A stretch of DNA of 64,000 nucleotides from Proteobacteria bacterium UBA6503. GTDB taxonomy: Bacteria; Pseudomonadota; Alphaproteobacteria; UBA1280; UBA6503. A model generated the notes under the pieces. The model did not search any database. It was not told where the DNA came from and worked only from the letters and a program-made list of their open reading frames with translations. This document shows positions 1 to 64,000 of this stretch, piece by piece. Both the position numbers and the translations under genes were made by a program. How positions within the stretch are numbered: position 1 is the first letter of the stretch; each line of letters begins with the position of its first letter. The DNA lies in the NCBI GenBank assembly GCA_002436405.1, contig DJLZ01000001.1, forward strand, positions 782,001 to 846,000, in the 5' to 3' direction.

Positions 1-328
1 GGTGAAATTTAAGAACATCCCCACCCGTGAAGACGCTGAGGAATTTCGTGGTACAGCATTGTTTGTCCCTCGTGAGGAATTTCCTGAGCTTGAAGAAGAC
101 GAGCTTTACTACTCTGACCTTGAAGGCATGACTGTGCTGAACCACAAAGGCGATAAGATTGGTAAAGTCGGGAGCGTATTCTCAAACGGGGCGCAGGATG
201 TTTTTACCGTATTCGGTAAAGGGAACGAAGTTTTGTTGCCTTATACTGACGACACTATTGCGACCTCTGACCTTGAGGCCAAAACCATTACACTGACCGA
301 ATTTGCTGATGAGTTCTTCAATCTTTAA
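1..328 (+). CDS. rimM: 16S rRNA processing protein RimM, C-terminal part (5' truncated by window edge)
   Basis: The ORF runs off the window start. PRC-barrel-like C-terminus ('GDKIGKVGSVFSNGAQDVFTV'). Sits in the conserved rimM-trmD-rplS synteny. Confidence 0.8.
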   Translation, partial: VKFKNIPTREDAEEFRGTALFVPREEFPELEEDELYYSDLEGMTVLNHKGDKIGKVGSVFSNGAQDVFTVFGKGNEVLLPYTDDTIATSDLEAKTITLTEFADEFFNL

Positions 329-1013
329 AGCACACATCTTGACGCTGTTCCCTGAATTATTCCCGGGGCCGATGGGCCACTCTATTACGGGCCGTGCACT
401 TAGCGAGGGCAAATGGTCATGTACCGCCACTGATATTCGCGACTTTGCAACCGACAAACGCAAAACCGTTGATGACACTCCGTACGGCGGTGGTGCCGGT
501 ATGGTTATGCGTGCTGATGTTGTGGCAGAGGCTATTGAACACGCCAAAAAAGAAACCCCAAACGCCCCCGTTGTGTTTATGACGCCAACAGGCACACCTT
601 TTAACCAAGGTATGGCCAACCGCTGGGCGGCAGGCGAGGGTGTTATTTTGCTGTGCGGCCACTACGAAGGTATTGACCAACGCGTGCTTGATGCGCTGGT
701 AGATGAAGAAGTTTCAATTGGTGATTATGTGCTGACTGGCGGCGAAATTGCCGTTTACCCTGTGCTTGATGCCACAATTCGCCAGCTGCCTGGTGTGTTG
801 GGGAATGATGAGACCCTTGCCGAAGAGTCATTCTCGCCGGCGCTTGAAGGGCTTTTAGAGTACCCGCATTACACCCGCCCTGAAGAATGGCGCGGCCAAA
901 CTGTGCCTGAGGTTTTAAAGTCAGGCCACCATGCAAAGATTGATGCGTGGCGTAAAGAGCAGTCAATTGCTAAAACTCAGAAGGTTCGCCCTGAACTTTT
1001 GAAGAAAAAATAA
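309..1013 (+). CDS. trmD: tRNA (guanine37-N1)-methyltransferase TrmD
   Basis: N-terminus 'MSSSIFKAHILTLFPELF' is TrmD-like. Start taken at the ATG at 309 (an upstream TTG at 303 is possible), overlapping the rimM stop. Followed by rplS. Confidence 0.9.
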   Translation: MSSSIFKAHILTLFPELFPGPMGHSITGRALSEGKWSCTATDIRDFATDKRKTVDDTPYGGGAGMVMRADVVAEAIEHAKKETPNAPVVFMTPTGTPFNQGMANRWAAGEGVILLCGHYEGIDQRVLDALVDEEVSIGDYVLTGGEIAVYPVLDATIRQLPGVLGNDETLAEESFSPALEGLLEYPHYTRPEEWRGQTVPEVLKSGHHAKIDAWRKEQSIAKTQKVRPELLKKK

Positions 1014-1095
1014 AGCCCCAGACCTTCACAAGGCTTGATTTTTACGTATTCATCATTAGGTTATGTACTGTTGTACCGTAAGGGGCATCAAAAAA

Positions 1096-1120
1096 AGAGC
1101 CGAAAAGGCTCGTTTTTTCC
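1096..1120 (+). terminator. Rho-independent terminator after trmD
   Basis: gagcc-gaaaa-ggctc hairpin followed by TTTTTT. Confidence 0.6.
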
Positions 1121-1283
1121 GTCATAGGCAAAAAATGTTGAAAAAAACCCCTTTGTGGCTTATTTAACACTTTGCAAAACGGATTTTGTCGGTTATAAAC
1201 ACCGAACACGCCCAAAAGGGGCTGGCTTTTTAATAGTGTTTAATGAGCCAAAAGAGATTTAGAAATTCATACCAAACAAGTAG

Positions 1284-1742
1284 GTGGCCACGATGAACAT
1301 CATCGATCAACTGAACAAAGAACAAATTGAAAAGCTGGGCAAAGACATTCCTGAGTTTGGCGCTGGTGATACTCTTCGCGTTCACGTTAAAGTGACAGAA
1401 GGTACCCGTGAGCGTATCCAGGTGTTCGAAGGCATTTGCATCGCCCGCAAAAACAACGGCCTACAATCATCATTCACCGTACGTAAGATTTCTTTCGGTG
1501 AAGGCGTAGAGCGTATTTTCCCACTATACTCACCAACACTTAGCCGTATTGAGCTAGTGCGTCGCGGTGATGTACGTCGTGCGAAACTATACTACCTACG
1601 TGGTCGTACTGGTAAATCAGCTCGTATCGCTGAGAAGAAAACCGACCGTACTGCTAAAGGTACAGTTGAAAAACTTCCAGAAGCTAAGACTGAAGCACCA
1701 GCTGCAACAACCGAGACCAAAAAGGTTGCTGCTGAAGCGTAA
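1284..1742 (+). CDS. rplS: 50S ribosomal protein L19 with a C-terminal Ala/Lys/Glu-rich extension
   Basis: L19 core ('[19 protein letters not shown]...[24 protein letters not shown]'). Position after trmD. ~30 aa low-complexity tail. Confidence 0.92.
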
Positions 1743-1760
1743 GTTTCATCATTTTAAAAA

Positions 1761-1790
1761 GGTCGGTGCAAGCCGGCCTTTTTTGTTTTT
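1761..1790 (+). terminator. Rho-independent terminator after rplS
   Basis: ggtcgg-tgcaag-ccggcc hairpin followed by a T-run. Confidence 0.7.
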
Positions 1791-1868
1791 GTAAGGTGTG
1801 GTAATGTGCTGCTATACTGCTAAGGCTCGTATAAACACGGGCTTACCAAGAAAGGTTTAAAGCTCTAA

Positions 1869-2552
1869 ATGTCATCAAAAGCTACGACGAAATCGTCTCC
1901 AAAAATTCCGGTTCTTCCTGCTGAGTTGGTGTTGCTACCTGGCACCCAAATTATGCTGCGCATGAAGGACGAACAATACAAGAAAATGGTTGATGACTGC
2001 ATCCGTGACGAAATGCCATTCGGTGTGATGTTCTGTAGCGATGCTGACCATCCGTTGGCTACTATTTCTATGGTTGGCTGCCTTGCAAACATCCTTGATT
2101 TTGAAGCTGAAGACGACGGCACCTACGTGACCCGCGTTGAAGGCGGCGAACGCTTTATGGCAAAAGCCATTAGCAAAGCGGACGAAGGCTACTTTTTAGC
2201 TGAATACACGCACCTGCCTGAAGATGTTGATATTGCACTGGACGAAAACCTATTCGATAGCATTCTAAACCTGCTTGAAATCTACTTTGAGCTTCTTGAA
2301 ATGATTGACCCTGAGCTTGTTGAAGAGCTGCCAAACGATCTTTCTCGTTACGACCTTACCTTCCTTGCACTAGACCACATGGCCGTGGGCGATAGTGTGC
2401 GCCAAGAAGGCCTAGAAATGCCATCAGTTAAAGAGCGTGGCCGTTTTTGTATCAAGATTTTGCGCCAAGAGATTGAGCGTCTTAAATTCCTTCTTTCTGC
2501 CTCAGATGACGAGGATGAAGACGAATTTGAAATGCCACAGCGAATGAACTAA
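1869..2552 (+). CDS. Stand-alone Lon protease N-terminal (LON/PUA-like substrate-binding) domain protein
   Basis: 'LPVLPAELVLLPGTQIMLRMKDEQY...' resembles a Lon N-domain. No AAA+ or protease part. Acidic C-terminus. Confidence 0.7.
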   Translation: MSSKATTKSSPKIPVLPAELVLLPGTQIMLRMKDEQYKKMVDDCIRDEMPFGVMFCSDADHPLATISMVGCLANILDFEAEDDGTYVTRVEGGERFMAKAISKADEGYFLAEYTHLPEDVDIALDENLFDSILNLLEIYFELLEMIDPELVEELPNDLSRYDLTFLALDHMAVGDSVRQEGLEMPSVKERGRFCIKILRQEIERLKFLLSASDDEDEDEFEMPQRMN

Positions 2553-2565
2553 TTATAGCTTTTTC

Positions 2566-3381
2566 ATGGACTTAGCTTTCTTAAATACTCTTACAGATGC
2601 CCAGCGCGCCGCGCTTGCAATTCTTGCTGAGGATTTGCAAAACTTTGGCGTATCTGACAGCCTGACCGATACACCTATCGGCCTGAATAATATGGTGAAA
2701 GCGCCAAAGGCCGAGGCGTCACCACAAGCCTCAACACAAGCTTCAACACAAGCGACCCAAGCACCTGCGCAAACCGCAGCGCCAGCAGCTAAGCCAACCC
2801 AATCATCATCGCAACCAGCAGCCCAGCAGCGCACCGTTAAGCCTGCGGCTTCAATGCCGACCCCTGCGCCTAAGCACTCAGCAAAGCCATTTGTGCTTGA
2901 TGATTACCTTAAAGTTATTAAAGGCACCTTGCCGTTTACCGTTGTAATGAATGCCACCGATGGCACGAATATATGGTCAGGCGCCGAACAAACCCTATGG
3001 ACCAACATGATGCGTGCCATGGGCTACGAGGCTGAAGTACAGCCTACATTTATGCTTTTAACAGGCGATGCGGCTGATGATGTGCCGCTGGCCTCAAACC
3101 ATGAAGCCAGCTTGCTAAGCGGTGTGCTTCAAAAACTTAAAGACCAGCCCATTTTGGTTATGGGGCATCGTGGCTTGCAGCTGTTGTCAGAAGGCAAGGG
3201 AAATGCAGCGTCAGTGCGCCGTGGAGACTGGGAATTAGAAAAAATCAATAATAAGGGTTGTTTTTTCACGTTAGTGGCCACATATCATGCCAACACGTTA
3301 TTACGACAGCCATTCCTAAAAAGACAAACATGGGCTGACTTATTAAGCTTGAAACAAGCATTGAAAGAAGGCACGAAATGA
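2566..3381 (+). CDS. Uracil-DNA glycosylase superfamily (family 4/5-like) protein with a low-complexity N-terminal linker and non-canonical motif A
   Basis: The C-terminal 170 aa align by pattern to UDG family 4: 'ATYHANTLLRQP' corresponds to motif B HPSxLLR. Motif A GEAPG is replaced by 'NATDG'. N-terminal Q/A/S/T/P-rich stretch. Confidence 0.6.
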   Translation: MDLAFLNTLTDAQRAALAILAEDLQNFGVSDSLTDTPIGLNNMVKAPKAEASPQASTQASTQATQAPAQTAAPAAKPTQSSSQPAAQQRTVKPAASMPTPAPKHSAKPFVLDDYLKVIKGTLPFTVVMNATDGTNIWSGAEQTLWTNMMRAMGYEAEVQPTFMLLTGDAADDVPLASNHEASLLSGVLQKLKDQPILVMGHRGLQLLSEGKGNAASVRRGDWELEKINNKGCFFTLVATYHANTLLRQPFLKRQTWADLLSLKQALKEGTK

Positions 3382-5174
3382 TGTTTTTAACAAAGAAGGT
3401 AAGTAGTTTTGCGCTGCTCATCTGCTGCATGGCAGTGGTGACGCTTTCAGCCAGTTACGCTGATGCAAGCCTTCCGAAGAAAAGCAAAGCCGAAGTTGCA
3501 AAGAATGTTCCTAAAATTCTAAGCGATAACGACGTTAACATTTACCGCAAAATGTTTGCCCTACAACGTAAACTCGACCGTGACGGTGTTGTGGCGCTTA
3601 TCCCGAAACTTGACGATAAAGAAATTTTGATGGGCCACTTGGTTGCCGAGCGTATTTTGCACCCACGCACCAAAACCCCATACGCTGATATGCAGGACTG
3701 GTTGAGCAAATACAATGACCACCCGCAATCACGTACCATTTACCGCCTAGCAAACCGCCGTGCTGCGGACGGTGCTACCCACGACCGCCCAGCTATTGGT
3801 CGTGTGAGCAGTATTGCTAAATACTCTGACCCTGACGAAGAGCTAAACTCAATGAAAAGCTCGGGCCGCAGTGCTAAAGCAAGCCGTGCCCGCACACAAA
3901 AGCTCCGTCAGCTGGGTTCATACCGTAAGCAGCGTTACTACAACGCCGCAATCGCCGAATACATGAAGCCTGCAACTCGTAAGCTTTTGGGTGAAGATAC
4001 CTACAACAACGTAACGCTACGTTTGGCGCAGCAGTTGCTAAACGAAGGGTTTTTCCCACGTGCAACAAAGCTCGCCCAGCACGTATTTGATACCAGTGAG
4101 CGCAAGCAACCTGACGCCCTTTGGATTATTGGCTTTGCTGCCTACCAAGACGGCGACCTTGAGCGTGCTGCTGCCACATTCCGCCAAATGGCATACACTG
4201 TGCCGCAGCAAAGTACACAGTATGCCCGTGCTGCTTTTTGGGCTGCCTACAGCTACGACCAGCTAAAGCGTGCTTCGATGGCGCGTGTGTTCTACAACAT
4301 GGCCGCACAGCAGCCATTGTCATACTACGGTATGCTGGCGCACCAACGCATGAACGAAAGCCTGCCATTTACTTGGGATAAACCAAACACTGACCCTAAC
4401 CACATGGTTGAGCTGTTAAAGGACGAAGGCGTGCGCCGTACTATTGCTCTTGTGCAAATTGGCGAACATGACCTTGCTCAAGACGAGCTAAAGTCATCAT
4501 ATAGCCGTATTCCGTATGGTATGGATGAAAGCCTGCTTGCCTTTGCGCTTGAGCTGCAATTGCCAGCCGTTTCTCTAACGCTTGCCCGTAACCTGCACGA
4601 GCGTAACCAAACATACCTGGTAGGTTTGTTCCCTGAACCTCATTGGATGCCACAAGAAGGCTATAAGGTTGATAAAGCTTTGCTATTCTCAATCATCCGC
4701 CAAGAAAGTGCATTCTCGCCTGATGTGAAGTCATACGCGGGGGCACGTGGTTTGATGCAAATTATGCCGAACACTGCACGCCACATCCGTGATATGCAGC
4801 GTAAGCAACGCTTTGCCACAAACGACCTTTACAAGCCATCAATCAACATGTCGCTTGGTCAAGACTACGTTGAACACTTGGCCGAGGTTTTTGACGGTAA
4901 CCTTATTAAGATGATTGCGGCCTACAACGCTGGCCCAGGTAACGTGAATAAATGGAAAGAAAAAGGCCTTCACCAAGAAGAACCTTTGATTTTTGTTGAG
5001 CGTATTCCGTTTGAAGAAACCCGTAAATACGTGATGGCTGTACTTTCAAACCTATGGATTTACCGTACGCATGAGTATGGTGTATCGCCAAGCTTAGCCT
5101 CAATGGCGAAGGGTGTATGGCCGACAGGCGATAAAACCTACGTGATGGCTGGCGCTGCAGGCGAAGCGCACTAG
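3378..5174 (+). CDS. slt: Soluble lytic murein transglycosylase (Slt family) with signal peptide
   Basis: SLT catalytic motif ('SIIRQESAFSPDVKSYAGARGLMQIMP...AAYNAGPGNV'). N-terminal signal peptide. Superhelical N-terminal domain. Confidence 0.88.
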   Translation: MMFLTKKVSSFALLICCMAVVTLSASYADASLPKKSKAEVAKNVPKILSDNDVNIYRKMFALQRKLDRDGVVALIPKLDDKEILMGHLVAERILHPRTKTPYADMQDWLSKYNDHPQSRTIYRLANRRAADGATHDRPAIGRVSSIAKYSDPDEELNSMKSSGRSAKASRARTQKLRQLGSYRKQRYYNAAIAEYMKPATRKLLGEDTYNNVTLRLAQQLLNEGFFPRATKLAQHVFDTSERKQPDALWIIGFAAYQDGDLERAAATFRQMAYTVPQQSTQYARAAFWAAYSYDQLKRASMARVFYNMAAQQPLSYYGMLAHQRMNESLPFTWDKPNTDPNHMVELLKDEGVRRTIALVQIGEHDLAQDELKSSYSRIPYGMDESLLAFALELQLPAVSLTLARNLHERNQTYLVGLFPEPHWMPQEGYKVDKALLFSIIRQESAFSPDVKSYAGARGLMQIMPNTARHIRDMQRKQRFATNDLYKPSINMSLGQDYVEHLAEVFDGNLIKMIAAYNAGPGNVNKWKEKGLHQEEPLIFVERIPFEETRKYVMAVLSNLWIYRTHEYGVSPSLASMAKGVWPTGDKTYVMAGAAGEAH

Positions 5175-5191
5175 TCTGAGTGGGGTTTTAA

Positions 5192-5869
5192 ATGCCAAAA
5201 GTTAATTCAACCAATGCTGATGCCTTCTCGCTGCTCGACTTTAGCTATGAGCAAAGCCTTTTAGGGCAATACAAAGCCATTGTTGGTATTGACGAGGTTG
5301 GCCGAGGCCCATTGGCAGGCCCAGTTACCGCTGCCGCCGTGGTCATTAAAAACCCTGAGCCTTTGCTGATGGTGAATGATTCTAAAACCCTTAGTGCTAA
5401 GAAACGCGATACCCTCTACGATCTTATTTGGCAAAATGCGCACGTTGCTGTAGCACACGCTAGCGTGGCTGAAATTGATAGCCTCAACATTCTACAAGCG
5501 ACCTTTGTTGCCATGTGCCGTGCGGTTGAAAAACTGCAGGTTAAACTAGCTGAAGAAGGCGCAAGCCTTGGTGACTACGCTATTATTGATGGCAATAAAA
5601 TCCCCCAAGAGATGCCTCTACCTGCCGAATGCGTGGTGAAGGGGGATGCTAAAGTCCTTTCAGTGGCGGCGGCTTCAATTATCGCTAAAGTTACCCGTGA
5701 CCGTATTATGGCTAAACTTGCACAAGAGCACCCGCACTTTGGGTGGGAGAGTAACGCAGGTTATGGCTCAAAAATCCATATGGACGCATTAAAAGAACAT
5801 GGCCCAACCCCGTGGCATCGCCACAGTTTTGCGCCAGTGGCGAGTGCCGCAGAGCTACACAATTCATAG
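5192..5869 (+). CDS. rnhB: Ribonuclease HII
   Basis: 'GIDEVGRGPLAGPVTAAAV...DSKTLSAKKR' RNase HII signature. Confidence 0.92.
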   Translation: MPKVNSTNADAFSLLDFSYEQSLLGQYKAIVGIDEVGRGPLAGPVTAAAVVIKNPEPLLMVNDSKTLSAKKRDTLYDLIWQNAHVAVAHASVAEIDSLNILQATFVAMCRAVEKLQVKLAEEGASLGDYAIIDGNKIPQEMPLPAECVVKGDAKVLSVAAASIIAKVTRDRIMAKLAQEHPHFGWESNAGYGSKIHMDALKEHGPTPWHRHSFAPVASAAELHNS

Positions 5870-5880
5870 AAATTAAAAAC

Positions 5881-5914
5881 AAAACCCCCGCACCAAAAGT
5901 GCGGGGGTTTTTTC
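5881..5914. terminator. Bidirectional rho-independent terminator between rnhB and the convergent small-membrane-protein genes
   Basis: aaaa-cccccgcac-caaaa-gtgcggggg-tttttt, flanked by an A-run and a T-run. Confidence 0.75.
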
Positions 5915-5935
5915 GTTATTTATTCGTCTGGTAGC

Positions 5936-6232
5936 TTACTTACCTTTTTTCCGAGCACGCTCGGTCAGGTAAAAGGTTACCAGCAGCGGTACCGAAAGCC
6001 CCACCATAGGGGGGATAAACAGTGCCGCCGGAATGGTGCCCATCATCAGCGGGATAAGAACACCCACTACCGATGCAATCACCACACTGGGGTACAAAAC
6101 GCGGTTGCGCTTGATGCCCAGTTTGGGCCGTTCGTTGATGAAGGCTTTTTCCCACATGACCGAAAAGAACACCGTGAACAGGGTGTTCAAAAGCAGTCCG
6201 CAGGCTAAAGCCCCGATGAAGTATCCCGTCAT
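5936..6232 (-). CDS. Small integral membrane protein (3 predicted TM helices, basic C-terminus), paralog 1 of 3
   Basis: Hydrophobic 98 aa ORF with a C-terminal 'ERARKKGK'. Tandem with two similar ORFs. Confidence 0.55.
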   Translation of the reverse strand: MTGYFIGALACGLLLNTLFTVFFSVMWEKAFINERPKLGIKRNRVLYPSVVIASVVGVLIPLMMGTIPAALFIPPMVGLSVPLLVTFYLTERARKKGK

Positions 6233-6233
6233 A

Positions 6234-6533
6234 CTAGTCCTTCATAAAGACAGAGGCGAAAAGCGAAAGCAGGCTAAACACCGCATAAGCGATGAGCATG
6301 GCCCACATGGGGTACAAAAACAGTGCCCAACCCGTTGCCGATGAAAACATACCGACCACAAGGCCAATAAGTTCAAAAGGCACGGCAATGAAGCACCAAA
6401 GCAGTGCACCAGAGCCGCCAACGGGGCAGGTGCTGCCAATGGTTTCGGCGACGGCCTCAAAGATTGCAGAAATGATGAAGCTGGCCACAATGGCGGCCGC
6501 AACACCCACGAGGAGTATCAGGAAAGAAAGCAT
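6234..6533 (-). CDS. Small integral membrane protein, paralog 2 of 3
   Basis: 99 aa hydrophobic ORF. N-terminus similar to paralog 3 ('VAAAIVASFIISAIFEAVAETIG' vs 'LILAAVCSVVLSIAAEMLLSIGE'). Confidence 0.55.
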   Translation of the reverse strand: MLSFLILLVGVAAAIVASFIISAIFEAVAETIGSTCPVGGSGALLWCFIAVPFELIGLVVGMFSSATGWALFLYPMWAMLIAYAVFSLLSLFASVFMKD

Positions 6534-6536
6534 AAT

Positions 6537-6842
6537 TTAGCCTTTCTTTTTACCGCGCAGCTTCTCAAGAAACCCAAGGGCCGTGAGAATACCAAGAACA
6601 GTCAGCACGCCCAAAAGGGGGCTAAAGAACAGGGCAAAGCCTGTATCTCCGCTGGTGTAAGACATAAAGGTTGAAACCGCACCGCCAACCATGGCAATGG
6701 GCGCCAGAAAGAAGAAGCCGAAGCCACCCCAAACGGCGTGAAGTTCACCAATCGAGAGCAGCATTTCAGCCGCGATTGACAACACAACACTACAAACTGC
6801 AGCCAGGATTAAACCTGCCACAATAGTGAGAACGATAGACAT
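6537..6842 (-). CDS. Small integral membrane protein, paralog 3 of 3
   Basis: 101 aa hydrophobic ORF. C-terminal 'LRGKKKG' resembles paralog 1. Gaps between the three genes are 1-3 nt. Confidence 0.55.
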   Translation of the reverse strand: MSIVLTIVAGLILAAVCSVVLSIAAEMLLSIGELHAVWGGFGFFFLAPIAMVGGAVSTFMSYTSGDTGFALFFSPLLGVLTVLGILTALGFLEKLRGKKKG

Positions 6843-6912
6843 ATAAAGTCCTTAATCTGAAAGGGAGAGAGGAAGATAAATAAAAGTATTCAGAATGTAT
6901 ACATCAGCAGGC

Positions 6913-7986
6913 TTATGCCGTCAACACGCCTGCTTGTTGCAAAACTTTTTTCATCAGCGTTGGTAGCGGCTTTGTATGAAGGTCAGCCACGTTTACCCAT
7001 TCACCCTGTTCGGGGTTAAGGCCATTGGGGGCGGTGATGGTGTGCACCTCAAGGGTTAACTTAAAGTGGGTAAACACATGCACAATAGGGCCGTGGTTTT
7101 GTTGGTCCAAGCCTTTAATATCAATGGGTAGGTCGTCATGCTCCCACCCCGTGTGCGGCACTTCCCAAAGGTGGGCAAGCAGGCCCTTGTTAGGGCGGCG
7201 ACGGAGTAGGATTTGCTGCTTTTCATTAATAATACAGTAAGCAGCGCCATGTTTTTCTGGGCGCTTGGCTTTTGGTTTTTTACGAGGAAGCTCAGCCTCT
7301 AAGCCTTTATCACGTGCGGTACAAAGGTCGTGCAGCGGGCACAGCAAACACTTGGGCGACTTTGGCGTACAAATGGTGGCGCCAAGATCCATCATCGACT
7401 CAGCGTAATCACCAGCACGTTCATTGGGCGTAAGTTTTTCAGCATAGTTGCGGATTTCGGGGCGGCTATCAGGGAGCGGTGTTTCGATGGCAAAAAGGCG
7501 GCTAATAACACGCTCAACGTTGCCGTCTACAACGGTGGCGGCTTCGTTAAAGGCAATCGATGCAATAGCGGCTGACGTATAAGGCCCAATGCCGGGGAGT
7601 TTTTGCAATTCAGCAGCGGTTTTCGGGAAATTTCCGCCGTGGTCTTGAACAACCGCTTGGGCGCACTTATGTAGGTTGCGGGCACGGCTGTAATAGCCTA
7701 AGCCTTGCCATAAATGCAGCACATCTTCGAGTGGGGCATTGGCAAGAGCTTCAACAGAGGGGAACTGAGCCAAAAAGCGCTTATAGTAATCCTTCACGGT
7801 GGCGACAGTTGTTTGCTGAAGCATAATTTCAGCCAGCCAAACAGAGTAGGGTGAACGCCCACGGCGCCATGGTAGGTCACGCTTATGGGTATCAAACCAC
7901 GCCAATAACTGCGCTGAATAATCAGCGGCATTTTTCACCTTAATAGGCGCTTTTTTAGCAGTTTTAGGGCGTTTTAAAGTGGTCAC
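6913..7986 (-). CDS. mutY: A/G-specific adenine DNA glycosylase MutY
   Basis: HhH-GPD plus 4Fe-4S cluster cysteines ('CTPKSPKCLLCPLHDLC'). C-terminal NUDIX-like domain. Confidence 0.92.
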   Translation of the reverse strand: MTTLKRPKTAKKAPIKVKNAADYSAQLLAWFDTHKRDLPWRRGRSPYSVWLAEIMLQQTTVATVKDYYKRFLAQFPSVEALANAPLEDVLHLWQGLGYYSRARNLHKCAQAVVQDHGGNFPKTAAELQKLPGIGPYTSAAIASIAFNEAATVVDGNVERVISRLFAIETPLPDSRPEIRNYAEKLTPNERAGDYAESMMDLGATICTPKSPKCLLCPLHDLCTARDKGLEAELPRKKPKAKRPEKHGAAYCIINEKQQILLRRRPNKGLLAHLWEVPHTGWEHDDLPIDIKGLDQQNHGPIVHVFTHFKLTLEVHTITAPNGLNPEQGEWVNVADLHTKPLPTLMKKVLQQAGVLTA

Positions 7987-8086
7987 AGTTGGTTAGGTAA
8001 TCTCGTGGTTGTATACGTTTTTGCCCTTTACTTTTAACTTAAAAATGCTATGGTTTAAACACAAATTCTCAAGAGGTGTCGCACAC

Positions 8087-8533
8087 ATGAAAACCCTAAG
8101 CCGCAGTTTGCATAAGCTTTTGAAGCCTTTGGCTTCAGCGCAAGGGTTTGCTGATGCCCGTATTCTAAGTAGCTGGCGCCAAATCGTAGGCGATGAGTTT
8201 TACCAGCACGCCCAACCCCAACAGCTTAAAAATGGTGTTCTGACAGTTTCAGTATGTCATGGGGCGGTTGCTATGCAGCTGCAACATATGGCACCTATGA
8301 TTATTGAGCGTATTAACCGTTACTTTGGTTTTGCCGCCGTTAAGGGGATTCGCCCTCAGCAAACGTATTTTGATATGGAGCCTCCAAAAACACGCACAAA
8401 TATTGTGCCTGATGCAGGGGCTGAAACCCGTGCCGAAGCGCAAGTACAAGGCGTTAAAGATGATAGCCTGCGCGAAGCTTTGAAAAAATTAGGGGCCCAA
8501 GTGGAAACGCGCCACTCGAACCCAACCACATAA
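8087..8533 (+). CDS. dciA: DUF721/DciA-like protein (DnaC/DnaI-antecedent helicase-loader family)
   Basis: The conserved alphaproteobacterial DUF721 gene sits divergent from mutY. Start moved to the ATG at 8087, which has an AAGAGG RBS (the long ORF starts at 8009). Confidence 0.7.
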   Translation: MKTLSRSLHKLLKPLASAQGFADARILSSWRQIVGDEFYQHAQPQQLKNGVLTVSVCHGAVAMQLQHMAPMIIERINRYFGFAAVKGIRPQQTYFDMEPPKTRTNIVPDAGAETRAEAQVQGVKDDSLREALKKLGAQVETRHSNPTT

Positions 8534-8565
8534 GTATATAGAACCGAGAATAAGGAAAACTAAGA

Positions 8566-9210
8566 ATGAAAAACCTTGGCCTAAAAATTTCAACATTCAT
8601 GATGCTGGCTGCACTTGTGGCTTCACCTGCGTTTGCGGGTATTTCACAAGCTGATGACGCTGCCAAAAGCCCACTAGACATTCAAGAAAACGAGCTTGTA
8701 CTTGGTGACGCTGATGCCCCTGTAACAATTATTGAGTATGCCTCGATGACATGTGGCCACTGCGCACACTTCCACAACGACACTTTTGGCCAAATTAAAG
8801 AAAACTACATCGAGACTGGCAAAGTTAAGTTTGTTCTACGTAGCTTGCCATGGGATGGCCTAGCTGCTGCCGTAACTAAAATTATGCACTGCGCCCCTGA
8901 TGACGGTTACTACAACTTTGCAGACGCTTACTTTAGCACTCAGCAAACTTGGACTCGCTCAGATGATCCAGTAGCTGAACTGAAGAAAATTGCCCGCCTT
9001 GGCGGTATGGACGGTGAAGCTGTAGACGCTTGCATAATGAACCAAGAAGTTCAAAAACGCGTGCTAGACGATAAAGCCACTGCACTTGAGACATTGAACA
9101 TCCGTTCAACACCTACATTCTACATCAACAAAAAGATTGTAGTTGCAGGTGCTCAGCCTTACGAAGTAATGAAAGAAAAAATCGAGCAGGCCCTAAAAGA
9201 TGCCAAGTAA
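8566..9210 (+). CDS. Periplasmic thiol:disulfide interchange protein (DsbA-like thioredoxin fold)
   Basis: Signal peptide plus CGHC active site ('SMTCGHCAHF'). Confidence 0.85.
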   Translation: MKNLGLKISTFMMLAALVASPAFAGISQADDAAKSPLDIQENELVLGDADAPVTIIEYASMTCGHCAHFHNDTFGQIKENYIETGKVKFVLRSLPWDGLAAAVTKIMHCAPDDGYYNFADAYFSTQQTWTRSDDPVAELKKIARLGGMDGEAVDACIMNQEVQKRVLDDKATALETLNIRSTPTFYINKKIVVAGAQPYEVMKEKIEQALKDAK

Positions 9211-9529
9211 GAAAAAAGACACTAAAAAAGAACCTAAATCAATGGGTCAGCGTAGCTTTAACAGTGGTTACAGTGTAGGCCTTAACCTGATGTCATGCGT
9301 GATTGTGGGTATGGCGATTGGTTACGGTATTGATGTTTACTTTGATACCAAGCCAGCGTTTTTCCTACTCTTTATGTTTTTGGGGATTGCCGCAGGCTTC
9401 CGTAGCATTTGGTATTTCATGAATGCACAGGCCCCAGCTAAGCCATCATCTAAGGTGGGTGAGGCCGATGGCCATGACCCGGGCGAGGGTGATGCAACGG
9501 CTGATGACGAGAACCAGCAAAGCAATTAA
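9200..9529 (+). CDS. atpI: ATP synthase protein I (AtpI/AtpZ-like F0 accessory membrane protein)
   Basis: Small two-TM protein immediately upstream of atpB ('AtpZ/AtpI' family pattern 'VGLNLMSCVIVGMAIGYGID'). Confidence 0.7.
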   Translation: MPSKKKDTKKEPKSMGQRSFNSGYSVGLNLMSCVIVGMAIGYGIDVYFDTKPAFFLLFMFLGIAAGFRSIWYFMNAQAPAKPSSKVGEADGHDPGEGDATADDENQQSN

Positions 9530-9557
9530 GGGTTCACTTTTTTAGCAAACATTTTAA

Positions 9558-9583
9558 AGGGGCGTGAAAACGCCCTTTTTTTG
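9558..9583 (+). terminator. Hairpin plus T-run between atpI and atpB (possible attenuator or terminator)
   Basis: aggggcg-tgaaaa-cgccct followed by TTTTTTT. Confidence 0.45.
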
Positions 9584-9623
9584 TATTTAAACGCTTGACG
9601 AAAATGCCCTTTTAAGGGTAAAA

Positions 9624-10415
9624 GTGCCCTGCAAAGACCTTAAAAAAGAAAGGGCCGTAACCGTGGCATTGGATCCGCTTCATCAGTTTGAAATTCGCCA
9701 GATTGGCACACTTGCGCTTGGTCAGTTTGAACTTGCTGTTACAAACCAAGCTGTTTGGATTATGAGCTCAACCGCATTTTTGTGCGCGTTGCTAGTGCTT
9801 GCTGCTCGCCCTAAAGCTTTGGTGCCAGGCCGCCTACAAGGCATGCTTGAAGTCACCTACGGCTTTGTTGAAGAAATGGTAACCTCAGCCTCAGGTAAGG
9901 CTGGCATGCGTTTCTTTCCATTTGTATTTACGCTTTTCACATTTATCGCCATTTCAAACCTTTCAGGTATGATTCCTGGTTCATACACAACAACTTCACA
10001 GCTTACTGTGACAGCCACTTTCGCGCTGATTGTTTTTGGTATGGTTTGGGTTGTTGGCTTTTTGACCCACGGTCTTAAGTTCCTAAAACTTTTTGCACCA
10101 TCAGGTGTACCGCTACCACTGCTATTCTTGTTGGTACCGCTAGAGATTATTTCATTCTTTGCACGCCCGCTTACACTATCAGTGCGTTTGATGGCGAACA
10201 TGTTGGCAGGTCACATTCTGCTTAAAGTGTTTGCTGGCTTCGCTGTGATGATGGTGGGTGCTATGGGCTTCACTGGCCTAGCAACTGGCCTTGTACCAGG
10301 TGTTTTCTTGGTGGCACTATCTGCACTTGAGCTATTTGTGGCTTTGATTCAGGCTTACATTTTTGCGCTACTGACTTGCGTATATCTGAATGACGCCCTG
10401 CACATGCACCACTAA
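9624..10415 (+). CDS. atpB: F0F1 ATP synthase subunit a
   Basis: Conserved 'LSVRLMANMLAGH' with the essential Arg. The true start may be the in-frame GTG near 9663 ('VALDPLHQFEI'). Confidence 0.9.
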   Translation: MPCKDLKKERAVTVALDPLHQFEIRQIGTLALGQFELAVTNQAVWIMSSTAFLCALLVLAARPKALVPGRLQGMLEVTYGFVEEMVTSASGKAGMRFFPFVFTLFTFIAISNLSGMIPGSYTTTSQLTVTATFALIVFGMVWVVGFLTHGLKFLKLFAPSGVPLPLLFLLVPLEIISFFARPLTLSVRLMANMLAGHILLKVFAGFAVMMVGAMGFTGLATGLVPGVFLVALSALELFVALIQAYIFALLTCVYLNDALHMHH

Positions 10416-10551
10416 TAGACGGAAAAGTTTAAGAAATTAGCCTCAATCGGGTAGACATATTGACCGAGATAGGCTATAAGTTTGGGCAAATGGGGTTGAT
10501 AACAAATTTGCCTTATAAATAAAACAACATGAAAATAAGGATACTCTGATA

Positions 10552-10788
10552 ATGGAAGGTACAGATCTTACTATGCTTAAAGCAATCGGCGCTGGCTTGG
10601 CAGCCATGGGTATGATTGGCTCAGGTCTAGGTTTGGGTAACGTATTCGGCAAATACTTTGAAGCCGTAGCTCGTCAGCCAGAAGTTGAAGGCTCACTAAA
10701 AACTATGCTTTTCCTAGGCATGGCTCTAGTTGAAGCGATTGCTCTATTTGCATTCGTTATCGCTGCAATCATTCTGTTTGTTATCTAA
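10552..10788 (+). CDS. atpE: F0F1 ATP synthase subunit c
   Basis: 78 aa helical hairpin with the conserved carboxylate ('LVEAIALFAFV'). Confidence 0.92.
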   Translation: MEGTDLTMLKAIGAGLAAMGMIGSGLGLGNVFGKYFEAVARQPEVEGSLKTMLFLGMALVEAIALFAFVIAAIILFVI

Positions 10789-10816
10789 TAACCAAACGTA
10801 ATTCGAGGGAATAAAC

Positions 10817-11347
10817 ATGGCGTCATCAGCACACACAGCCGCAAGCTCAGCTCAAGAGCAACTATTCAACCTATCAATGGCTGAATCTACACTGTTCTGG
10901 ACAGGGCTTTCATTTTTCGTACTGCTTGTTGTTGTATGGCGCTATGTTGCCCCGGTTGTAAGCGACATCTTGGACCAGCGTTCTGCACGCATTCAAGAAG
11001 ACATGGATAAAGCGGCCTCACTACGTGAGCAAGCGCAACAAGCTTTGGCTGAGTACGAAACTCGCCTTAAGCTTGCTAAAAAAGAAGCACAAGAAATTGT
11101 GGCCCATGCAAAAACTGAAGCAGAAAGCATGATTGCTACTAAAACAGCTGAACTTGAGCGCGACATTGCACGCCGCTCAGAAGAAGCTAAAGTTGCAATC
11201 GAGCAAGCTAAGTCAAAAGCAATGCGCGACGTTCGTGCTGAGCTTGTTGACCTAGCTGTTGTAGCAGCAGAAAAAATCATCACTTCAGAAGTTGATAAGA
11301 AAAAAGCTTCTAAACTGACTGATGATTTGTTGAAGGAAATGCACTAA
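10817..11347 (+). CDS. atpF: F0F1 ATP synthase subunit b (or b')
   Basis: Single N-terminal TM followed by a long charged coiled coil. Position after atpE. Confidence 0.85.
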   Translation: MASSAHTAASSAQEQLFNLSMAESTLFWTGLSFFVLLVVVWRYVAPVVSDILDQRSARIQEDMDKAASLREQAQQALAEYETRLKLAKKEAQEIVAHAKTEAESMIATKTAELERDIARRSEEAKVAIEQAKSKAMRDVRAELVDLAVVAAEKIITSEVDKKKASKLTDDLLKEMH

Positions 11348-11451
11348 CACTTAAATAAAGTGTTGCATTGATTGATTTTCGGCGTTATCTTGCGCATTGG
11401 TTTGAAGCACAAAGCACTAAAACCACGAGATTTTAAAAGAGGTACATACCA

Positions 11452-11667
11452 ATGAAACAAGGCATTCACCCAGACTACCACGATATTAAAGTGGTAATGA
11501 CCGACGGTACAGAGTACACCACCCGTTCTACATGGGGCAAAGAAGGTGAAGAGATGAAGCTGTTGATCGACTCTAAGTCACACCCAGCTTACACCGGCAA
11601 ACGCCGTAACATCGACTCTCTTGGTCGTATTGAGAAGTTCAACAAGCGTTACGGCCGTAAATCATAG
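11452..11667 (+). CDS. rpmE: 50S ribosomal protein L31 (cysteine-less alphaproteobacterial type)
   Basis: '[32 protein letters not shown]' L31 signature. Confidence 0.92.
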
Positions 11668-11684
11668 GCTCTGCTTGCAGAATT

Positions 11685-11716
11685 TAAAAAACCCAGCCAA
11701 CGGCTGGGTTTTTTGT
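11685..11716. terminator. Bidirectional rho-independent terminator between rpmE and cheW
   Basis: aaaaaa-cccagcc-aacg-gctgggt-tttttt. Confidence 0.8.
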
Positions 11717-11744
11717 GTTTGCTTAAGCGCTGGTGTATTAAAAA

Positions 11745-12284
11745 TTACTCACCAACGTGGTCGAGAGTTTCCATCTCTTCTGAATTAAACACCTTGTGCA
11801 GATCAATCAGAATAATCATACGCTCGTTATAGTAGGCAATGCCTTTAATATATTCGGCACCAATACCGCCCGAGATCAGCGCAGGGGCTGGCTTTACAAA
11901 ATCGGTTGGAATACGCAGCACTTCAGAGTCACCATCTACAATAAGGCCAAGTACACTGTTGGCAACTTCAACCACAACAATACGGTTTTTGTCAGAGTCT
12001 GATTTACTTTCAAGCTTAAAGCGCTTACGCAAATCTACAATCGGGATAATCTGACCACGAAGGTTAATCACACCTTCAACAAACTCAGGTGCGTTTGGCA
12101 CTGGCGTTACGTCAGACATTAGAATAATTTCGCGGACGTCCAAAATCGGCACACCGAACTCTTCGCCCATTAGGTCAAAGGTTACAAGGTGGAGGAGGAC
12201 ATCAGATGCACGTGCACCAACCTCAGAGCCTGAGTGTTGTGCGGCAACGTTTTTGTTTTCAGTAGATGGAACAAGCTCATTCAT
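11745..12284 (-). CDS. cheW: Chemotaxis coupling protein CheW
   Basis: CheW domain ('EFGVPILDVREII...VPNAPEFVEGVINLRGQIIPIVDLR'). Confidence 0.9.
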   Translation of the reverse strand: MNELVPSTENKNVAAQHSGSEVGARASDVLLHLVTFDLMGEEFGVPILDVREIILMSDVTPVPNAPEFVEGVINLRGQIIPIVDLRKRFKLESKSDSDKNRIVVVEVANSVLGLIVDGDSEVLRIPTDFVKPAPALISGGIGAEYIKGIAYYNERMIILIDLHKVFNSEEMETLDHVGE

Positions 12285-12451
12285 AATCTGGCAAAGCCTT
12301 TTTTGTTATTTGTGTAAGTACCCATATTCTAATGGTAGACACCACGAAAATAAAATGACACTTACCCTGACAGGCGTTTATAGGTCGAATTTTGCTAAAC
12401 CCTTGTGTATACTATACATCATTAATCTAATTTAACGTTGAGGCCGCACCA

Positions 12452-13840
12452 ATGGTTGACCCTTTTAAAACCGCAACTGAACACCTTGAAGATGTTGCCC
12501 TAAGCCGCACTTTTGGCAAGGTTGTGGGGGTTTCTGGGTTGGTGATTCAGTGTGAAGGCCTTGACGATACAGCCATTGGCAGCCGCTGCCTTGTTCAAAC
12601 CCGCCAGAATGATGAATTTACAGCCGAAGTGGTTGGCTACAAAGATGGCCAAGTACTGCTGATGCCATTTGCACCCATCGAAGGCGTGGGTCCAGGTTGC
12701 CGTGTGTACACCCTTTCTGACCAGCCTGTTATTAAAGTGAATAACAGCTTCATTGGCCGTGTGATCGATGGCCTTGGTAACCCTATTGATGGCAAAGGCC
12801 CTATTGCTTTGGGTGGCGAAAGTCGCCAACTAAAAGCTGCGCCACCAGCCCCAGGCATGCGTAAGCCTATTGGTAAAAAGCTTGATGTGGGCGTACGTGC
12901 CCTTAATACATTTATTCCGCTTTGCCGTGGCCAGCGTATGGGTATCTTCTCAGGCTCTGGTGTTGGTAAATCAACCCTGCTGGGGATGATTGCCAAATTT
13001 GCTGATGCAGAAGTGAACGTGATTGCCCTAACCGGTGAGCGTGGCCGTGAGGTGATGGAGTTTATCCATAACAGCCTAGGTGAAGAAGGCTTGCGTAAGT
13101 CAGTTGTGGTTGTAGCAACAGGTGATGAGCCACCACTGATGCGCCGTCAGGCCGCATTTACAGCCATGGCTGTTGCCGAATACTTTCGTGATTGCGGATT
13201 CCAATGTTTGATGATGATGGACTCAGTGACTCGTTTTGCAATGGCTCAGCGTGAAATTGGCCTATCAGCAGGCGAACCACCAACCACCCGTGGTTACACA
13301 CCATCAGTATTCTCAGAGCTTCCACGCCTTCTTGAGCGTGCAGGCACCTGTGAAGGTAAGGGGACAATTACAGGACTGTTTACCGTGCTTGTAGAAGGTG
13401 GAGACCTTGATGAACCTGTGGCGGATGCTGTACGTGGTATTTTGGATGGTCACATCGTGCTCGACCGTGCGCTGGCTGAACAAGGGCACTTTCCCTCAAT
13501 TAATATTCTAAAGTCAGTTTCACGTGCGATGCCGCAGTGTAATACCGCTGAAGAAAATAAATTGGTAACCATGGCTCGCCGTCATTACGCGACTTTTGAC
13601 AACATGGCTGAGCTTATTCGCTTGGGTGCCTACAAGAAGGGCAGCGATAGCGATGTTGATACCGCTATTTTCTATCATGATTCCCTCGAGAAGTTTTTAA
13701 CCCAAGAGCCTGAAGAGTCAGCCTCAATGGATGGGGGCTATAACGCCCTTGCTGAAATTTTGGGTGAGGAAGCACCAGCAACACCAGCTGATGGGCAAGA
13801 TGATACTCAACCTAATGATAAAGCGCCTCAGGAAGCCTAA
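12452..13840 (+). CDS. fliI: Flagellum-specific ATP synthase FliI
   Basis: Walker A 'GSGVGKST'. F1/T3SS-ATPase fold. Followed by fliJ. Confidence 0.93.
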   Translation: MVDPFKTATEHLEDVALSRTFGKVVGVSGLVIQCEGLDDTAIGSRCLVQTRQNDEFTAEVVGYKDGQVLLMPFAPIEGVGPGCRVYTLSDQPVIKVNNSFIGRVIDGLGNPIDGKGPIALGGESRQLKAAPPAPGMRKPIGKKLDVGVRALNTFIPLCRGQRMGIFSGSGVGKSTLLGMIAKFADAEVNVIALTGERGREVMEFIHNSLGEEGLRKSVVVVATGDEPPLMRRQAAFTAMAVAEYFRDCGFQCLMMMDSVTRFAMAQREIGLSAGEPPTTRGYTPSVFSELPRLLERAGTCEGKGTITGLFTVLVEGGDLDEPVADAVRGILDGHIVLDRALAEQGHFPSINILKSVSRAMPQCNTAEENKLVTMARRHYATFDNMAELIRLGAYKKGSDSDVDTAIFYHDSLEKFLTQEPEESASMDGGYNALAEILGEEAPATPADGQDDTQPNDKAPQEA

Positions 13841-13845
13841 CCTCT

Positions 13846-14274
13846 ATGGCGGACACAATCAAAACACTTGATAACCTTGTGCGTTTAGCCAAAAAAAACG
13901 TTGAGGATATTCAAAAGCAAATCGCTGAAGTGCAAACCGCTATTGAAGGCCACGTGCTGAAAATCCGCAGTCTACAAAAGAAGATTGAAGACGAGGGCGA
14001 GGCCGCTGGCACTGACCCTATGCTTTTAACAGCCCTTTCACGCTTTACCGAAAAGACCGAAAAAGACATTAAAGAGCGTCAAGGCAAAGTGCAGGCGCTG
14101 CGTCAACACGAAGCACAGCTGCGCGACCAGTTGACTGAAGAGTTTGCCACTCAAAAACGCTATGAAATTTTGTATGAACGCAAGCTACTAGAAGAAAAGC
14201 AGCGTATTCAAAAAGCCCAGCAAGACCAACTGGACGAAGTTGCTGCAACTAGCCAGCGTAATAAAATTTCATAA
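13846..14274 (+). CDS. fliJ: Flagellar export protein FliJ
   Basis: 142 aa all-coiled-coil protein immediately after fliI. Confidence 0.8.
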   Translation: MADTIKTLDNLVRLAKKNVEDIQKQIAEVQTAIEGHVLKIRSLQKKIEDEGEAAGTDPMLLTALSRFTEKTEKDIKERQGKVQALRQHEAQLRDQLTEEFATQKRYEILYERKLLEEKQRIQKAQQDQLDEVAATSQRNKIS

Positions 14275-14363
14275 TATAACAACCGCCTACTTGAATATAC
14301 CATGTGCGCCCCCTATAAAAAGGGGGTGTGTTATGGTAACCTATTCAAAAATAAGAGAAAATA

Positions 14364-15467
14364 ATGCCTAAAGTTGTTATTGTATCAGGAACTCGTCCAG
14401 AGGTTGTAAAGCTTGCGCCAGTGTTGCAGGCCTTGCGTAATATTCCAACGTTAACTGCCGAATGGCATAGTACTGGCCAACACCGCGAAATGCTTGACCA
14501 GGCCGAGGCTGTTTTTGGGATTACACCAGATGCTGACTTTGACGTTATGCAGCCAAACCAAACACCGCTTGATGTTGTGACCCGTATTTCAAAAGAGCTT
14601 GAGCAACATTGGAGTAAAGATAAGCCCGACTTTGTTGTGGTCCAGGGTGATACTGCCACAACGTTTGCTGCAGCATTAACAGCGTTTTACATGCGCATTC
14701 CGGTCGGCCACGTTGAGGCTGGCTTGCGGAGTTACAACCCGCAAGAGCCATTCCCCGAAGAAGCGCACCGCCGCATGATTGGGCCTCTAACAACATTGCA
14801 CTTCCCGCCGACGGCTATGTCGCAGCGCAATTTGGTGATGGAACACTTTGCCCCTGAAGATATTCATACTGTAGGCAATACCGTGGTAGATGCCTTGCTC
14901 AGCATTCCTGATGATCCTGAATTTGTGGTTGGCGATAATGTTGACCCCAATAAACGCCTTATTTTGGTAACGGCACACCGCCGTGAGAACCACCAACAGC
15001 TAACTGATATTTGCAAAGCACTGAAGCAAATTCGTGATGCAAACGATGATGTGGAAATTGTCTTCCCTGTTCACCTAAACCCTAATGTACGGAAGGTGAC
15101 TGACGCTGAACTTAAGGATGAAGAGCGTATTCACCTGCTTGACCCTATGGGATACTTTGATTTTGTGCAGCTGATGCGCCGTGCTCAGCTTATTCTGACA
15201 GACAGTGGTGGCATTCAAGAAGAAGCCCCAACTTACAAGATCCCGACCCTTGTTTTACGCCGCCAAACCGAGCGCCCTGAAGCGGTAAACGCAGGCATGG
15301 CACGCCTTGTGGGGACGGACACTAAAACAATTGTAGATAATGCAAACGAATTGCTGCAAAATGCAGATTCATACGACGCAATGCGTAAGGGTGAGAACCC
15401 CTTTGGGGATGGCCTAAGCGGCCAACGAATTGCCGAGATTATTAATGATTTTCTAGCTAAAGGCTAA
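14364..15467 (+). CDS. wecB: UDP-N-acetylglucosamine 2-epimerase (non-hydrolysing); WecB/NfrC homolog
   Basis: 'KVVIVSGTRPEVVKLAPV...HVEAGLRS...DSGGIQEEAP' epimerase signature. Confidence 0.88.
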   Translation: MPKVVIVSGTRPEVVKLAPVLQALRNIPTLTAEWHSTGQHREMLDQAEAVFGITPDADFDVMQPNQTPLDVVTRISKELEQHWSKDKPDFVVVQGDTATTFAAALTAFYMRIPVGHVEAGLRSYNPQEPFPEEAHRRMIGPLTTLHFPPTAMSQRNLVMEHFAPEDIHTVGNTVVDALLSIPDDPEFVVGDNVDPNKRLILVTAHRRENHQQLTDICKALKQIRDANDDVEIVFPVHLNPNVRKVTDAELKDEERIHLLDPMGYFDFVQLMRRAQLILTDSGGIQEEAPTYKIPTLVLRRQTERPEAVNAGMARLVGTDTKTIVDNANELLQNADSYDAMRKGENPFGDGLSGQRIAEIINDFLAKG

Positions 15468-15471
15468 CGCA

Positions 15472-17157
15472 TTGCTACTCATCGACTTTGTTGCATTTTA
15501 TATGTTCTTCCTTAAAGGCCTGTTGGTCTTTACGGCGACGGTTATTATTATCTCAAGCCTTGATGACTTGTTTTTTGACCTTGTATATTGGGTACGTGTG
15601 ACCCACCGCTGGTTTGTGTTCCGTCATAAGTATAAGCCGCTTGAGGCTGAGGCCTTGTTTGTGCCAGCACAAAAGCCTTTTGCTGTTATGGTGCCTGCCT
15701 GGCAAGAGAGTGACGTTATTGCCCATATGGTCAACAACACGCTGCGTACGTTTGACTATGACAACTACCAGATTTTTATCGGGTGCTACAAAAACGACCC
15801 CGCCACCCAAGCCGAAGCCGATAAACTGGCAGAACAATACCCACAAGTACATAAAGTGGTGGTGCCACACGATGGCCCAACCTGTAAGGCTGACTGCCTA
15901 AACTGGCTGATTCAGGGTGTGAAACTTCAAGAGAAAAAGCAAGGCGAAGAGTTTGCTGGCATCGTGATGCACGATGCTGAAGATGTTGTGCACCGCCTAG
16001 AGCTACGCCTTTTTAACCACCTTGTTGATCGTAAAGACCTTATGCAGCTGCCTGTATTTTCGCTTGAGCGTAAATGGTACGAGTTTACTGCCGGCCACTA
16101 CATTGACGAATTTGCTGAAGCCCATACAAAAGATATGCTCGTCCGTGAAGAGCTTATTGGCGAAGTGCCAAGCGCTGGTGTGGCAACGTGTTTTTCACGC
16201 CGTGCAATTGAAGCTCTGGCTGCTGAGAATAACAACATCGTCTTTAACACCGATAGCCTGACTGAAGACTATGACATTAGCTTCCGTCTAAAGTCATTGG
16301 GGATGAGTCAAATTTTCTTACGTTATGGGGTGATGGCCACCATACGTAAAACCTCGCCATTTACGGGCAAGGTGCGTACGGTGCGCCAACGCGATTACGT
16401 TGCCACGCGTGAGTACTTCCCGAACAGCATTACAACAGCTAAGCGCCAAAAGTCTCGCTGGATTTTGGGGATTGTGTTTCAAGGGTGGCGCACCATGGGC
16501 TGGCACGGCAATATTGTGATGCGCTATGTGCTGTTCCGTGACCGTAAGGCGCTGATTACATCGCTTGCCACATTCTGCGCCTACTTTATTTTTGCGAACA
16601 TTTTAACGCTACGTACGCTTGATTACCTGTTTGGTGATGCCTACCAATTCCCAAGTATTGTTGAGATTGGTACATTCCCTTGGTGGTTGATTCTGTTTAA
16701 CATCTTCTTTTTAGCAAACCGTATCTTCCACCGTATGTTGTTTACCACACGCATCTACGGGTGGGAGCAGGGCTTGTTGTCATTCCCACGCATGATTGTG
16801 GGGAACTACGTTAACTTTTTGGCAACGTCACGTGCGCTACGCTTGTTTATTATGCATGTGTTCTTTGGCCAAAAATTGGTGTGGGATAAAACCGACCACG
16901 CATATCCTTCGGCTGATGAGCTGGCCCACATGAAGCAACGCTTGGGTGAGCTGCTTATTGAGCGTCGCCTGATTACACAGCATGCGCTGGCACAAGCTTT
17001 GAAAAAGCAAAAAGATGCGAAACGCCCACTGGGTGAAATTTTGCTTGATATGGAAGCGATTACAATTGACGATTTGGCCAATGCCCTTGCCCAAAACCTT
17101 GGCATTTCTGTAGGTGAGGCACGCCAAAAACTTACTGCAAAGGAAGCGACAGCATAA
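15472..17157 (+). CDS. nfrB: NfrB-like membrane-anchored family-2 glycosyltransferase with a C-terminal MshEN (T2SSE_N-like) c-di-GMP-binding domain
   Basis: N-terminal TM helices. GT2 core ('VMVPAWQESDVIAHMV...VVVPHDGPTCKADCLNW...VMHDAEDVVH'). C-terminal tandem MshEN motif ('RLGELLIERRLITQHALAQAL...PLGEILLDMEAITIDDLANALAQNLGI'). TTG start at 15472 (alternative ATG at 15502). Confidence 0.8.
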   Translation: MLLIDFVAFYMFFLKGLLVFTATVIIISSLDDLFFDLVYWVRVTHRWFVFRHKYKPLEAEALFVPAQKPFAVMVPAWQESDVIAHMVNNTLRTFDYDNYQIFIGCYKNDPATQAEADKLAEQYPQVHKVVVPHDGPTCKADCLNWLIQGVKLQEKKQGEEFAGIVMHDAEDVVHRLELRLFNHLVDRKDLMQLPVFSLERKWYEFTAGHYIDEFAEAHTKDMLVREELIGEVPSAGVATCFSRRAIEALAAENNNIVFNTDSLTEDYDISFRLKSLGMSQIFLRYGVMATIRKTSPFTGKVRTVRQRDYVATREYFPNSITTAKRQKSRWILGIVFQGWRTMGWHGNIVMRYVLFRDRKALITSLATFCAYFIFANILTLRTLDYLFGDAYQFPSIVEIGTFPWWLILFNIFFLANRIFHRMLFTTRIYGWEQGLLSFPRMIVGNYVNFLATSRALRLFIMHVFFGQKLVWDKTDHAYPSADELAHMKQRLGELLIERRLITQHALAQALKKQKDAKRPLGEILLDMEAITIDDLANALAQNLGISVGEARQKLTAKEATA

Positions 17158-19175
17158 TGCGCACATTTGTTCTAACAGCTTTAACTTTAAGTGTTTTTGC
17201 AACAGGGCTTCATGCCCTGCCTGAGGTTGCTCATGCTGAAAGCTCACTTGCGAACTTTCGCTCATACCCCCTAGCAAGCCGTGGCTATAACCTAATTGAG
17301 CAGCGCCGTTATGAAGATGCTCGTAAAATGTTTGAGCGTGCCGTACAAATTATGCCCTCAAACATCGACTACCGCTTGCAGCTGGCAAACTTGCTGGTGA
17401 CTGAAAAGCGCTTTGCTAAAGCGCACCAAGTGGTGCTTGAAGGCCTAAAGCTTACACCAAACCACCGTGGTTTGATTGTGCTTGAAGATAATCTACGCAA
17501 AGAACTTGCCGCCCTTGAGGTGAACTTACCTCCATTGCCTGAAGACCCTAACGCCAAGGCACGTTTTATTACGTCGCCGTATACCGAGCGTCAACGTGCT
17601 GTTGTTGAAAGTACAGTGGATGGTCAGCTTGCAGGCTCAAGTTCTGAAAGCTACTGCGAAACATTGCTTACCGATAGCTATAACGACCTCGCCGATAGCG
17701 CTGCCTTAAATGCGGGCTACTGCGCACTAGATGCAAAAGAAAACGCTAAGGCTATTAAACTTTTTGAAAATGCAAGCTACAGCAAAGATAGTGCTATTGC
17801 GGTGCAGGCGTTAAACCAGTTGGGCTTTATTTACACCGATAAAAACCAACACGCTAAAGCCGCCCAATACTGGCGCAAGTCAGTGGCGATGGAGCCGAAC
17901 ACCGGGATTGAGATTAACATTGCCCGTGCGTACCGCCTATCAGGCGAGCTAGAAAAGGCCCATAAGGCCCTTACACCTATTGCTGAGGGTACTGACACTA
18001 CCGCCGAGAATAAAGTGGCTGCAATGCGCGAATTGGCCCTTATGTTTGATGACCAAGACAATACCCCCGAAGCCTATGAAGCAGGCGAAGACATTATTGC
18101 CCTCAAACCTATTGCCTCAGATTATTACTACCAAGCTTTGCGCGCCCAACGTATGGGTGATTATGACCAAGCGCTAGACTACCTAGAGCAGGCCAACCAA
18201 ATGCAGCCCGATACATTTATTTACATGTACAGCCTTGCTTATGCCTACCGAGCCGATGGCCAGTTTGAGAATGCAGCCAACATGTTTGAAAAAGCATTGG
18301 GTAAAGAAGACTCAACCGACCTGCGCCTTGACTATGCCTACAGCCTTAAAGAAATTGGCGAGCGTAAAAAGGCTGCCGAGCAGTTTGTGATTGTGCAAAA
18401 CCAAATTGATGATGTTGAAAAAGAAGACCCTATGCGCCGCGAAGTGCGTGATCTGAACCGTGAATGGACGACTTTCGGCAGCATTAGTTACCGTGATGGT
18501 GTTTACAGCGGTATCGATTCAACAGGTTCGCAGCTTTATGACGATAGCTTCCAGTACGGTATCGAAACTGTATATAGCCCTGAAAAATGGCAGCGTAATG
18601 GCCGCCGTGTTCAGCTTTACGGTCAAATTTTTGCGTCATCTGATAGCAGCACGTTTAACTGGAACCAAGACTCAACCCAAGGGGCTATTGGTGCCCGCGT
18701 TACACCACTGCGAGATACCGAGTGGTACCTTTACATCGCACGTCTTGTGGCACTGGGTGATGATGCTCTAAACGATACGCAACTACGTACGACATTTAGC
18801 AACACCGATGGCTTTGAGTACGAGGCCACCGAAAACGATTGGGAATATAAGTTCTTTAACGTTGATTTGTCATACCTGATTGAAGAAGACCAAATCTTTG
18901 CAACATCTGAAGCCCGCTATGGTCGCTCATACAAACGAGGGACTGACCTTGTGTTGACGCCGCACGTGGTGCTTGCAGGCTCAGTAATTGAAAATGACAT
19001 CCGTGACAGCCAAAACCTTGAGGCAGGCTTAGGTGTGAGTGCTAAGCTTTGGAAAGGGGAAACGGAAACCCAATACCCCGATAAAAGCCTTGAGCTTATT
19101 GTGCAGTGGCGCCAACCCATTAGCAGTGACGATAATAAATCAGGCCCATTTATCCGCCTTGTGGGCCAGTTTTAA
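17157..19175 (+). CDS. nfrA: NfrA-like outer-membrane protein: signal peptide, N-terminal TPR array, C-terminal beta-barrel ending in Phe
   Basis: ATG overlaps the nfrB stop (taATGc). Signal peptide 'MRTFVLTALTLSVFATGLHALPEVAHA'. TPR-like repeats in residues ~40-400. The C-terminal ~270 aa have an alternating hydrophobic pattern ending in '...IRLVGQF'. Confidence 0.7.
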   Translation: MRTFVLTALTLSVFATGLHALPEVAHAESSLANFRSYPLASRGYNLIEQRRYEDARKMFERAVQIMPSNIDYRLQLANLLVTEKRFAKAHQVVLEGLKLTPNHRGLIVLEDNLRKELAALEVNLPPLPEDPNAKARFITSPYTERQRAVVESTVDGQLAGSSSESYCETLLTDSYNDLADSAALNAGYCALDAKENAKAIKLFENASYSKDSAIAVQALNQLGFIYTDKNQHAKAAQYWRKSVAMEPNTGIEINIARAYRLSGELEKAHKALTPIAEGTDTTAENKVAAMRELALMFDDQDNTPEAYEAGEDIIALKPIASDYYYQALRAQRMGDYDQALDYLEQANQMQPDTFIYMYSLAYAYRADGQFENAANMFEKALGKEDSTDLRLDYAYSLKEIGERKKAAEQFVIVQNQIDDVEKEDPMRREVRDLNREWTTFGSISYRDGVYSGIDSTGSQLYDDSFQYGIETVYSPEKWQRNGRRVQLYGQIFASSDSSTFNWNQDSTQGAIGARVTPLRDTEWYLYIARLVALGDDALNDTQLRTTFSNTDGFEYEATENDWEYKFFNVDLSYLIEEDQIFATSEARYGRSYKRGTDLVLTPHVVLAGSVIENDIRDSQNLEAGLGVSAKLWKGETETQYPDKSLELIVQWRQPISSDDNKSGPFIRLVGQF

Positions 19176-19196
19176 TAAAAAAGCTTAAAAAAAGCA

Positions 19197-19237
19197 GAGG
19201 GTTGTATACAGTTTTTGTTGCAACCCTTTGTTTTTTG
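19197..19237 (+). terminator. Rho-independent terminator after nfrA
   Basis: gagggttg-(16 nt loop)-caaccct followed by ttgttttttg. Confidence 0.7.
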
Positions 19238-19305
19238 CGTATCATGCAGTCAAACACTCTATCTTTCTTTCCCTTTTCTTAAGACATCCCACAGGAGAAC
19301 TACTT

Positions 19306-19659
19306 ATGTTCGACTTCCGTTCGCTTGCCGTGTTTTTCGGCGCTTTCATTGTTTCGATGTTCACTGGTCCCATGCTCGGCGCCATGATCGGCCTCGCCGG
19401 CGTTATCGCCGCTGTTGCCGCCCCCAAGGTGCTGAATGTCATTTCGGCAACGCCGTATGCCCAGTACCTGACCTTCACGTTCTTCGCCGTACTGTTCGCA
19501 CTGACCGGCTCGACCGTGCTGGCCGTTCTCGCCTTCGTCGCGATGGGCCTGGCGCCTGCAGGCATGGGTCTGATCATCGTCGACTTCGCGCTGTTCTTCG
19601 GCTTCTACATCGGCCTGATCAGCTACGTCTTCCCGAAGATGATTCAGCCGAAGCTGTAA
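19306..19659 (+). CDS. Orphan small membrane protein (117 aa, ~3 TM) with anomalously GC-rich codon usage
   Basis: AGGAGA RBS 7 nt upstream of the ATG. Third codon positions are almost all G/C (ctc/gcc/ggc/ttc), whereas flanking genes prefer A/T-ending codons. All six frames are open across it. Terminators lie on both sides. Confidence 0.6.
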   Translation: MFDFRSLAVFFGAFIVSMFTGPMLGAMIGLAGVIAAVAAPKVLNVISATPYAQYLTFTFFAVLFALTGSTVLAVLAFVAMGLAPAGMGLIIVDFALFFGFYIGLISYVFPKMIQPKL

Positions 19660-19674
19660 TCAGCCTTTAACGAA

Positions 19675-19715
19675 TAAAAACACCCCAGCTTTTTGCTGGG
19701 GTGTTTTTTGTTTTT
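19675..19715. terminator. Bidirectional rho-independent terminator
   Basis: aaaa-acaccccagc-ttttt-gctggggtgt-tttttg. Serves the GC-rich gene (+) and the convergent minus-strand operon. Confidence 0.8.
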
Positions 19716-19724
19716 CTAATAGCT

Positions 19725-20126
19725 TTAGTTTTCGATAGCGGGGGGGCCAGGTTGGTTATGGCGCACTTCAAAACTTTCAACCATGCCATCATGCTCAATA
19801 TCAAGATGCAGCGTCAGGGCGTAGGGTAGGCCGTGGTCATAAAGGTCACCCGCTACATCGTGGGCAAAAGCACTGGCTGAAGGCCAGCTTTGGCTAATCA
19901 CATGCTCAAGGTAGGCATTCATGCTTTTGGCCGAGAATGTGTTTTTCTCGGGCTGGTAAATCACATATAAAATTGCGGGGCACTGTGCGCCATCAATATG
20001 GAGTGTACATTCTTTTTCAACGCCAATATCGGTCACAGCACCTTGGCCATGATGCTCTAGCAGGTCGAGCATTTTTTGGCGGTGCTGGCGTTGTTCCGCT
20101 GGGCTAAGTTCTTGTAGGTTAGACAT
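19725..20126 (-). CDS. Hypothetical protein (133 aa), last gene of the flhA-flhF-tag-fliK'-cheR operon
   Basis: ATG at 20126 with a GGAGA RBS, overlapping the cheR stop by 8 nt (the longer ORF to 20237 would lie inside cheR). No recognisable domain. Confidence 0.5.
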   Translation of the reverse strand: MSNLQELSPAEQRQHRQKMLDLLEHHGQGAVTDIGVEKECTLHIDGAQCPAILYVIYQPEKNTFSAKSMNAYLEHVISQSWPSASAFAHDVAGDLYDHGLPYALTLHLDIEHDGMVESFEVRHNQPGPPAIEN

Positions 20127-20994
20127 GTAATTTCTCCGTCCCAGCTGGGGCCTTATGGTAGGCAAAGGCACTGGCCAGTTTGTTATCGGCTTTAAAAATG
20201 TGCTTATAGGCGTATAGGTTTTCTGAGTGGCCAACAATCAAAAGGCTGTCATCGTCCATGGTATCGTAGATATTCCAAAGTACTTGCTCTTTTGACTTAT
20301 CATCAAAGTAAATCAGCACGTTGCGGCAAATCACTACATCAAACTTACCAAGGCGGCGAATCTCAGAAGGTTCTTTTAAGTTTGCAGGCTTAAAGGTGGC
20401 AAACTTTTTGATTTCATCACTGATTTTTGAGGTTTGCTCATCCACTTGCGTAAAGTATTTACTCATCATATCAGCGGGGATGTTACGAATAGCATATTTA
20501 CTATAAACACCGGCTTGTGCATCACGGATAGACTGCTGCGAGATGTCAGTCCCCACAAATTCCCAGTTAATGTCGGTCCAGTTGTTTTTAAGCACCTGCA
20601 AAATGGTGGTGTAAACCTCGTCTCCGGTTGAGCAAGCTGCACTCCAAATACGGATGCGTTTATTCCCTGAAAGGCGCTTGGCGTTTACAAGCGGCGTTAA
20701 AATATCACGCTCAAAGGCGTTCAGCTGCGGCTCATTACGGAAGAAGAAGGTTTCATGGATGGTAATGGCATCTACAAAATGGGGCAGTTCACCGTGGCGC
20801 TGGGGGCCTGAGGTAATGTAGTTGAAATAATCTTGTGCTGAGCTTAACCCTAAAGCTTCACAGCGGCGGCCAACTTTTGAAGCAATAAAGTAGTTTTTAT
20901 TATCTTCAAAGCGAATGCCCGTATGGTCGTAGATAAAATCTACGTACTTTTTAAACAGTTCGGGTTCAACCGAAGGGCGGGCTGTGGCGTCCAT
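20119..20994 (-). CDS. cheR: Chemotaxis protein methyltransferase CheR
   Basis: CheR N-terminal helical domain plus SAM-dependent methyltransferase domain ('DIRIWSAACSTGDEVYT'). Confidence 0.9.
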   Translation of the reverse strand: MDATARPSVEPELFKKYVDFIYDHTGIRFEDNKNYFIASKVGRRCEALGLSSAQDYFNYITSGPQRHGELPHFVDAITIHETFFFRNEPQLNAFERDILTPLVNAKRLSGNKRIRIWSAACSTGDEVYTTILQVLKNNWTDINWEFVGTDISQQSIRDAQAGVYSKYAIRNIPADMMSKYFTQVDEQTSKISDEIKKFATFKPANLKEPSEIRRLGKFDVVICRNVLIYFDDKSKEQVLWNIYDTMDDDSLLIVGHSENLYAYKHIFKADNKLASAFAYHKAPAGTEKLHV

Positions 20995-21003
20995 TATTAT
21001 ATC

Positions 21004-23070
21004 TTAGGCCTCAACGTTTAATTGGTGTTCTGGAGCATCGTCAGTTATTGGGGCCAACATGTCGTGCAGTGGGTCGGTTTCAAAAAAGCTGACTGTTTCA
21101 ATTTGTAGGGTGCCGCGCAAGCCAACGGCTGAAAGGCTGTTTTGAACAAGCTCTTCTAGGCCTTTATGCTCAGCTTCGCTGATACCCTGCGTCATGCGGA
21201 TTTTAATATGCATCACGTCTTTGCCCTGCATTAAGCCATCAAGCTGGATGGGACCAAGCTCACTCATTTTAACATTCAAAACAAAGCGGAGTGAATCACC
21301 ATCGTCTGGGTTTTGCTTTTTGTGCTTACGCCAAAAAAAGCTGCCTTGCTGTAATGTTTGGTTTTGGTCATCAAGGTAGGGGAACATCAGCGCACGCCAA
21401 CCGTCAGGTGCATCTGGCTTTTGATGAAGGTTATTGAGCTGGGCAGCGTCTGACTGCAGCATACCATCAAGGCCAAGGGCACGTAGCATGTTCAGAACGT
21501 CATCACCAAAGAATGAGCGCATGTTTTGCGTTGTAATGCTATGGCTCAGCTGTAAAAGCTTCGGCAATAGTTTTTCATTGGCCTCGGGAAGCACGCTTTT
21601 TAGTTTTTCAGCCCCTTCAGGGTTGCTGTCTTCAAGGTTGCTCATGGCTTGGGCGAGGGTGTCCCATGACAGTGAAAAACGAAGCAGCGCGTTACTGCGG
21701 TCACTGCCCTTAGGCATCACAATATCTAGAATTTCAGCATGGCCATCAGGCATAATATGTACGCTGATATGACTACCCACAGGTAGCATGCGCTGTGCAA
21801 TAACAGGCGTACGTACATCTTTACCAAATTGCAAAATAACTTCACCGCCTGGGCGTTGTTCAACAACGGTACCCGTGGCAATTTGACCCACGCTAAGCTC
21901 AGGTGTTTTGGCAGCAATTGACCCTTGTTGGCTTGACTGTTGTGCCCCTGTTTGCTGGGTTTGGCGGGCAGCAGCATCTTGCTGTGATTGATGCTCAGGG
22001 TTACGGCCTGCAACTGACTGTGGCGCACGAGCGCTTACGGTACTTAGTACCTCAAGCACGCCTGAGTCTGTAAAGCGAATAGCCATTTGTTGTACACCTT
22101 GTGAGTTTGAATTTTGGCCCGAACCTAACGTGCTTTGAAAGCCAAGCTGTTGCAGCGTTTGTTCAGGAATATCAAAGGTTAATAATACCCCATTTTGCAA
22201 CCCGATAGTAACGCTATTTGGTTGGAACTGCTGCACCGTCACAAGCTGTGGGCTTGTGTTACGTAGCAATGCCGTTGGAATAGGGCTTTGCGATTTAAGC
22301 TTTATAGGGGTGGGCAATAGCACGCGCCCTTCGGTGGTAAGTTTACCTGTGCCCTCAATAACCACCTGACGGGGGAATGACCCACGAGTTTCGTTGGTTA
22401 GCTCAGGCGCATCCGAAAGTGTGGCTTGCGGCAGTTGCGGTACGGGCAAGCGCAGCTTATCAATAACGGCTGTTTGGTTTTGGCCAATTTTTAAAACAAC
22501 TTCTGAGTTAACTTCAAACACAGGCGGCAGCAGCAACGTAAGTTGATGCCCGTTGGTAAGGTTCAAGGTTTGGCCACCACTTTGAGGGGGTGTGAGGGTA
22601 CGGCCCATCACGCTCATACCGGGGCTTGGCATAAAGATTGAGTTTTGTGGCCCGCTCATGTTTACACGAGGTGCCGTAAACTGAATGGTTTGTCCTTCTT
22701 TTGCCATAGCGTTTTTCGCAATATCGAGCAGCACTGAGGGCGTGCTTGAAGGGCGGATTTGCGCAGGCTGTTCAGGGGTTTTTGGTAGTAAAACACGCAA
22801 AATCTCTGGTGGTTGGTCGCCTTTCATTTGCAATAAAAGCTGACTGCCCGGAGGAATATTCTCAGGCACGTCAGCGGTAATGATTTGCCCTGATGGTAAC
22901 TGTAGCTGGGCTTGGCCATTGGCTGCTCGTTGTGCCAGAACCTCAACCTTCAATAAGCCTTGGCGGTGCTTAGGCGGGACGTCTTTCGCATTCTGCAATT
23001 GCTCGTTCTGCTTTTCACCACGGTCACGTGGCTCAAGCAAAATCAGCGTGTTCTGTGAGAGCAGTTGCAT
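21004..23070 (-). CDS. Second FliK-family protein: long Q/P/S/T-rich protein with a C-terminal Flg_hook (FliK C-terminal) domain
   Basis: C-terminus 'LRFVLNVKMSELGPIQLDGLMQGKDVMHIKIRMTQGISEAEHKGLEELVQNSLSAVGLRGTLQIETV' follows the FliK C-domain pattern. Compare the canonical fliK at 53651. Confidence 0.6.
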   Translation of the reverse strand: MQLLSQNTLILLEPRDRGEKQNEQLQNAKDVPPKHRQGLLKVEVLAQRAANGQAQLQLPSGQIITADVPENIPPGSQLLLQMKGDQPPEILRVLLPKTPEQPAQIRPSSTPSVLLDIAKNAMAKEGQTIQFTAPRVNMSGPQNSIFMPSPGMSVMGRTLTPPQSGGQTLNLTNGHQLTLLLPPVFEVNSEVVLKIGQNQTAVIDKLRLPVPQLPQATLSDAPELTNETRGSFPRQVVIEGTGKLTTEGRVLLPTPIKLKSQSPIPTALLRNTSPQLVTVQQFQPNSVTIGLQNGVLLTFDIPEQTLQQLGFQSTLGSGQNSNSQGVQQMAIRFTDSGVLEVLSTVSARAPQSVAGRNPEHQSQQDAAARQTQQTGAQQSSQQGSIAAKTPELSVGQIATGTVVEQRPGGEVILQFGKDVRTPVIAQRMLPVGSHISVHIMPDGHAEILDIVMPKGSDRSNALLRFSLSWDTLAQAMSNLEDSNPEGAEKLKSVLPEANEKLLPKLLQLSHSITTQNMRSFFGDDVLNMLRALGLDGMLQSDAAQLNNLHQKPDAPDGWRALMFPYLDDQNQTLQQGSFFWRKHKKQNPDDGDSLRFVLNVKMSELGPIQLDGLMQGKDVMHIKIRMTQGISEAEHKGLEELVQNSLSAVGLRGTLQIETVSFFETDPLHDMLAPITDDAPEHQLNVEA

Positions 23071-23084
23071 AATCAGTTAATACC

Positions 23085-23681
23085 TTACAGGCCGTACTTT
23101 TGGCCTTTAGTTTGTTCAATAATTTCAGTGTAACGCGGGCAGGTGGTTAGATGGTCATTCACCATGCCACTGGCCTGCATGTGGGCATACATAACCGTAG
23201 GGCCTAAAAACTTAAAACCACGTTTTTTAAGGTCCTTACTAATAGCTAATGCAAGATCCGTGACAGCTGGGACATCTGCCATAGTTTTTGGCGCATTATT
23301 TAGAGGTTTATGATCCATAAACTGCCAAAGGTAGGTACTAAAGCGGCCAAATTCTTTCTGCACTTCTAAAAAACGCTGGGCGTTGTTTATGGTTGCATCA
23401 ATTTTAAGGCGGTTCCGCACAATGCCAGCATCGGCCAGTAGGCGCTGTTTATCAGCGTCCGTAAACTGGGCAACTTTTACAGGGTCAAATTGGGCAAAGG
23501 CTTTACGAAAGTTTTCACGCTTTTTAAGGATGGTTAACCAGCTTAAACCAGCTTGAAAAGCCTCAAGGCTTAGAAACTCAAAAAAGCGCTGGTCGTCATC
23601 AACGGGTACGCCCCATTCTTGATGGTGGTATTGCTCATAAATATCATGGCCTACGCACCAAGGGCATACCGCTTTCGTCAT
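23085..23681 (-). CDS. tag: DNA-3-methyladenine glycosylase I
   Basis: Collinear with E. coli Tag ('YHHQEWGVPVDDDQRFFEFLSLEAFQAGLSWLTILKKRENFRKAF...KKRGFKFLGPTVMYAHMQASGMVNDH'). Confidence 0.9.
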   Translation of the reverse strand: MTKAVCPWCVGHDIYEQYHHQEWGVPVDDDQRFFEFLSLEAFQAGLSWLTILKKRENFRKAFAQFDPVKVAQFTDADKQRLLADAGIVRNRLKIDATINNAQRFLEVQKEFGRFSTYLWQFMDHKPLNNAPKTMADVPAVTDLALAISKDLKKRGFKFLGPTVMYAHMQASGMVNDHLTTCPRYTEIIEQTKGQKYGL

Positions 23682-23691
23682 TTAAACAGCC

Positions 23692-24759
23692 TTAGTGGGT
23701 TGTTTCGTCAGTAAGGTCCCATGGTAGGGTTGGGGCCATCAGTAGGCGGCGGCTCATGGTTTTGGCATCAAGCTGCAGCAAGTCTTGTGGTACACGCTGG
23801 CCATCGGTTGCAAAGCAAAGCGGTAGGCCGCTTTCGATGGCGGTATTTACCATGCCACCTAGGAATGATGTTTCATCCATTTTACTAAACAACAGGTGCT
23901 TTGGCTTCAAGGCGCCAAAGGCCTTTGGTAGGGCTGTCATTTCAGCGGCGTTAAGGTTGCTTGGCAGCATGAGGGCTACGGTGGCATCAACCGCGTCTAG
24001 CTGTTTTGCAATATCAGCCATACGTGTGCGCTCGTAAGGGTTTACGCCAGCACTATCAACCAAAATCAGATCGTAGCCTTTAATTTTCTCTAGGGTTTGG
24101 CCAAGGGTTTGGCCGCTCTTTACAACGTGTAGGCTTTCTTTAAGAGCGTCAGCGTAAATATCAAGCTGTTCAACGCCACCAATTTTGTAGGTATCCATAG
24201 TTACCAATGCCACTTTGCGGCCGTGCATACGCTCGGTTACGGCAATTTTAGCAAGGGTTGTGGTTTTGCCTGCACCTGTTGACCCTACAAGTACAAAAGG
24301 TTTGCCTGCTTCAAGCAGTTCACCCGGTGTACGGAAGTTAATCAGTTTGCTAAGCACCATCTCAAGGCCATCTTCTTCCGAGAAGCCAGTTTCCATAAGC
24401 GCCTTAACTGCTTTTTGCAGTTTTTGTGCAATGGCTGAGGTTACGCCGTGGGCCATAAGCTGGTCGGCCAGGGTACCTTCTCCATTGTTAGCAGGCTCAA
24501 GGTCAAAGTCGGCCGTTGTGGTGCCTGTGGCGGTGCGTACTTCTTCAGTGCGTGGGCCTGAAGTGCGGCGGTCTTCTTTAGGGGCATCCGCTTTAGCAGG
24601 GGCAATTTGCTCAATGGCAGCTGTTACTTCAAGCGTAGGCTTGCCGTCGTTCCCCTTAATTTTGCGGGTCGACAGAATTACAGCATCGTCACCCAGCTCG
24701 GCTTTAACCGCTTTAAGGGCTGCACTCATGTTTGGGGCTGTAAAACGCTTCAGTTTCAT
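23692..24759 (-). CDS. flhF: Flagellar biosynthesis SRP-type GTPase FlhF
   Basis: Basic N-domain. GTPase motifs ('GSTGAGKTTTLAKIA', 'DSAG'). Directly downstream of flhA. Confidence 0.88.
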   Translation of the reverse strand: MKLKRFTAPNMSAALKAVKAELGDDAVILSTRKIKGNDGKPTLEVTAAIEQIAPAKADAPKEDRRTSGPRTEEVRTATGTTTADFDLEPANNGEGTLADQLMAHGVTSAIAQKLQKAVKALMETGFSEEDGLEMVLSKLINFRTPGELLEAGKPFVLVGSTGAGKTTTLAKIAVTERMHGRKVALVTMDTYKIGGVEQLDIYADALKESLHVVKSGQTLGQTLEKIKGYDLILVDSAGVNPYERTRMADIAKQLDAVDATVALMLPSNLNAAEMTALPKAFGALKPKHLLFSKMDETSFLGGMVNTAIESGLPLCFATDGQRVPQDLLQLDAKTMSRRLLMAPTLPWDLTDETTH

Positions 24760-24786
24760 AATTTACCAACTTTCTCGTTTAGTCTT

Positions 24787-26859
24787 TTAAACAGTGCCAA
24801 CTGTTTTGATTTTAATTTTGGGGTGTAGCTCTTGCTGACTTAATACAGGGATTGTCGGCATGCTACGTTCTAGCACTGAGCGCACATAAGGGCGGCTGCT
24901 TGGTGCTGTAAGTAGGATAGGCTGGCCACCGGCCGCCATTGTTTTTTCAAACGTGTCTTTTACCGTGCGCAAGAAGTTTTGAACCTTGCTTGGCTCCATT
25001 GCTAGGTGACGGTCTTCACCATCGGCCACCAAAGCGTTTGAGAATTCTTTTTCCCAGCCAGTTGAGAGTGAAATAATCTGCACGTGACCATCATGGCCCA
25101 AGTGTGCCGCTGTAATCTGACGGCTTAGGCGTGCACGCACAAGCTCGGTAATGTGCTGTAGGTTTTTCGTCACCGTAATGGCATCAGCCGATGCTTCAAT
25201 AATTGTAAGCAGGTCACGGATAGACACACGCTCGGCCAGTAGGTTTTGCAATACCTTTTGCAGCAAACCAATGCTGACTTGGTCTGGCACAAGCTCTTGC
25301 GCCACGGCTTTTTGATCTTGCGGTAGTTCTGACAACAGCTTCTGCACTTCTTGGCGTGTCAGTAGCTCTGACAAGTTGTCTTTAATCACTTCTGTTAGGT
25401 GCGTCACAATAACGGTTGAGTTATCAACCACGGTGTAACCGTTGAATGAGGCTTCCTCACGTAGGCGTTCCTGAATCCAGCGGGCAGGTAGGCCAAAGGT
25501 AGGCTCAATTGTTTCTTCACCTTCAATTGGTGGGGCTTGGCCTGTGGCGTCCATCGCTAGCAGCATGCCTGGGCGCAGGTTGCCTTTTGCAACTTCAACA
25601 TCTTTAATGGCAACGCTGTAGCCGCCTGATTCAAGCTGCATGTTATCTTGAATACGGATGCTAGGCACAACAAAGCCAATTTCTTTCGCCAGCTGACGGC
25701 GCATGGCTTTAATTTGTTCAGTCAGGCGACCGCCCTTAGATTCATCAATCAAGCCCAGTAGGCCGTAACCTAGTTGCAAACGAAGGGTATCAATTTGCAA
25801 GATGCTTGATAGAGGCTCTTCGGATGGTTTTTCCTCTTCTTCAGCTTGCTGTTGCTCGGCAATAATTTCGGCCTGTTCTTGCTCAGCCATAACGCTAATA
25901 AGGTAACCGCTACCACCTGCTGCCATGGCCAATAGCCAAAATGGAATCAAAGGAATACCTGGTAGCAAACCGAGTAGAGCCATCATACCTGCAAGCACGT
26001 AAAGCGCTTTAGGGTACTTCGCAAACTGTTTGAATAGCAACGTGCCTGAGGCTTGCGCATGACGTGCTTTTGAAACAAGGAAACCAGCTGAAAGTGAGAT
26101 AATCAGCGCTGGTACCATCGCAACCAGACCATCACCCACTGTCAAAATAATGTAGCGGTCAGCAGCTTCGGCAAAGCCCATATCGTGGATGGTCATACCT
26201 GCGGCAACACCTGCCACAATGTTAATGGCGGTAATAATTAGGCCGGCAATGGCATCACCACGCACAAACTTACTAGCACCATCCATCGCCCCGTAGAAGC
26301 TTGTTTCGTACTCAAGGTCGGTACGGCGGTCACGGGCTTGTTCTTCGTTAATTAGGCCAGCGTTAAGGTCGGCATCGATGGCCATCTGCTTACCCGGGAG
26401 TGAGTCCAAGCTAAAGCGGGCTGCAACTTCAGCAATACGGGTGGCACCCTTTGTGATAACCACAAAGTTAAACACAAGGTAAATGATGAAAATCATGATA
26501 CCGACGAGAAACTCGCCGCTCATGATGATTTGACCAAACGCCTCAATAATCTGACCCGCAGCATCGGTGCTGGCGTGACCGTTGGTCAAAATCAAACGGG
26601 TTGAGGCCACGTTTAGCGCCAAGCGCATCAAGGTGGTCACAAGCAAAATGGTTGGGAATGAGCTAAAGTCCATGGCCTTTTCGGTCATCAAAACGTTAAG
26701 CATTACCAAAATCGCAATGGCGATACTGATGCTGAACATGATGTCGAGGATGGCCGCAGGCAGCGGAATGAACAACAGCGCCACAATAAACATAACACCA
26801 AGCGGTAGTGCAAGTTCACTACGCTTGAGCATGCTGATAATGCGGTCAAACTGGTTCAT
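24787..26859 (-). CDS. flhA: Flagellar export apparatus protein FlhA
   Basis: 690 aa. N-terminal 8-TM domain plus cytoplasmic FlhA-C. 'FIPLPAAILDIMFSISIA' etc. Confidence 0.95.
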   Translation of the reverse strand: MNQFDRIISMLKRSELALPLGVMFIVALLFIPLPAAILDIMFSISIAIAILVMLNVLMTEKAMDFSSFPTILLVTTLMRLALNVASTRLILTNGHASTDAAGQIIEAFGQIIMSGEFLVGIMIFIIYLVFNFVVITKGATRIAEVAARFSLDSLPGKQMAIDADLNAGLINEEQARDRRTDLEYETSFYGAMDGASKFVRGDAIAGLIITAINIVAGVAAGMTIHDMGFAEAADRYIILTVGDGLVAMVPALIISLSAGFLVSKARHAQASGTLLFKQFAKYPKALYVLAGMMALLGLLPGIPLIPFWLLAMAAGGSGYLISVMAEQEQAEIIAEQQQAEEEEKPSEEPLSSILQIDTLRLQLGYGLLGLIDESKGGRLTEQIKAMRRQLAKEIGFVVPSIRIQDNMQLESGGYSVAIKDVEVAKGNLRPGMLLAMDATGQAPPIEGEETIEPTFGLPARWIQERLREEASFNGYTVVDNSTVIVTHLTEVIKDNLSELLTRQEVQKLLSELPQDQKAVAQELVPDQVSIGLLQKVLQNLLAERVSIRDLLTIIEASADAITVTKNLQHITELVRARLSRQITAAHLGHDGHVQIISLSTGWEKEFSNALVADGEDRHLAMEPSKVQNFLRTVKDTFEKTMAAGGQPILLTAPSSRPYVRSVLERSMPTIPVLSQQELHPKIKIKTVGTV

Positions 26860-27065
26860 TGTTTAGGGTTTCTCTGCTCTTTAGCTGTTTTAAAATCTTC
26901 TGTGGCGGGTAAAACGATACACGCCTCCAACTTCAGTATAGATTCTTGCAGAGGTGGGGGCGAGCAGAAGCCCCACAAAGTGTGGTATTCAGGGCTATGG
27001 GTGTGGCTTAATTACACGCTTTTTGCGTGGTAATCTTTTGGTCGGGGAGAGGGGGTATTGCTAAG

Positions 27066-28511
27066 TTATTTAGCAGCTTGCTGTTTTGGCGAATCATCAA
27101 ACGCCTGAAGCTTATCACGCAGCACTTTAATTGAAATACCAAGCATGTTAGCTGCTTGGTTACGGTTACCACCGCAGTAGTCCAGCGTACCCAGAATAAG
27201 CTCTTTTTCAACTTCGTGCATTTGGCGGCCAATCATGCCCCCAGTATTTGTAATGCCGCCTTGTTGGTAGCCGCCTTGTGCCGCCGCATAAGCGCCTGTG
27301 GCACCCATGTTTGGGTTAGGGGCTTGCTGTTGTGGGGTTTGTTGTGCAGCTTCTGCCGGTGCTTCAACTTCAGCAGGTGCATTCGCCTCGGCCGCTTCAC
27401 GGCTCATGGCTGAAATTTCAATGTTTTCGGCTTTAAGTTCTTCACCTGTCATCAGCAAAATAGCACGGTGGAGGGTGTTCTCAAGCTCGCGCACGTTACC
27501 TTTCCAGTAGGCTGAGGTCAGCTTTTCTTTGGCATCATCAGCAATGGTAATGCGAGGTAGCTCGTATTGCTCAGCAAATTTTTGGGCAAAGTGTTCACTT
27601 AGGGCCAAAATATCGGCAGGGCGTTCACGTAGGGCTGGTAGCTCGATAGCGGCTACGTTCAGACGGAAGTATAAATCCTCACGGAAGTTCCCTTCACGGA
27701 CGTGATCTTCAAGGTTACGGTTGGTGGTGGCCACCAAACGAATATCAACAGGCACGGGCTTTGTTGCACCCACAGGGTCAATCACACGTTCCTGAATAGC
27801 ACGGAGTAGTTTTGCCTGTAGTGACAAATCCATCTCTGAAATCTCATCAAGCAATAGCGTGCCGCCATCAGCTTGCTGGAACTTACCTAGGCGTTTGTTT
27901 ACAGCACCTGAAAAAGCACCTTTTTCGTGGCCAAAAAGCTCACTCTCAAGAAGGTTTTCAGGGATAGCTGCACAGTTAACGCTAATAAACGGGGCATTTT
28001 TACGTGGGCTGTTATCGTGAATAAAGCGGCTTAGCACCTCTTTACCCGTACCAGACTCACCACGCAGCAGAACAGTTGCGTTTGACGCTGCAAACTTTTT
28101 AGCAAGGGCTAGCATAGCAGTGGTTTTGTCATCACGTGCAATTGGGCCGCCTTGGTTTGGGTTATCTGCAAGTTCGTCAAGAAGTTCGCCAAGTTGTTTT
28201 TCATCGATAGGGGTGGTGAGGTATTCAATTGCGCCTAGACGGATTGACATCACGGCGTTTTGCACGCTATCAGCGCCACCAACACTTACGACAGGTGTAT
28301 TAAGGCGTGCTTCGTTGTAAGCCCCAAAGAAGTCTGTTTGTTCAAGGTCGGCGCTTAAAAAGGCCATGTCTACACGTTGTTGGCACAGAACTTCAACAGC
28401 AGAGGTAATGTCCTTTGCCGTCAGCACGTCCATCTTCAGCTTTTTGGCATACTTCGCCACAGCGCCTGAAGCGCCAGCAAGATCACCAATAAGAAGAATT
28501 TGTGCAGTCAT
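27066..28511 (-). CDS. flbD: Sigma-54-dependent flagellar transcriptional activator (FlbD/FleQ family)
   Basis: FleQ-like N-domain. AAA+ sigma-54 interaction domain ('GESGTGKE', GAFTGA-type 'GHEKGAFSGA'). C-terminal Fis-type HTH. Confidence 0.9.
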   Translation of the reverse strand: MTAQILLIGDLAGASGAVAKYAKKLKMDVLTAKDITSAVEVLCQQRVDMAFLSADLEQTDFFGAYNEARLNTPVVSVGGADSVQNAVMSIRLGAIEYLTTPIDEKQLGELLDELADNPNQGGPIARDDKTTAMLALAKKFAASNATVLLRGESGTGKEVLSRFIHDNSPRKNAPFISVNCAAIPENLLESELFGHEKGAFSGAVNKRLGKFQQADGGTLLLDEISEMDLSLQAKLLRAIQERVIDPVGATKPVPVDIRLVATTNRNLEDHVREGNFREDLYFRLNVAAIELPALRERPADILALSEHFAQKFAEQYELPRITIADDAKEKLTSAYWKGNVRELENTLHRAILLMTGEELKAENIEISAMSREAAEANAPAEVEAPAEAAQQTPQQQAPNPNMGATGAYAAAQGGYQQGGITNTGGMIGRQMHEVEKELILGTLDYCGGNRNQAANMLGISIKVLRDKLQAFDDSPKQQAAK

Positions 28512-28521
28512 TAATCGTCCC

Positions 28522-29292
28522 TTAGTTAAATACGTTTACGCGGCCTGCTGGTGGCAAAATAGCATTCAGCATAACTTCAAGCTGGCGTGGGTTTTCTTGC
28601 TTAGCAACCGATTGTACAGTGGTTGCGTAAATACGGCGTAGCTCAACTTCAGCGCGGCTGTTTTTTTCCATTTTCGAGGCTAGTGGTGTAAACACCATGT
28701 TTGCCAAAATCGCACCGTAAAGGGTGGTCAAAAGGGCAACCGCCATCGCAGGGCCAATAGCTGATGGGTCAGACAGATTCCCCAACATTTGTACCAGACC
28801 AATCAACGTACCAATCAGACCCATAGCAGGGGCAAGCTCAGCACTGCGGCGCAGGATTGAAATTGTGCGTTCGTGGCGTTCCATCATGCTTTCGGTGTCG
28901 TCTTCCATAATGGTGGCAACAGCTTCTGGGTTAACGCCGTCAATGGCCAGCATTAGGCCTTGCTGAACGTAAGTATCGTTCAAGGCGTCAATATCGGCTT
29001 GGATGTTCAAAATACCGTTCACACGGGCTTTTTGTGCAAGCTCAACCATGCTTTTTGCTTCTTCTGAGGCATTAGGTAGTTTGAAAACCAACATACGGGC
29101 CACAATACCTTGGGCGCGCATAATTTCAGGGATTGTAAAGCTTACAGTCGTGATGGCAAATGTACCGCCGATAACAATCAAGATTGATGGCGGGTTAATA
29201 AAGCCAGCAACGTCGCCGCCCAATGCAATTGCAATGGCAACGAAAACAAAGCCAATCAGCAGGCCAAAGATGGTTGCTAGGTCTAAGTTCAA
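28522..29292 (-). CDS. motA: Flagellar stator protein MotA/PomA
   Basis: 256 aa, 4 TM. 'AMGLIGTLIGLVQMLGNL' MotA/TolQ/ExbB signature. Confidence 0.88.
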   Translation of the reverse strand: MNLDLATIFGLLIGFVFVAIAIALGGDVAGFINPPSILIVIGGTFAITTVSFTIPEIMRAQGIVARMLVFKLPNASEEAKSMVELAQKARVNGILNIQADIDALNDTYVQQGLMLAIDGVNPEAVATIMEDDTESMMERHERTISILRRSAELAPAMGLIGTLIGLVQMLGNLSDPSAIGPAMAVALLTTLYGAILANMVFTPLASKMEKNSRAEVELRRIYATTVQSVAKQENPRQLEVMLNAILPPAGRVNVFN

Positions 29293-29329
29293 AGCTCTAC
29301 CCTTTTATTCTTTTTATATGTGGGGTGGG

Positions 29330-29692
29330 TTACTTAACTGATTTAACAATCTCGGTCATGGTTACGCCGAGTTTGTCTTCGTCAGTAATAACAACTTCAC
29401 CACGGGCAACCAAACGGTCGTTTACGTAGATGTCGATGGCTTCACCAATTTTACGGTCAAGTTGAACCACAGCACCACGGCCTAGTTTTAGAAGTTTGTT
29501 AATTTCCATTTGGGTTTCACCCAATACAGCGCTTACACGCACTGGAATATCGTAAACGGCTTCAAGGCCAGCATCGCTTGAGGCTTCTGCTGCCGGAGTG
29601 CTTTTGGCAACGTCGGCTACGTCAAGTTCGTCAAGGCTAAGACCCTTCTTCTCAGGGGCTTCAGTGGCTTCTGTTTTTGGCGTATCTGTCAT
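29330..29692 (-). CDS. fliN: Flagellar motor switch protein FliN
   Basis: SpoA domain ('VRVSAVLGETQMEINKLLKLGRGAVVQLDRKIGEAIDIYVNDRLVARGEVV'). Confidence 0.92.
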   Translation of the reverse strand: MTDTPKTEATEAPEKKGLSLDELDVADVAKSTPAAEASSDAGLEAVYDIPVRVSAVLGETQMEINKLLKLGRGAVVQLDRKIGEAIDIYVNDRLVARGEVVITDEDKLGVTMTEIVKSVK

Positions 29693-29768
29693 GTTTTTGG
29701 CCTTTTTCTTTGTTAAGTCTTTTTATTATACGTTTTCTTAGCGGTAACGCAAAATCTATTGGCAAAAC

Positions 29769-30758
29769 CTATTCTTTTGGTTCTGGCTGTTTAATTTCTT
29801 CAGAGGGTTGAGCTTCGTCGGTTTCAGGTGTTTCTGATACGTCAGGCGCAGCTGGCTCTAAATCTTCTTGAGCTGGGCCTACCTGTTGTTCAATCTGTTG
29901 CTCTGCCTGTTGCTCGGCTTGTTGTTCAGTGGCCTGTTGAGGTTCTTGCTCTGCCTCTTCTTTAATAAGGTCTTGTGCTTTTACGGCTTCTTTTTGCTTC
30001 TTTTTGTAAGAAGGTGAGGCCGCAAGCAGAATATCAGTCAGTTGTTGCAAAATGTCGGCCTGGCTTAGGGTAAGGCCGCCATTTTCCCATTCAATAATGC
30101 AGTCGCCAATCTCTAGCTCAGGGCTTTCTTTAAAGTGCTCGGGCTTAAGGTTGGTTTTTAGGCCTTCAGCTTCTGCAATGTGGTTTAGCAAAAACTCTTT
30201 AGTGTCAGGGGCTGTTTTAACCGCCAATACTTTTTCTTCACGCAGGGTATCTAGTAGTTTATCTGCTGTGCGCTTAAGGATGGTCTCAGGGTAGTTTTCC
30301 TGAGCATCAGCCATAAGGCTTGGCAGTAGGCCAGCTAGTAGGCGCACGGCCTTTTGGCTCATCTCGGCACTGAGCTCTTCCTTTAATAGGTCAATTTGTT
30401 TCAGCGATTCAGCAAAGGCACCAACGTGGGTGTTGATTTGCTGCTTAAAATCTTCCGAAGCTTGGGCCTTACCATCGGCAAGGCCTGCGGCGTAACCAGC
30501 AGATTCTGCTTGTGCAAGGTCTTCTTTAGTAATGGCAGGGGGTTGGGCAGGTTCAAGCTGGTCGTTGCTTGCTTCCATACCTTCAGCAGTTTGGTTGCCA
30601 TCTGGGTTGGCTTCATTGCTTGCTTCGGCAATGGCTTGGTCAATCAAGGCTTTTTCTTCGGCTGCGGCCACATCAATCTCGAAAAAGTCGGTATCAAAAA
30701 GGTACCGATCAAAAGATCGGGACTCTTCTCGAGAAATCACTTTATCGTTATTTGCCAT
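29769..30758 (-). CDS. fliH: Flagellar assembly protein FliH (FlbE-like) with a Glu/Gln-rich C-terminal tail
   Basis: Position between fliG and fliN. FliH-like central coiled coil. Low-complexity C-terminus. Confidence 0.7.
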   Translation of the reverse strand: MANNDKVISREESRSFDRYLFDTDFFEIDVAAAEEKALIDQAIAEASNEANPDGNQTAEGMEASNDQLEPAQPPAITKEDLAQAESAGYAAGLADGKAQASEDFKQQINTHVGAFAESLKQIDLLKEELSAEMSQKAVRLLAGLLPSLMADAQENYPETILKRTADKLLDTLREEKVLAVKTAPDTKEFLLNHIAEAEGLKTNLKPEHFKESPELEIGDCIIEWENGGLTLSQADILQQLTDILLAASPSYKKKQKEAVKAQDLIKEEAEQEPQQATEQQAEQQAEQQIEQQVGPAQEDLEPAAPDVSETPETDEAQPSEEIKQPEPKE

Positions 30759-30802
30759 GGGGCATACCTTTAATTAATAGTTCTATTTATTAGTAGAGAA
30801 GC

Positions 30803-31807
30803 TTAGTAAACAAAGTCGTCTTCGCCGCCTTCTTCACTAATAATAATTTCACCAGCGTCAGCTAGGTCTTTCGCAACCACAACAATCGCTTGTTGGGCTT
30901 CATCAACATCTTTCACGCGAACAGGGCCCATAACATCCATGTCTTCTTGCAGGATTTTCGCTGCACGCTCCGACATGTTTGAAAGGAACTTCTCTTTAAG
31001 TTCGTCGCCGGCACCTTTAAGGGCAACAGCAAGTTGGTCTTTGTCCAAATCGCGAAGTAGAGTCTGGATGCCTTTGTCGTCGGTTTTCATTAGATCTTCG
31101 AATGTGAACATCAATGAACGAATGCGTGTGGCATCTTCTGCACGGCGTGCTTCAAGCATTTCCATAAACTTGCCTTCGGTACCACGGTCAAAGCTGTTAA
31201 AGATTTCAGCCATCATCTCGTGGGTGTCGCGCTTGTTACGGGCAGCTAGGTTCTTCATAAATTCAGAACGTAGCGTTTCTTCAACAGTATCAACAACCTC
31301 ACGCGGGACGTTATCAATAAGGAGAATACGCTCAATAACCTCGTAGGCAAATTCACTTGGCAGCATAGCTAAAACTTTAGCGGCGTGCGTTGGGCGAATC
31401 TTCGACATAATCACCGCGACAGTTTGCGGGTATTCGTTCTTAAGGTAGTTGGCCAAAATGTCTTCACTTACGTTTGACAGTTTTTCCCACATGGTACGAC
31501 CAGCAGGGCCACGCATTTCTTCAAGAATATCGCCAACCTGTTCTTCGGTCATGAATGACTTAAGAATACGTTCGGTCGCCTGAAGTGAACCCACCAAATC
31601 GCCGCCTGAGGCCACGTCGTCTGTGAACTCAGCCATCACGCGCTCAACATCGTCGCTTGAAACACGGCCCAAAAGCGCCATTTCACGAGAAATGTCGCGG
31701 ATTTCGTGTTCTTCGAGCATGCTGAACATCTGCGCTGCTTTCTCTTCACCGATCGAAAGCATAAAAATCGCTGCGTTGCGTGCGCCTTGTTTTACTACAC
31801 GAGCCAT
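30803..31807 (-). CDS. fliG: Flagellar motor switch protein FliG
   Basis: 334 aa FliG with the C-terminal torque helix motif. Confidence 0.95.
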   Translation of the reverse strand: MARVVKQGARNAAIFMLSIGEEKAAQMFSMLEEHEIRDISREMALLGRVSSDDVERVMAEFTDDVASGGDLVGSLQATERILKSFMTEEQVGDILEEMRGPAGRTMWEKLSNVSEDILANYLKNEYPQTVAVIMSKIRPTHAAKVLAMLPSEFAYEVIERILLIDNVPREVVDTVEETLRSEFMKNLAARNKRDTHEMMAEIFNSFDRGTEGKFMEMLEARRAEDATRIRSLMFTFEDLMKTDDKGIQTLLRDLDKDQLAVALKGAGDELKEKFLSNMSERAAKILQEDMDVMGPVRVKDVDEAQQAIVVVAKDLADAGEIIISEEGGEDDFVY

Positions 31808-31849
31808 TGGCTTATAGGTTCCTTATTAATAATTAATACTCTGTTCCCC

Positions 31850-33460
31850 TTATGGGGTTGACTCTGGTGCCAACCAGCTACGAATAACTGACACACTCTG
31901 GTCTGGGTTGTTATCAATGATTTCGGTCACTTTCTTAATGGTTGACTGTCGTACGCGACCCTCAACCTTCGCAAGGTCAATCATAGTTTCTTCATCTGAG
32001 CCTGCGGCTACGCTATCGCCGCCTGCAGGTTCAAGGGCGTTTTGTAGCTGCTGAGCTGATTTAGCTGCAGCTTCACGCTGGGCTTGGCTTGCTTTTTGTG
32101 AGGCCTTCAAGATTGGGCGTACTACAAATAGCAAGATCATCGCTAGGCCAGCAAACAGTAGGCCGTATTCTGTTAGGCGCAAAATGTCGTCACGGCTAAG
32201 GAGAGGCGGCTCGTAGAACTCGGCACTATCCATAGCTTGGAATGGCATATCAATAAGTTCAATTTGGTCGCCACGCTCTTGGTCAAAGCCAATGGCGCGC
32301 ATTACAAGCGCTTGTAGTTTTTCACGTGTGGCATCGGCCATCGGCACGTATTGCTCTTCACCGTCAATGGTGGTGTAGTCGCCTTCAACCAAAACAGCCA
32401 CGCTTAGGTTTTCAATCTCGCCACCTTCACGAACAAAGGTACGTACGGTACGTGAAATTTCGTAGTTAATGGTCTCTTCAGTACGGCCATCGCTTTCAGT
32501 ACGTGAAACCTGGAAGCCTTGTGGGTCTTGCCCCGGTACGTTGGCGGCAAGGCCAGCTGGTGGGCCTGGTTCTGTGTTTTCAGCGTTGCGTTGTTCTTCT
32601 ACACGCTGCTCAGAGCGCACAACTTGTTGCTCTGGGTTAAAAATCTCTGCGTTTTCTTCAACACGGTCAAAGTTAACGTCGGCGTTTACTTGGGCAATCA
32701 CGTTACCTTGGCCTACAACACGCTCAAGCAAGCGGACGATGCTTGCTTCGTATTCTTCTTCCAAGCGGTCACGGAATTTAGCAGCGGCACTGTTGGCGGC
32801 GGTGCCGTCTTCTTTTGCCGTATCAGATGAAAGTAGGTTACCGCGGTTATCAACCACCGTTACGCTTTTAGGGCTAAGGTCTGGCACGGCAGCGGCAACA
32901 AGGTGAACAATGCTGTTCACTTGCTCGTTTTCAAGCATGCGGTTGCCAAGGTCTAGCGTTACAGATGCTGTAGCCTTTACTTGGTTGCGTGAGAAGAGTT
33001 GGCGCTTAGGCAGTACAATATGTACACGGGCACCCTTAACCATCGGGATAGAAACAATCGTACGGGCAAGCTCACCCTCAAGGGCACGGCGGGCGTTAAT
33101 ATCTTGGACGAGGGCGGTGGTACCAAAGCTTGAGGTGTTATCAAAAATCTCGTAGCCAGTGGTGTTGTTACCCACAAGGCCTTCACCTGCCATTTGTAGA
33201 CGAAGCATACCAACCTGAGAACGCGGTACGAAAATTTGGCTATCACCGCGAAGTTCAAAATTAACATCCATTGCAGCAAGGCGGTTTACAACCTCGCTCG
33301 CTTCAGAAGCTTCAAGGCCGCCGTAAAGAAGTGCTAAGTTTTGCTGGCTCAAGCGTGAAGACACAGCCAGCATAAAGCCAATCAACATCACGGTAACAAG
33401 GCCCATGGCAATGAGGCGCGCTGCGCCGATGTTCTTGATGAAGTTGTTTAATCCGTCCAT
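31850..33460 (-). CDS. fliF: Flagellar MS-ring protein FliF
   Basis: FliF/YscJ domain. Start placed at the Met of 'MDGLNNFIKN' (33460) because a sigma-54 promoter lies at 33501-33516; the longer ORF to 33517 would include the promoter. Confidence 0.9.
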   Translation of the reverse strand: MDGLNNFIKNIGAARLIAMGLVTVMLIGFMLAVSSRLSQQNLALLYGGLEASEASEVVNRLAAMDVNFELRGDSQIFVPRSQVGMLRLQMAGEGLVGNNTTGYEIFDNTSSFGTTALVQDINARRALEGELARTIVSIPMVKGARVHIVLPKRQLFSRNQVKATASVTLDLGNRMLENEQVNSIVHLVAAAVPDLSPKSVTVVDNRGNLLSSDTAKEDGTAANSAAAKFRDRLEEEYEASIVRLLERVVGQGNVIAQVNADVNFDRVEENAEIFNPEQQVVRSEQRVEEQRNAENTEPGPPAGLAANVPGQDPQGFQVSRTESDGRTEETINYEISRTVRTFVREGGEIENLSVAVLVEGDYTTIDGEEQYVPMADATREKLQALVMRAIGFDQERGDQIELIDMPFQAMDSAEFYEPPLLSRDDILRLTEYGLLFAGLAMILLFVVRPILKASQKASQAQREAAAKSAQQLQNALEPAGGDSVAAGSDEETMIDLAKVEGRVRQSTIKKVTEIIDNNPDQSVSVIRSWLAPESTP

Positions 33461-33500
33461 ACCCAACCTGAAGCATAAAATTATTGTTATAGTGAATGCT

Positions 33501-33516
33501 AGCACAAACCGTGCCA
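33501..33516 (-). promoter_or_regulatory. Sigma-54 (-24/-12) promoter of the fliF-fliG-fliH-fliN-motA-flbD operon
   Basis: Minus strand reads TGGCAC-ggttt-gTGCt (GG and GC spaced exactly as in the TGGCAC-N5-TTGCA consensus), ~30 nt upstream of the fliF ATG. Confidence 0.7.
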
Positions 33517-33650
33517 ACCCACCAAGAGCGGGGCACTTAAAGTGTGGTATTTAGGGTGCAAGGGGTGTGGTATGATTACCTCAATTGATATTCCTGAAGA
33601 AGGCACTATAATAAACATATGCCCTATGCAGGGGTGGCATTTTTCAGAGA

Positions 33651-33670
33651 TGTCAGAAAATGTCAGAAAA
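33651..33670. repeat. Perfect tandem direct repeat (tgtcagaaaa x2) in the fliF/flagellin divergent control region
   Basis: tgtcagaaaa-tgtcagaaaa, preceded by tcagaga. Candidate regulator-binding site. Confidence 0.5.
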
Positions 33671-33878
33671 AATATGGAATTTATTTCGTATTAAATACAA
33701 TGACTTACAGGTATAAATTTAATTTTGTCAGATTTTTTACAGGCAAAAATTTGTAAGGCAGTGTATAAAAGAAACGTGACGGCAAGGCTATAAGAATGAA
33801 TCTTAACGACCAGCCCCGACACAATGTGAGCATGTAGGCTCCACTAAAACATTAAATCCATGTAGGAGAATAAATATC

Positions 33879-35105
33879 ATGACTCTGTCTATTAACACAA
33901 ACGTAAGTGCACTAACCGCGCAACGTAACCTTTCTACTTCAAGCAACCGTTCAGCAACATCTATTGCTAAGCTATCATCAGGCTCTCGTATTACGACTGC
34001 TAAAGATGACGCTGCTGCTTTGGCTATTGCTTCAGGTCTAAAGCTTGACTTGGCTTCATTGCGTGCTGCACAGTCAAACGTATCACAGGCAACTGCTATT
34101 CTACAGATTGCTGATGGTGGTTACTCACAGCTTGGTGAAGTATTCAACCGTCTACAAACTCTAGCAACATCTGCTCAGTCTGACCAGATTTCTGCTACAG
34201 AGCGTGGCTTCTTGAACACTGAATACCAACAGCTTCTAAGCGAGATTGACCGTATTGCCGACTCAACCGAATTTAACGGTATTGAGCTACTTGGTGGTGC
34301 TGCTAGTCTTGACATTGACCCTGGTACTCTAGGTACAGACATGGTTCCTGCTAACGGTTTCGTTGGTTTCGAATTCAACGCTTCTGTACGTACAGCTGGT
34401 GAATCACTTGAAGTAACCTACGATGAAGTAACACAAGTATTCAGCGTAAGCGTATACGATGCTGCTGGTGGTTCAGGTGCAGGTAACCTTGTTGCAAGTC
34501 AGTCAGTTGATCTGAACGACTTGGCAGGTGACCCATTTAACCTAGGTGGTACAGGTACACTTGATGCTGGTAACACATTCGAAATCAACTTCGGCTCAAT
34601 CGGTCTTAACATGACTGTGAACAGCGACTTTGATACAGCTGCTGCTGGTGGTTTCGGTGGTGACTTCGCAACTGGTGGTGTTGACATCCTAGCGGGTGCC
34701 GGTACTACAGCTACCAACCTTAACTTCCTAGTAGGTGTAGCCACAACCGACGTAGTAAGCATTACGCTTCAAGTTGGTAACGCTGCGGCCCTAGGTGTAG
34801 GTGGTACTTCAGTTGACAACATTGCCAACGCTCAAGGTGCTGCTACAGCGATTGATACTGCTGTACAGAACTTGAACACCGCTCGTGCGACTTTGGGTGC
34901 AACCCTAAGCCGTCTAGAGTTCGCTGGCTCAAACGTAGCCATTCAGGTTGAAAACTCAGAAGCTGCTCGTTCTACTCTAGAAGACGTGAACGTAGCTGAA
35001 GAGTTCACTAACTTCACAAGCTCTCAGGTTCTTGTGCAGGCTGGTGTATCAATCTTGGCTCAGGCTAACCAGCAGCCTTCACTATTGCTACAGCTTCTAC
35101 AGTAG
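33879..35105 (+). CDS. fliC: Flagellin (copy 1)
   Basis: Conserved flagellin N-terminus ('LSINTNVSALTAQRNL') and C-terminus ('QVLVQAGVSILAQANQQPSLLLQLLQ'). Confidence 0.93.
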   Translation: MTLSINTNVSALTAQRNLSTSSNRSATSIAKLSSGSRITTAKDDAAALAIASGLKLDLASLRAAQSNVSQATAILQIADGGYSQLGEVFNRLQTLATSAQSDQISATERGFLNTEYQQLLSEIDRIADSTEFNGIELLGGAASLDIDPGTLGTDMVPANGFVGFEFNASVRTAGESLEVTYDEVTQVFSVSVYDAAGGSGAGNLVASQSVDLNDLAGDPFNLGGTGTLDAGNTFEINFGSIGLNMTVNSDFDTAAAGGFGGDFATGGVDILAGAGTTATNLNFLVGVATTDVVSITLQVGNAAALGVGGTSVDNIANAQGAATAIDTAVQNLNTARATLGATLSRLEFAGSNVAIQVENSEAARSTLEDVNVAEEFTNFTSSQVLVQAGVSILAQANQQPSLLLQLLQ

Positions 35106-35144
35106 TAACTGGACGAAGCTTCTCAATAGAGGAAGCATACTAAA

Positions 35145-35179
35145 GGGAAGGGGCGCATCAGCGCCCCTTCTTCTTTTTG
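35145..35179 (+). terminator. Rho-independent terminator after flagellin 1
   Basis: gaaggggcgc-atca-gcgccccttc followed by a T-run. Confidence 0.8.
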
Positions 35180-35308
35180 CATTTTGTTTGGGCGACTAAG
35201 CTCCTCTGCTTGTGTTCGTGTATTGATATACACTTCACACGGCGCAAAGAAACTTATTCATCCCAAACAAAGATGCAAAAAACATCTTTCCCTCCTGACT
35301 TCAGATTT

Positions 35309-35324
35309 TGGCATGGTTCATGCA
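35309..35324 (+). promoter_or_regulatory. Sigma-54 promoter of flagellin 2
   Basis: TGGCAT-ggttc-aTGCA matches the TGGCAC-N5-TTGCA spacing exactly, 64 nt upstream of the ATG. Confidence 0.7.
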
Positions 35325-35387
35325 ACTACTCCTATATAAGTGCGGCGAAGGTATGCAGCACAAACCAATTAAAAAGGGGAAAGAACC

Positions 35388-36572
35388 ATGGTTCTATCAA
35401 TCTTATCAAACTCAGCAGCGACAGTAGCTCAGCGTAACATGCAGCTTACTGAACGCAGTGTAGAGCGTACATTTACTCGAATTAGTTCAGGTCAACGCGT
35501 ATTTAGTGCACGTGAAGATGCGGCATCTCTTGCTATCGGTACAGGTCTTCGTATCGATGTTGCGGCCCTTCGTTCAGCACAGATTAACGCAGCAACCGGT
35601 ATTTCAACTCTTCAAGTTGCCGATGGTGGCCTAGGTGAAATTGCAAGCTTGCTTTCACGTATGGGTGCATTGGCATCACAAGCGCAGAACGAGGCAATCT
35701 CAGATACTGAGCGTGGCTTCCTTGATAACGAGTACCAACTTCTAAAAGAAGAAGTAACACGTATCACAGCGCAAACACAGTTTAACGGCCAGCCCCTACT
35801 AGGTGGCGCAAGTGGCGTAGGTATTAACACACAAGGTGCCAACGTTGATGCAGCTGCTGGTTTTGCAGCCTTCGAACTTGACCCTGATAAAGTAGCGGGT
35901 GGTGATCAGTTTACCGTTGAGTACGATGCTTCAATCGGCATCATGCGTCTAAACAACGTAACGCAAGGCCGCTTCCAGGATGTATTGATTCCAGCGGGCC
36001 CAGCGCCAGGTTTCACAAGCTCTTACAACTTCGGTGACCTTGGTGTGCAAATTACCTTCTCAAGTGCCTTTAACGCGGCAGCTTCAATTGGTAACCCACC
36101 AATTGGCGTAGCCCCAGGGCCAGGTGCCACTGAAACTTTTGACACTGTTGCAACCGCAACAGCCGTACCAGCAACGCTTGAGTTCCAAATTGGCCCAGGT
36201 ACCGCTGCTGCTGACCGTATTCAGGTAACATTGCCGCTGGTAACACTATCTGGCCTAGGTTTGGCAACAACAGACATTACCTCACGCTCAAACGCTGAGT
36301 TTGCTTTCCAGCAGCTTGAATTGGCTGTGGATTCAGTAAGTGCCTCACGTGCACAACTGGGTGCTAACCTTTCACGTATGGAAGCGGCAATCTCATCAAT
36401 TGATGTTGCGGTAGAAAACACTGAAGCTGCCCGCTCACGCATGCTAGACGCTAACGTAGCGGAAGAAGCCAGCAACCTAGCCTCACAACAGGTGTTGCTA
36501 CAGGCTGGTGCAGCCATTCTAGCGCAGGCTAACCAGCGCCCAGAAGTGTTGCTACGCCTACTAGAAGCATAA
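35388..36572 (+). CDS. Flagellin (copy 2)
   Basis: Flagellin D0/D1 termini with a divergent central region; ~45% identical by eye to copy 1. Confidence 0.93.
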   Translation: MVLSILSNSAATVAQRNMQLTERSVERTFTRISSGQRVFSAREDAASLAIGTGLRIDVAALRSAQINAATGISTLQVADGGLGEIASLLSRMGALASQAQNEAISDTERGFLDNEYQLLKEEVTRITAQTQFNGQPLLGGASGVGINTQGANVDAAAGFAAFELDPDKVAGGDQFTVEYDASIGIMRLNNVTQGRFQDVLIPAGPAPGFTSSYNFGDLGVQITFSSAFNAAASIGNPPIGVAPGPGATETFDTVATATAVPATLEFQIGPGTAAADRIQVTLPLVTLSGLGLATTDITSRSNAEFAFQQLELAVDSVSASRAQLGANLSRMEAAISSIDVAVENTEAARSRMLDANVAEEASNLASQQVLLQAGAAILAQANQRPEVLLRLLEA

Positions 36573-36694
36573 GCGACTACTTTGATAAAGAGTACGATAC
36601 AGAGTACAAAGCAGACTGACGGCCAAGGGTATTAAACCACTTGGCCATCGTCTGAAAAAATTAGAGACCATAACCAAAAGAAGGAAGAACGGAT

Positions 36695-37126
36695 ATGCAA
36701 TTGCCATCTCTTTTGCAAGGGCTGACGACTGCCACACCAAACGGTGGGGTGGACGGGCTTGAGCAACAAGGTGTTGGCCAAAGCAAACAGCAGCAACAGG
36801 CGCAAAGTTTAAGTAAAAGTGCCCAAATTTTAAATAATCCTGCTGATCCTAAACCTAATGGCAAGGATATTGACTACAGGTTTAGGCTAAACCCCGTTTT
36901 GTTCGAGGCGTTGGATAAGGCTGTCAGTTATATGAACCGCGTTCTAGAGCCCGATGGTTTGCAGATGGAAGTCCAGAGAAATGAGGACGATACCCACATT
37001 GCAGCTATTGTTAAGGACTTGAAAAACGAAGGGAATATTTTAAAGGAATACAGTCCCCATGATGTGCTAAGATTCTATGCAGATAGTGGTTATGGCACAG
37101 GCGTTGTTGTTGACGGTAAAATTTAA
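36695..37126 (+). CDS. flaG: Flagellar protein FlaG
   Basis: FlaG-family C-terminal pattern ('LQMEVQRNEDDTHIAAIVKDLKNEGNILKEYSPHDVLRF'). Position between flagellin and fliD. Confidence 0.65.
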   Translation: MQLPSLLQGLTTATPNGGVDGLEQQGVGQSKQQQQAQSLSKSAQILNNPADPKPNGKDIDYRFRLNPVLFEALDKAVSYMNRVLEPDGLQMEVQRNEDDTHIAAIVKDLKNEGNILKEYSPHDVLRFYADSGYGTGVVVDGKI

Positions 37127-37230
37127 CAACAACTGACAGTTATTTTAGTTAAAATTAATGCCTGCCCCTATAAGGTATTAGGAAGCAAGGTAGGCTTTTA
37201 ATAAATGAGGCAAGATGCCGGAGGACACAA

Positions 37231-39018
37231 ATGGTTGATAGTACCAATTTCTTTACACAGCTTAATGGCGGTTCAAGCCAGATTTTAGGCTTGTCATCAG
37301 GGCTTAATACACAGGAAATCGTGCAAGCGCTGGTCGCGGCACGTCGTCAGCCTGCCGTGCAGCTTGAAAGCAAGGTAACCGCAAACGAAGCGCGCCTTGA
37401 AGCATACTCAGAGCTGACCGGACTTATTACAGATTTTAAAGCCTCGCTAGACGGTCTACGCGGTGAGGTAGGCTTTTTCGCCGATTCAATTTTCGATAAC
37501 AAAGTAGCGTTTACGCAGTCACGCCCAACAACAACTGCTCCGGGTGGCCATGTGGCCTCTCAGGCTGACAGTATTTTAGGTGTATCAGTAACCGATAAGG
37601 CCGAGCCTGGTGTACACACTGTAGAAGTTGTATCACTTGCCCGCTCGCACCAAATCCGTACGGATGCTGTGGCTGACCGTTCAGCGTCACTTGCGAGCCA
37701 AGGTATTGCCATTGGTACATTTGATGTGAACGGCCAAACCATTAACGTTGATGGTGACGATAGCCTGCTTGACCTGCGTGACAAGATTAACGCTTCAGGT
37801 TCAGGTGTGCGTGCAACTGTTGTATCAGCTTCACCAACCCAGAATTTCTTGGTACTTAACGCCGAAGAAACTGGTGTGATTAACACCATTGATCTTGCGG
37901 GTGGCACAGGCACAAGTGATAGCCTAGGCCTAACCGATACAGGTGCGATTAAAAACGAACTTCAAGCCGCAACAGATGCGACGATCCGAGTGAACAACTT
38001 GGGTGTAGACGTAACACGTTCATCAAACACATTTGACGATGTGATTGAGGGTGTAACGATTGACTTGTTCCGTGCTGAGCCGAACACCGAGATTGAAATC
38101 GAGATTGAAAACGACCTTGGTACCGTTAAAGAAAGTATCATCAGCTTTGTAGATGCCTACAACGCCTTGAAAGACTTTGTTGACGACCAACGTAAAGAAA
38201 TTGTGCGTACCGAAGGTGGCGAAGCTGAATACGGCCCGCTTGCATTCGATACAACGCTACGTTCAATGATGACTCAGGTTGACCAATTGGTTGGTCGTAT
38301 TATTCCGGGTCAGCCAACAGGTGCCCAAACAATTGGCCAGATTGGTATTGAGTTGAACGACAACTACCGTCTTGAAATTGACGATGACACACTTGATAAC
38401 CAGCTATTGACCAACTTCCAGAACATTCGTGGTCTATTCGAATTTAACTTCGAAAGTAACGACTCACGCGTGACCTTGGCAGGCTTTAACGGTCAGGTTG
38501 CGGGTCAGGTTGATGCGTCAGGTAACCCAATTCCATACTACTTGAACGTTGGCCCGACTGATGCTTCAGGTAATTTGACCTCAGCAAACATTCAAACTAC
38601 GGCTGGTGCCGGTGCGGGTGGTGGTGCTGACGGCACAACCACAGTAAATGGCCAACAGGTGACTGCGCTTGATACAACTGGCGCTAACGGCTTGCGCGTA
38701 TTCTACGATGGGGGTGCATCAATGCCAGGTGTTGATAACATCGAGGTTACTGTAACCCGTGGTTTTGCTGACCAACTGTTCTACGTGCTTGACCGTTACG
38801 TTAACGAACAAGGCGGCGGTACAATTTCAGAAAACACGCAAAACATTGTGCGCCAAAACGACAACTACAACCGTCGTATTGGTGATATTGAGTCACGTGT
38901 TGAGTTGTTCCGTGCTCGTACTGTGGCCCGCTTTGCCGCAATGGAGCAAGCTGTACTAACAGCGAACAACTTGAGTGAAAGCCTATCAAGTGCGTTTGAA
39001 AGCGCAAACAGCGACTAG
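37231..39018 (+). CDS. fliD: Flagellar filament cap protein FliD
   Basis: FliD N- and C-terminal coiled coils ('...ISENTQNIVRQNDNYNRRIGDIESRVELFRARTVARFAAMEQAV'). Confidence 0.9.
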   Translation: MVDSTNFFTQLNGGSSQILGLSSGLNTQEIVQALVAARRQPAVQLESKVTANEARLEAYSELTGLITDFKASLDGLRGEVGFFADSIFDNKVAFTQSRPTTTAPGGHVASQADSILGVSVTDKAEPGVHTVEVVSLARSHQIRTDAVADRSASLASQGIAIGTFDVNGQTINVDGDDSLLDLRDKINASGSGVRATVVSASPTQNFLVLNAEETGVINTIDLAGGTGTSDSLGLTDTGAIKNELQAATDATIRVNNLGVDVTRSSNTFDDVIEGVTIDLFRAEPNTEIEIEIENDLGTVKESIISFVDAYNALKDFVDDQRKEIVRTEGGEAEYGPLAFDTTLRSMMTQVDQLVGRIIPGQPTGAQTIGQIGIELNDNYRLEIDDDTLDNQLLTNFQNIRGLFEFNFESNDSRVTLAGFNGQVAGQVDASGNPIPYYLNVGPTDASGNLTSANIQTTAGAGAGGGADGTTTVNGQQVTALDTTGANGLRVFYDGGASMPGVDNIEVTVTRGFADQLFYVLDRYVNEQGGGTISENTQNIVRQNDNYNRRIGDIESRVELFRARTVARFAAMEQAVLTANNLSESLSSAFESANSD

Positions 39019-39079
39019 TCTTAATAACTAGTTTAGAAATTTAATTTAAAACAATACAACCGAAGGGAGCTTCAGGCCC

Positions 39080-39544
39080 ATGAATGAGCCAAAGAATGCA
39101 GCCAAAGAATATCTTGAGCGTCAGGTACAAAGTGCCTCTCCTGTCGAGCGTGTTGTTTTAGCATACGATGGGGCAATCCGCTTTTTGCTAGCGGCACGCC
39201 GTGCTATTGACGAAGGAAACATTGAGGTTCGCTTTAAGAATAATAAAAAAGCGGCGGACATTATCTCATACCTAATGGAAACACTAGACATGGAGCAGGG
39301 CGGTGAAGTTGCTGAACGCCTACAGCGTTTGTACTTCTACATGCTTCGTAAACTTGTTGAGGTTGATGTTAAAAACTCAACCGAAGCCATTGATGATGTG
39401 ATTGGTCACCTTAAAAAGCTACGTGCCTCGTGGGAACAGCTTTCACGCGGTGGCGGAGCATCAGCGCAGCCGGCCCCAAAAGGTGAGGCTGGCAGCGCTG
39501 ACACAGATGAGCGTGCGCCAGTTAGAATCTCCGCAACGGCTTAA
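39080..39544 (+). CDS. fliS: Flagellin-specific chaperone FliS
   Basis: FliS four-helix bundle signature ('AYDGAIRFLLAARRAIDEGN...RLQRLYFYMLRKLVEVDVKN'). Confidence 0.88.
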   Translation: MNEPKNAAKEYLERQVQSASPVERVVLAYDGAIRFLLAARRAIDEGNIEVRFKNNKKAADIISYLMETLDMEQGGEVAERLQRLYFYMLRKLVEVDVKNSTEAIDDVIGHLKKLRASWEQLSRGGGASAQPAPKGEAGSADTDERAPVRISATA

Positions 39545-39611
39545 GTGCTCTTCGTAAAGGTGTTATATCTGACTTAAAAGACACAGCGCCTTTATTAAAA
39601 GCGATTAATAT

Positions 39612-39646
39612 AAAAAACACCCTTCAATTGAGGGGTGTTTTTATTG
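39612..39646 (+). terminator. Rho-independent terminator after fliS
   Basis: aacaccct-tcaattg-aggggtgtt followed by a T-run. Confidence 0.7.
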
Positions 39647-39706
39647 TTATAGTGCTTAAGTACTCGTATCGAGTTTAAAAGAATTTATAAAACGGATTAT
39701 TGACGC

Positions 39707-40219
39707 ATGGCTGAAGAAAAAGATCAAGTTACCGAAGCAGGAACCGAAGGCGAAGGCCAAGAAGGCGGCGGTAAAAAGAAACTCGTCATTATTCTAGTTG
39801 TAGGCCTGTTGGTTGTTTGTATTGCAGCAGCTGCTGGTTTTTACTTCCTTAAAGGTGGCGATGATCATGCCGCTGAAGAAGCGCATGTTGCTGAAGATGT
39901 GGCCCCAATGCCAACCGAAAGCCACTACTTCGAATTGCCTGACCTTACCGTTAACCTTGCCTCAGCCGGTGGTAACCGCTTCCTTCGTTTGAAGGTTGTT
40001 CTTGAAGTTGGTAGCGCTGAAGACCTTGCACGCCTAGAACAAGTGCGCCCACGTATTGTGGATGACTTCCAAGTTTACCTGCGTGAGTTGCGCCCTGAAG
40101 ATTTGCGCGGTTCTGCTGGCTCTTACCGTTTGCGCCACGACTTGTTGCTACGTGCAAACCAAGCGGCACAGCCTGCCCGTGTGGTGAATGTACTGTTCAA
40201 AGAGTTTTTGGTTCAGTAG
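39707..40219 (+). CDS. fliL: Flagellar basal-body-associated protein FliL
   Basis: Single TM plus FliL domain ('FELPDLTVNLASAGGNRFLRLKVVLEV'). Confidence 0.88.
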   Translation: MAEEKDQVTEAGTEGEGQEGGGKKKLVIILVVGLLVVCIAAAAGFYFLKGGDDHAAEEAHVAEDVAPMPTESHYFELPDLTVNLASAGGNRFLRLKVVLEVGSAEDLARLEQVRPRIVDDFQVYLRELRPEDLRGSAGSYRLRHDLLLRANQAAQPARVVNVLFKEFLVQ

Positions 40220-40235
40220 GTTTAAACCCTCATTT

Positions 40236-40267
40236 AAAAAGCCGCCCAAGTTTGGGCGGCTTTTTGT
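40236..40267 (+). terminator. Rho-independent terminator after fliL
   Basis: aaaaa-gccgcccaa-g-tttgggcggc-ttttt. Confidence 0.8.
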
Positions 40268-40335
40268 TTGTGTGATGTTTGACCAAAAGCGTTGCGTAAA
40301 AGCCACAAGCAAAAGCAAACTCCCATATACATCAG

Positions 40336-40351
40336 GGGGGTATGTGTTGCT
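40336..40351 (+). promoter_or_regulatory. Candidate sigma-54 promoter upstream of fliM
   Basis: gGGggt-atgtg-TTGCt: correct GG/GC spacing but a weaker -24 element. Confidence 0.4.
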
Positions 40352-40411
40352 GTGCATGCCCATAAGGGGTAAGATGATAAGACCAGTAATATTACTTGAA
40401 AGCGCACTTTA

Positions 40412-41512
40412 ATGGCTGATGATGTAAAAACACCGACAGAAGCAGAAAACGCCCAAGCTAAGGGTGAAGATGAACTGCTGGATGAGTGGATGAACATGGC
40501 ATCTGGCGAAGGGGACGACGCTGACGCTGCCCCGATGGATGATAAAATCCTCGACCAGAACGAAATTGATTCTCTGCTTGGTGTCGACAACGGTAACGAC
40601 GACGGCCAGACCGGCGGCGTACGTGTTTTGCTGAACAACAGCATTATTAGCTACGAGCGCTTGCCACTTCTTGAAATTGTTTTTGACCGCTTTGAGCGCT
40701 TGATGTCAACCAGCTTGCGTCAGTTCACGGCTGATAACGTAGATATCAGCATTGAGAACATGACCTCAGTTCGCTACGGCGAATACATGGATTCTATCCC
40801 GCTACCTGCTGGTTTGGTGGTTGTGAACGCCCGCGGTTTGGATGACTACATCCTGCTGACCTACGAAAGCCGCCTTATTTACGCAATTGTTGATATTTTG
40901 CTTGGGGGCCGTAAGGCACGCCCGGCACGTATTGAAGGCCGTAACTTCACAACGATTGAGCGTAAGATTGTTGAAAAACTTTCACAGGTTGTACTAGAAG
41001 GCCTTGCTGAAGCCTTTGCACCTGTTGCCCCAATTAACTTCGATTTTGAGCGTATGGAATCAAACCCACGCTTTGCCACGGTAACCCGTGAAGGTAACGC
41101 CTGTATTTTGGTAACTGTGCGTGTAAACCTTGAAGAACGTGATGGTATTATGCAGTTCTGCCTACCATACGCCACGCTTGAGCCAATCCGTGATCAGCTA
41201 TTGCAGCAGTTTATGGGTGAAAAATTTGGCCACGATAACATCTGGGAAAACCACTTGGCGAAAGAACTATACGCCACAAACACCAAAATTAAGGCTGTGC
41301 TTGACGAGCAAACACACATGCTAAGCGAGGTTCTTGAATGGCGCTTGGGCGATACCATTGTGTTTAATGCAAAACAAGGCGCACCGGTACGTATTAAAAT
41401 GGGCCCAGAAACCAAGATGGTTGGCATGATGGGCCGCGCCGATGACCGATTGGCCGTTAAAATTACAAAGAATATCGCTGACGTAAACGACAGCAAAAAC
41501 GAAGGGGACTAA
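40412..41512 (+). CDS. fliM: Flagellar motor switch protein FliM
   Basis: CheY-P-binding N-terminus ('LDQNEIDSLLG'), FliM middle domain, C-terminal SpoA. Confidence 0.93.
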   Translation: MADDVKTPTEAENAQAKGEDELLDEWMNMASGEGDDADAAPMDDKILDQNEIDSLLGVDNGNDDGQTGGVRVLLNNSIISYERLPLLEIVFDRFERLMSTSLRQFTADNVDISIENMTSVRYGEYMDSIPLPAGLVVVNARGLDDYILLTYESRLIYAIVDILLGGRKARPARIEGRNFTTIERKIVEKLSQVVLEGLAEAFAPVAPINFDFERMESNPRFATVTREGNACILVTVRVNLEERDGIMQFCLPYATLEPIRDQLLQQFMGEKFGHDNIWENHLAKELYATNTKIKAVLDEQTHMLSEVLEWRLGDTIVFNAKQGAPVRIKMGPETKMVGMMGRADDRLAVKITKNIADVNDSKNEGD

Positions 41513-41515
41513 TCA

Positions 41516-42199
41516 ATGACAGGATTTATGATTGATCTTGTACTTATGCTAACAATGGCTGGCCTATTGGGCGTGGTGCTTGTTTTGCATTTTAAACTAA
41601 AAGAATTTGGCCGCGATGCCATGCGTGTTCCTGCACTTGCTGATGACCTTACAACAGCCATTACAACCAGCCGCACTGCAATGCAAGAGCTTGCAAAGTC
41701 AGCCCGTACTGATGGTGCACTGCTTGAAGAATACACAAGTAAAGCCGCACGTAATATTCAGGAGCTTACTTTCCTAATCGACCGTGCTGAAAAAGTACTT
41801 GAGCGTTTTGATAACCACATTAGCAACGGTGCAATGCGCTTGAGTGAAGCACAGGTAACGCCTGCACAAGCTGCTCATACTCAAACGACACCTCAGCCTG
41901 AACTTTCAGCCCCAACGGCAACACCAACTTCTGCCCAGCGACCAATGAACCGTCCTGCACAAAATACAAGCGCTTCAAGTCAGGCGGCGATTATGCCTGG
42001 CCGCTATAAGAAAGAGATGGCAACACCACAAAACAGCGAGCCTTCAGCACAAAAACCATTTAAGCCAACAAGCTTTGGTGCCTCTGCTGCGGCCTACGGT
42101 TCAGCAAGTACTGTGATGAACAACACAACTGTTGATGACACACCTGCTGTTGCAAGCGAAGCCGAGCGAGAACTACGCCGTGCGCTTGGTGGCGTATAA
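41516..42199 (+). CDS. Hypothetical flagellar-operon membrane-anchored protein (N-terminal TM, coiled coil, Q/T/P/A-rich tail)
   Basis: Tightly coupled after fliM (3 nt gap). No recognisable domain. Confidence 0.5.
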   Translation: MTGFMIDLVLMLTMAGLLGVVLVLHFKLKEFGRDAMRVPALADDLTTAITTSRTAMQELAKSARTDGALLEEYTSKAARNIQELTFLIDRAEKVLERFDNHISNGAMRLSEAQVTPAQAAHTQTTPQPELSAPTATPTSAQRPMNRPAQNTSASSQAAIMPGRYKKEMATPQNSEPSAQKPFKPTSFGASAAAYGSASTVMNNTTVDDTPAVASEAERELRRALGGV

Positions 42200-42216
42200 A
42201 AATTAAAAGGGATACC

Positions 42217-42819
42217 TTGTCTGTGAAAAAGTTTGGCCTAACCACAATGCTACTGCCTCTGCTATGCGGGGGCTTTGTGTTGCTTTGTGGGGCAAATGCA
42301 TATGCCGCTGAAGATCGTGGTATTAGCCAGCTAGATGCAGCACCACAAGCCCGTGGCGATCTTTTGCCAACCCCTGAAAACGTAAGCCTAGAGAGCAGCC
42401 GTCGCTTATTTTCTGAAGCTGAAATCAAGCTTTTACAAGAACTAGACATCCGCCGTATTGAGCTTGAGCGCCGTGAACAAGCCCTACGTGTGCGTGAAAA
42501 ACTAGCCGACCTTGCCGAAGCTGAGCTTAAAGACCGAGTGGAAAAAATGAACGAGCTGCAAAAACAGCTAACTGTTCTGCTGAAAAATCTTTCAAACAAA
42601 GAAGAAGCTGAGCTTGTTCAACTCGCTAAGATTTACGAAGAAATGCGCCCGAACAATGCTGCTATCGTTTTGAACAAACTTGACGATAACATCGTGTTTG
42701 ATTTGTTTAAGCGCATGAACCGTAAAGACACTGCCAAGATTATGGAGAAAATGGATCCAATCAAGGCACGACGAATTTCGAAGATGCTCGCAGAAAAAAG
42801 TGATCTTCCCCAGTTTTAA
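42217..42819 (+). CDS. motE: MotE-like periplasmic protein with MgtE_N-type helical domain and signal peptide
   Basis: 'LAKIYEEMRPNNAAIVLNKLDDNIVFDLFKRMNRKDTAKIMEKMDPIKARRISKML' matches the MgtE_N / FlbB-MotE pattern. Confidence 0.65.
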   Translation: MSVKKFGLTTMLLPLLCGGFVLLCGANAYAAEDRGISQLDAAPQARGDLLPTPENVSLESSRRLFSEAEIKLLQELDIRRIELERREQALRVREKLADLAEAELKDRVEKMNELQKQLTVLLKNLSNKEEAELVQLAKIYEEMRPNNAAIVLNKLDDNIVFDLFKRMNRKDTAKIMEKMDPIKARRISKMLAEKSDLPQF

Positions 42820-42864
42820 TACAAATAACAAACTTTAATAAATCTAAATAAGGGACACTTAAAA

Positions 42865-43251
42865 ATGGCCGTAAATAAGAACATGCGCATCCTAGTTGTG
42901 GACGACTTTTTGACCATGCGCCGCATTATCATCAACTTGCTACGTCAGCTTGGTTTTAACAATGTTGTTGAAGCTGCAGACGGTAAGCAAGCCCTTGATA
43001 AAGTTCATGAAGAAGAGATTGATCTGATTGTTTCTGACTGGAACATGCCGAACATGACAGGTATTGAGTTTTTGAAGCACGTCCGTGCAGATGAAAAAAC
43101 AAAAGCGATTCCATTCATCATGGTGACAGCCGAAGGTAAAAAAGAAAACGTGATTGCTGCTGTGCACGCAGGTGTGAGTAACTACATCGTGAAGCCATTT
43201 AACGCGGCGACCTTGAAAGAGAAAATGTCGAAAGTAATTGGTGAGTTTTAA
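42865..43251 (+). CDS. cheY: Chemotaxis response regulator CheY
   Basis: 128 aa receiver domain ('ILVVDDFLTMRRI...DLIVSDWNMPNMTGIEFL...MVTAEGKKENV'). Confidence 0.93.
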   Translation: MAVNKNMRILVVDDFLTMRRIIINLLRQLGFNNVVEAADGKQALDKVHEEEIDLIVSDWNMPNMTGIEFLKHVRADEKTKAIPFIMVTAEGKKENVIAAVHAGVSNYIVKPFNAATLKEKMSKVIGEF

Positions 43252-43282
43252 TCCCACTAGTTTGTAAGTAAGGAGCATCCTC

Positions 43283-44008
43283 ATGAGTGAAAACGGCATG
43301 AAGCTACTACAAGATCAACTTAACGCCCTAGAAGACAACATTAAAGGCGATACCGTACCAGCAGAAGACGTACGTGCATTCGTTGCCTTGGTAAAGCAGT
43401 TCTTTGGTGGCCATTTTGAGCAAACAGCTAAAGATGGCGAAGCCTTTGACCCACGCCTATACGGCGAATTGGGCGAGCTTGCTAAGTTTATTAATGCCGC
43501 ACGCCACGAGTTTGCTGACGTAAGCCCAGGCATGCTGCAAGAAGAGCAGCTTCCTGAAGCTTCAGACCAGTTGGACGAAATTGTAAAAACAACTGAAGCT
43601 GCAACACACAAAATTATGGACTCATGCGAACAGCTACAAGGTGTGAACCAACGTATTCGTGACCGTATGATGACTATTGATCCACCGCTTGACCCTGATG
43701 TTGCTATGAGCATTGAAGATGCCCTCAACGAAGGTGATACTCACGTTACAAACATTTACGAAGCCTGTAACTTCCAAGATATTACTGGTCAGCGTATTCA
43801 GAAGATTATTAAGGTTCTACGTGAGATTGAGCGTCAGGTTTTCCGTATGGTTATTGTATTTGGTCTACGCAACAAGGGTGAGGCTCTTGAAGAAAAAGAC
43901 CGCACGGCACTTGCCGAAACTGAGGCCGCGCTTCTTAATGGCCCGCAAAAGACTGGCGAAGGTCTAGACCAAGACGATGTTGACGATATTCTAGCTAAAT
44001 TGCTGTAA
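43283..44008 (+). CDS. cheZ: CheY-P phosphatase CheZ
   Basis: CheZ catalytic helix motif 'ACNFQDITGQRIQKII'. Follows cheY. Confidence 0.8.
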   Translation: MSENGMKLLQDQLNALEDNIKGDTVPAEDVRAFVALVKQFFGGHFEQTAKDGEAFDPRLYGELGELAKFINAARHEFADVSPGMLQEEQLPEASDQLDEIVKTTEAATHKIMDSCEQLQGVNQRIRDRMMTIDPPLDPDVAMSIEDALNEGDTHVTNIYEACNFQDITGQRIQKIIKVLREIERQVFRMVIVFGLRNKGEALEEKDRTALAETEAALLNGPQKTGEGLDQDDVDDILAKLL

Positions 44009-44010
44009 AG

Positions 44011-45099
44011 ATGACGAGTGGGGTGGCTATGACAAACAGTAATGTACTACGCGTCCTTGTGGTCGATGATTCGGCCTTTATGCGCAGTACGTTAACGCGT
44101 TTTTTCAATAGCGACGAACGTTTTGAAGTTATTGGTAGTGCTGCTAACGGCGACGAAGCAGTTAAAATGGCAGCCGACCTTAAGCCCGATGTTATGACCC
44201 TTGATATTGAGATGCCTGTTAAAAACGGTATCGAGGCGTTGGAAGAAATTATGCAAAAGTCACCAACCCGTGTGGTGATGGTTTCTAGCTTAACAGAGGC
44301 GGGTGCTACAGCGACTATGAAAGCACTAGAACTTGGCGCTGTTGATTTTATTCCAAAAGCAATGGAAGACAGCTCGCGCAACATTTTTAGCCAGTCAAAA
44401 CAGTTGTGCGACAAGGTTTTTGCGGCCGCACAAGCTGAAATTGTTAAGCAGCCAACTCAAAGTGCATCGCAACCATCAGAAAGCAGCGAGCCGCAAAAGC
44501 CACAACCTGGCAGCCATTTGCGTTTCAGACATGCCGAAGCTGTGCTTATTGGTATTAGCACGGGTGGGCCAAAGGCGCTGCAACAAATTATTGCTGATTT
44601 CCCGCGTACGACAAATGTGCCAATTATTATTGTGCAGCATATGCCGCCTAACTTCACAAAAGCGATGGCTGAACGCCTTGACCAAAGCTGCCCCCTAAAG
44701 GTGGTTGAGGGTACAGACGGCCAAAAGCTAGAAGCTAATCATATTTACATTGCGCCCGGCGGCATGCAGTGCCGCGTTAAAAAGGCATCTTCAGGGCTTG
44801 TATTCAGTGTGTCAGAAGATGAGGGTGAATCATTGTACAAACCATCGGTAGAAGTGATGGGAGAGTCACTCTTAGAGGCTGTTGGCGGTAAGGTGCTTGC
44901 CATGATGATGACCGGTATGGGCAATGATGGTGTTAAAGTTTACGAAAAACTGAAGGTCGCAGGTGCATACGTTATTGCGCAAGATGAAGCCACATCAGTT
45001 GTTTACGGGATGCCACGTGCCGTGGTCGAAAAGGGGATTGCCAACGAGGTACTACCGCTTGACCGCTTGGCCCCAACCATTGAACGCTTACTAGGTTAA
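44011..45099 (+). CDS. cheB: Chemotaxis methylesterase/response regulator CheB
   Basis: N-terminal receiver ('VLVVDDSAFMR...DVMTLDIEMP') plus CheB methylesterase domain. Confidence 0.93.
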   Translation: MTSGVAMTNSNVLRVLVVDDSAFMRSTLTRFFNSDERFEVIGSAANGDEAVKMAADLKPDVMTLDIEMPVKNGIEALEEIMQKSPTRVVMVSSLTEAGATATMKALELGAVDFIPKAMEDSSRNIFSQSKQLCDKVFAAAQAEIVKQPTQSASQPSESSEPQKPQPGSHLRFRHAEAVLIGISTGGPKALQQIIADFPRTTNVPIIIVQHMPPNFTKAMAERLDQSCPLKVVEGTDGQKLEANHIYIAPGGMQCRVKKASSGLVFSVSEDEGESLYKPSVEVMGESLLEAVGGKVLAMMMTGMGNDGVKVYEKLKVAGAYVIAQDEATSVVYGMPRAVVEKGIANEVLPLDRLAPTIERLLG

Positions 45100-45110
45100 A
45101 GGGGACACCC

Positions 45111-47324
45111 ATGGAAATTGATCAGGAAATTTTAGATGAGTTTCATACAGAGGCTGAGGAAAGCCTTGATGCCCTTGAAGCTGACCTGATTACCCTTGAA
45201 GGCGTTGCCGAAGCGGGTGACTCTGACCCTGACCTTATTGACCGTCTATTCCGTGTATTGCACACCCTAAAAGGTGGTGCGGGCTTTCTAGGCCTTGAGA
45301 AAATGAACAAGCTTGCCCACGCAGGTGAAAACTTGCTGGATGAAGTGCGTGCGGGCAATGTGCCTATTACTACCGAGGTAATGGATGCCTTGCTTGAAAC
45401 TAATGACACGCTAAAAGACCTTTTGGATTGTTCAAAAACAGGTGAAAGCCCTGATAATATTGACTTTAAGCCCCTTGCAGATCGTCTTGATAAGCTTTCA
45501 GCCCCTGGTGGCGTAGCTGCACCTGAGGCACCAAAAGCTGAGGAGCCACAAACTGAAGAAACTGCAGCCCCAGCAGTTGAAACACCTGAGCCTACAGGCA
45601 TTGAAATTAACGAAGACCTTCTTGCTGAGATTCAAGCTGATGACCGCCTATCTGGCCCTGCTGGTGATGATGACGCTGTGCCAACACCAGAAGCCCCAGC
45701 TATTGAAATTAATGAAGACCTTCTTGCTGAGATTCAGGCTGATGACCGCCTAACAGGCCCCGCTGGTGAAGACGATGCTGTGCCAACACCAGAAGCCCCA
45801 GCTATTGAGATTAACGAAGAGCTTCTTGCTGAAATTCAAGCCGATGACCGCCTGACGGGCCCTGCAAGCAGCGATGATGACATTGAAACTGTTGAAGCTG
45901 AACCTGTTACCCCTAAACAGGACGCTAAAACAGAAGAGCCAACAAAAAAAGCAGAACAACCTAAGGCCGAAGCCTTTGACCGTCGTGGCGCTGACCGCCG
46001 TGACCGTGTGGGCGACCGCCGCAAAAAACCAGGCCGCCGCGACCATGACCCTAAAGAGGTAACAATCCGTGTGGATACTGCACGTCTAGATGCAGTAATG
46101 AACCTAGTGGGTGAGCTTGTGCTTGCACGTAACACACTTGTGCGCCAGATGGAGCGTGAGGATACCATTGAGCGCCTACAGGGCAGCGAATATCAAGGGA
46201 TTATTGAGTCAACGCTAGAGTCGCTAACACGTGTTTCAAAAGACTTGCAAATGTCAGTACTGCGCACACGTATGCAACCGATTAAGCGTGTATTTGATAA
46301 AATTCCACGTCAGGTACGTGAGCTTAAAAACAAACTTGGTAAAGAAATTAACCTTGTGATTGAAGGCGAGGGCACCGAGGTTGACCGTAGCTTGGTTGAA
46401 GAGCTTGCCGATCCAATGGTCCACCTTATCCGTAATGCTCTAGACCATGGCCTTGAAGGCCCCGAAGAACGTACCGAAGTTGGTAAAAAGTCAGAAGGCA
46501 CCTTGGCTATCCGTGCGTTTTACGAAGGGAACAACGTTGTGATTCAGGTGCAGGATGATGGCCGTGGGATTGACCCTATGCGCATCCGTGCCAAAGCCGT
46601 TGAAAAAGGCCTACTGACTGAAGAGGCTGCACATGCCCTACCAGATAGCGAAGCTATTAAGCTGATTATGGCAGCGGGTTTCTCGACAGCTGAAACCATT
46701 AGTGATGTTTCAGGCCGTGGTGTGGGTATGGACGTTGTGAACGACAAAATTAACAAGATTAAAGGCACCATTGAGCTTGAGTCTCAGTTTGGTGCGGGCA
46801 CAACAGTTTCAATTTACCTGCCCCTTACACTTGCTATTGTGCAGGCCCTTATTGTTGAGGCGAATGACGAAGGCTTTGCTGTACCAATTGGCACAGTGTC
46901 TGAGGTTATTCAGTTCCGCCCGCTTATGTGCCACAAGGTAAACAACGAAGACGCCATTGAACTGCGTGAAGAAATTGTGCCAATCAAATACCTTTCTGAG
47001 CTTACATCAAAAGGTAAGAAAGACTATACCGAAGGCTTGAAGGATAAAAACGAGCAAAACGGTTACGTGATGATTGTGCGTGACGGCAGCCTTACAGTTG
47101 GTCTTGTGATTGATGAGCTTCTGGGCCAAGAAGAAGCCGTTGTAAAATCAATTACCAGCGCGTTTGACTATAACCCTGCAATCTCAGGTGCAACAATCTC
47201 CGGCGATGGTAAAGTGCATATGATTTTGGATGTGCCATACTTCATGCGTGATATTGTGCAAAAGCAAAAGTCACTCACCGCCGAAGCCCGTAAAGCTGCC
47301 ATGAAACTTGTGGCATCAGAATAG
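45111..47324 (+). CDS. cheA: Chemotaxis histidine kinase CheA with a 3 x 34 aa tandem-repeat linker in place of a canonical P2 domain
   Basis: P1 HPt ('RVLHTLKGGAGFLG'), P3, P4 ('DHGLEGPEER', 'DDGRGID', 'GRGVGMD') and P5 CheW-like domains. Confidence 0.93.
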   Translation: MEIDQEILDEFHTEAEESLDALEADLITLEGVAEAGDSDPDLIDRLFRVLHTLKGGAGFLGLEKMNKLAHAGENLLDEVRAGNVPITTEVMDALLETNDTLKDLLDCSKTGESPDNIDFKPLADRLDKLSAPGGVAAPEAPKAEEPQTEETAAPAVETPEPTGIEINEDLLAEIQADDRLSGPAGDDDAVPTPEAPAIEINEDLLAEIQADDRLTGPAGEDDAVPTPEAPAIEINEELLAEIQADDRLTGPASSDDDIETVEAEPVTPKQDAKTEEPTKKAEQPKAEAFDRRGADRRDRVGDRRKKPGRRDHDPKEVTIRVDTARLDAVMNLVGELVLARNTLVRQMEREDTIERLQGSEYQGIIESTLESLTRVSKDLQMSVLRTRMQPIKRVFDKIPRQVRELKNKLGKEINLVIEGEGTEVDRSLVEELADPMVHLIRNALDHGLEGPEERTEVGKKSEGTLAIRAFYEGNNVVIQVQDDGRGIDPMRIRAKAVEKGLLTEEAAHALPDSEAIKLIMAAGFSTAETISDVSGRGVGMDVVNDKINKIKGTIELESQFGAGTTVSIYLPLTLAIVQALIVEANDEGFAVPIGTVSEVIQFRPLMCHKVNNEDAIELREEIVPIKYLSELTSKGKKDYTEGLKDKNEQNGYVMIVRDGSLTVGLVIDELLGQEEAVVKSITSAFDYNPAISGATISGDGKVHMILDVPYFMRDIVQKQKSLTAEARKAAMKLVASE
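45600..45905 (+). repeat. Three tandem 102-nt (34-aa) in-frame repeats inside cheA
   Basis: Units begin at 45600, 45702 and 45804 ('IEINEDLLAEIQADDRLSGPAGDDDAVPTPEAPA'). The third unit is degenerate. Confidence 0.9.
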
Positions 47325-47332
47325 GCTTAACC

Positions 47333-48019
47333 ATGGCAAAGCAACTTAAAGATAAAGCAAAAGGTGGGGACAGTAGCGGTACTATTGTACTGATGTTGGG
47401 TCTGTACCTTATTTTGCTGGCTTTCTTTATTTTGCTGAATGCAATTTCAGAAGTGGCGATTGATAAGTTTGAGCGTGCGAGCCAAAGTATTGCCTCAGGG
47501 TTTGGTTTTCGTGCCGCACAAACTGTTATTAAAGACGACCCCGACGAAGCCCTTGTGAACGAGTTTTACGAGAAAATTGCCGATGACATTCAAGAGGTAT
47601 TCTCGGCGTATATTTCAAACAGTCAGTTTGAAGTTGAAAGCACCCGCGACACCATGATTGTGCGCCTTCGTGCCCCCGCCTTTTTTGATGAAGGCGAGTG
47701 GAAGATTATCTCAAGCCAAGCCTCATTCTTTACCGACCTTGCTGATTTGATGAATGAAAAACGCCCCGGTGCGCGCATTATTTTGGATATTCGTGTGCCT
47801 AGCAGCATTGAAGAGGCACCTGACCCGGTTGAACTTAATGGCCTGCGCGCAAGCCAATTTGCCCGTGCCCTTGATGAGCGTGGCGTAAACTCAAACTTTA
47901 TTACCTCGGCCGTAACAGAACAAGAAGGTGACCGTATTGTGTTGCTCTTCACCACACAAATTATTGACCGTGTTGCCGTTGTGGCTCAAGCCCGAATTGA
48001 CAGTAAGGGAGGGAAGTAA
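47333..48019 (+). CDS. MotB-like membrane protein with a degenerate OmpA-like C-terminal region
   Basis: N-terminal TM similar to the MotB plug/TM region. C-terminus ('GLRASQFARALDERGVNSNFITSAVTEQE') is a weak OmpA-like pattern. Immediately upstream of motB. Confidence 0.55.
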   Translation: MAKQLKDKAKGGDSSGTIVLMLGLYLILLAFFILLNAISEVAIDKFERASQSIASGFGFRAAQTVIKDDPDEALVNEFYEKIADDIQEVFSAYISNSQFEVESTRDTMIVRLRAPAFFDEGEWKIISSQASFFTDLADLMNEKRPGARIILDIRVPSSIEEAPDPVELNGLRASQFARALDERGVNSNFITSAVTEQEGDRIVLLFTTQIIDRVAVVAQARIDSKGGK

Positions 48020-48021
48020 CT

Positions 48022-48732
48022 ATGCCTCTCCGTAAAAAAAGTGGCCCACCGTCAGATGCTTGGCTTGTGACTTTTGCCGACCTTGTGAGCTTGCTTATTA
48101 CATTTTTCGTGTTGTTATTCTCAATGAAAAACATCAACACCCAACGCTGGCAGGATATTCGTGGTGCGCTTTCGGGTGCTCTTGCCTTTGAAGAAATTAA
48201 CCAGCAAAACGTTGATACCGACAACATTGAAACCATTAACATTACCCAAGCAGATGACCTAACTTACCTCAAGGCTATTTTGGGGCAGCGCTTTAAAAGC
48301 GATGATGTTTTAAAAGAAGCCACCATGGTGATCCGTGACCGTGGTGATGAGCTTCGCATTACGGTGCCTAGCCGTTTGCTGTTCAAAACAGGCTCAGCAA
48401 GCCTAATGCCGCAAGGGGATGATGCCATTGGCCGCCTTGGCGATATGCTACGTAATATTGATAACAGTATTATTATTGCAGGCCACACTGACCCTGTGCC
48501 GATTCAAGGTGGGGTATACGAAAGCAACTGGGAACTTTCAATGTTGCGTGCCGTAGGTGTGCTTAAAAAGTTACGGGCCACAGGTGTTGTTTCACCTATG
48601 CAGGCGCTAGGTTATGCAGATAGCCGGTTTGATATGATACAATCAGACTTACCGGTTACAATGCGTTACCTCAAAGCGCGACGTGTTGAAATTATTATCG
48701 GTAAGGCAACAACCAACCAAAGGTTACCGTAA
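48022..48732 (+). CDS. motB: Flagellar stator protein MotB
   Basis: TM with the conserved Asp ('WLVTFADLVSLLITFFVLLF') plus OmpA-like peptidoglycan-binding domain ('IIIAGHTDPVPIQGGVYESNWELSMLRAVGV'). Confidence 0.88.
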   Translation: MPLRKKSGPPSDAWLVTFADLVSLLITFFVLLFSMKNINTQRWQDIRGALSGALAFEEINQQNVDTDNIETINITQADDLTYLKAILGQRFKSDDVLKEATMVIRDRGDELRITVPSRLLFKTGSASLMPQGDDAIGRLGDMLRNIDNSIIIAGHTDPVPIQGGVYESNWELSMLRAVGVLKKLRATGVVSPMQALGYADSRFDMIQSDLPVTMRYLKARRVEIIIGKATTNQRLP

Positions 48733-51579
48733 GTGCTACCGAAGCTTTTGCTTTTATCAACAATCATTCTGGGGCTTTCGCCCCTTGCCGCGTCTGTGGC
48801 GGATGCTGCTGATATTCAGTATGTTGATGCACCAGCCCCGCACTTTACTGTACCTGCCGATACACCGCTTGCCGTATTTCAGCGCCTTGAAGATATTTGG
48901 ATTGTAACGACCGAAGATAGCCTTAATCTTCCGTCACTCCCTGAAAGCCTAGCTGTTATTGAAACTGAAAACCTGTACGTGCCTGATGGTGCGGGTGTGC
49001 GGGTGTCACTTTCAGTGCTTAAAGGCCTACGTGTTGAGCGTGATAGTGAAAACTGGCGTATTTACATTAACCAACTAGGCGCCCCGCAAACACTTGCGCT
49101 ACCGCTTGATATTTCGGGCGATATTGTGACGCTTAATAGCGGTGCTTACAGCCCACGCCGTGCCACAAGTTTTGATACCCGTGAAACGTATACCGCTGTG
49201 CCATCACTGGCAGCTCGTGGTTTTTCATCACCTGAAAATATTGGTATTTTGCGCCGCCTTGAAACTGCAGCTGGTGCTGCATTTGTAAGTAGCAATGGTG
49301 CGCCACTTGGCATGACCACCGAAGACGGCAAAACAACTTTTAGAACCCTAAATAACGCTATTTCAGCGGCCGTAGCCCGCCGTGAAGGGCCTATTAACCT
49401 TTCAGTGGTTGATAGCCTGCTGCAAGCCGCACGCGATGCTGACGGTAACATTATTCGTACTGTGCCGGCAGGCCAAACCGCCTACCATGGTGGTATGAAC
49501 ATCCCATCGATTGACCCTGAAAATGAATCAACCGTTGATGATGCCGTAACACAGATGAACCGTGCCCTTGATCAAGTAGGGCGTTTGTCATACCCACTTC
49601 CAACCGACCCTCGTGAGCAAGAGCAAGTGCCTGACCTACCATCAATACAAACACCTGAGCTTGATGACGCCATTATTGCAGCGCTTGCCGCCCGTGATGA
49701 AGCCACCGTGCCAATGACGAAACAAGAGGTTGAGCAAGCCCTCCCAGAAAACCGCATTCTGCCTGATTTTGGTGACCGTACACGCCGTGAGCTTGATGCC
49801 CTTGAGCGTCGCCTTGGCCAGCGCTGGTACTTTACCGAGAAAAACACCGATAAAATTAGCGCCGCTAACCGCTTTGCAGGTCTGAAAATCTTTATGCAGC
49901 AATACCCTGAAGCCCTTGGTATTTTGCAAACCGTTATTCATAACAACGAGAACACTGACCCAGCACTTGTTGAAGATACAAAGCTACTTGAAGCCATTAG
50001 CCTAGCTTTGATGGAACGCTACCCAGAAGCCCAAGAGAAGATGGAAAAAATCACCACACCATCAGTCGATAAAGCCATTTGGTCTGGCTACATCCAAGAA
50101 GGTTTGGGCGAGCACAAAAAAGCAGCTGATATGCTAGAAGATAGCATTGAAAAGTCAGCTTCGTACCCGCCACTAATTACGCAAAAGGTACGCTACGCCT
50201 ACGCAAAAGCACTGTTTGAAGAAGGCCGCATGAACGAAGCCTTGAACCAAATTGACCGCCTTGCTCTACTAGGTGGTCGTGGCCGCGTGCTGCCAAAAGC
50301 ACAGCTTTTGATGGGCCGTATTTACAAAGAACAAGGCCAAAAAGACCTTGCAGAACAAGTATTTATTACGCTGGCCTCTAACAGCGATATGGAAGTTTCA
50401 AGCCATGCGCTATACCACTTCCTTGACCTGTTGGTTGAGCGTGGTGACCTAACCCCTGAAGCCGCTGCCATTCGTTTTGAGAACCTACGCTTCTTGTGGC
50501 GTGGGGACGAGGTTGAAGAAAACACCTTGTTTAAATTGGCGAACCTTTACATCCAAAGCAAGCAGTACAAAAACGCCCTTGAACGCTTGAAGTACCTAAC
50601 GGTAAACTTCCCTGAAAGTGAGTATGTGCCGCAAGCAGCTGCGATGATGACTAAGATTTTTGGTGACCTGTTTATGGACCGCCGTACGGATGCAGAGCTT
50701 GACCCTATCGGTATGCTTGGCCTGTACTACGACTTCCGTGAGTTGACACCAGCTAACGAAGAAGGCGACCGTGTTGTGATGAACGTGGCCAACCGTTTGG
50801 CGACCCTTGGCCTTTACGACCGTGCCGTTGAAACGCTAGAGCGTCAACTTAAGTTCCGTGCAAATAACCCTGCAGCTGTAGGCTTGCTAGGGCTAGAGCT
50901 TGCAAAGCTACACTTCCAAAACTACTCAGTGGGTGAGGGGCTAGAGGCACTTAACCGTACAGCTTCAAAAGACCTAGCACCGTCACTACAAAATGACCGT
51001 AAGATTATGCGTGCCAAACTATTGGGCCTTGCCATGAAGTATGAAGGTGCCCTTGAAGTGGCAAAAGAGGCAACAGGCACTGAAGCTCAAGACCTTCAAG
51101 CCGAGTTTGCTTGGGAACTTGGCGAATTTAAAGCCGTTGTTGACGCGATGAAGCCAATGTTTGATGCAGCTGGTGGTAGCGAGTGGACAGGCACTGACGT
51201 AACACGTTTCTTACGCCTAGCAACAGCACAGGCGGCGCTAGGCCAAGCTGATGACTTGCAGGACCTTGCCATCCGTTACGAACAAGGTATTGCCCTACAC
51301 GAGCTTACTGAACAAGTAGACTTTTTGATTCAATCTGCCCGCTCAGAATCGCCAGCAGAATCACGTGTTGAAGATGAACTACGTACGAACCCGAACGAAG
51401 TACCCGCAGGTTCGTCAGTATGGCTACGTGGTGAAAAGGGCCTTGAAGAGCAAAACGACTTTAACCGTGACTACCGCCGTACTCGCCAACGCTGGCGCCT
51501 TGAAAATGAAGAGGCTGACCGAAGTGAAATGCGTGGGTTGCAGCAGGAAATTCAGAACCGTCAAAACCGCTTCCGCTAA
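48733..51579 (+). CDS. Large (948 aa) secreted TPR-like repeat protein of unknown function, translationally coupled to motB
   Basis: GTG start immediately after the motB stop. Signal peptide 'MLPKLLLLSTIILGLSPLAASVADA'. Helical-repeat-rich middle. Charged C-terminus. Confidence 0.6.
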   Translation: MLPKLLLLSTIILGLSPLAASVADAADIQYVDAPAPHFTVPADTPLAVFQRLEDIWIVTTEDSLNLPSLPESLAVIETENLYVPDGAGVRVSLSVLKGLRVERDSENWRIYINQLGAPQTLALPLDISGDIVTLNSGAYSPRRATSFDTRETYTAVPSLAARGFSSPENIGILRRLETAAGAAFVSSNGAPLGMTTEDGKTTFRTLNNAISAAVARREGPINLSVVDSLLQAARDADGNIIRTVPAGQTAYHGGMNIPSIDPENESTVDDAVTQMNRALDQVGRLSYPLPTDPREQEQVPDLPSIQTPELDDAIIAALAARDEATVPMTKQEVEQALPENRILPDFGDRTRRELDALERRLGQRWYFTEKNTDKISAANRFAGLKIFMQQYPEALGILQTVIHNNENTDPALVEDTKLLEAISLALMERYPEAQEKMEKITTPSVDKAIWSGYIQEGLGEHKKAADMLEDSIEKSASYPPLITQKVRYAYAKALFEEGRMNEALNQIDRLALLGGRGRVLPKAQLLMGRIYKEQGQKDLAEQVFITLASNSDMEVSSHALYHFLDLLVERGDLTPEAAAIRFENLRFLWRGDEVEENTLFKLANLYIQSKQYKNALERLKYLTVNFPESEYVPQAAAMMTKIFGDLFMDRRTDAELDPIGMLGLYYDFRELTPANEEGDRVVMNVANRLATLGLYDRAVETLERQLKFRANNPAAVGLLGLELAKLHFQNYSVGEGLEALNRTASKDLAPSLQNDRKIMRAKLLGLAMKYEGALEVAKEATGTEAQDLQAEFAWELGEFKAVVDAMKPMFDAAGGSEWTGTDVTRFLRLATAQAALGQADDLQDLAIRYEQGIALHELTEQVDFLIQSARSESPAESRVEDELRTNPNEVPAGSSVWLRGEKGLEEQNDFNRDYRRTRQRWRLENEEADRSEMRGLQQEIQNRQNRFR

Positions 51580-51604
51580 ATTTTGCACTTTCAGGCGGTT
51601 AAAG

Positions 51605-51654
51605 CCTTTAGCTTGTACTCGTGTATTATTCATACACATCGTACTGCACTAAAG
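51605..51654. repeat. Structured intergenic palindromic element, copy A
   Basis: Outer inverted repeat ctttag/ctaaag flanking the core TGTATTATTCATACAC, itself a TGTAT/ATACA palindrome. Lies between the convergent TPR-protein and fliP genes. Confidence 0.65.
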
Positions 51655-51728
51655 ACTTTACGCATCCCAAATATCATAAAGTGAGCTGCCTGCAATAAGC
51701 TGCAAGCTTTGCTCGGCGAAGGGTTTAG

Positions 51729-52505
51729 TTATTGCACTACGTTGAATGACTGTACAAGCGAGCCTGTAAGCAGCGACCAGCCGTCAATCAGCACGAAGAA
51801 TACAATCTTGAAGGGGAGTGAGATAATCACCGGTGGTAGCATCATCATACCCATACTCATCAGGATAGAGGCTACGGCAAGGTCAATCACCAAGAACGGC
51901 AAGAATAGCAAGAAGCCAATCTCAAACGCACGGCGAAGCTCGGTAATCATAAACGCAGGGATAAGCGCCTGCAGGGGCACATCACGTGCGCTTTCAACAG
52001 TTTCTGGTGGTTCACGTAGCATGCCCACAAAAAGGTCAAGCTCACGCTCGCCCACTTGGGTACCCATAAAATCACGGAATGGATCAATGGTACGGTCTAT
52101 GGCTGTTTGCTCGTCAATACGTTCTTCAATGTAAGGGCCAATGCCTTCTTCGTAGGCTTTTTCAAAAGTAGGGGCCATTACGAACATAGTTAGGAACATG
52201 GCAAGCGCAATAAGCACTGGGTTCGGCGGCGTGTTTTGCAGACCCATTGCCGTACGCAAGAATGAAAGCACAATCACAATACGGGTGAATGAGGTCACCA
52301 TCATCACAATTGATGGCGCAAGCGAAAGGACTGTTACCAACATAAATAGTTGGAAAAGACGACGAGATGACAGAATGTCATCATCCACGTTGATGTTCAG
52401 TAGGTTTGTGCTGTCTTGCGCAAAGGCCATATCGGCACCCACAAGTAAGCCGCCTACAACAGTAAGGGCAAACATAAATAGGGCAATGGTCTTTGTGTGG
52501 AACAT
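51729..52505 (-). CDS. fliP: Flagellar export apparatus protein FliP
   Basis: Signal peptide plus FliP signature ('LSLAPSIVMMVTSFTRIVIVLSFLRTAMGLQNTPPN'). Confidence 0.93.
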   Translation of the reverse strand: MFHTKTIALFMFALTVVGGLLVGADMAFAQDSTNLLNINVDDDILSSRRLFQLFMLVTVLSLAPSIVMMVTSFTRIVIVLSFLRTAMGLQNTPPNPVLIALAMFLTMFVMAPTFEKAYEEGIGPYIEERIDEQTAIDRTIDPFRDFMGTQVGERELDLFVGMLREPPETVESARDVPLQALIPAFMITELRRAFEIGFLLFLPFLVIDLAVASILMSMGMMMLPPVIISLPFKIVFFVLIDGWSLLTGSLVQSFNVVQ

Positions 52506-52853
52506 CTAGCTAGCTTTTTTCGCTTTAGGTTTGGTTGTCTTTTTAGCAGGTGTTGTTTTAGGGCTTGCGGCCTTTTGACCTACTGGACGAGAACTTACCA
52601 GAAGTTCTTGGGTTGTGCCTAGTAAAATGACGTGTTCTTCGGTGCCATCTTCCACGATAATAAGTTTACGGCGGCTATCAACTTGTAAGGTTTCAGTCAC
52701 TTGAAGGCGGCCTTGCGGGCGCAAACCTTTAAATGTGCCTGTGAACTGGCCGTTTTCTTGAAGGCGGCGCAGCACCAAAATAAGGCCACCAAACATCAGG
52801 ATGAGCGAAAGAACGCCCAACATCCAGCGGACCATATTTACATCATCAAACAT
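52506..52853 (-). CDS. fliO: Flagellar export protein FliO
   Basis: Single-TM small protein immediately upstream of fliP with a lysine-rich tail. Confidence 0.7.
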   Translation of the reverse strand: MFDDVNMVRWMLGVLSLILMFGGLILVLRRLQENGQFTGTFKGLRPQGRLQVTETLQVDSRRKLIIVEDGTEEHVILLGTTQELLVSSRPVGQKAASPKTTPAKKTTKPKAKKAS

Positions 52854-53242
52854 TATTTTTTGTCCTCTTCCATTGCGGCAGGGGCAATGGTTTCGTTTTC
52901 AGCATTAGGGTCTTGCTGGTTTTCAGGTTGGTCATAAGCCGCATAAAGCTTTTGCGCTTTGCTGCGGTTTGAAAGTTGGCTGAGCTCATCTCGCGATTTT
53001 TCATACTCACGGGTGAGGGCTGTTTGCATGCTATCAAGGTTAGCCGAAAGGCCTAGAATATCGTTACGGGCTTGCTGCCATTCAGCGTCTGGGTGTTCAC
53101 GCATTTCGGCAATCTTGGCTTCAAGGTTGTTCATACGGCTGGTGAGGCCTTCGGCAGTGGTGTCGGGGTTAGAGGCCATCTTGGTAATTTCGTCAATTAA
53201 GCCATTAACCTCGTGAATGAGTTTGTTGAGCGTGTCGGCCAT
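52853..53242 (-). CDS. Hypothetical coiled-coil protein in the fliO/fliP operon
   Basis: 129 aa, entirely helical and charged. Start overlaps the flhB-C-like stop. Confidence 0.5.
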   Translation of the reverse strand: MADTLNKLIHEVNGLIDEITKMASNPDTTAEGLTSRMNNLEAKIAEMREHPDAEWQQARNDILGLSANLDSMQTALTREYEKSRDELSQLSNRSKAQKLYAAYDQPENQQDPNAENETIAPAAMEEDKK

Positions 53243-53529
53243 TAGAAGTCAGCTTTCTTCTTTTTGTTCATTCTGTAAATATACGCAAAAACTTCAGCAA
53301 CGACAGTATAAACTTCAAGCGGGATTTCTTGATCCAATTCTACGGCGTTCAAAACTTCAACCAGGTCAGCGTCCTGATGTACCGGAATGCCATACTCAGC
53401 GGCCACTTCAAGAATACGCTCAGCTACTTGTTGTTGGCCTTTTGCCACCACTCTAGGTACCGCTTCGCGGGAGGTGTCGTAGCGCAGTGCGACTGCGGTT
53501 CTGTTTGATTTTTCAGTTTTTTCAGCCAT
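53242..53529 (-). CDS. Small stand-alone FlhB C-terminal-domain (YscU/FlhB autocleavage domain-like) protein
   Basis: 'TAVALRYDTSREAVPRVVAKGQQQVAERILEVAAEYGIPVHQDADLVEVLNAVELDQEIPLEVYTVVAEVFAYIY' follows the FlhB-C/YlqH pattern. Confidence 0.7.
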   Translation of the reverse strand: MAEKTEKSNRTAVALRYDTSREAVPRVVAKGQQQVAERILEVAAEYGIPVHQDADLVEVLNAVELDQEIPLEVYTVVAEVFAYIYRMNKKKKADF

Positions 53530-53539
53530 GGGCCCTCAA

Positions 53540-53555
53540 ATTGGCAGATTTCTTG
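53540..53555 (+). promoter_or_regulatory. Sigma-54 promoter of the fliK-flgD-flgE operon
   Basis: TGGCAG-atttc-TTGCA, a perfect match to the -24/-12 consensus, ~95 nt upstream of fliK. Confidence 0.75.
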
Positions 53556-53650
53556 CAACGTACCTTTTGTACACAAGTTTCCCCAACTTATGCGCAACCG
53601 GTTAATCCATTTGGAATTGTAACAGAAAATTAAAAAAAAGGGCCCTATAA

Positions 53651-55390
53651 ATGATGATACCTGATCTTTCGCAACTTCTTTCATTCTCACCATCAGCCAC
53701 AGGTTTTGGTGGTCTTTTTGGTGCTCAAACAGCTAGCCAAGGCGGCGGTTTGTTTGGTGGACTTATGGGTGAGGGTGTCTCAGGCGAAGGGAGTTTGTTT
53801 GGTAACGTCCTCAGCAGTATGCTGGGTGAAAGCGGTCTTGTAGAAACCCTTTCGGCTGCGGAAGAGCTTAACCTAGAAGAGCTCGAAAACTCAGAAGAAG
53901 CTGAACTTGCTATTATTCAGGTGACACAAGTTGTGACCGTCGTTTACGAAGAATTTACAATGCTATCGTCATCAGGGGTAAACTTTGATGACCTTAATAG
54001 CGTTGATTCGTTGTCAGCTGCGTACCAACAACTTGGTATGTCACAAGAAGAAGCTGATAGCCGTGCCACACGCCTAACCGTTATGTTTATGCTGCTTGAT
54101 AACCGTATTTCAACGGCTGATCTTGTAGCGGGTCTAAGCACCGATCAAATCGCTGTAAAACAACAGCGTACATTTATTCAAATTGAACAATCAATCCAAG
54201 CGTTTTCAGTGGCGAGCGTAGGCTCATCTGGACAGTTGTCATCACTATTGGCGGAAGGCCAAAGCCTGATGAATGGTGGCCTTTCAGATGCTGAGCTTCA
54301 AGCGGCCCTTGCTGGTGCAGGCGAAGTACAGTCAGACGCTGACCTAGCCTTGGCATCAACCGATGGCGAAAACCCACTCGAAGGCAACTTGTTTGGCCGT
54401 GTAAGTGAGATTTTTAATAAACTAGCCGACCGTGCAAGCCAGCACCCAGAAGGTAAACAACTTGCAGCTCAATTGCAGGAGATTGCCCAAGCGACGCAAA
54501 ATATTTCAGACAAAGTGGTGAAAGATGGCGGTTTGCAAAATGTGCAAAAAGCCCTTGAAACACCAACTTTGCAAAGTAATTCGCAGCAAGCGGTACAGGC
54601 GCAAATCGCCGAAGATCGCCCACTGCCATCAGCAAAAGCTGAACGTGAAATTCAAGCCAATGCCCGTGCGCAAGAGGTTGCTGCAGATGAAGCAAACCTT
54701 GGTAAAGGTGCCGGCGATAAACCAGCTGATGCTGCACGTAATAATACAGCTATGGTTGGTAACGGTCGCCCACAAGCACTGCCTGAACCACCTGTGCCAA
54801 CATTTGTTATGCGCCCAACGGCCGATGGTGGCGTTGAAGTGGTTGACCCTGCAACAGGTGAAGTTATTCAAAGTAGTCAAGGTAACCTAGCAAACGCATC
54901 AAATACGCAAGCGGCTGATGGCCCAATGGCGCAAAGCCGTGGTCTAGAAACTGCACAACAAGTACGCCTTGCCCAGCAAGTGCGTGTGCATGTGCGTACC
55001 CTTGCGGCACACAACGGCGGCCAGATTGTCGTGAACCTTAACCCTAAAGAACTTGGCCGCGTGCAAGTGCGCCTTGAGATTGAAGAGGGTGTTGTGAAAG
55101 GGGCTATTACAGTTCAGCGCCCTGACGTTGCAGAATCTATCGCAAAAGACATGCGTGCCCTTGAGCAAGCCCTTGCCGATGTTGGCCTAGAGTTGGCCCA
55201 AGATGGTATTGCGATTCAGCTTGAGAACCACTCAGCTGGTGACAGTAATAGCCAGGATTCTGAAGGGAAACGACAAACTGGCACAGGTTTTGCAAATACA
55301 TCTAGTGAGGCTCTATCAGGGGCTGTGGACGGCGAAGAGAGTGCCGGCCGCTGGATGAACCCTGACCGTCTTCTAGACGTTGAAGCCTAA
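53651..55390 (+). CDS. fliK: Flagellar hook-length control protein FliK
   Basis: C-terminal Flg_hook domain ('VRVHVRTLAAHNGGQIVVNLNPKELGRVQVRLEIEEGVVKGAITVQRPDVAESIAKDMRALEQALADVGLEL'). Upstream of flgD-flgE. Confidence 0.85.
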   Translation: MMIPDLSQLLSFSPSATGFGGLFGAQTASQGGGLFGGLMGEGVSGEGSLFGNVLSSMLGESGLVETLSAAEELNLEELENSEEAELAIIQVTQVVTVVYEEFTMLSSSGVNFDDLNSVDSLSAAYQQLGMSQEEADSRATRLTVMFMLLDNRISTADLVAGLSTDQIAVKQQRTFIQIEQSIQAFSVASVGSSGQLSSLLAEGQSLMNGGLSDAELQAALAGAGEVQSDADLALASTDGENPLEGNLFGRVSEIFNKLADRASQHPEGKQLAAQLQEIAQATQNISDKVVKDGGLQNVQKALETPTLQSNSQQAVQAQIAEDRPLPSAKAEREIQANARAQEVAADEANLGKGAGDKPADAARNNTAMVGNGRPQALPEPPVPTFVMRPTADGGVEVVDPATGEVIQSSQGNLANASNTQAADGPMAQSRGLETAQQVRLAQQVRVHVRTLAAHNGGQIVVNLNPKELGRVQVRLEIEEGVVKGAITVQRPDVAESIAKDMRALEQALADVGLELAQDGIAIQLENHSAGDSNSQDSEGKRQTGTGFANTSSEALSGAVDGEESAGRWMNPDRLLDVEA

Positions 55391-55411
55391 TTTAAAGAGA
55401 GAGATTTTATA

Positions 55412-56143
55412 ATGGTAGATACAATTGCCCCAAGCTTAGCATCAGCCCAAGAAAGCGTGACAAAGTCACAAAGTGCGCAGGCGTCAGCCTCAGCTAACTT
55501 TGACACCTTCTTGCAGCTACTTGCCGCACAGCTTCAAAACCAGGACCCGCTAGATCCGCTAGATGGTACCCAGTTTACCGAGCAGATTGCGTCATTCTCG
55601 GCAGTGGAACAGCAAATTGCTACAAACTCTAACCTTGAAAAGCTATTGCAGAACGAAAGTTACGCACAGCAGTCAATGGCGATTGGTTTTGTTGGTAAGG
55701 AAGTTCTTTCAGCTGGTGATGTAGCCCCACTTAAGGGCGGCCAAATGGAGCTGACATATGTTCTACCAGAAGACGCTGTTTCAAACGTGATTGAAATTTA
55801 CGATGGCGACGGCGTGAAGATTAAAACCATTGAAGGTGAAGTTAACCAAGGTCAGTACGCTTACCTATGGGACGGCACCAACGACGCGGGCGAAGCCATG
55901 CCAGAAGGTAACTACTTTATTGATATTAGTGCCTTTGATTCTGAAGGTGTGAGCGTAAACCCACGTACATTTGTTTACCAAAAAGTTACTGGTGTTCGCA
56001 GTGACGGCGAGGGCGGTATTTTCCTCGGTCTAGCGAATGGCCAAGAAGTTTCATTGTCAGAAGCGTTTACTCTACGCGAAGCCTACGAAGATGCTGTTGC
56101 ATCAGGCGATAGCGCAGAAGACGACAGCAATGACGATGTTTAA
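55412..56143 (+). CDS. flgD: Flagellar hook capping protein FlgD
   Basis: 'FDTFLQLLAAQLQNQDPLDPLDGTQFTEQIASFSAVEQ' FlgD signature plus Ig-like C-domain. Confidence 0.92.
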   Translation: MVDTIAPSLASAQESVTKSQSAQASASANFDTFLQLLAAQLQNQDPLDPLDGTQFTEQIASFSAVEQQIATNSNLEKLLQNESYAQQSMAIGFVGKEVLSAGDVAPLKGGQMELTYVLPEDAVSNVIEIYDGDGVKIKTIEGEVNQGQYAYLWDGTNDAGEAMPEGNYFIDISAFDSEGVSVNPRTFVYQKVTGVRSDGEGGIFLGLANGQEVSLSEAFTLREAYEDAVASGDSAEDDSNDDV

Positions 56144-56191
56144 TCAGCAGTAAATATACTTAACTGCGAAAAATAAAAAGGAGAGAGTACC

Positions 56192-57943
56192 ATGAGTCTA
56201 TACGGTGCATTAGGAGCAGGTGTTACTGGTCTAGGTGTTCAGGGCGAAGCATTGAGCGTAGTTTCTGATAACTTGGCGAACGTAAACACTGTAGGTTACA
56301 AACGAAACCGCGTTTTGTTTGAACAACTAGTAACAAGTTCGGGCCTTTCGGGCACAACCTTTAACGCTGGTGGTGTGGGTAACGACGTTATTCGCTCACA
56401 GGGTGTTCAGGGTAGCTTGAACTCAACCGATCGTACAACTGACCTGGCGCTATCGGGTAACGGTTTCTTCGTTACAGTAAGCGATAGTAACATTACAGGT
56501 AACACACAACAATTTTACACACGTGCAGGTGCCTTTGGTGAAGATAACCTAGGTTTCTTGCGTCATACGTCAAACACCTACCTACTAGGTTGGCGTACTG
56601 ACTCTGACGGTACAATTCAGGACCTTCAGAACCCAGAAGCTGTTGAACTACAATCAGTAGGTTCATCAGCCCGTGCCACAACACGTTTGGACCTTGGTGC
56701 AAACTTGAATGCGGCCACAGCTAACTTTAACTTTGACACTGGTCTTGCCCCATACGCGCCACTAGGCCCGGGTGTTGGCCCTGACCAAGGTCTTATCCTT
56801 GCAAACTTGGACGCAGTTGTTGCGGACCCAACGCAGGCTGACTTTATTACCTCGTCTCGATTCTTCGATTCACAGGGTGAGTCACACGATATCTCAGTTG
56901 CTTACGTAAAACGTGGTGACAACATGTGGGATTACGTAGCCTTTGCTGACGGTGGCGACATTGTTAACCAAGCCGCTGGTACAAACGTACGTATTGGTTC
57001 AGGTACTGTTGAGTTTAATGCCGACGGTAGCATTAAAGCCCAAACAGTACGCGCCATCGACGGTACAATTTCAGCCACTAACGAGCTGCAAGTTGAATGG
57101 TCAGGCGGTGTAGACCAAGGGACTATTAACCTTAACTTTGGTGACCTTACTGGTGGTCTAAGCTTTGCTGAGTCTGACCTTGATGCCGCTGGCCTATACG
57201 CTTCGGAAGGCTACATGAGCATTATCGTTGATGACCAAGCAGCCGCTGATGCTGGTATTGACCCAACATTGCCATTCCAGGTGCACTCAGATGGTGCTGG
57301 TGGTCTGTTCGTAGTGAACGACCCTGCTGGTGTGAACGGTGGTCCTTACACATCATCAACCATTAACATCCCAACGCCATTGCTAGAGGCGCAGACTTTT
57401 GAGTTTGATAACGGTATGTCAATTACCCTAGACGATGGTTACGCTGTTCCTGCAGCTGCTGGCCAAATTGGTGCCAACATCACTGCTGTGAACAACGATC
57501 CTATTGGTACAGGTGTGGGTACAGATGGTGTTGTACAGTTCTCATCACCAAACAACACACGCTTTGTAAACCAGAACGGTTTTGGTTCAGGCACCTTGGC
57601 TAACGTAACAGTCGACGAAGAAGGTTTCGTGGTCGGTGCGTTTACCAACGGTGAAACCCAGAAACTGTTCAAGCTGGTTATTGCGGTATTCCAAGACCCT
57701 GTGGGCCTAGACCCAGTAAGTGGTAACTTGTACCGTCAAACTGACCAGTCAGGTGAACCATTGTTCAAAGAAGCGGGTATCGGTAACACTGCTACAGTAG
57801 TATCAGGTGCTCTAGAACAATCAACAGTCGATATTGCGAACGAGTTCAGTAATATGATTGTGACCCAGCGAGCATTCTCAGCCAGTTCGAAAATTATTTC
57901 GACAGTTGACCAGATGCTGGCGGAACTTCTAAACCTTCGTTAA
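56192..57943 (+). CDS. flgE: Flagellar hook protein FlgE (long form)
   Basis: N-terminal 'MSLYGALGAGVTGLGVQGEALSVVSDNLANVNTVGYK' and C-terminal 'ALEQSTVDIANEFSNMIVTQRAFSASSKIISTVDQMLAEL' rod/hook domains. Confidence 0.92.
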   Translation: MSLYGALGAGVTGLGVQGEALSVVSDNLANVNTVGYKRNRVLFEQLVTSSGLSGTTFNAGGVGNDVIRSQGVQGSLNSTDRTTDLALSGNGFFVTVSDSNITGNTQQFYTRAGAFGEDNLGFLRHTSNTYLLGWRTDSDGTIQDLQNPEAVELQSVGSSARATTRLDLGANLNAATANFNFDTGLAPYAPLGPGVGPDQGLILANLDAVVADPTQADFITSSRFFDSQGESHDISVAYVKRGDNMWDYVAFADGGDIVNQAAGTNVRIGSGTVEFNADGSIKAQTVRAIDGTISATNELQVEWSGGVDQGTINLNFGDLTGGLSFAESDLDAAGLYASEGYMSIIVDDQAAADAGIDPTLPFQVHSDGAGGLFVVNDPAGVNGGPYTSSTINIPTPLLEAQTFEFDNGMSITLDDGYAVPAAAGQIGANITAVNNDPIGTGVGTDGVVQFSSPNNTRFVNQNGFGSGTLANVTVDEEGFVVGAFTNGETQKLFKLVIAVFQDPVGLDPVSGNLYRQTDQSGEPLFKEAGIGNTATVVSGALEQSTVDIANEFSNMIVTQRAFSASSKIISTVDQMLAELLNLR

Positions 57944-57982
57944 TCGATAGTTTAGAAAACTAAATACTCTCTCCCTCTTGAA

Positions 57983-58014
57983 AGGGGCAGCGCAAGCTGC
58001 CCCTTTCTGCTTTT
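57983..58014 (+). terminator. Rho-independent terminator after flgE
   Basis: aggggcagc-gcaa-gctgcccct followed by ttctgctttt. Confidence 0.7.
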
Positions 58015-58137
58015 AAAATGTACACTCAAAAAAACTTACACCCTAGGGGCCTGAATTTATAGGGCTTTTGTGGTGTGCTTGCTAAACGGGCTTGTGCGGG
58101 TTAACATATTATAAAAGCAATAAAAAATGGGTACTCT

Positions 58138-59496
58138 ATGCAGCACGAAGCAGACTTGGTTATTGTTGGCGGCGGCCTGGTAGGCATGCTTACCGCCCTT
58201 GAAGCGCAGCGCGCTGGGCTTGATGTTTGCTTGGTGGATAAAAACTTTTCTAAATCGGGCGACCATGCCCCATCGGTTTTGGTAAGTATGGGTATCCCCG
58301 GTGTTGTGAATCCTATTTTCAATTACAGCTTAAAACAATGGGCCGCTCTTGCTGAGTCAGTAGATGAGCCTATTGGCCTTAACCGCAATGGCGTGGGCTT
58401 TGTAAGTTTAAGCGAAGTACAAACCAATCAGTTTGAAGGCGTTGCAAATACTAAGGCTGAATTTACCCTTTTAAAAACACCAGAAGACATGGCAAAGGCC
58501 TTGAACGTTCCTCAGGTGGGGAATATCCATAGCTTACTGATGGAGTCGGATGGGTTTCATATTTACTCAAGCATGACGCACGATGCCCTGCGCCGCGACC
58601 TTGTTAAAGGTGGCGCCCGTGTATTTGGTAGTGATGCCGTGGCTGAGCTTTTAATCGATAATGAAAAAGTTGTGGGTATTAAAACTAAGGACGATGAAAT
58701 TCGTGCAAAGCACGTGGCACTGTGTGCCGGTGCATGGACGGGTAAGCTATTAAAGCAGTTTGGCCTAAACCTGCCAATGCGCCCAGCACGTAGCCACCGT
58801 ATTGAACTTTCAGTTACCGGTGAAATGCCAAAACAACCACTCATGTATTTACTGCGTGAGGGGAATATTCTTATCCGCCCGATGCGCAATGGCCGCGTAC
58901 TTGTGGTTTACACGGGCCTTTCGGATGACAACCAAGCCACGTGGAGCACCCATGTTGACCACCCAACCGTTAAAGGCGTGGTAAGTGCCGTTGCCCGTAT
59001 TTTGCCAGCCCTTGCCAATGCCAAAGTGCAAGAGGTTGAGGCGAGCACCCTTGCCGTAACGCCCGACATGCTGCCTTACCTTGGCCGTGTGGCGAGTATG
59101 GAGGGTTTGTATGTGGCGGCAGGCATGAACAGCCAAACGTTTATGTATGCGCCAGCGGTGGCAAAGTCAGTCGCGCTTTTGGTTAAAGGTGAAGCCCCTG
59201 AAATAGACCTTACGCCCTTTAGCCCTGACCGCTATATCCTAAAAGACTTAACAGCCCAAGCGGCCGCAGCTGCCGCAAACGGCGATGACCAAGAGTCTGA
59301 AGTTGAAGCCGCCCTACGTGCTGAGCTTGAAGGCCTAGACCCTGCCGAAATTGAGCGCCAAATTGCAGCGTCTATCGCTGAGCGTAAGGCACGTTACGAA
59401 GCGGGTAACCTGAAAGACCAAGGCCAAAAACTGGTTGATAAGGATGGCCACGTGGAATATGCCAAGGTTAAGGACGATACGACAGCCGGCGAATAA
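58138..59496 (+). CDS. FAD-dependent oxidoreductase (DAO family) with an ~80 aa acidic/helical C-terminal extension
   Basis: Rossmann 'VIVGGGLVGMLTALEAQRAGLDVCLVDK'. DAO-like body. Unusual tail rich in A/E/K. Confidence 0.75.
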   Translation: MQHEADLVIVGGGLVGMLTALEAQRAGLDVCLVDKNFSKSGDHAPSVLVSMGIPGVVNPIFNYSLKQWAALAESVDEPIGLNRNGVGFVSLSEVQTNQFEGVANTKAEFTLLKTPEDMAKALNVPQVGNIHSLLMESDGFHIYSSMTHDALRRDLVKGGARVFGSDAVAELLIDNEKVVGIKTKDDEIRAKHVALCAGAWTGKLLKQFGLNLPMRPARSHRIELSVTGEMPKQPLMYLLREGNILIRPMRNGRVLVVYTGLSDDNQATWSTHVDHPTVKGVVSAVARILPALANAKVQEVEASTLAVTPDMLPYLGRVASMEGLYVAAGMNSQTFMYAPAVAKSVALLVKGEAPEIDLTPFSPDRYILKDLTAQAAAAAANGDDQESEVEAALRAELEGLDPAEIERQIAASIAERKARYEAGNLKDQGQKLVDKDGHVEYAKVKDDTTAGE

Positions 59497-59554
59497 AACT
59501 ATCGACTGACAAAATTCTCTCCTCACGCTATAGTGCTTTTAAGGAGAAATTCAA

Positions 59555-61366
59555 ATGGCTGACGCACAAGTAACACCCCAAGACCTACCTCAAAATGCTT
59601 CAGATGCTCTATCTGTGACGGGCAAGCGTTGGCAATGGCGCCACAATAAAATGGCCCACGGTATTGGTCTAGCCCAGCGCCTTCAGGTGCCTGAAATTGT
59701 TGGCCAAATTTTGGCCTCACGCATCGAAACACCCGAAGAAGGCCGCATCTTCCTTGAGCCTAACCTACGTAACCTACCTGACCCGCTTGAACTAAAAGAC
59801 ATGGATAAAGCGGTTGAGCGTTTGGTCAAAGCCGTAACCGATAAAGAACAAATCACCATTTTTGGCGATTACGACGTTGACGGCAGCTGCGGTAGCGCCC
59901 TGCTGATGAAATACTTCGGTTGGCTTGGGTGTGGCCCGCATCTTTACATCCCCGACCGTATGAGTGAAGGCTACGGCCCAAACCCTGGCGCGATGGAAAA
60001 AATCCACGAAGCGGGTGGCAAGGTGATTGTTACTGTTGATACGGGTAGCCTTGCTTTTGATGCCTTTAACCGTGCAAAAGAACTTGGCCTTGATGTTGTG
60101 ATTACCGATCACCACCAAACCCAAAGCGATTTTCCGCCGTGTGTAGCCTTGGTCAACCCTAACCGTATGGATGAAACCTCAGACCTTACAAACCTAGCAG
60201 GCGCAGGCGTAGCCTTTATGCTTGTGATGGCCGTAAACCGTGGCCTACGTGAAGCAAACTATTTTGAAGGTAAGCAAGAGCCTGACCTACGCCAACTGCT
60301 TGACCTTGTGGCTGTTGCCAGTGTGTGCGACATGGTGCCTCTAACTGGTATTAACCGTATTCTGGTTGATCGTGGCCTTAAGGTTATGGGCCAGCGCAGT
60401 AATATGGGCTTAACCGCATTGGCTGATGTTTCAGGCCTTGATACCAAGCCTGGGACATACCACGCAGGCTTTATGGTGGGTCCCCGTATTAACGCAGGCG
60501 GCCGTATTGGCGCGTGCGACCTTGGCGCAAACTTGCTACTAACCCAAGTGCCAGAAGAAGCCCGCTCGATGGCGGCGCACCTGAATGCCCTTAACGAAGA
60601 ACGTAAAGAAATTGAGCAACAAGTACTAACCCAAGCGCTTGATAAAGCCGATGAAATTATGAAGCAAAACCCAGCCTCACTTGTGGTGGCAGGCGAGGGG
60701 TGGCACCCCGGTGTGATTGGTATTGTGGCCGCTCGCATCAAAGAAGTACACCACCGCCCGATTTTTGTAGTCAGCTTTGATGAAGACGGTGTGGGCAAAG
60801 GCTCAGGCCGCTCAATTACTGGTATTGATTTAGGTAAGGCTGTGATTTCAGCCAAAGAAGCTGGCTTGCTAGAGTCTGGCGGCGGGCACAAAATGGCCGC
60901 TGGCCTTACCGTGTTGAAAGACAAATTTAACCACTTTGTAAAACACCTAGAAGAGCACATCCAAGCCCAAGTTGATAAAGTTGGCGCCGATGTGTTTACC
61001 CCATGCCTTAAGGTTGATGGTACGCTAAGCCCTAAAGGTGCAACCCTTGCCCTACTTGATGATGTTGAAAAACTAGAGCCTTACGGCGCAGGCAACCCTG
61101 AACCACGCTTTGTACTGCCAAGCGTACGTGCCGACGGTATGCGTGTTGTGGGTGAGAATCACCTGAAGTTTCGTCTGACTGATGGCGCAGGCTCTATTGA
61201 TGTAATTGCCTTCCGTGCCATGGCAACGCCCCTTGGCCCATGGCTGATGAACCTGCAAGGCCGCACCGCCACTTTCTGCGGTAAGCTACGCCGCAACGTA
61301 TGGCAAAACCGCGAAAGCATCCAGCTTCAACTTGATGACGCTTATGATGGCAGCTGGGGCTCTTAA
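59555..61366 (+). CDS. recJ: Single-stranded-DNA-specific exonuclease RecJ
   Basis: DHH motifs ('IFGDYDVDGSCGSALL', 'VITDHHQ') plus DHHA1 and an OB-fold C-terminus. Confidence 0.92.
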   Translation: MADAQVTPQDLPQNASDALSVTGKRWQWRHNKMAHGIGLAQRLQVPEIVGQILASRIETPEEGRIFLEPNLRNLPDPLELKDMDKAVERLVKAVTDKEQITIFGDYDVDGSCGSALLMKYFGWLGCGPHLYIPDRMSEGYGPNPGAMEKIHEAGGKVIVTVDTGSLAFDAFNRAKELGLDVVITDHHQTQSDFPPCVALVNPNRMDETSDLTNLAGAGVAFMLVMAVNRGLREANYFEGKQEPDLRQLLDLVAVASVCDMVPLTGINRILVDRGLKVMGQRSNMGLTALADVSGLDTKPGTYHAGFMVGPRINAGGRIGACDLGANLLLTQVPEEARSMAAHLNALNEERKEIEQQVLTQALDKADEIMKQNPASLVVAGEGWHPGVIGIVAARIKEVHHRPIFVVSFDEDGVGKGSGRSITGIDLGKAVISAKEAGLLESGGGHKMAAGLTVLKDKFNHFVKHLEEHIQAQVDKVGADVFTPCLKVDGTLSPKGATLALLDDVEKLEPYGAGNPEPRFVLPSVRADGMRVVGENHLKFRLTDGAGSIDVIAFRAMATPLGPWLMNLQGRTATFCGKLRRNVWQNRESIQLQLDDAYDGSWGS

Positions 61367-61388
61367 TTGTTCTTAGGGCGATAAAACT

Positions 61389-61437
61389 CCCTTTCTTGAG
61401 TTTATGTATTATTCATACACGTCACTCTGCGAAAGGG
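61389..61437. repeat. Structured intergenic palindromic element, copy B
   Basis: Outer inverted repeat ccctttc/gaaaggg flanking the same core TGTATTATTCATACAC. Lies between the convergent recJ and ATP-grasp genes. Confidence 0.65.
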
Positions 61438-61493
61438 AATTTTCTCATCCCTAATCCCTGCTTAAGAAAAGTCTCCACACATATTGTGCATAA

Positions 61494-62972
61494 TTATGAC
61501 TTTAGCTCTAACTCCGTGCGGCGGAGGAGTTCAGCCATAATGGTTTTATAAAGGTCAAGGCCGTAAATTTCGTCCTCGGCGCCTTTATAGCCAGTGTCCA
61601 CGTTGGGGTTATCGTTAATTTCAATCACAAAAACACCACGGTCGTTTTGCTTAAGGTCAACGCCGTAAAGGCCATTGCCAATAAGATTTGCGGCTTTAAG
61701 TGCAGTTTCGAGCACGTCTTTAGGTGTGTCTTCAATACGCACGGCACGGGCATCACCTTCGGCGGCCTTACCCTTTTTCTCGTTATTCACAATTTGCCAG
61801 TGGCCTTTGGCCATGAAGTATTGGCATACAAAAATCACCTTGCCGTTTAAAACGCCCACGCGCCAATCATAGTCAGAGGGCATAAACTCCTGCGCCAAAA
61901 TAATGTCACTTTCAGCCAGCAGTTTGTTCGCTTTAGTCATAAAGTCAGCTGGGTCCGTGGCTTTAAATACACCGCGACTAAACGAGCCTTCAGGGAGTTT
62001 AAGCACCACAGGGTAATCAGTTTTTTCTGCAAAAACTTTGCAGCCCTTGCGGTCAAGAACCGTAGTTTTTGGGGTGGCCACTTTGTGAGCATTTAAAAGC
62101 TCAAACATATACACCTTATTGCAGCAACGCATGATAGACGCTGGGTCGTCAATCACGGGGATACCTTCACCCTCGGCCTTTTTAGCAAAGCGGTAGGTAT
62201 GGTGGGCAATGGCTGTGTTTTCACGAATAAACAAAGCGTCATACTCCATCAAACGGGGCAGGTCAGCGCGGGTAATAAGCTCAGCTTCGGCGCCCAATTG
62301 GTTTGCAGCTTGTACAAACTTTTTAAGGGCTGCTGGGTTTGACGGGCTCATTTTTTCGTGGGGGTCATGCAAAATAGCAATCCACTTTGGGGCACGTTTT
62401 TTTGATTTTTTATCAACCCAAGCCGAGCCTGTAAAAACATCAAGCGCCGCATTAAAGGCGGTAAGTTGTTCTGTGTTTAAGCTGCCTACTGTTAAAGGCT
62501 CAACCGAGATGATTTCCCACTTGTTTTTGTACTTAATTTCAACTTCCAGAATAGGGCAGCGGAAGGTATCAAAAATACGTTTTGAAACATCCTCAAGGGC
62601 GGCAACTTCAGTACGGCCAAAGTAAATATGGAAGGTGTGTGATGAAAAACCACCAGCTGGCTCTTTAAAGCTTTTTTCCAAACGCTCGTTCAGGTCAGCC
62701 ATGTTGGTTTGGTAAAGGCGCTTCCAGTTCAACTCAAGCGCAATTTCAGCCGTCGGAATACAGCGCTGGCCACGGGCTTCGGCCATGAGTGAAACATAGT
62801 AGCCTTTGGCTAGGTATTCATACGGGGCACATAGGTTAATCACACGGGTATGGCGCATGCGTTTTTCGGTGCTATTGGCACGGCTAATAAACTCGGTCGA
62901 GGTCAGCAGCTCGCGGTCGGGCGAGGGGTTAAGTTGAATCTTGTCGTTATCAAGGATGATGTAGTGCTTCAT
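61494..62972 (-). CDS. RimK-type ATP-grasp ligase with an N-terminal RLAN (RimK-like ATP-grasp N-terminal) domain
   Basis: C-terminal ATP-grasp ('VVLKLPEGSFSRGV...IILAQEFMPSDYDWRVGVLNGKVI...GLYGVDL'). ~250 aa N-terminal domain typical of the RLAN family. Confidence 0.7.
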   Translation of the reverse strand: MKHYIILDNDKIQLNPSPDRELLTSTEFISRANSTEKRMRHTRVINLCAPYEYLAKGYYVSLMAEARGQRCIPTAEIALELNWKRLYQTNMADLNERLEKSFKEPAGGFSSHTFHIYFGRTEVAALEDVSKRIFDTFRCPILEVEIKYKNKWEIISVEPLTVGSLNTEQLTAFNAALDVFTGSAWVDKKSKKRAPKWIAILHDPHEKMSPSNPAALKKFVQAANQLGAEAELITRADLPRLMEYDALFIRENTAIAHHTYRFAKKAEGEGIPVIDDPASIMRCCNKVYMFELLNAHKVATPKTTVLDRKGCKVFAEKTDYPVVLKLPEGSFSRGVFKATDPADFMTKANKLLAESDIILAQEFMPSDYDWRVGVLNGKVIFVCQYFMAKGHWQIVNNEKKGKAAEGDARAVRIEDTPKDVLETALKAANLIGNGLYGVDLKQNDRGVFVIEINDNPNVDTGYKGAEDEIYGLDLYKTIMAELLRRTELELKS

Positions 62973-62992
62973 GGGTTTAACCTTTGATGATG

Positions 62993-63484
62993 TTATTTAA
63001 GGTGCATACGCATCTTAAGCGCCGTCATACCATCGGCGTAATAGTTAGGGGCAGTCGCAAAGGTGGTAAACCCTTTGTGGGTATAAAACTGGATAGCATG
63101 GGTATTGTCTTCACGAACTTCGAGGCGAAACTCAGTGATATTTAAAGCTTTAAGGTGCTGGCTTGCGGCTTCAAGCAGTTTGGCCGCAAGGCCCTTGCCT
63201 TGAAAATGCGGCGAAACAGCAATTGAATAAATACGCCCCATGTGCGGGCGGCCTTTATGTAGTAGCACCCAAATATAGCCTGCGGGTTGGCCTTCAAACT
63301 CAGCCATCAGTATGATGTTGCGGCCTTTTGTAAGCGCAGCACGAAATTGGCTTAGGTGAAAGCCATCGGTGGTAAAGCTTTGTTGTTCAATAGAGTTTAT
63401 AGCCGAGAGGTCAGCTAAAGTTGCGGTGCGTATAACGACAGTTTGGGCCGTAGCCTCAACTGTACCAAATGTTACGGTTGGCAA
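62993..63484 (-). CDS. GNAT family N-acetyltransferase (RimI-like)
   Basis: Acetyl-CoA binding motif 'IAVSPHFQGKGLAAKLLE'. Immediately upstream of the ATP-grasp gene. Confidence 0.85.
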   Translation of the reverse strand: MPTVTFGTVEATAQTVVIRTATLADLSAINSIEQQSFTTDGFHLSQFRAALTKGRNIILMAEFEGQPAGYIWVLLHKGRPHMGRIYSIAVSPHFQGKGLAAKLLEAASQHLKALNITEFRLEVREDNTHAIQFYTHKGFTTFATAPNYYADGMTALKMRMHLK

Positions 63485-64000
63485 ACGCGGTTGCGGCCTC
63501 CACGCTTAGCTGCGTAAAGTTGCTCATCGGTTGAAACGATAAGTGCTTCGGCTGTTGTAGGCTCATCTTGGTGGGCCGTGCGCACACCAACTGAGATTGT
63601 AATCGGGAAGGGTTGTTCTTCTGCTTTAAAGAAGTTTTCAACGTTCTGGCGCAGACGCTCAGCAAAAATGAAGGCGGCTTGTTGCTCAACTTCAGGCAAA
63701 ATAATGGCAAACTCTTCACCACCGTAACGGGCGGCGGTATCCATCAAACGGACTTGTTGGCGCAGTACGTCCGCCACTTGGCGAAGTACGCGGTCACCCT
63801 CGGCGTGGCCGTAGGTGTCGTTCACTTTTTTAAAGTGGTCAATGTCAAACATCACAAGGCTAATAGGGCTACCGTAACGCATTTGGCGCTCAAGCTCTTC
63901 TTTGAGGCGGTGCTTAAAGCTTGTTTGGTCAAACAAACCAGTGAGGCCATCACGTGTGGCCACGTTGGCAAGCGAGGCCATTTTAGTTTCTTCAATAATG
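63472..64000 (-). CDS. GGDEF-domain diguanylate cyclase, C-terminal part (5' end lies beyond the window)
   Basis: 'DIDHFKKVNDTYGHAEGDRVL...RYGGEEFAIILP' GGDEF with the RxxD I-site context. The ORF runs off the window end. Confidence 0.85.
   Translation of the reverse strand, partial: IIEETKMASLANVATRDGLTGLFDQTSFKHRLKEELERQMRYGSPISLVMFDIDHFKKVNDTYGHAEGDRVLRQVADVLRQQVRLMDTAARYGGEEFAIILPEVEQQAAFIFAERLRQNVENFFKAEEQPFPITISVGVRTAHQDEPTTAEALIVSTDEQLYAAKRGGRNRVCQP

What the first reader, a model, noticed from the sequence alone, without database searches (positions are those of the whole stretch)
45540..46060. CheA lacks a recognisable P2 domain; three acidic 34-aa tandem repeats lie between P1 and P3
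Between the HPt domain and the dimerisation domain, the sequence is three in-frame 102-nt repeats ('IEINE[DE]LLAEIQADDRL[ST]GPAG-DDAVPTPEAPA'). An A/E/K/P-rich spacer and an Arg/Asp-rich segment ('DRRGADRRDRVGDRRKKPGRRDHD') follow. Near-identical nucleotide repeats imply recent expansion. The units may act as multivalent docking sites for CheY or CheB, or as a tunable linker.
Basis: seen in the sequence. Interest (0 to 1): 0.55.

Follow-up and report, generated by a model that had tools for sequence, protein, structure and literature searches.

The report
Repeated docking helices in P2-less CheA
A chemotaxis kinase (CheA) from an uncultured marine bacterium lacks the usual CheY-binding P2 domain and instead has three copies of a short, conserved acidic helix in a disordered tether; this motif is shared by a whole clade of relatives in 1-6 copies and is most likely a set of protein-docking sites, though the partner is not identified.

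Summary
CheA (45111-47324, 737 aa) has P1, P3, P4 and P5 but no P2, by Pfam, PDB sequence search and two AlphaFold2 models. Three in-frame 102-nt units lie at 45600, 45702 and 45804, followed by an A/E/K/P spacer and an Arg-rich box.

"Near-identical, recent expansion" is only partly right. Units 1 and 2 differ at 8 of 102 nt. Unit 3 shares only about the first 63 nt. Within the 20-aa core, changes between units are mostly synonymous, which indicates purifying selection on the peptide.

The core [VI]-N-x-[DE]-L-L-A-E-[VI]-x-x-D-x-x-L occurs in 1-6 copies (mode 3) in essentially all of the 120 closest CheA homologues (48-97% identity). A profile search of 1.84 billion proteins found it almost only in this clade. 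AlphaFold2 predicts each core as an isolated 9-residue helix (block-mean pLDDT about 67-82) in an otherwise disordered linker, the pattern expected of a binding motif.

The closest known feature is the EFExLLD/LID repeat array of gammaproteobacterial F6 CheA, which binds ParP. The profiles do not cross-match, and no parC/parP lies in the window or in 8 related loci.

My best reading is multivalent docking sites. The partner is unresolved: CheY/CheB about 0.35, a CheW-like scaffold about 0.3. I rate it a new variant of a known kind, of moderate interest.

The parts
45111..47324 (+). cheA coding sequence (737 aa + stop); identical to P0123 from a Tara Oceans metagenome; a >90%-identical cluster member (MBA44798.1) is labelled 'Magnetococcales bacterium' (MAG)
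45111..45500 (+). P1 / Hpt domain (aa 1-130), phospho-accepting His in HTLKGG
   Evidence: Pfam Hpt 6-101; AlphaFold2 helices 5-130, 10-residue block-mean pLDDT 80-97
45501..45599 (+). A/E/P/T-rich disordered leader of the linker (aa 131-163, net charge -6)
45600..45701 (+). repeat unit 1 (aa 164-197); core IEINEDLLAEIQADDRLSGP, predicted helix 168-176
45702..45803 (+). repeat unit 2 (aa 198-231); core IEINEDLLAEIQADDRLTGP, predicted helix 202-210
45804..45905 (+). repeat unit 3 (aa 232-265); only the core IEINEELLAEIQADDRLTGPA (about 45804-45866) is repeated; predicted helix 236-244
45906..45971 (+). A/E/K/P-rich spacer (aa 266-287, net charge 0), disordered
45972..46055 (+). clade-specific Arg-rich box AFDRRGADRRDRVGDRRKKPGRRDHDPK (aa 288-315, net +6); consensus ERR-x-DRR-x-DRRKxPxRR immediately before P3
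   Evidence: R303, R304, R309, R310 are >=90% conserved; the RR..RR..RR box is in 72/96 clade CheAs vs 1/73 other CheAs
46062..46265 (+). P3 dimerisation domain (aa 318-385)
46413..46829 (+). P4 HATPase_c kinase domain (aa 435-573)
46842..47249 (+). P5 CheW-like domain (aa 578-713)
42865..43251 (+). cheY (128 aa), candidate partner of the repeats
43283..44008 (+). cheZ (241 aa); the C-terminal peptide ...DQDDVDDILAKLL shares [DE]D[IL]LA[KE][LI] with the CheA unit
44011..45099 (+). cheB (362 aa; REC + methylesterase), second candidate partner
11745..12284 (-). cheW (179 aa), the only separately encoded CheW-like-domain protein in the window (the other CheW-like domain is CheA P5); candidate partner under the LID-like reading

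Best explanation
The three units are copies of a conserved short linear motif of about 20 residues. Each is an N-capped acidic amphipathic helix (N-E-D-L-L-A-E-I-Q-A) followed by a D-D-R-L-x-G turn. The copies are strung on the intrinsically disordered P1-P3 tether of a CheA that has no P2 domain. Each copy folds on binding and docks a partner protein, so a CheA dimer would offer six low-affinity sites close to the phosphorylated P1 domain.

The partner I consider most likely is the receiver domain of the phosphoacceptors CheY and/or CheB. On this reading the peptide array replaces P2 by raising local substrate concentration around P1.

Shown: P2 is absent; the motif is conserved under purifying selection; copy number varies between 1 and 6; the helix propensity is intrinsic to the motif; the motif is restricted to one CheA clade.

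Inferred: that the motif binds a protein at all (about 0.75-0.8), and that the protein is CheY/CheB (about 0.35).
For: No P2:
- Pfam finds none at E<=1.
- The full-length E. coli CheA sequence in the PDB aligns in two stretches, the best to 309-712 (the P3-P5 region), and separate CheA P1 entries align to residues 7-140; no PDB chain aligned to the linker.
- AlphaFold2 gives no strands in residues 131-322.

Sequence-specific constraint:
- The core of units 2 and 3 differs at 8 synonymous and 1 non-synonymous codon. The adjacent spacer differs at 4 synonymous and 6 non-synonymous.
- Across 112 multi-unit homologues the median within-protein identity is 83% for cores and 42% for spacers.
- In the 60-unit alignment, L9 and D16 are invariant and E12 and L19 are >=90% conserved. 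N is present in 261 of 302 instances.

Conservation and copy number:
- 120 of 121 clade CheAs carry 1-6 units, mode 3.
- Units are orthologous by position in P0003/4/5/7.

Binding-motif signature:
- Helices 168-176, 202-210 and 236-244 have 10-residue block-mean pLDDT of about 67-82, flanked by segments below 50.
- The same helices appear when the linker is modelled alone, so they do not depend on other CheA domains.

Pointers to CheY/CheB:
- The P2 role is vacant.
- The motif is an acidic amphipathic helix like the known CheY-binding helices. It shares E/D-D-I/L-L-A-K/E-L/I with this genome's own CheZ C-terminal peptide.
- Two units also follow an Hpt domain in an unrelated multi-Hpt kinase fragment, P0145.
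- No parC/parP lies in the window or in 8 clade loci.
Against: There is no direct test of binding.

The unit HMM does not score the FliM N-terminal or CheZ C-terminal CheY-binding peptides above noise. The 7-residue resemblance to CheZ is within what short acidic helices give by chance: 6 other [DE][DE][ILVM][LIM]xx[LIVM] matches occur in 18,279 aa of window ORFs.

Within the clade, CheY's alpha4-beta5-alpha5 region, FliM_N and CheZ_C look almost invariant by eye across the 6-8 loci. The CheA unit varies more (INEDLLAEI, FNLMDEIM, ITLDDVMNDP). This fits a weaker interaction or a faster-evolving partner.

More than half of all CheAs lack P2 and are thought to work without a docking site (PMC10542144).

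The only experimentally grounded precedent for repeats in this position, LID, binds ParP rather than CheY.
Confidence: 0.35

Rival explanations
1. LID-like array anchor. The helices bind a CheW-like domain (a ParP-type protein encoded elsewhere, or CheW itself). This holds CheA in the receptor array or tethers the array to the pole, as the LID region of Vibrio/Pseudomonas F6 CheA does with ParP.
For: Gammaproteobacterial F6 CheAs fetched here (Pseudomonas, Marinobacter, Marinomonas, Methylomonas, Thioalkalivibrio and others; 32 loci) also lack P2. They carry 1-4 tandem copies of DEITDDEFExLLDxLHGKG at the same place, with similar spacing and a similar Gly-terminated acidic amphipathic character.

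That region is the LID shown to bind ParP in vivo. AF3 maps the ParP contacts onto the repeats (bioRxiv 10.1101/2025.10.27.684771; PMC5706961).

hhalign aligns E-D-L-L-A-E-I with E-x-L-L-D-x-L at P=0.024. Both gene clusters contain cheY-cheZ and cheA/cheB followed by motB-like genes.
Against: The two unit profiles do not recognise each other: the best cross score is 4.1 bits, and the profile search of 1.84 billion proteins returned no gamma CheA.

parC-parP-cheW follow cheA-cheB-motCD in Pseudomonas. No ParC or ParP homologue was found by tblastn or Pfam in the 64-kb window or in 8 clade loci. The window's cheW neighbours are ATP synthase and fliI genes.

The published repeats are said to occur only where ParC/ParP exist.
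Confidence: 0.3
2. CheZ tether. The helices recruit the phosphatase CheZ to the kinase, doing the job that the truncated P1 of CheA-short does in E. coli.
For: cheZ is adjacent to cheA in every clade locus examined. From general knowledge, co-localising CheZ with CheA is a recurrent design, and E. coli achieves it through CheA-short. There is no evidence for a CheA-short form here.
Against: There is no sequence or structural pointer to CheZ. The motif resembles CheZ's own C-terminal peptide, which suggests it competes with CheZ for a shared partner rather than binding CheZ.
Confidence: 0.1
3. No external partner. The acidic block (net -29 over 102 aa) and the Arg box (+6) make a block polyampholyte. 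It tunes tether length and stiffness, folds back on itself, or promotes electrostatic self-association of CheA linkers in the array.
For: Strong charge segregation. The Arg box is clade-specific and conserved: 72/96 clade CheAs vs 1/73 other CheAs. Copy number and spacing are variable, at 22-77 aa between units.
Against: Charge alone does not explain the invariant hydrophobic positions (L-L, V/I, L) and the N-cap held under purifying selection. By eye, some motif-bearing CheAs have no Arg box (for example P0067 and P0141), so the two elements are separable.
Confidence: 0.15
4. Neutral, recent repeat expansion in a tolerant linker, with no function.
For: Units 1 and 2 are 92% identical at the nucleotide level, spacer included. 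33 of 112 homologues have a unit pair whose spacers are near-identical.
Against: The motif is conserved across about 120 homologues down to about 48% identity. Substitutions in the core are mostly synonymous. Units are orthologous by position in the sister clade.
Confidence: 0.03

Closest known systems
LID (localization and inheritance domain) / EFExLLD repeats of F6-class CheA in Vibrio and Pseudomonas, which bind the CheW-like AIF domain of ParP
   Same: Both are tandem copies (1-4 in gamma, 1-6 here) of a roughly 19-20-aa acidic amphipathic motif with an L-L core that ends in Gly. Both are spaced about 30-40 aa apart in the disordered P1-P3 linker of a CheA with no P2 domain. Both sit in a cluster with cheY-cheZ and cheB.
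   Different: The sequence motif differs ([VI]NxDLLAE[VI]xxDxxL vs DEITDDEFExLLDxLHGKG). The profiles do not cross-hit and hhalign gives only P=0.024. No parC/parP lies next to cheA in this clade. This clade also has a conserved Arg-rich box before P3 that gamma CheAs lack.
P2 / CheY-binding domain of E. coli and Thermotoga CheA (Pfam PF07194, PF09078)
   Same: Same position between P1 and P3. Possibly the same job: docking CheY/CheB next to P1.
   Different: P2 is a folded alpha/beta domain. Here there is no profile match and no predicted fold, only three isolated helices in a disordered chain.
CheY~P-binding peptides: FliM N-terminus (LSQxEIDxLL) and CheZ C-terminus (..DDLLxSLGF)
   Same: All are short acidic amphipathic helices on disordered tethers. 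The unit shares [DE]D[IL]LA[KE][LI] with this genome's CheZ C-terminus, DDILAKL.
   Different: The units are internal and repeated rather than terminal and single. They lack the Q-x-x-I-D signature that FliM_N (ILDQNEIDSLLG) and CheZ_C (LDQDDVDDIL) share in this genome. The unit HMM does not score either peptide.
P2-less CheA kinases in general (>50% of CheAs; Berry et al., PMC10542144)
   Same: The architecture is Hpt, then an unstructured region, then dimerisation, kinase and CheW-like domains.
   Different: That survey describes the linker only as unstructured and does not mention repeats or motifs. Here the linker holds two conserved linear elements.

Membership tests
CheA histidine kinase (core architecture) | Hpt (P1), H-kinase_dim (P3), HATPase_c (P4) and CheW-like (P5) domains in that order | tested here: met
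   Pfam E-values are 5.6e-16, 3.8e-14, 6.9e-17 and 1.6e-21. PDB CheA chains match residues 7-140 and 309-712.
CheA P2 / CheY-binding domain | Profile match to Pfam P2 (PF07194) or CheY-binding (PF09078) between P1 and P3 | tested here: not met
   No hit at E<=1. All 120 closest homologues also lack it in the precomputed Pfam annotation.
CheA P2 / CheY-binding domain | Compact alpha/beta fold (beta-sheet plus two helices) in the linker | tested here: not met
   AlphaFold2 with 85- and 21-sequence alignments gives no strands in 131-322. Most of 136-319 has pLDDT <50. The linker-only model has pTM 0.17.
CheA P2 / CheY-binding domain | Binds CheY/CheB and accelerates phosphotransfer | not testable with these tools
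   Needs multimer modelling or biochemistry.
F6 CheA LID / EFExLLD repeats | Tandem short motifs in the P1-P3 linker of a P2-less CheA | tested here: met
   The gamma counterparts were seen directly.
F6 CheA LID / EFExLLD repeats | Core motif EFExLLD (DEITDDEFExLLDxLHGKG) | tested here: not met
   The gamma-unit HMM scores at most 4.1 bits on 121 clade CheAs, and the top-ranked hits of the clade-unit HMM among the fetched loci were all clade CheAs. hhalign gives P=0.024, probability 2%.
F6 CheA LID / EFExLLD repeats | parC and parP encoded with the che cluster | tested here: not met
   Present in Pseudomonas L040. Absent by Pfam and tblastn from the 64-kb window and from clade loci L001, L004, L005 and L086-L090. 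The rest of the genome could not be examined.
F6 CheA LID / EFExLLD repeats | Binds the CheW-like AIF domain of ParP | not testable with these tools
   No multimer prediction available.
CheY~P-binding peptides (FliM_N / CheZ_C) | Consensus [LI]-x-Q-x-[ED]-I-D-x-[LI]-L at a protein terminus | tested here: not met
   FliM_N (ILDQNEIDSLLG) and CheZ_C (LDQDDVDDILAKLL) of the window carry it. The CheA units do not, and the unit HMM does not hit either peptide.

The most novel reading that the evidence does not exclude
The repeats are a peptide-based replacement for the P2 domain. This would be a previously unrecognised class of CheY/CheB docking element, evolved in a P2-less CheA lineage, with capacity tuned by copy number (1-6). 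It may be distantly related to the gammaproteobacterial LID repeats. If so, those repeats could also dock receiver domains, and ParP binding could be a later addition. The adjacent conserved Arg box would be a second, still unexplained functional element of the same tether.
Probability: 0.3. Interest if true: 0.65.

Novelty: new variant of a known kind. Interest (0 to 1): 0.45.

Why it matters
More than half of all CheA kinases lack P2, and their P1-P3 linkers are usually written off as unstructured (PMC10542144). This case shows a linker that carries two conserved linear elements under selection. One of them is a copy-number-variable helix array, paralleling the ParP-binding repeats recently noted in Pseudomonas and Vibrio.

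If the helices dock CheY/CheB, that would explain how some P2-less kinases keep phosphotransfer fast. If they dock a CheW-like scaffold, LID-type array anchoring would extend beyond gammaproteobacteria with ParC/ParP. Either outcome can be tested with one synthetic peptide and four purified proteins.

Tried and rejected
- Homologue search with two copies of the P. putida repeat (41 aa) to fetch gamma CheAs: only 3 candidates and nothing usable. The gamma sequences came from the genome scan instead.
- Homologue search with the linker alone (159 aa), to ask whether the motif ever co-occurs with P2 or REC domains: 8000 candidates, none significant, probably because of composition bias.
It returned only distant CheAs (31-46% identity), so it did not give named close relatives. 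It was still useful for the gamma F6 loci.
- The unit profile against PDB sequences matched only a de novo designed protein at E=0.15. I rejected this as chance.
- The FliM N-terminal extension motif EELLAEW-x-NMA looks like the CheA core (EDLLAEIQ). However, the CheA-unit position that aligns with its Trp is always V/I/L, and the unit HMM does not score it. I treat it as a separate motif.
- I considered a BldD-like RxD-X8-RxxD c-di-GMP site in the Arg box. The spacing does not fit, so I dropped it.
- One look-up (P0026) failed because of a queue.
Full report
**What is there**

The finding lies inside a 737-aa CheA gene (45111..47324, + strand). Pfam recognises Hpt (6-101), the dimerisation domain (318-385), HATPase_c (435-573) and a CheW-like domain (578-713). 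No P2 or CheY-binding model matches even at E<=1.

Tandem Repeats Finder reports a 102-nt period at 45600..45865 (2.6 copies, 89% matches, score 434). In frame, this gives three 34-aa units at aa 164-197, 198-231 and 232-265.
- Units 1 and 2 differ at 8 of 102 nt, 7 of them at third codon positions.
- Unit 3 keeps only the first 20-21 residues (IEINEELLAEIQADDRLTGPA). Its tail is unrelated.

After the units come an A/E/K/P spacer (aa 266-287, net charge 0) and an Arg-rich segment (aa 288-315, net +6). The three units carry net charges of -9, -9 and -11.

The repeat is not chance. A unit HMM gives 31-33 bits for the three copies and at most 2.4 bits elsewhere in the six-frame translation of the window.

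It is not an assembly artefact. The identical protein (P0123) is on record from 8 contigs (NCBI, ENA, Tara, MetaClust). Three of the other four full-length members of its 90% cluster match all three units exactly; P0124 matches the strict pattern at two but has the same length. One cluster member (MBA44798.1) is labelled 'Magnetococcales bacterium' (MAG).

**No hidden P2**

- The full-length E. coli CheA in the PDB aligns in two stretches, the best to residues 309-712, and separate P1 entries align to residues 7-140; no PDB chain aligned to the linker.
- AlphaFold2 on the full-length protein with an 85-sequence alignment (mean pLDDT 75.9) models P1 and P3-P5 well. Most of 136-319 is below pLDDT 50. 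The exceptions are three 9-residue helices at 168-176, 202-210 and 236-244, one per unit (block-mean pLDDT about 67-82). No beta strand is predicted in the linker.
- Modelling the linker alone (aa 131-322, 21-sequence alignment) gives pTM 0.17 and the same three helices with block-mean pLDDT about 78-82.

So the helices are an intrinsic property of the motif and do not come from packing against another CheA domain.

**The motif is old and under selection**

The 120 best homologues (48-97% identity) all lack P2 in their precomputed Pfam annotation. Almost all carry the same element in the same place.

A unit HMM finds 1-6 copies in 120 of 121 proteins. The distribution is 8, 30, 59, 20, 2 and 1 proteins with one to six copies. 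The one exception (P0089) has a recognisable variant, ITLDDVMNDPALxPxKDKG.

The consensus is x-[VI]-N-x-[DE]-L-L-A-E-[VI]-x-x-D-x-x-L-x-G.
- L9 and D16 are invariant, and E12 and L19 are >=90% conserved, in a 60-unit alignment.
- N occurs in 261 of 302 instances.
- A shortened variant (K-P-F-N-L-M-D-E-I-M-N-D-P-I-L-D-P-S-R-D) coexists with the standard form in one protein (P0113). This ties the variants together.

Selection acts on the peptide, not the DNA.
- In the window, the 20-codon cores of units 2 and 3 differ at 8 synonymous and 1 non-synonymous codon. The next 12 codons differ at 4 synonymous and 6 non-synonymous. Three relatives show the same pattern.
- Across 112 multi-unit proteins, median within-protein identity is 83% for cores and 42% for spacers.
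- 33 proteins have a near-identical pair of spacers (recent duplication or conversion). 31 have wholly diverged spacers.

In the sister subclade (P0003, P0004, P0005, P0007) unit 1 matches unit 1, unit 2 matches unit 2 and unit 3 matches unit 3 across species. A three-unit array therefore predates those species. In the window's lineage all three units resemble the sister clade's unit 2 and each other (19/20), which indicates homogenisation or re-duplication there.

So 'recent expansion' holds only in a limited, lineage-specific sense. The element itself is an old, conserved functional feature whose copy number varies.

**How specific is it**

A profile of the unit was searched against 1.84 billion representative proteins. 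It returned 13 hits at E<=0.001. Nearly all are CheAs or CheA fragments of this clade; P0146 is a 67-aa fragment I judged spurious.

The other exception is P0145, a fragment of a multi-Hpt kinase. In it, two units (IPINLDLLAQVMNDPTL, VQINMELLAMVMNDTTL) follow an Hpt domain.

A second clade-specific element is the Arg box just before P3.
- Its consensus is ERR-x-DRR-x-DRRKxPxRR.
- R303, R304, R309 and R310 are >=90% conserved.
- It occurs in 72 of 96 clade CheAs against 1 of 73 other CheAs. The median is 8 Arg against 1 in the 40 residues before P3.
- Some motif-bearing CheAs lack it (P0067, P0141), so the two elements are separable.

**Context**

The gene sits in a large flagellar cluster: fliD-fliS ... 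fliL-fliM-DUF6468-(FlbB/MgtE_N-like)-cheY-cheZ-cheB-cheA-(MotB-plug protein)-(MotB/OmpA protein)-(948-aa TPR protein)-fliP. cheW (11745..12284) and cheR (20119..20994) lie elsewhere in the window.

In six of the eight related loci the wider flagellar context is also conserved; L086 and L090 lack the upstream fliL-fliM genes and L005 and L090 lack the downstream motB-like and TPR genes, but cheY-cheZ-cheB-cheA is kept in all (with one gene inserted before cheA in L090). No ParA-like or ParP-like gene is present in the window or in those loci, by Pfam or by tblastn with Pseudomonas ParC/ParP.

**Comparison with what is known**

1. Lack of P2 is ordinary. More than half of CheAs lack it, and the linker is described as unstructured. 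That survey mentions no repeats or motifs (PMC10542144).

2. The closest described feature is the LID of F6 CheA in Vibrio.
- LID is a region found only in CheAs with a ParC/ParP system, and it binds the CheW-like domain of ParP (PMC5706961).
- A recent preprint notes that LID overlaps three 19-residue repeats, DEITDAEFESLLDQLHGKG, in P. putida CheA. AF3 often maps ParP contacts onto them (10.1101/2025.10.27.684771).
- I saw these repeats directly in 32 gammaproteobacterial loci, at 1-4 copies and again with no P2.
- In Pseudomonas the cluster reads cheY-cheZ-cheA-cheB-motC-motD-parC-parP-cheW.
- The architecture is strikingly parallel, but the sequences are not demonstrably homologous. The HMMs do not cross-hit (<=4.1 bits). 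hhalign aligns EDLLAEI with ExLLDxL at P=0.024 only.

3. Canonical CheY~P-binding peptides are present in this genome: FliM ILDQNEIDSLLG and CheZ LDQDDVDDILAKLL.
- They share a signature that the CheA unit lacks.
- The unit shares only a 7-residue [DE]D[IL]LA[KE][LI] stretch with CheZ_C.
- The unit HMM does not detect this resemblance, and it is within chance for acidic helices.

**Mechanism**

The combination of features is the standard signature of a fold-upon-binding docking motif presented multivalently:
- a disordered tether;
- short helices that AlphaFold2 predicts with good confidence in isolation;
- invariant hydrophobic and N-cap positions;
- free-evolving spacers;
- variable copy number.

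I put about 0.75-0.8 on that general statement. The partner is not determined by anything I could run.

For CheY/CheB (about 0.35):
- the P2 role is vacant;
- the helix chemistry fits;
- the motif sits next to Hpt domains, including in P0145;
- no parC/parP is nearby.

For a CheW-like or ParP-type partner (about 0.30):
- it is the only experimentally supported precedent;
- the architecture is parallel.

Against CheY: by eye across the 6-8 loci, CheY's alpha4-beta5-alpha5 region, FliM_N and CheZ_C look almost invariant in the clade, while the CheA unit varies more.

Smaller weights go to a CheZ tether (about 0.10), a purely electrostatic or entropic role with the Arg box (about 0.15), and neutral expansion (about 0.03).

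**Verdict**

However, the repeat is not a recent expansion, and CheY is not the only credible partner.

This is a new variant of a known kind, namely linear-motif arrays in the linker of P2-less CheA, with the LID repeats as the known example. It is confined to a clade known only from metagenomes, whose members carry labels such as Magnetococcales, Alphaproteobacteria, Proteobacteria and Pseudomonadota. Interest is moderate.

Noticed in passing
window 40412..41512 (FliM), about aa 17-32 = 40460..40507; also L004 5102.., L005 5341.., L087 2109.., L088 3221.., L089 3257..: FliM in this clade has an N-terminal extension of about 40 aa ahead of the canonical CheY-binding motif (ILDQNEIDSLLG). The extension carries a conserved [ST]E[ED]ELL[AD]EW-x-NMA motif in 6 of 6 loci. 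It resembles the CheA unit core (EDLLAEIQ vs EELLAEWQ), but the CheA-unit position that aligns with its Trp is always V/I/L. Its function is unknown.
   Followed up: partly
window 45972..46055 (CheA aa 288-315): A conserved Arg-rich box (ERR..DRR..DRRKxPxRR) lies directly before P3. It is present in 72/96 clade CheAs and 1/73 other CheAs. It contains a 21-nt internal repeat (45977..46021) and is predicted to be disordered. No known motif was matched.
   Followed up: partly
protein P0145 (363-aa fragment found by the profile search): A multi-Hpt (ChpA-like) kinase fragment carries two copies of the same motif (IPINLDLLAQVMNDPTL, VQINMELLAMVMNDTTL) between an Hpt domain and what looks like the start of the next one. 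This is the only architecture outside the CheA clade in which the motif was seen.
   Followed up: no
window 47333..48019, 48022..48732, 48733..51579: Directly downstream of cheA, and conserved in most clade loci, are three genes: a 228-aa protein with a MotB-plug match but no OmpA-domain match, a 236-aa MotB/OmpA protein, and a 948-aa TPR protein that appears to have a signal peptide. motA (28522..29292) lies far away, so this is an unusual stator-like gene set.
   Followed up: no
window 21004..23070 (-): A 688-aa ORF immediately next to cheR (20119..20994) has no Pfam or NCBIfam match at all.
   Followed up: partly
window 41516..42199 and 42217..42819: A DUF6468 protein and a 200-aa protein with a weak FlbB / MgtE_N-like match sit between fliM and cheY in the window. 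Genes of similar size occupy the same position in the six other clade loci that include fliM, although the Pfam matches recur in only some of them.
   Followed up: no
loci L009-L061 (gammaproteobacterial F6 cheA loci, e.g. L040 8942..11164): Every Pseudomonas, Marinobacter, Marinomonas and Methylomonas CheA inspected has 1-4 DEITDDEFExLLDxLHGKG units (the one tested with Pfam, L040, has no P2 match). In Cobetia L032 the linker looks like a folded P2-type segment and, by eye, has no such units.
   Followed up: partly

What the first reader, a model, noticed from the sequence alone, without database searches (positions are those of the whole stretch)
51605..51654. ~50 bp structured intergenic element present in two copies (second copy at 61389-61437)
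Both copies share the 16-bp core TGTATTATTCATACAC, which contains an internal TGTAT/ATACA palindrome. In each copy a 6-7 bp outer inverted repeat (ctttag/ctaaag or ccctttc/gaaaggg) sits 9-11 nt away on each side. The outer repeats differ in sequence but keep complementarity. That covariation argues for a conserved RNA or DNA secondary structure. Both copies sit between convergent gene ends (TPR protein/fliP and recJ/ATP-grasp). The element could be a REP/MITE-like repeat, a shared bidirectional terminator or stabiliser, or a small RNA.
Basis: seen in the sequence. Interest (0 to 1): 0.6.

Follow-up and report, generated by a model that had tools for sequence, protein, structure and literature searches.

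The report
Strand-specific rod-hairpin intergenic repeat family
The two 50-bp look-alikes are the inner parts of a roughly 90-110-base repeated DNA element (three copies in this window) that folds into a long hairpin on one strand only, most likely a small REP/REPIN-like mobile repeat of an uncultured marine bacterium, which makes it interesting but not extraordinary.

Summary
The shared 16-mer is the apical hairpin of an ~86-108-nt unit made of five nested helices (P0-P4). Copies lie at 51584-51680 and 61367-61463, and a third, missed copy lies at 35174-35281. All three are on the minus strand. Among 4 distinct copies, 96% of the pair cells form standard pairs and 11 of 32 pairs show compensatory changes (0/500 shuffles). 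Unpaired motifs are conserved: 5' TTTGGG-A-TGR, GCAG, GA, CAAG and 3' CGCCC. In 8 of 8 elements, including relatives from other species, the same sense strand folds 7-16 kcal/mol better than its complement, whatever its orientation to neighbouring genes. So a single strand (ssDNA or RNA) is what is selected.

Close relatives have empty sites, or related rods with a different inner module or the opposite orientation at the same intergenic spots. The element has no U-tract, and copy 3 sits next to a genuine terminator and is antisense to both flanking flagellin genes. It matches no Rfam family and meets neither the REP tag definition nor the attC definition.

Best reading (~0.5): a new REPIN/compound-REP-like, non-autonomous repeat that spreads through a folded single strand. 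Main rival (~0.25): a host-selected RNA element. Genome-wide copy number and any partner transposase could not be tested.

The parts
51584..51680 (-). Copy 1 (c1), full rod on the sense (minus) strand. P0 pairs 51666-51671 with 51590-51595. P1 pairs 51662-51664 with 51596-51598. P2 pairs 51648-51660 with 51600-51612. P3 pairs 51641-51644 with 51615-51618. P4 pairs 51632-51637 with 51621-51626. The loop is 51627-51631.
   Evidence: 107.3 bits; sense -33.2 vs antisense -20.2 kcal/mol.
61367..61463 (-). Copy 2 (c2), full rod. P0 pairs 61449-61454 with 61373-61378 (TTAGGG/CCCTAA). P2 pairs 61431-61443 with 61383-61395. P4 pairs 61415-61420 with 61404-61409. The whole 127-nt intergenic stretch 61367-61493 is absent in an 88%-RecJ relative, where the two stop codons overlap.
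   Evidence: 104.6 bits; -38.5 vs -26.9.
35174..35281 (-). The core unit is 35187-35271, with apex GTGTAT-ATCA-ATACAC. The rod extends to 108 nt through extra flanking pairing. It is antisense to both flanking flagellin genes.
   Evidence: 65.5 bits, E 2e-13; I5; -54.9 kcal/mol, z -10.2.
51621..51637 (-). On the sense strand it reads GTGTAT-GAATA-ATACAC. It is flanked by the conserved purine internal loop GA-N / R-A.
   Evidence: The loop differs in c3 (ATCA), in strain L002 (ACCTT) and in L169 (AACAA).
35145..35178 (+). Context, not part of the element. This is a canonical intrinsic terminator of flagellin gene 1 (GC-rich 12-bp stem plus T-tract), immediately before c3.
35309..35324 (+). Context, not part of the element. 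This is a sigma-54-type promoter-like sequence, TGGCATGGTTCATGCA, upstream of flagellin gene 2 and ~40 nt beyond c3. It is conserved in relatives L168 and L175.
   Evidence: Read directly from the sequence. Matching it to the GG-N10-GC consensus rests on my own knowledge.

Best explanation
The element is one member of a family of ~90-120-nt rod-shaped hairpin repeats. The family populates intergenic DNA at gene 3' ends in an uncultured marine alphaproteobacterium-like lineage.

Each unit has conserved, slightly asymmetric ends: sense-strand 5' TTTGGG-A-TGR-R and 3' AYCGCCCAAA. When folded, these ends form a base helix with a bulged A, a U.G pair and a G/A mismatch. Next comes a 13-bp A/U-rich helix whose sequence drifts but stays paired. 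Then there are two conserved purine-rich internal loops (GCA/AA and GA-N/R-A). At the tip is an exchangeable apical module. In relatives it is GUAG-N5/6-CUAC.

Shown here: the multicopy family, the structure and its covariation, the selection on one strand only, the presence/absence and orientation differences at orthologous sites, and the lack of terminator features.

Inferred: the family is non-autonomous mobile or selfish DNA of the REP/REPIN kind. It would be copied through a folded single DNA strand recognised by a strand-specific enzyme acting in trans, such as a RAYT/IS200-like HUH transposase. Where it is co-transcribed it would also give a stable hairpin in mRNA 3' regions as a by-product.
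For: Family:
- There are three copies in the window.
- A 71%-RecJ relative carries three related rods, L045 a, b and c.
- An 85%-FliF relative (L168) carries one rod, and a 79% relative (L169) carries a partial one.

Structure:
- 32 pairs are 96.1% paired across 4 distinct copies, and 11 pairs have changes on both sides (0/500 shuffles).
- Controls with the partner columns slid by 1-3 positions give 32-52% paired.

One strand only:
- The sense strand folds better in 8/8 elements, by 7-16 kcal/mol, with 30 vs 10 G.U pairs. DNA parameters give the same result.
- In the curated helices there are 17 wobble cells on the sense strand, against 1 cell that would be a wobble on the other strand.
- This holds for elements in either orientation to their neighbours (L045 a and c on +, b on -) and for c3, L168 and L169, which are antisense to both flanking genes. 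Read-through transcription or replication strand therefore cannot be the common selecting factor.

Gain and loss:
- The recJ/RimK site is empty in an 88% relative.
- The TPR/fliP gap is only 9-18 nt in two ~70% relatives.
- The same gap holds a rod of another subtype, in the opposite orientation, in L045.
- In another strain (96.3% identical overall), copy 1 carries 14/86 changes.

Literature:
- REPs lie mostly downstream of ORFs between convergent or co-directional genes and often show G-T pairing. Some are nested in long palindromes (PMC3733652).
- REPIN hairpins show conserved ends and compensatory changes in between (PMC3116915).
Against: - No transposase (RAYT or other) was seen in the roughly 170 kb of related sequence sampled (gene calls).
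- No consistent target-site duplication was found.
- The three copies are quite diverged from each other (57/97 identical for c1 vs c2). That looks unlike a recently active, high-copy family.
- A strict-pattern scan of 185,579 species genomes gave only one chance hit, and a looser scan of JGI metagenomes gave 28 chance hits. So there is no sign of many further copies, although I do not know whether either collection holds this organism.
- The c3 site is occupied in the same orientation in three species, and pairing is preserved through compensatory changes even in the flanking extension. That pattern is what host-level selection on a fixed element would give.
- REP tags are not met.
Confidence: 0.5

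Rival explanations
1. The element is a host-selected structured RNA. The sense strand would be transcribed as part of 3' UTRs or as an antisense/independent transcript. The rod, with its conserved purine internal loops and its bulged-A/U.G/G-A base, would be a binding or processing platform. It could be a 3' stabiliser, an RNase III or other nuclease site, or a protein dock, possibly tied to flagellar gene expression.
For: - Covariation with conserved unpaired nucleotides is the classical signature of a functional RNA.
- All wobble pairs are G.U on one strand.
- c1 and c2 lie 54 and 36 nt downstream of minus-strand genes in the sense orientation.
- The site between the two flagellin genes is occupied in the same orientation in three species. 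Compensatory changes extend beyond the family-conserved unit.
- Every copy found lies in or next to the flagellar cluster, but only such regions were sampled.
Against: - c3, L168 and L169 are antisense to both neighbours, with no gene upstream on their strand for >10 kb.
- No promoter-like site was found upstream of c3, and the sequences upstream of the copies are not alike.
- L045 b and c each face away from the nearest gene.
- Orthologous sites are empty in close relatives.
- The apical module is swapped between species.
- There is no Rfam match.
Confidence: 0.25
2. The element is an independent small-RNA gene family (sRNA paralogues) with its own promoter and terminator.
For: On the sense strand, c3 is followed after an A-rich linker by the palindromic flagellin terminator. 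The scan also scores that terminator on the minus strand. This gives a typical sRNA layout.
Against: - c1 and c2 have no terminator-like site after them on the sense strand.
- No promoter-like site was found upstream, and the upstream sequences are not alike.
- The terminator tails in L168 and L169 are poor.
Confidence: 0.07
3. The element is a shared bidirectional intrinsic terminator between convergent genes.
For: c1 and c2 are the only strong structures between convergent genes. The long helix has an A-rich 5' arm and a U-rich 3' arm, like this genome's A-tract/stem/T-tract terminators. The model picks those terminators up weakly.
Against: - There is no U-tract after the stem.
- Folding is strongly one-stranded.
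- c3 lies just after a real terminator.
- In L168 the arm polarity is reversed, with a U-rich 5' arm.
- A terminator does not need conserved internal-loop and terminal motifs.
Confidence: 0.05
4. The element is a double-stranded DNA protein-binding site. For example, the palindrome GTGTAT-N5-ATACAC could be an operator or enhancer for a sigma-54 activator or a nucleoid protein.
For: The centre of c3 lies ~90 bp upstream of a sigma-54-like promoter for flagellin 2. That is the usual distance for an enhancer-binding site (plus my own knowledge). The window encodes a sigma-54 activator.
Against: - c1 and c2 lie between gene ends with no promoter nearby.
- A dsDNA site would not show strand-asymmetric wobble pairs.
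- A dsDNA site would not need 30+ covarying pairs.
- The palindrome is replaced by a different apex in L168 at the same site.
Confidence: 0.04
5. The similarity is coincidental.
For: An exact 16-mer repeat alone is expected about once in 64 kb.
Against: The alignment is gapless over 86-97 nt. A third copy scores E = 2e-13. Homologues occur in other species, and the covariation statistics are strong.
Confidence: 0.01

Closest known systems
REPINs (REP doublets forming hairpins; Bertels & Rainey 2011, PMC3116915)
   Same: - Both are ~100-nt symmetric hairpins in extragenic space.
- Both have conserved end regions with a less conserved middle that keeps pairing through compensatory changes.
- Both are predicted to fold in ssDNA or mRNA.
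- Both are proposed non-autonomous mobile DNA.
   Different: The ends here are not themselves REP palindromes and carry no GTAG tag. The apex is as conserved as the ends within this genome. Copies seen so far are few and diverged. No RAYT has been seen.
GTAG-/CGTC-tagged REPs, and REPs nested in long palindromes (Di Nocera et al. 2013, PMC3733652)
   Same: - Both lie downstream of ORFs, between convergent or co-directional genes and close to stop codons.
- Both show frequent G-T pairing in stems.
- Both have subfamilies with alternative complementary stem residues.
- In Anabaena and Halothiobacillus, REPs sit inside longer conserved palindromes, which resembles an inner module inside outer arms.
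- CGTC REPs predominate in Alphaproteobacteria.
   Different: - The window's apical hairpin has a 6-bp stem, against 8-9 bp for CGTC REPs.
- CGTC occurs only in c2, and 3' of the hairpin on the + strand. The paper's wording ('terminal' tag, tail at the end) and my recollection of the Neisseria dRS3 sequence suggest the tag lies 5', but its side was not verified.
- In relatives, GTAG is present but is itself paired with CTAC rather than being an unpaired tag.
- The unit is 3-4 times longer than a REP.
Rod-like palindromic MITE-type repeats (ERIC/IRU, Correia/NEMIS, RUP, Rickettsia RPE). This comparison is from my own knowledge and from the review PMC2229807, listed but not read.
   Same: Both are ~100-150-nt elements that fold as long imperfect hairpins. 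Both are intergenic and often co-transcribed, with orientation-dependent RNA effects.
   Different: Those families have sequence-conserved terminal inverted repeats and (Correia, ERIC) TA target duplications. Here the long helix covaries, and no consistent duplication was found. No sequence similarity was tested beyond Rfam and plasmid BLAST.
Integron attC sites (from my own knowledge)
   Same: In both, structure is conserved while sequence varies. Both have function-relevant folding of one specific DNA strand, with conserved bulges or mismatches near the base.
   Different: There are no R''/R' boxes (RYYYAAC / GTTRRRY). The elements are not in cassette arrays, no integrase is nearby, and they sit in core flagellar and housekeeping intergenic regions.

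Membership tests
REP (GTAG/CGTC super-families, PMC3733652) | Short (20-40 bp) single stem-loop | tested here: not met
   The unit is 86-108 nt with five nested helices. Only the 17-nt apex is REP-sized.
REP (GTAG/CGTC super-families, PMC3733652) | Unpaired GTAG or CGTC tetranucleotide tag at one end; CGTC type has an 8-9 bp stem, a 4-5 nt loop and a CCA-like tail | tested here: not met
   On the sense strand the apex is preceded by GACG (c2, L002, L169), GATG (c1) or GAAG (c3). So CGTC appears only 3' of the hairpin on the + strand; whether that is the opposite side from the published layout was not verified. The stem is 6 bp and there is no CCA tail. In the L045 and L168 elements, GTAG is paired with CTAC.
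REP (GTAG/CGTC super-families, PMC3733652) | Located downstream of ORFs, between convergent or co-directional genes | tested here: met
   c1 and c2 lie between convergent genes, 7-11 nt after a stop codon. c3 lies between co-directional genes, after the upstream gene's terminator.
REP (GTAG/CGTC super-families, PMC3733652) | Dispersed family of tens to thousands of copies per genome | not testable with these tools
   There are 3 copies in ~80 kb of this species. Strict-pattern collection scans found no more copies.
REPIN (PMC3116915) | [quoted passage not shown] | tested here: inconclusive
   A hairpin with conserved ends and a compensating interior is present. But the ends are not REP palindromes with a tag.
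REPIN / REP | Cognate RAYT (Y1 HUH transposase) gene in the genome, often flanked by the repeats | not testable with these tools
   No Y1 transposase Pfam hit appears among the called genes of the loci fetched. This covers only a small part of each genome.
MITE | Sequence-conserved terminal inverted repeats | tested here: inconclusive
   The termini TTTGGG...CCCAAA are conserved and inverted. However, the two ends differ systematically (ATGAG vs CGAT), and the adjoining arms covary instead of being conserved.
MITE | Target-site duplication flanking the element | tested here: inconclusive
   In the filled vs empty comparison at the recJ site, a possible CTTAA repeat is confounded by the two stop codons and by 30 extra nt. 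No direct repeat flanks c1 or c3.
Integron attC site | R''/R' core boxes (RYYYAAC...GTTRRRY) and position at cassette boundaries near an integrase | tested here: not met
   The termini are TTTGGG.../...CCCAAA, and the flanks are flagellar or housekeeping genes. The box consensus is from my own knowledge.
Intrinsic (rho-independent) terminator | G+C-rich hairpin directly followed by a U-tract | tested here: not met
   The terminator scan finds nothing at c1 or c2, and finds a separate true terminator beside c3.
Any Rfam 15 RNA family | Score at or above the family gathering threshold | tested here: not met
   There are no hits in the window or in relatives' loci at gathering thresholds. Only generic long-hairpin (miRNA-precursor-like) sub-threshold matches appear.

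The most novel reading that the evidence does not exclude
The rods are not decaying selfish DNA. They are a host-maintained, strand-specific structured nucleic-acid element. The conserved base motif (bulged A, U.G, G/A) and the purine internal loops would dock an as yet unknown protein. The protein could be a new type of ssDNA-hairpin-recognising mobilisation enzyme unrelated to RAYTs. Alternatively the element could be a cis-acting antisense or 3' RNA module that tunes expression of the flagellar cluster, where every copy seen so far resides.
Probability: 0.15. Interest if true: 0.6.

Novelty: new variant of a known kind. Interest (0 to 1): 0.35.

Why it matters
If the main reading holds, this adds a structurally well-defined, tag-less family to the REP/REPIN world, from a poorly sampled marine alphaproteobacterial lineage. 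The clean one-strand signature would make it a good test case for how such repeats are recognised and copied.

If the RNA reading holds, it would be a new cis-element associated with flagellar gene clusters.

Practically, these rods and the second repeat family noted in passing mark hot spots of strain-level variation and recombination. They can confuse annotation through spurious small ORFs.

Tried and rejected
1. Rfam. I ran gathering thresholds on the window and on 4 relatives' loci, and E-value mode on c1, c3 and the second repeat family. Nothing meaningful came back.
2. Genome-contig scan with GGGATG-N14-16-GCNGNNNGANGTGTAT-N4-5-ATACA. The only hit was one chance match in a Bacteroides MAG, which the model did not score. 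In hindsight the pattern was too strict, because it fixed the apex.
3. Metagenome-contig scan with an apex-free pattern. It gave 28 hits, none recognised by the model.
4. Viral-contig scan. The pattern was too loose and returned more than 120 hits, which I presumed to be chance and did not pursue or score with the model.
5. Plasmid BLAST of c3 and of the second family found nothing.
6. Small-peptide idea. The conserved GGGATG could start an ORF of 8-11 codons in c1-c3. The peptides are not conserved beyond what the DNA homology gives. There is no consistent Shine-Dalgarno sequence, and the L045 elements have no ATG, so I rejected this.
7. CsrA-site idea. GGGAUG resembles RGGAUG, but the GGG is base-paired in P0 rather than in a loop, and no gene start follows, so I rejected this.
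8. K-turn idea for the GA/GA loop. The geometry is wrong because there is no 3-nt bulge 5' of the G.A pairs.
9. Sigma-54 or sigma-28 promoter inside the element. The spacing does not fit.
10. Outer stems as independent local terminators hit by an insertion. I rejected this because the arms of different copies are homologous (e.g. c2 AAAATTCCCTTTC vs L045b AAAATTGCTTTTC) and conserved termini lie outside them.
11. The 128-nt strain-specific insertion in L172 does not fold as a rod and belongs to a different family.

Full report
**1. Observation**

The 16-mer TGTATTATTCATACAC occurs exactly twice on the + strand, at 51622-51637 and 61405-61420. Both sites lie between convergent gene ends. Copy 1 lies between a TPR protein gene and fliP. 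Copy 2 lies between recJ and a RimK/ATP-grasp gene.

An exact 16-mer repeat is not in itself unusual in 64 kb. The window holds four independent pairs of repeated sequence of 16 nt or more, and shuffles give 0-3. What makes the pair significant is a gapless alignment over 86-97 nt (57/97 identical) in which the differences are concentrated in base-paired positions.

**2. Anatomy**

Both copies fold into a single rod.
- P0 is a base helix, TTTGGG/CCCAAA-like. It is TTAGGG/CCCTAA in copy 2, which is a compensated change.
- A bulged A follows.
- P1 is a 3-bp helix that starts with an invariant U.G pair.
- A G/A mismatch follows.
- P2 is a 13-bp A/U-rich helix.
- An internal loop GCA/AA follows.
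- P3 is a 4-bp helix. Three of its four pairs differ on both sides between copies.
- An internal loop GA-N/R-A follows.
- P4 is the 6-bp apical hairpin that contains the 16-mer.

I built a covariance model from the two copies. It found a third copy at 35187-35271 on the minus strand (65.5 bits, E = 2e-13). Its apex is GTGTAT-ATCA-ATACAC and its stems are again different but paired. With flanking pairing, that rod is 108 nt long and folds at -54.9 kcal/mol, z = -10. No other rod-like inverted repeat lies in the window's intergenic DNA.

I counted pairs on four distinct sequences: c1, c2, c3, and the c1 orthologue of a second strain. Of the pair cells, 96.1% are standard pairs, and 11 of 32 pairs have changes on both sides. 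No shuffle out of 500 reached the observed value on four of the five measures, and 2/500 did for pair types. Sliding the partner columns by 1-3 positions drops pairing to 32-52%.

**3. One strand matters**

All three window copies have the same orientation. The minus (sense) strand folds much better than the plus strand.
- With RNA parameters the values are -33/-39/-54 against -20/-27/-40 kcal/mol.
- With DNA parameters the same ranking holds.

In the curated helices there are 17 wobble cells, all G.U/U.G on the sense strand. Only one cell would be a wobble on the other strand.

The same holds for every homologue I could find in other species. In 8 of 8 elements the sense strand is favoured by 7-16 kcal/mol, with 30 against 10 G.U pairs. 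"Sense" is defined here by sequence homology, with the GGGATG-type end taken as 5'. The elements occur in both orientations relative to their neighbours. So the asymmetry belongs to the element and not to the replication or transcription strand of the locus.

**4. Context**

The window is a flagellar gene cluster of an uncultured marine bacterium. RecJ homologues point to Alphaproteobacteria, and one cluster member is labelled "Magnetococcales bacterium" MAG.

c1 and c2 start 11 and 7 nt after the stop codons of plus-strand genes. They lie 54 and 36 nt after the stops of minus-strand genes. Neither intergenic region has a terminator-like site apart from the rod, and the rods lack U-tracts.

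c3 sits between two co-directional flagellin genes. It is 10 nt beyond a canonical terminator (35145-35172 plus a T-tract) and about 40 nt before a sigma-54-like promoter sequence (TGGCATGGTTCATGCA). It is antisense to both genes. No gene lies upstream of c3 on its own strand for more than 10 kb.

**5. Relatives**

The collection scans were unproductive (see paragraph 10). Walking from window proteins to orthologous loci was productive.

- *recJ site.* An 88%-RecJ relative has no element. The recJ and RimK-like stop codons overlap (TTAA), so the window carries 127 extra nt there.
- *TPR/fliP site, empty.* Two ~70% relatives have only 9-18 nt in this gap, and no rods in 14 kb each.
- *L045 (71% RecJ).* This relative has three ~102-nt rods. 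One lies in the TPR/fliP gap in the opposite orientation to c1. Two lie after recJ, facing each other. They share the scaffold: TTTGGG(T/A)G..., the AAAATTG.TTTTC arm, CAAG, and AT(C)GCCC.AA. They carry a different, longer inner module capped by GUAG-N6-CUAC.
- *c3 site, L168 and L169.* An 85%-FliF relative (L168) has a 120-nt rod in the same orientation as c3, with a GUAG-N5-CUAC apex (-52.4 against -36.5 kcal/mol). The pairing that flanks the conserved unit has changed in a compensated way relative to c3. A 79% relative (L169) has a contig that begins inside the element, with GTGTAT-AACAA-ATACAC.
- *c3 site, L045 species.* This species has no rod there. It has a member of a different repeat family instead.
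- *Second strain.* In a strain that is 96.3% identical over 14.4 kb, c1 carries 14 changes in 86 nt. This is one of the two densest spots in that stretch. Several of these changes (T-A to T.G, A-T to G.T) keep or create sense-strand pairs. c2 carries one change.

**6. What it is**

The data show a family of structured repeats. They are gained, lost, re-oriented and re-modelled at intergenic sites near gene 3' ends. They are selected for folding of one particular strand. They have conserved unpaired or non-canonical nucleotides at the base and at two internal loops. This profile is closest to REP/REPIN-type elements.

The literature fits this reading. REPs are found mainly downstream of ORFs between convergent or co-directional genes. 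They often show G-T pairs, have subfamilies with alternative complementary stem residues, and in some genomes sit inside longer conserved palindromes (PMC3733652). REPINs are ~100-nt hairpins with conserved ends and compensatory changes in between (PMC3116915).

A strand-specific, orientation-independent constraint is what a single-strand-specific mobilising enzyme would impose. That is established knowledge for IS200/IS605 TnpA and for RAYTs, not something shown here. I therefore rate [quoted passage not shown] as the most likely explanation (about 0.5).

The steps that are inferred rather than shown are the mobility mechanism, the enzyme, and any effect on neighbouring transcripts.

**7. Rivals**

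A host-selected RNA element (about 0.25) is favoured by three points. The unpaired purines are conserved. The flagellin-site element persists across three species with compensated changes. And c1 and c2 have a 3'-UTR-like position.

It is disfavoured by several others. c3, L168 and L169 are antisense. L045 b and c face away from their nearest genes. Sites are empty in close relatives. The apex is swapped between species. No promoter-like site was found upstream, and the sequences upstream of the copies are not alike.

A stand-alone sRNA, a bidirectional terminator and a dsDNA operator/enhancer are each contradicted by tested features. Chance is excluded.

**8. Membership**

The element does not meet the definitions of the families it resembles.
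- *REP:* it is too long, and it has no unpaired GTAG/CGTC tag in the published layout.
- *REPIN:* its ends are not REPs.
- *attC:* there are no R boxes and no cassette context.
- *Intrinsic terminator:* there is no U-tract.
- *Rfam:* it matches no family.
- *MITE:* the criteria (terminal inverted repeats, target duplication) are inconclusive.

So it works like a REPIN or rod-type palindromic repeat but cannot be filed as a member of a named family.

**9. Novelty and score**

This is a previously undescribed family as far as Rfam 15, plasmid BLAST and the literature searches show. It belongs to a well-known general kind, small structured intergenic repeats. It has a distinctive architecture and an unusually clean single-strand signature. 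I rate it "new variant of a known kind", with interest 0.35.

The most novel reading not excluded is a host-maintained protein-docking RNA/ssDNA module, or a new mobilisation system. I give that about 0.15 probability and interest 0.6 if true.

**10. Limits**

I do not know whether those collections contain this organism, so the absence of further copies is weak evidence.

All sampled sequence (~80 kb of this species and roughly 90 kb of relatives) is in or next to the flagellar cluster, because look-ups could only be anchored on window genes. Copy number, genome-wide orientation, a partner gene and expression all remain untested.

Noticed in passing
L172:19870-19975 (absent at window ~11735 and in L173/L174); L002:19296-19400 (absent in L001); L175:4880-5020 (-); L045:13190-13280, 13450-13520, 13590-13654: A second, unrelated ~105-125-nt repeat family has the conserved core GGCACTGCGAGCC-GAAAG-CGAGTAGGRCGGCATCCC, followed by a variable hairpin and GGTTGCCGATGATGAAAC. 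Two copies are strain-specific insertions within the window's own species, so small repeats appear to be currently mobile in this lineage. In L172 the insert is flanked by a ~22-nt imperfect direct duplication. There is no Rfam family; only weak C/D-box-like sub-threshold hits appear. The family also shares the hexamer CATCCC with the antisense end of the rod family.
   Followed up: partly
window 35309-35324 (+), 33498-33513 (-), 33544-33559 (+): These are sigma-54-type promoter-like sequences (TGGCA-N-TGC spacing). They lie upstream of flagellin 2 and of fliF, with one more in the fliF/flagellin-1 divergent region. They are conserved in relatives L168, L169 and L175. A sigma-54 activator gene lies at 27066-28511.
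   Followed up: partly
window 5871-5921, 11686-11714, 19676-19708, 39606-39649, 40236-40265, 35145-35172: This genome's ordinary terminators are near-perfect palindromes of the form A-tract / G+C stem / T-tract, which looks bidirectional. The rod model picks them up weakly (10-20 bits), because the rod's long helix also has an A-rich 5' arm and a T-rich 3' arm.
   Followed up: partly
window 61255-61390 (3' end of recJ) compared with L002: This is a second hot spot of divergence between the two strains, with 14-15 differences per 86 nt against 3.7% on average. It lies directly next to copy 2, while copy 2 itself is almost unchanged. It may be the edge of a recombination tract.
   Followed up: no
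window 45612-45806: The exact repeated segments 45612-45634/45714-45736 and 45675-45706/45777-45808 lie 102 nt apart. This indicates a tandem duplication of a ~102-nt (34-codon) unit, presumably inside a coding region.
   Followed up: no
window 10998-11015 / 59796-59813 and 18406-18422 / 61056-61072: These are exact 18-mer and 17-mer direct repeats between unrelated regions. They are apparently chance matches, and they illustrate that a 16-mer repeat alone is not evidence in a window of this size.
   Followed up: partly
window 39047-39160: This inverted repeat has 23-nt arms (74% complementary) 68 nt apart. It spans the fliD/fliS junction and the start of fliS. It was not examined further.
   Followed up: no
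L041:2320-2330: In the 88%-RecJ relative, the convergent recJ and RimK-like genes share overlapping stop codons (TTAA) with no intergenic DNA at all. This shows how compact these genomes are where no repeat has been inserted.
   Followed up: yes
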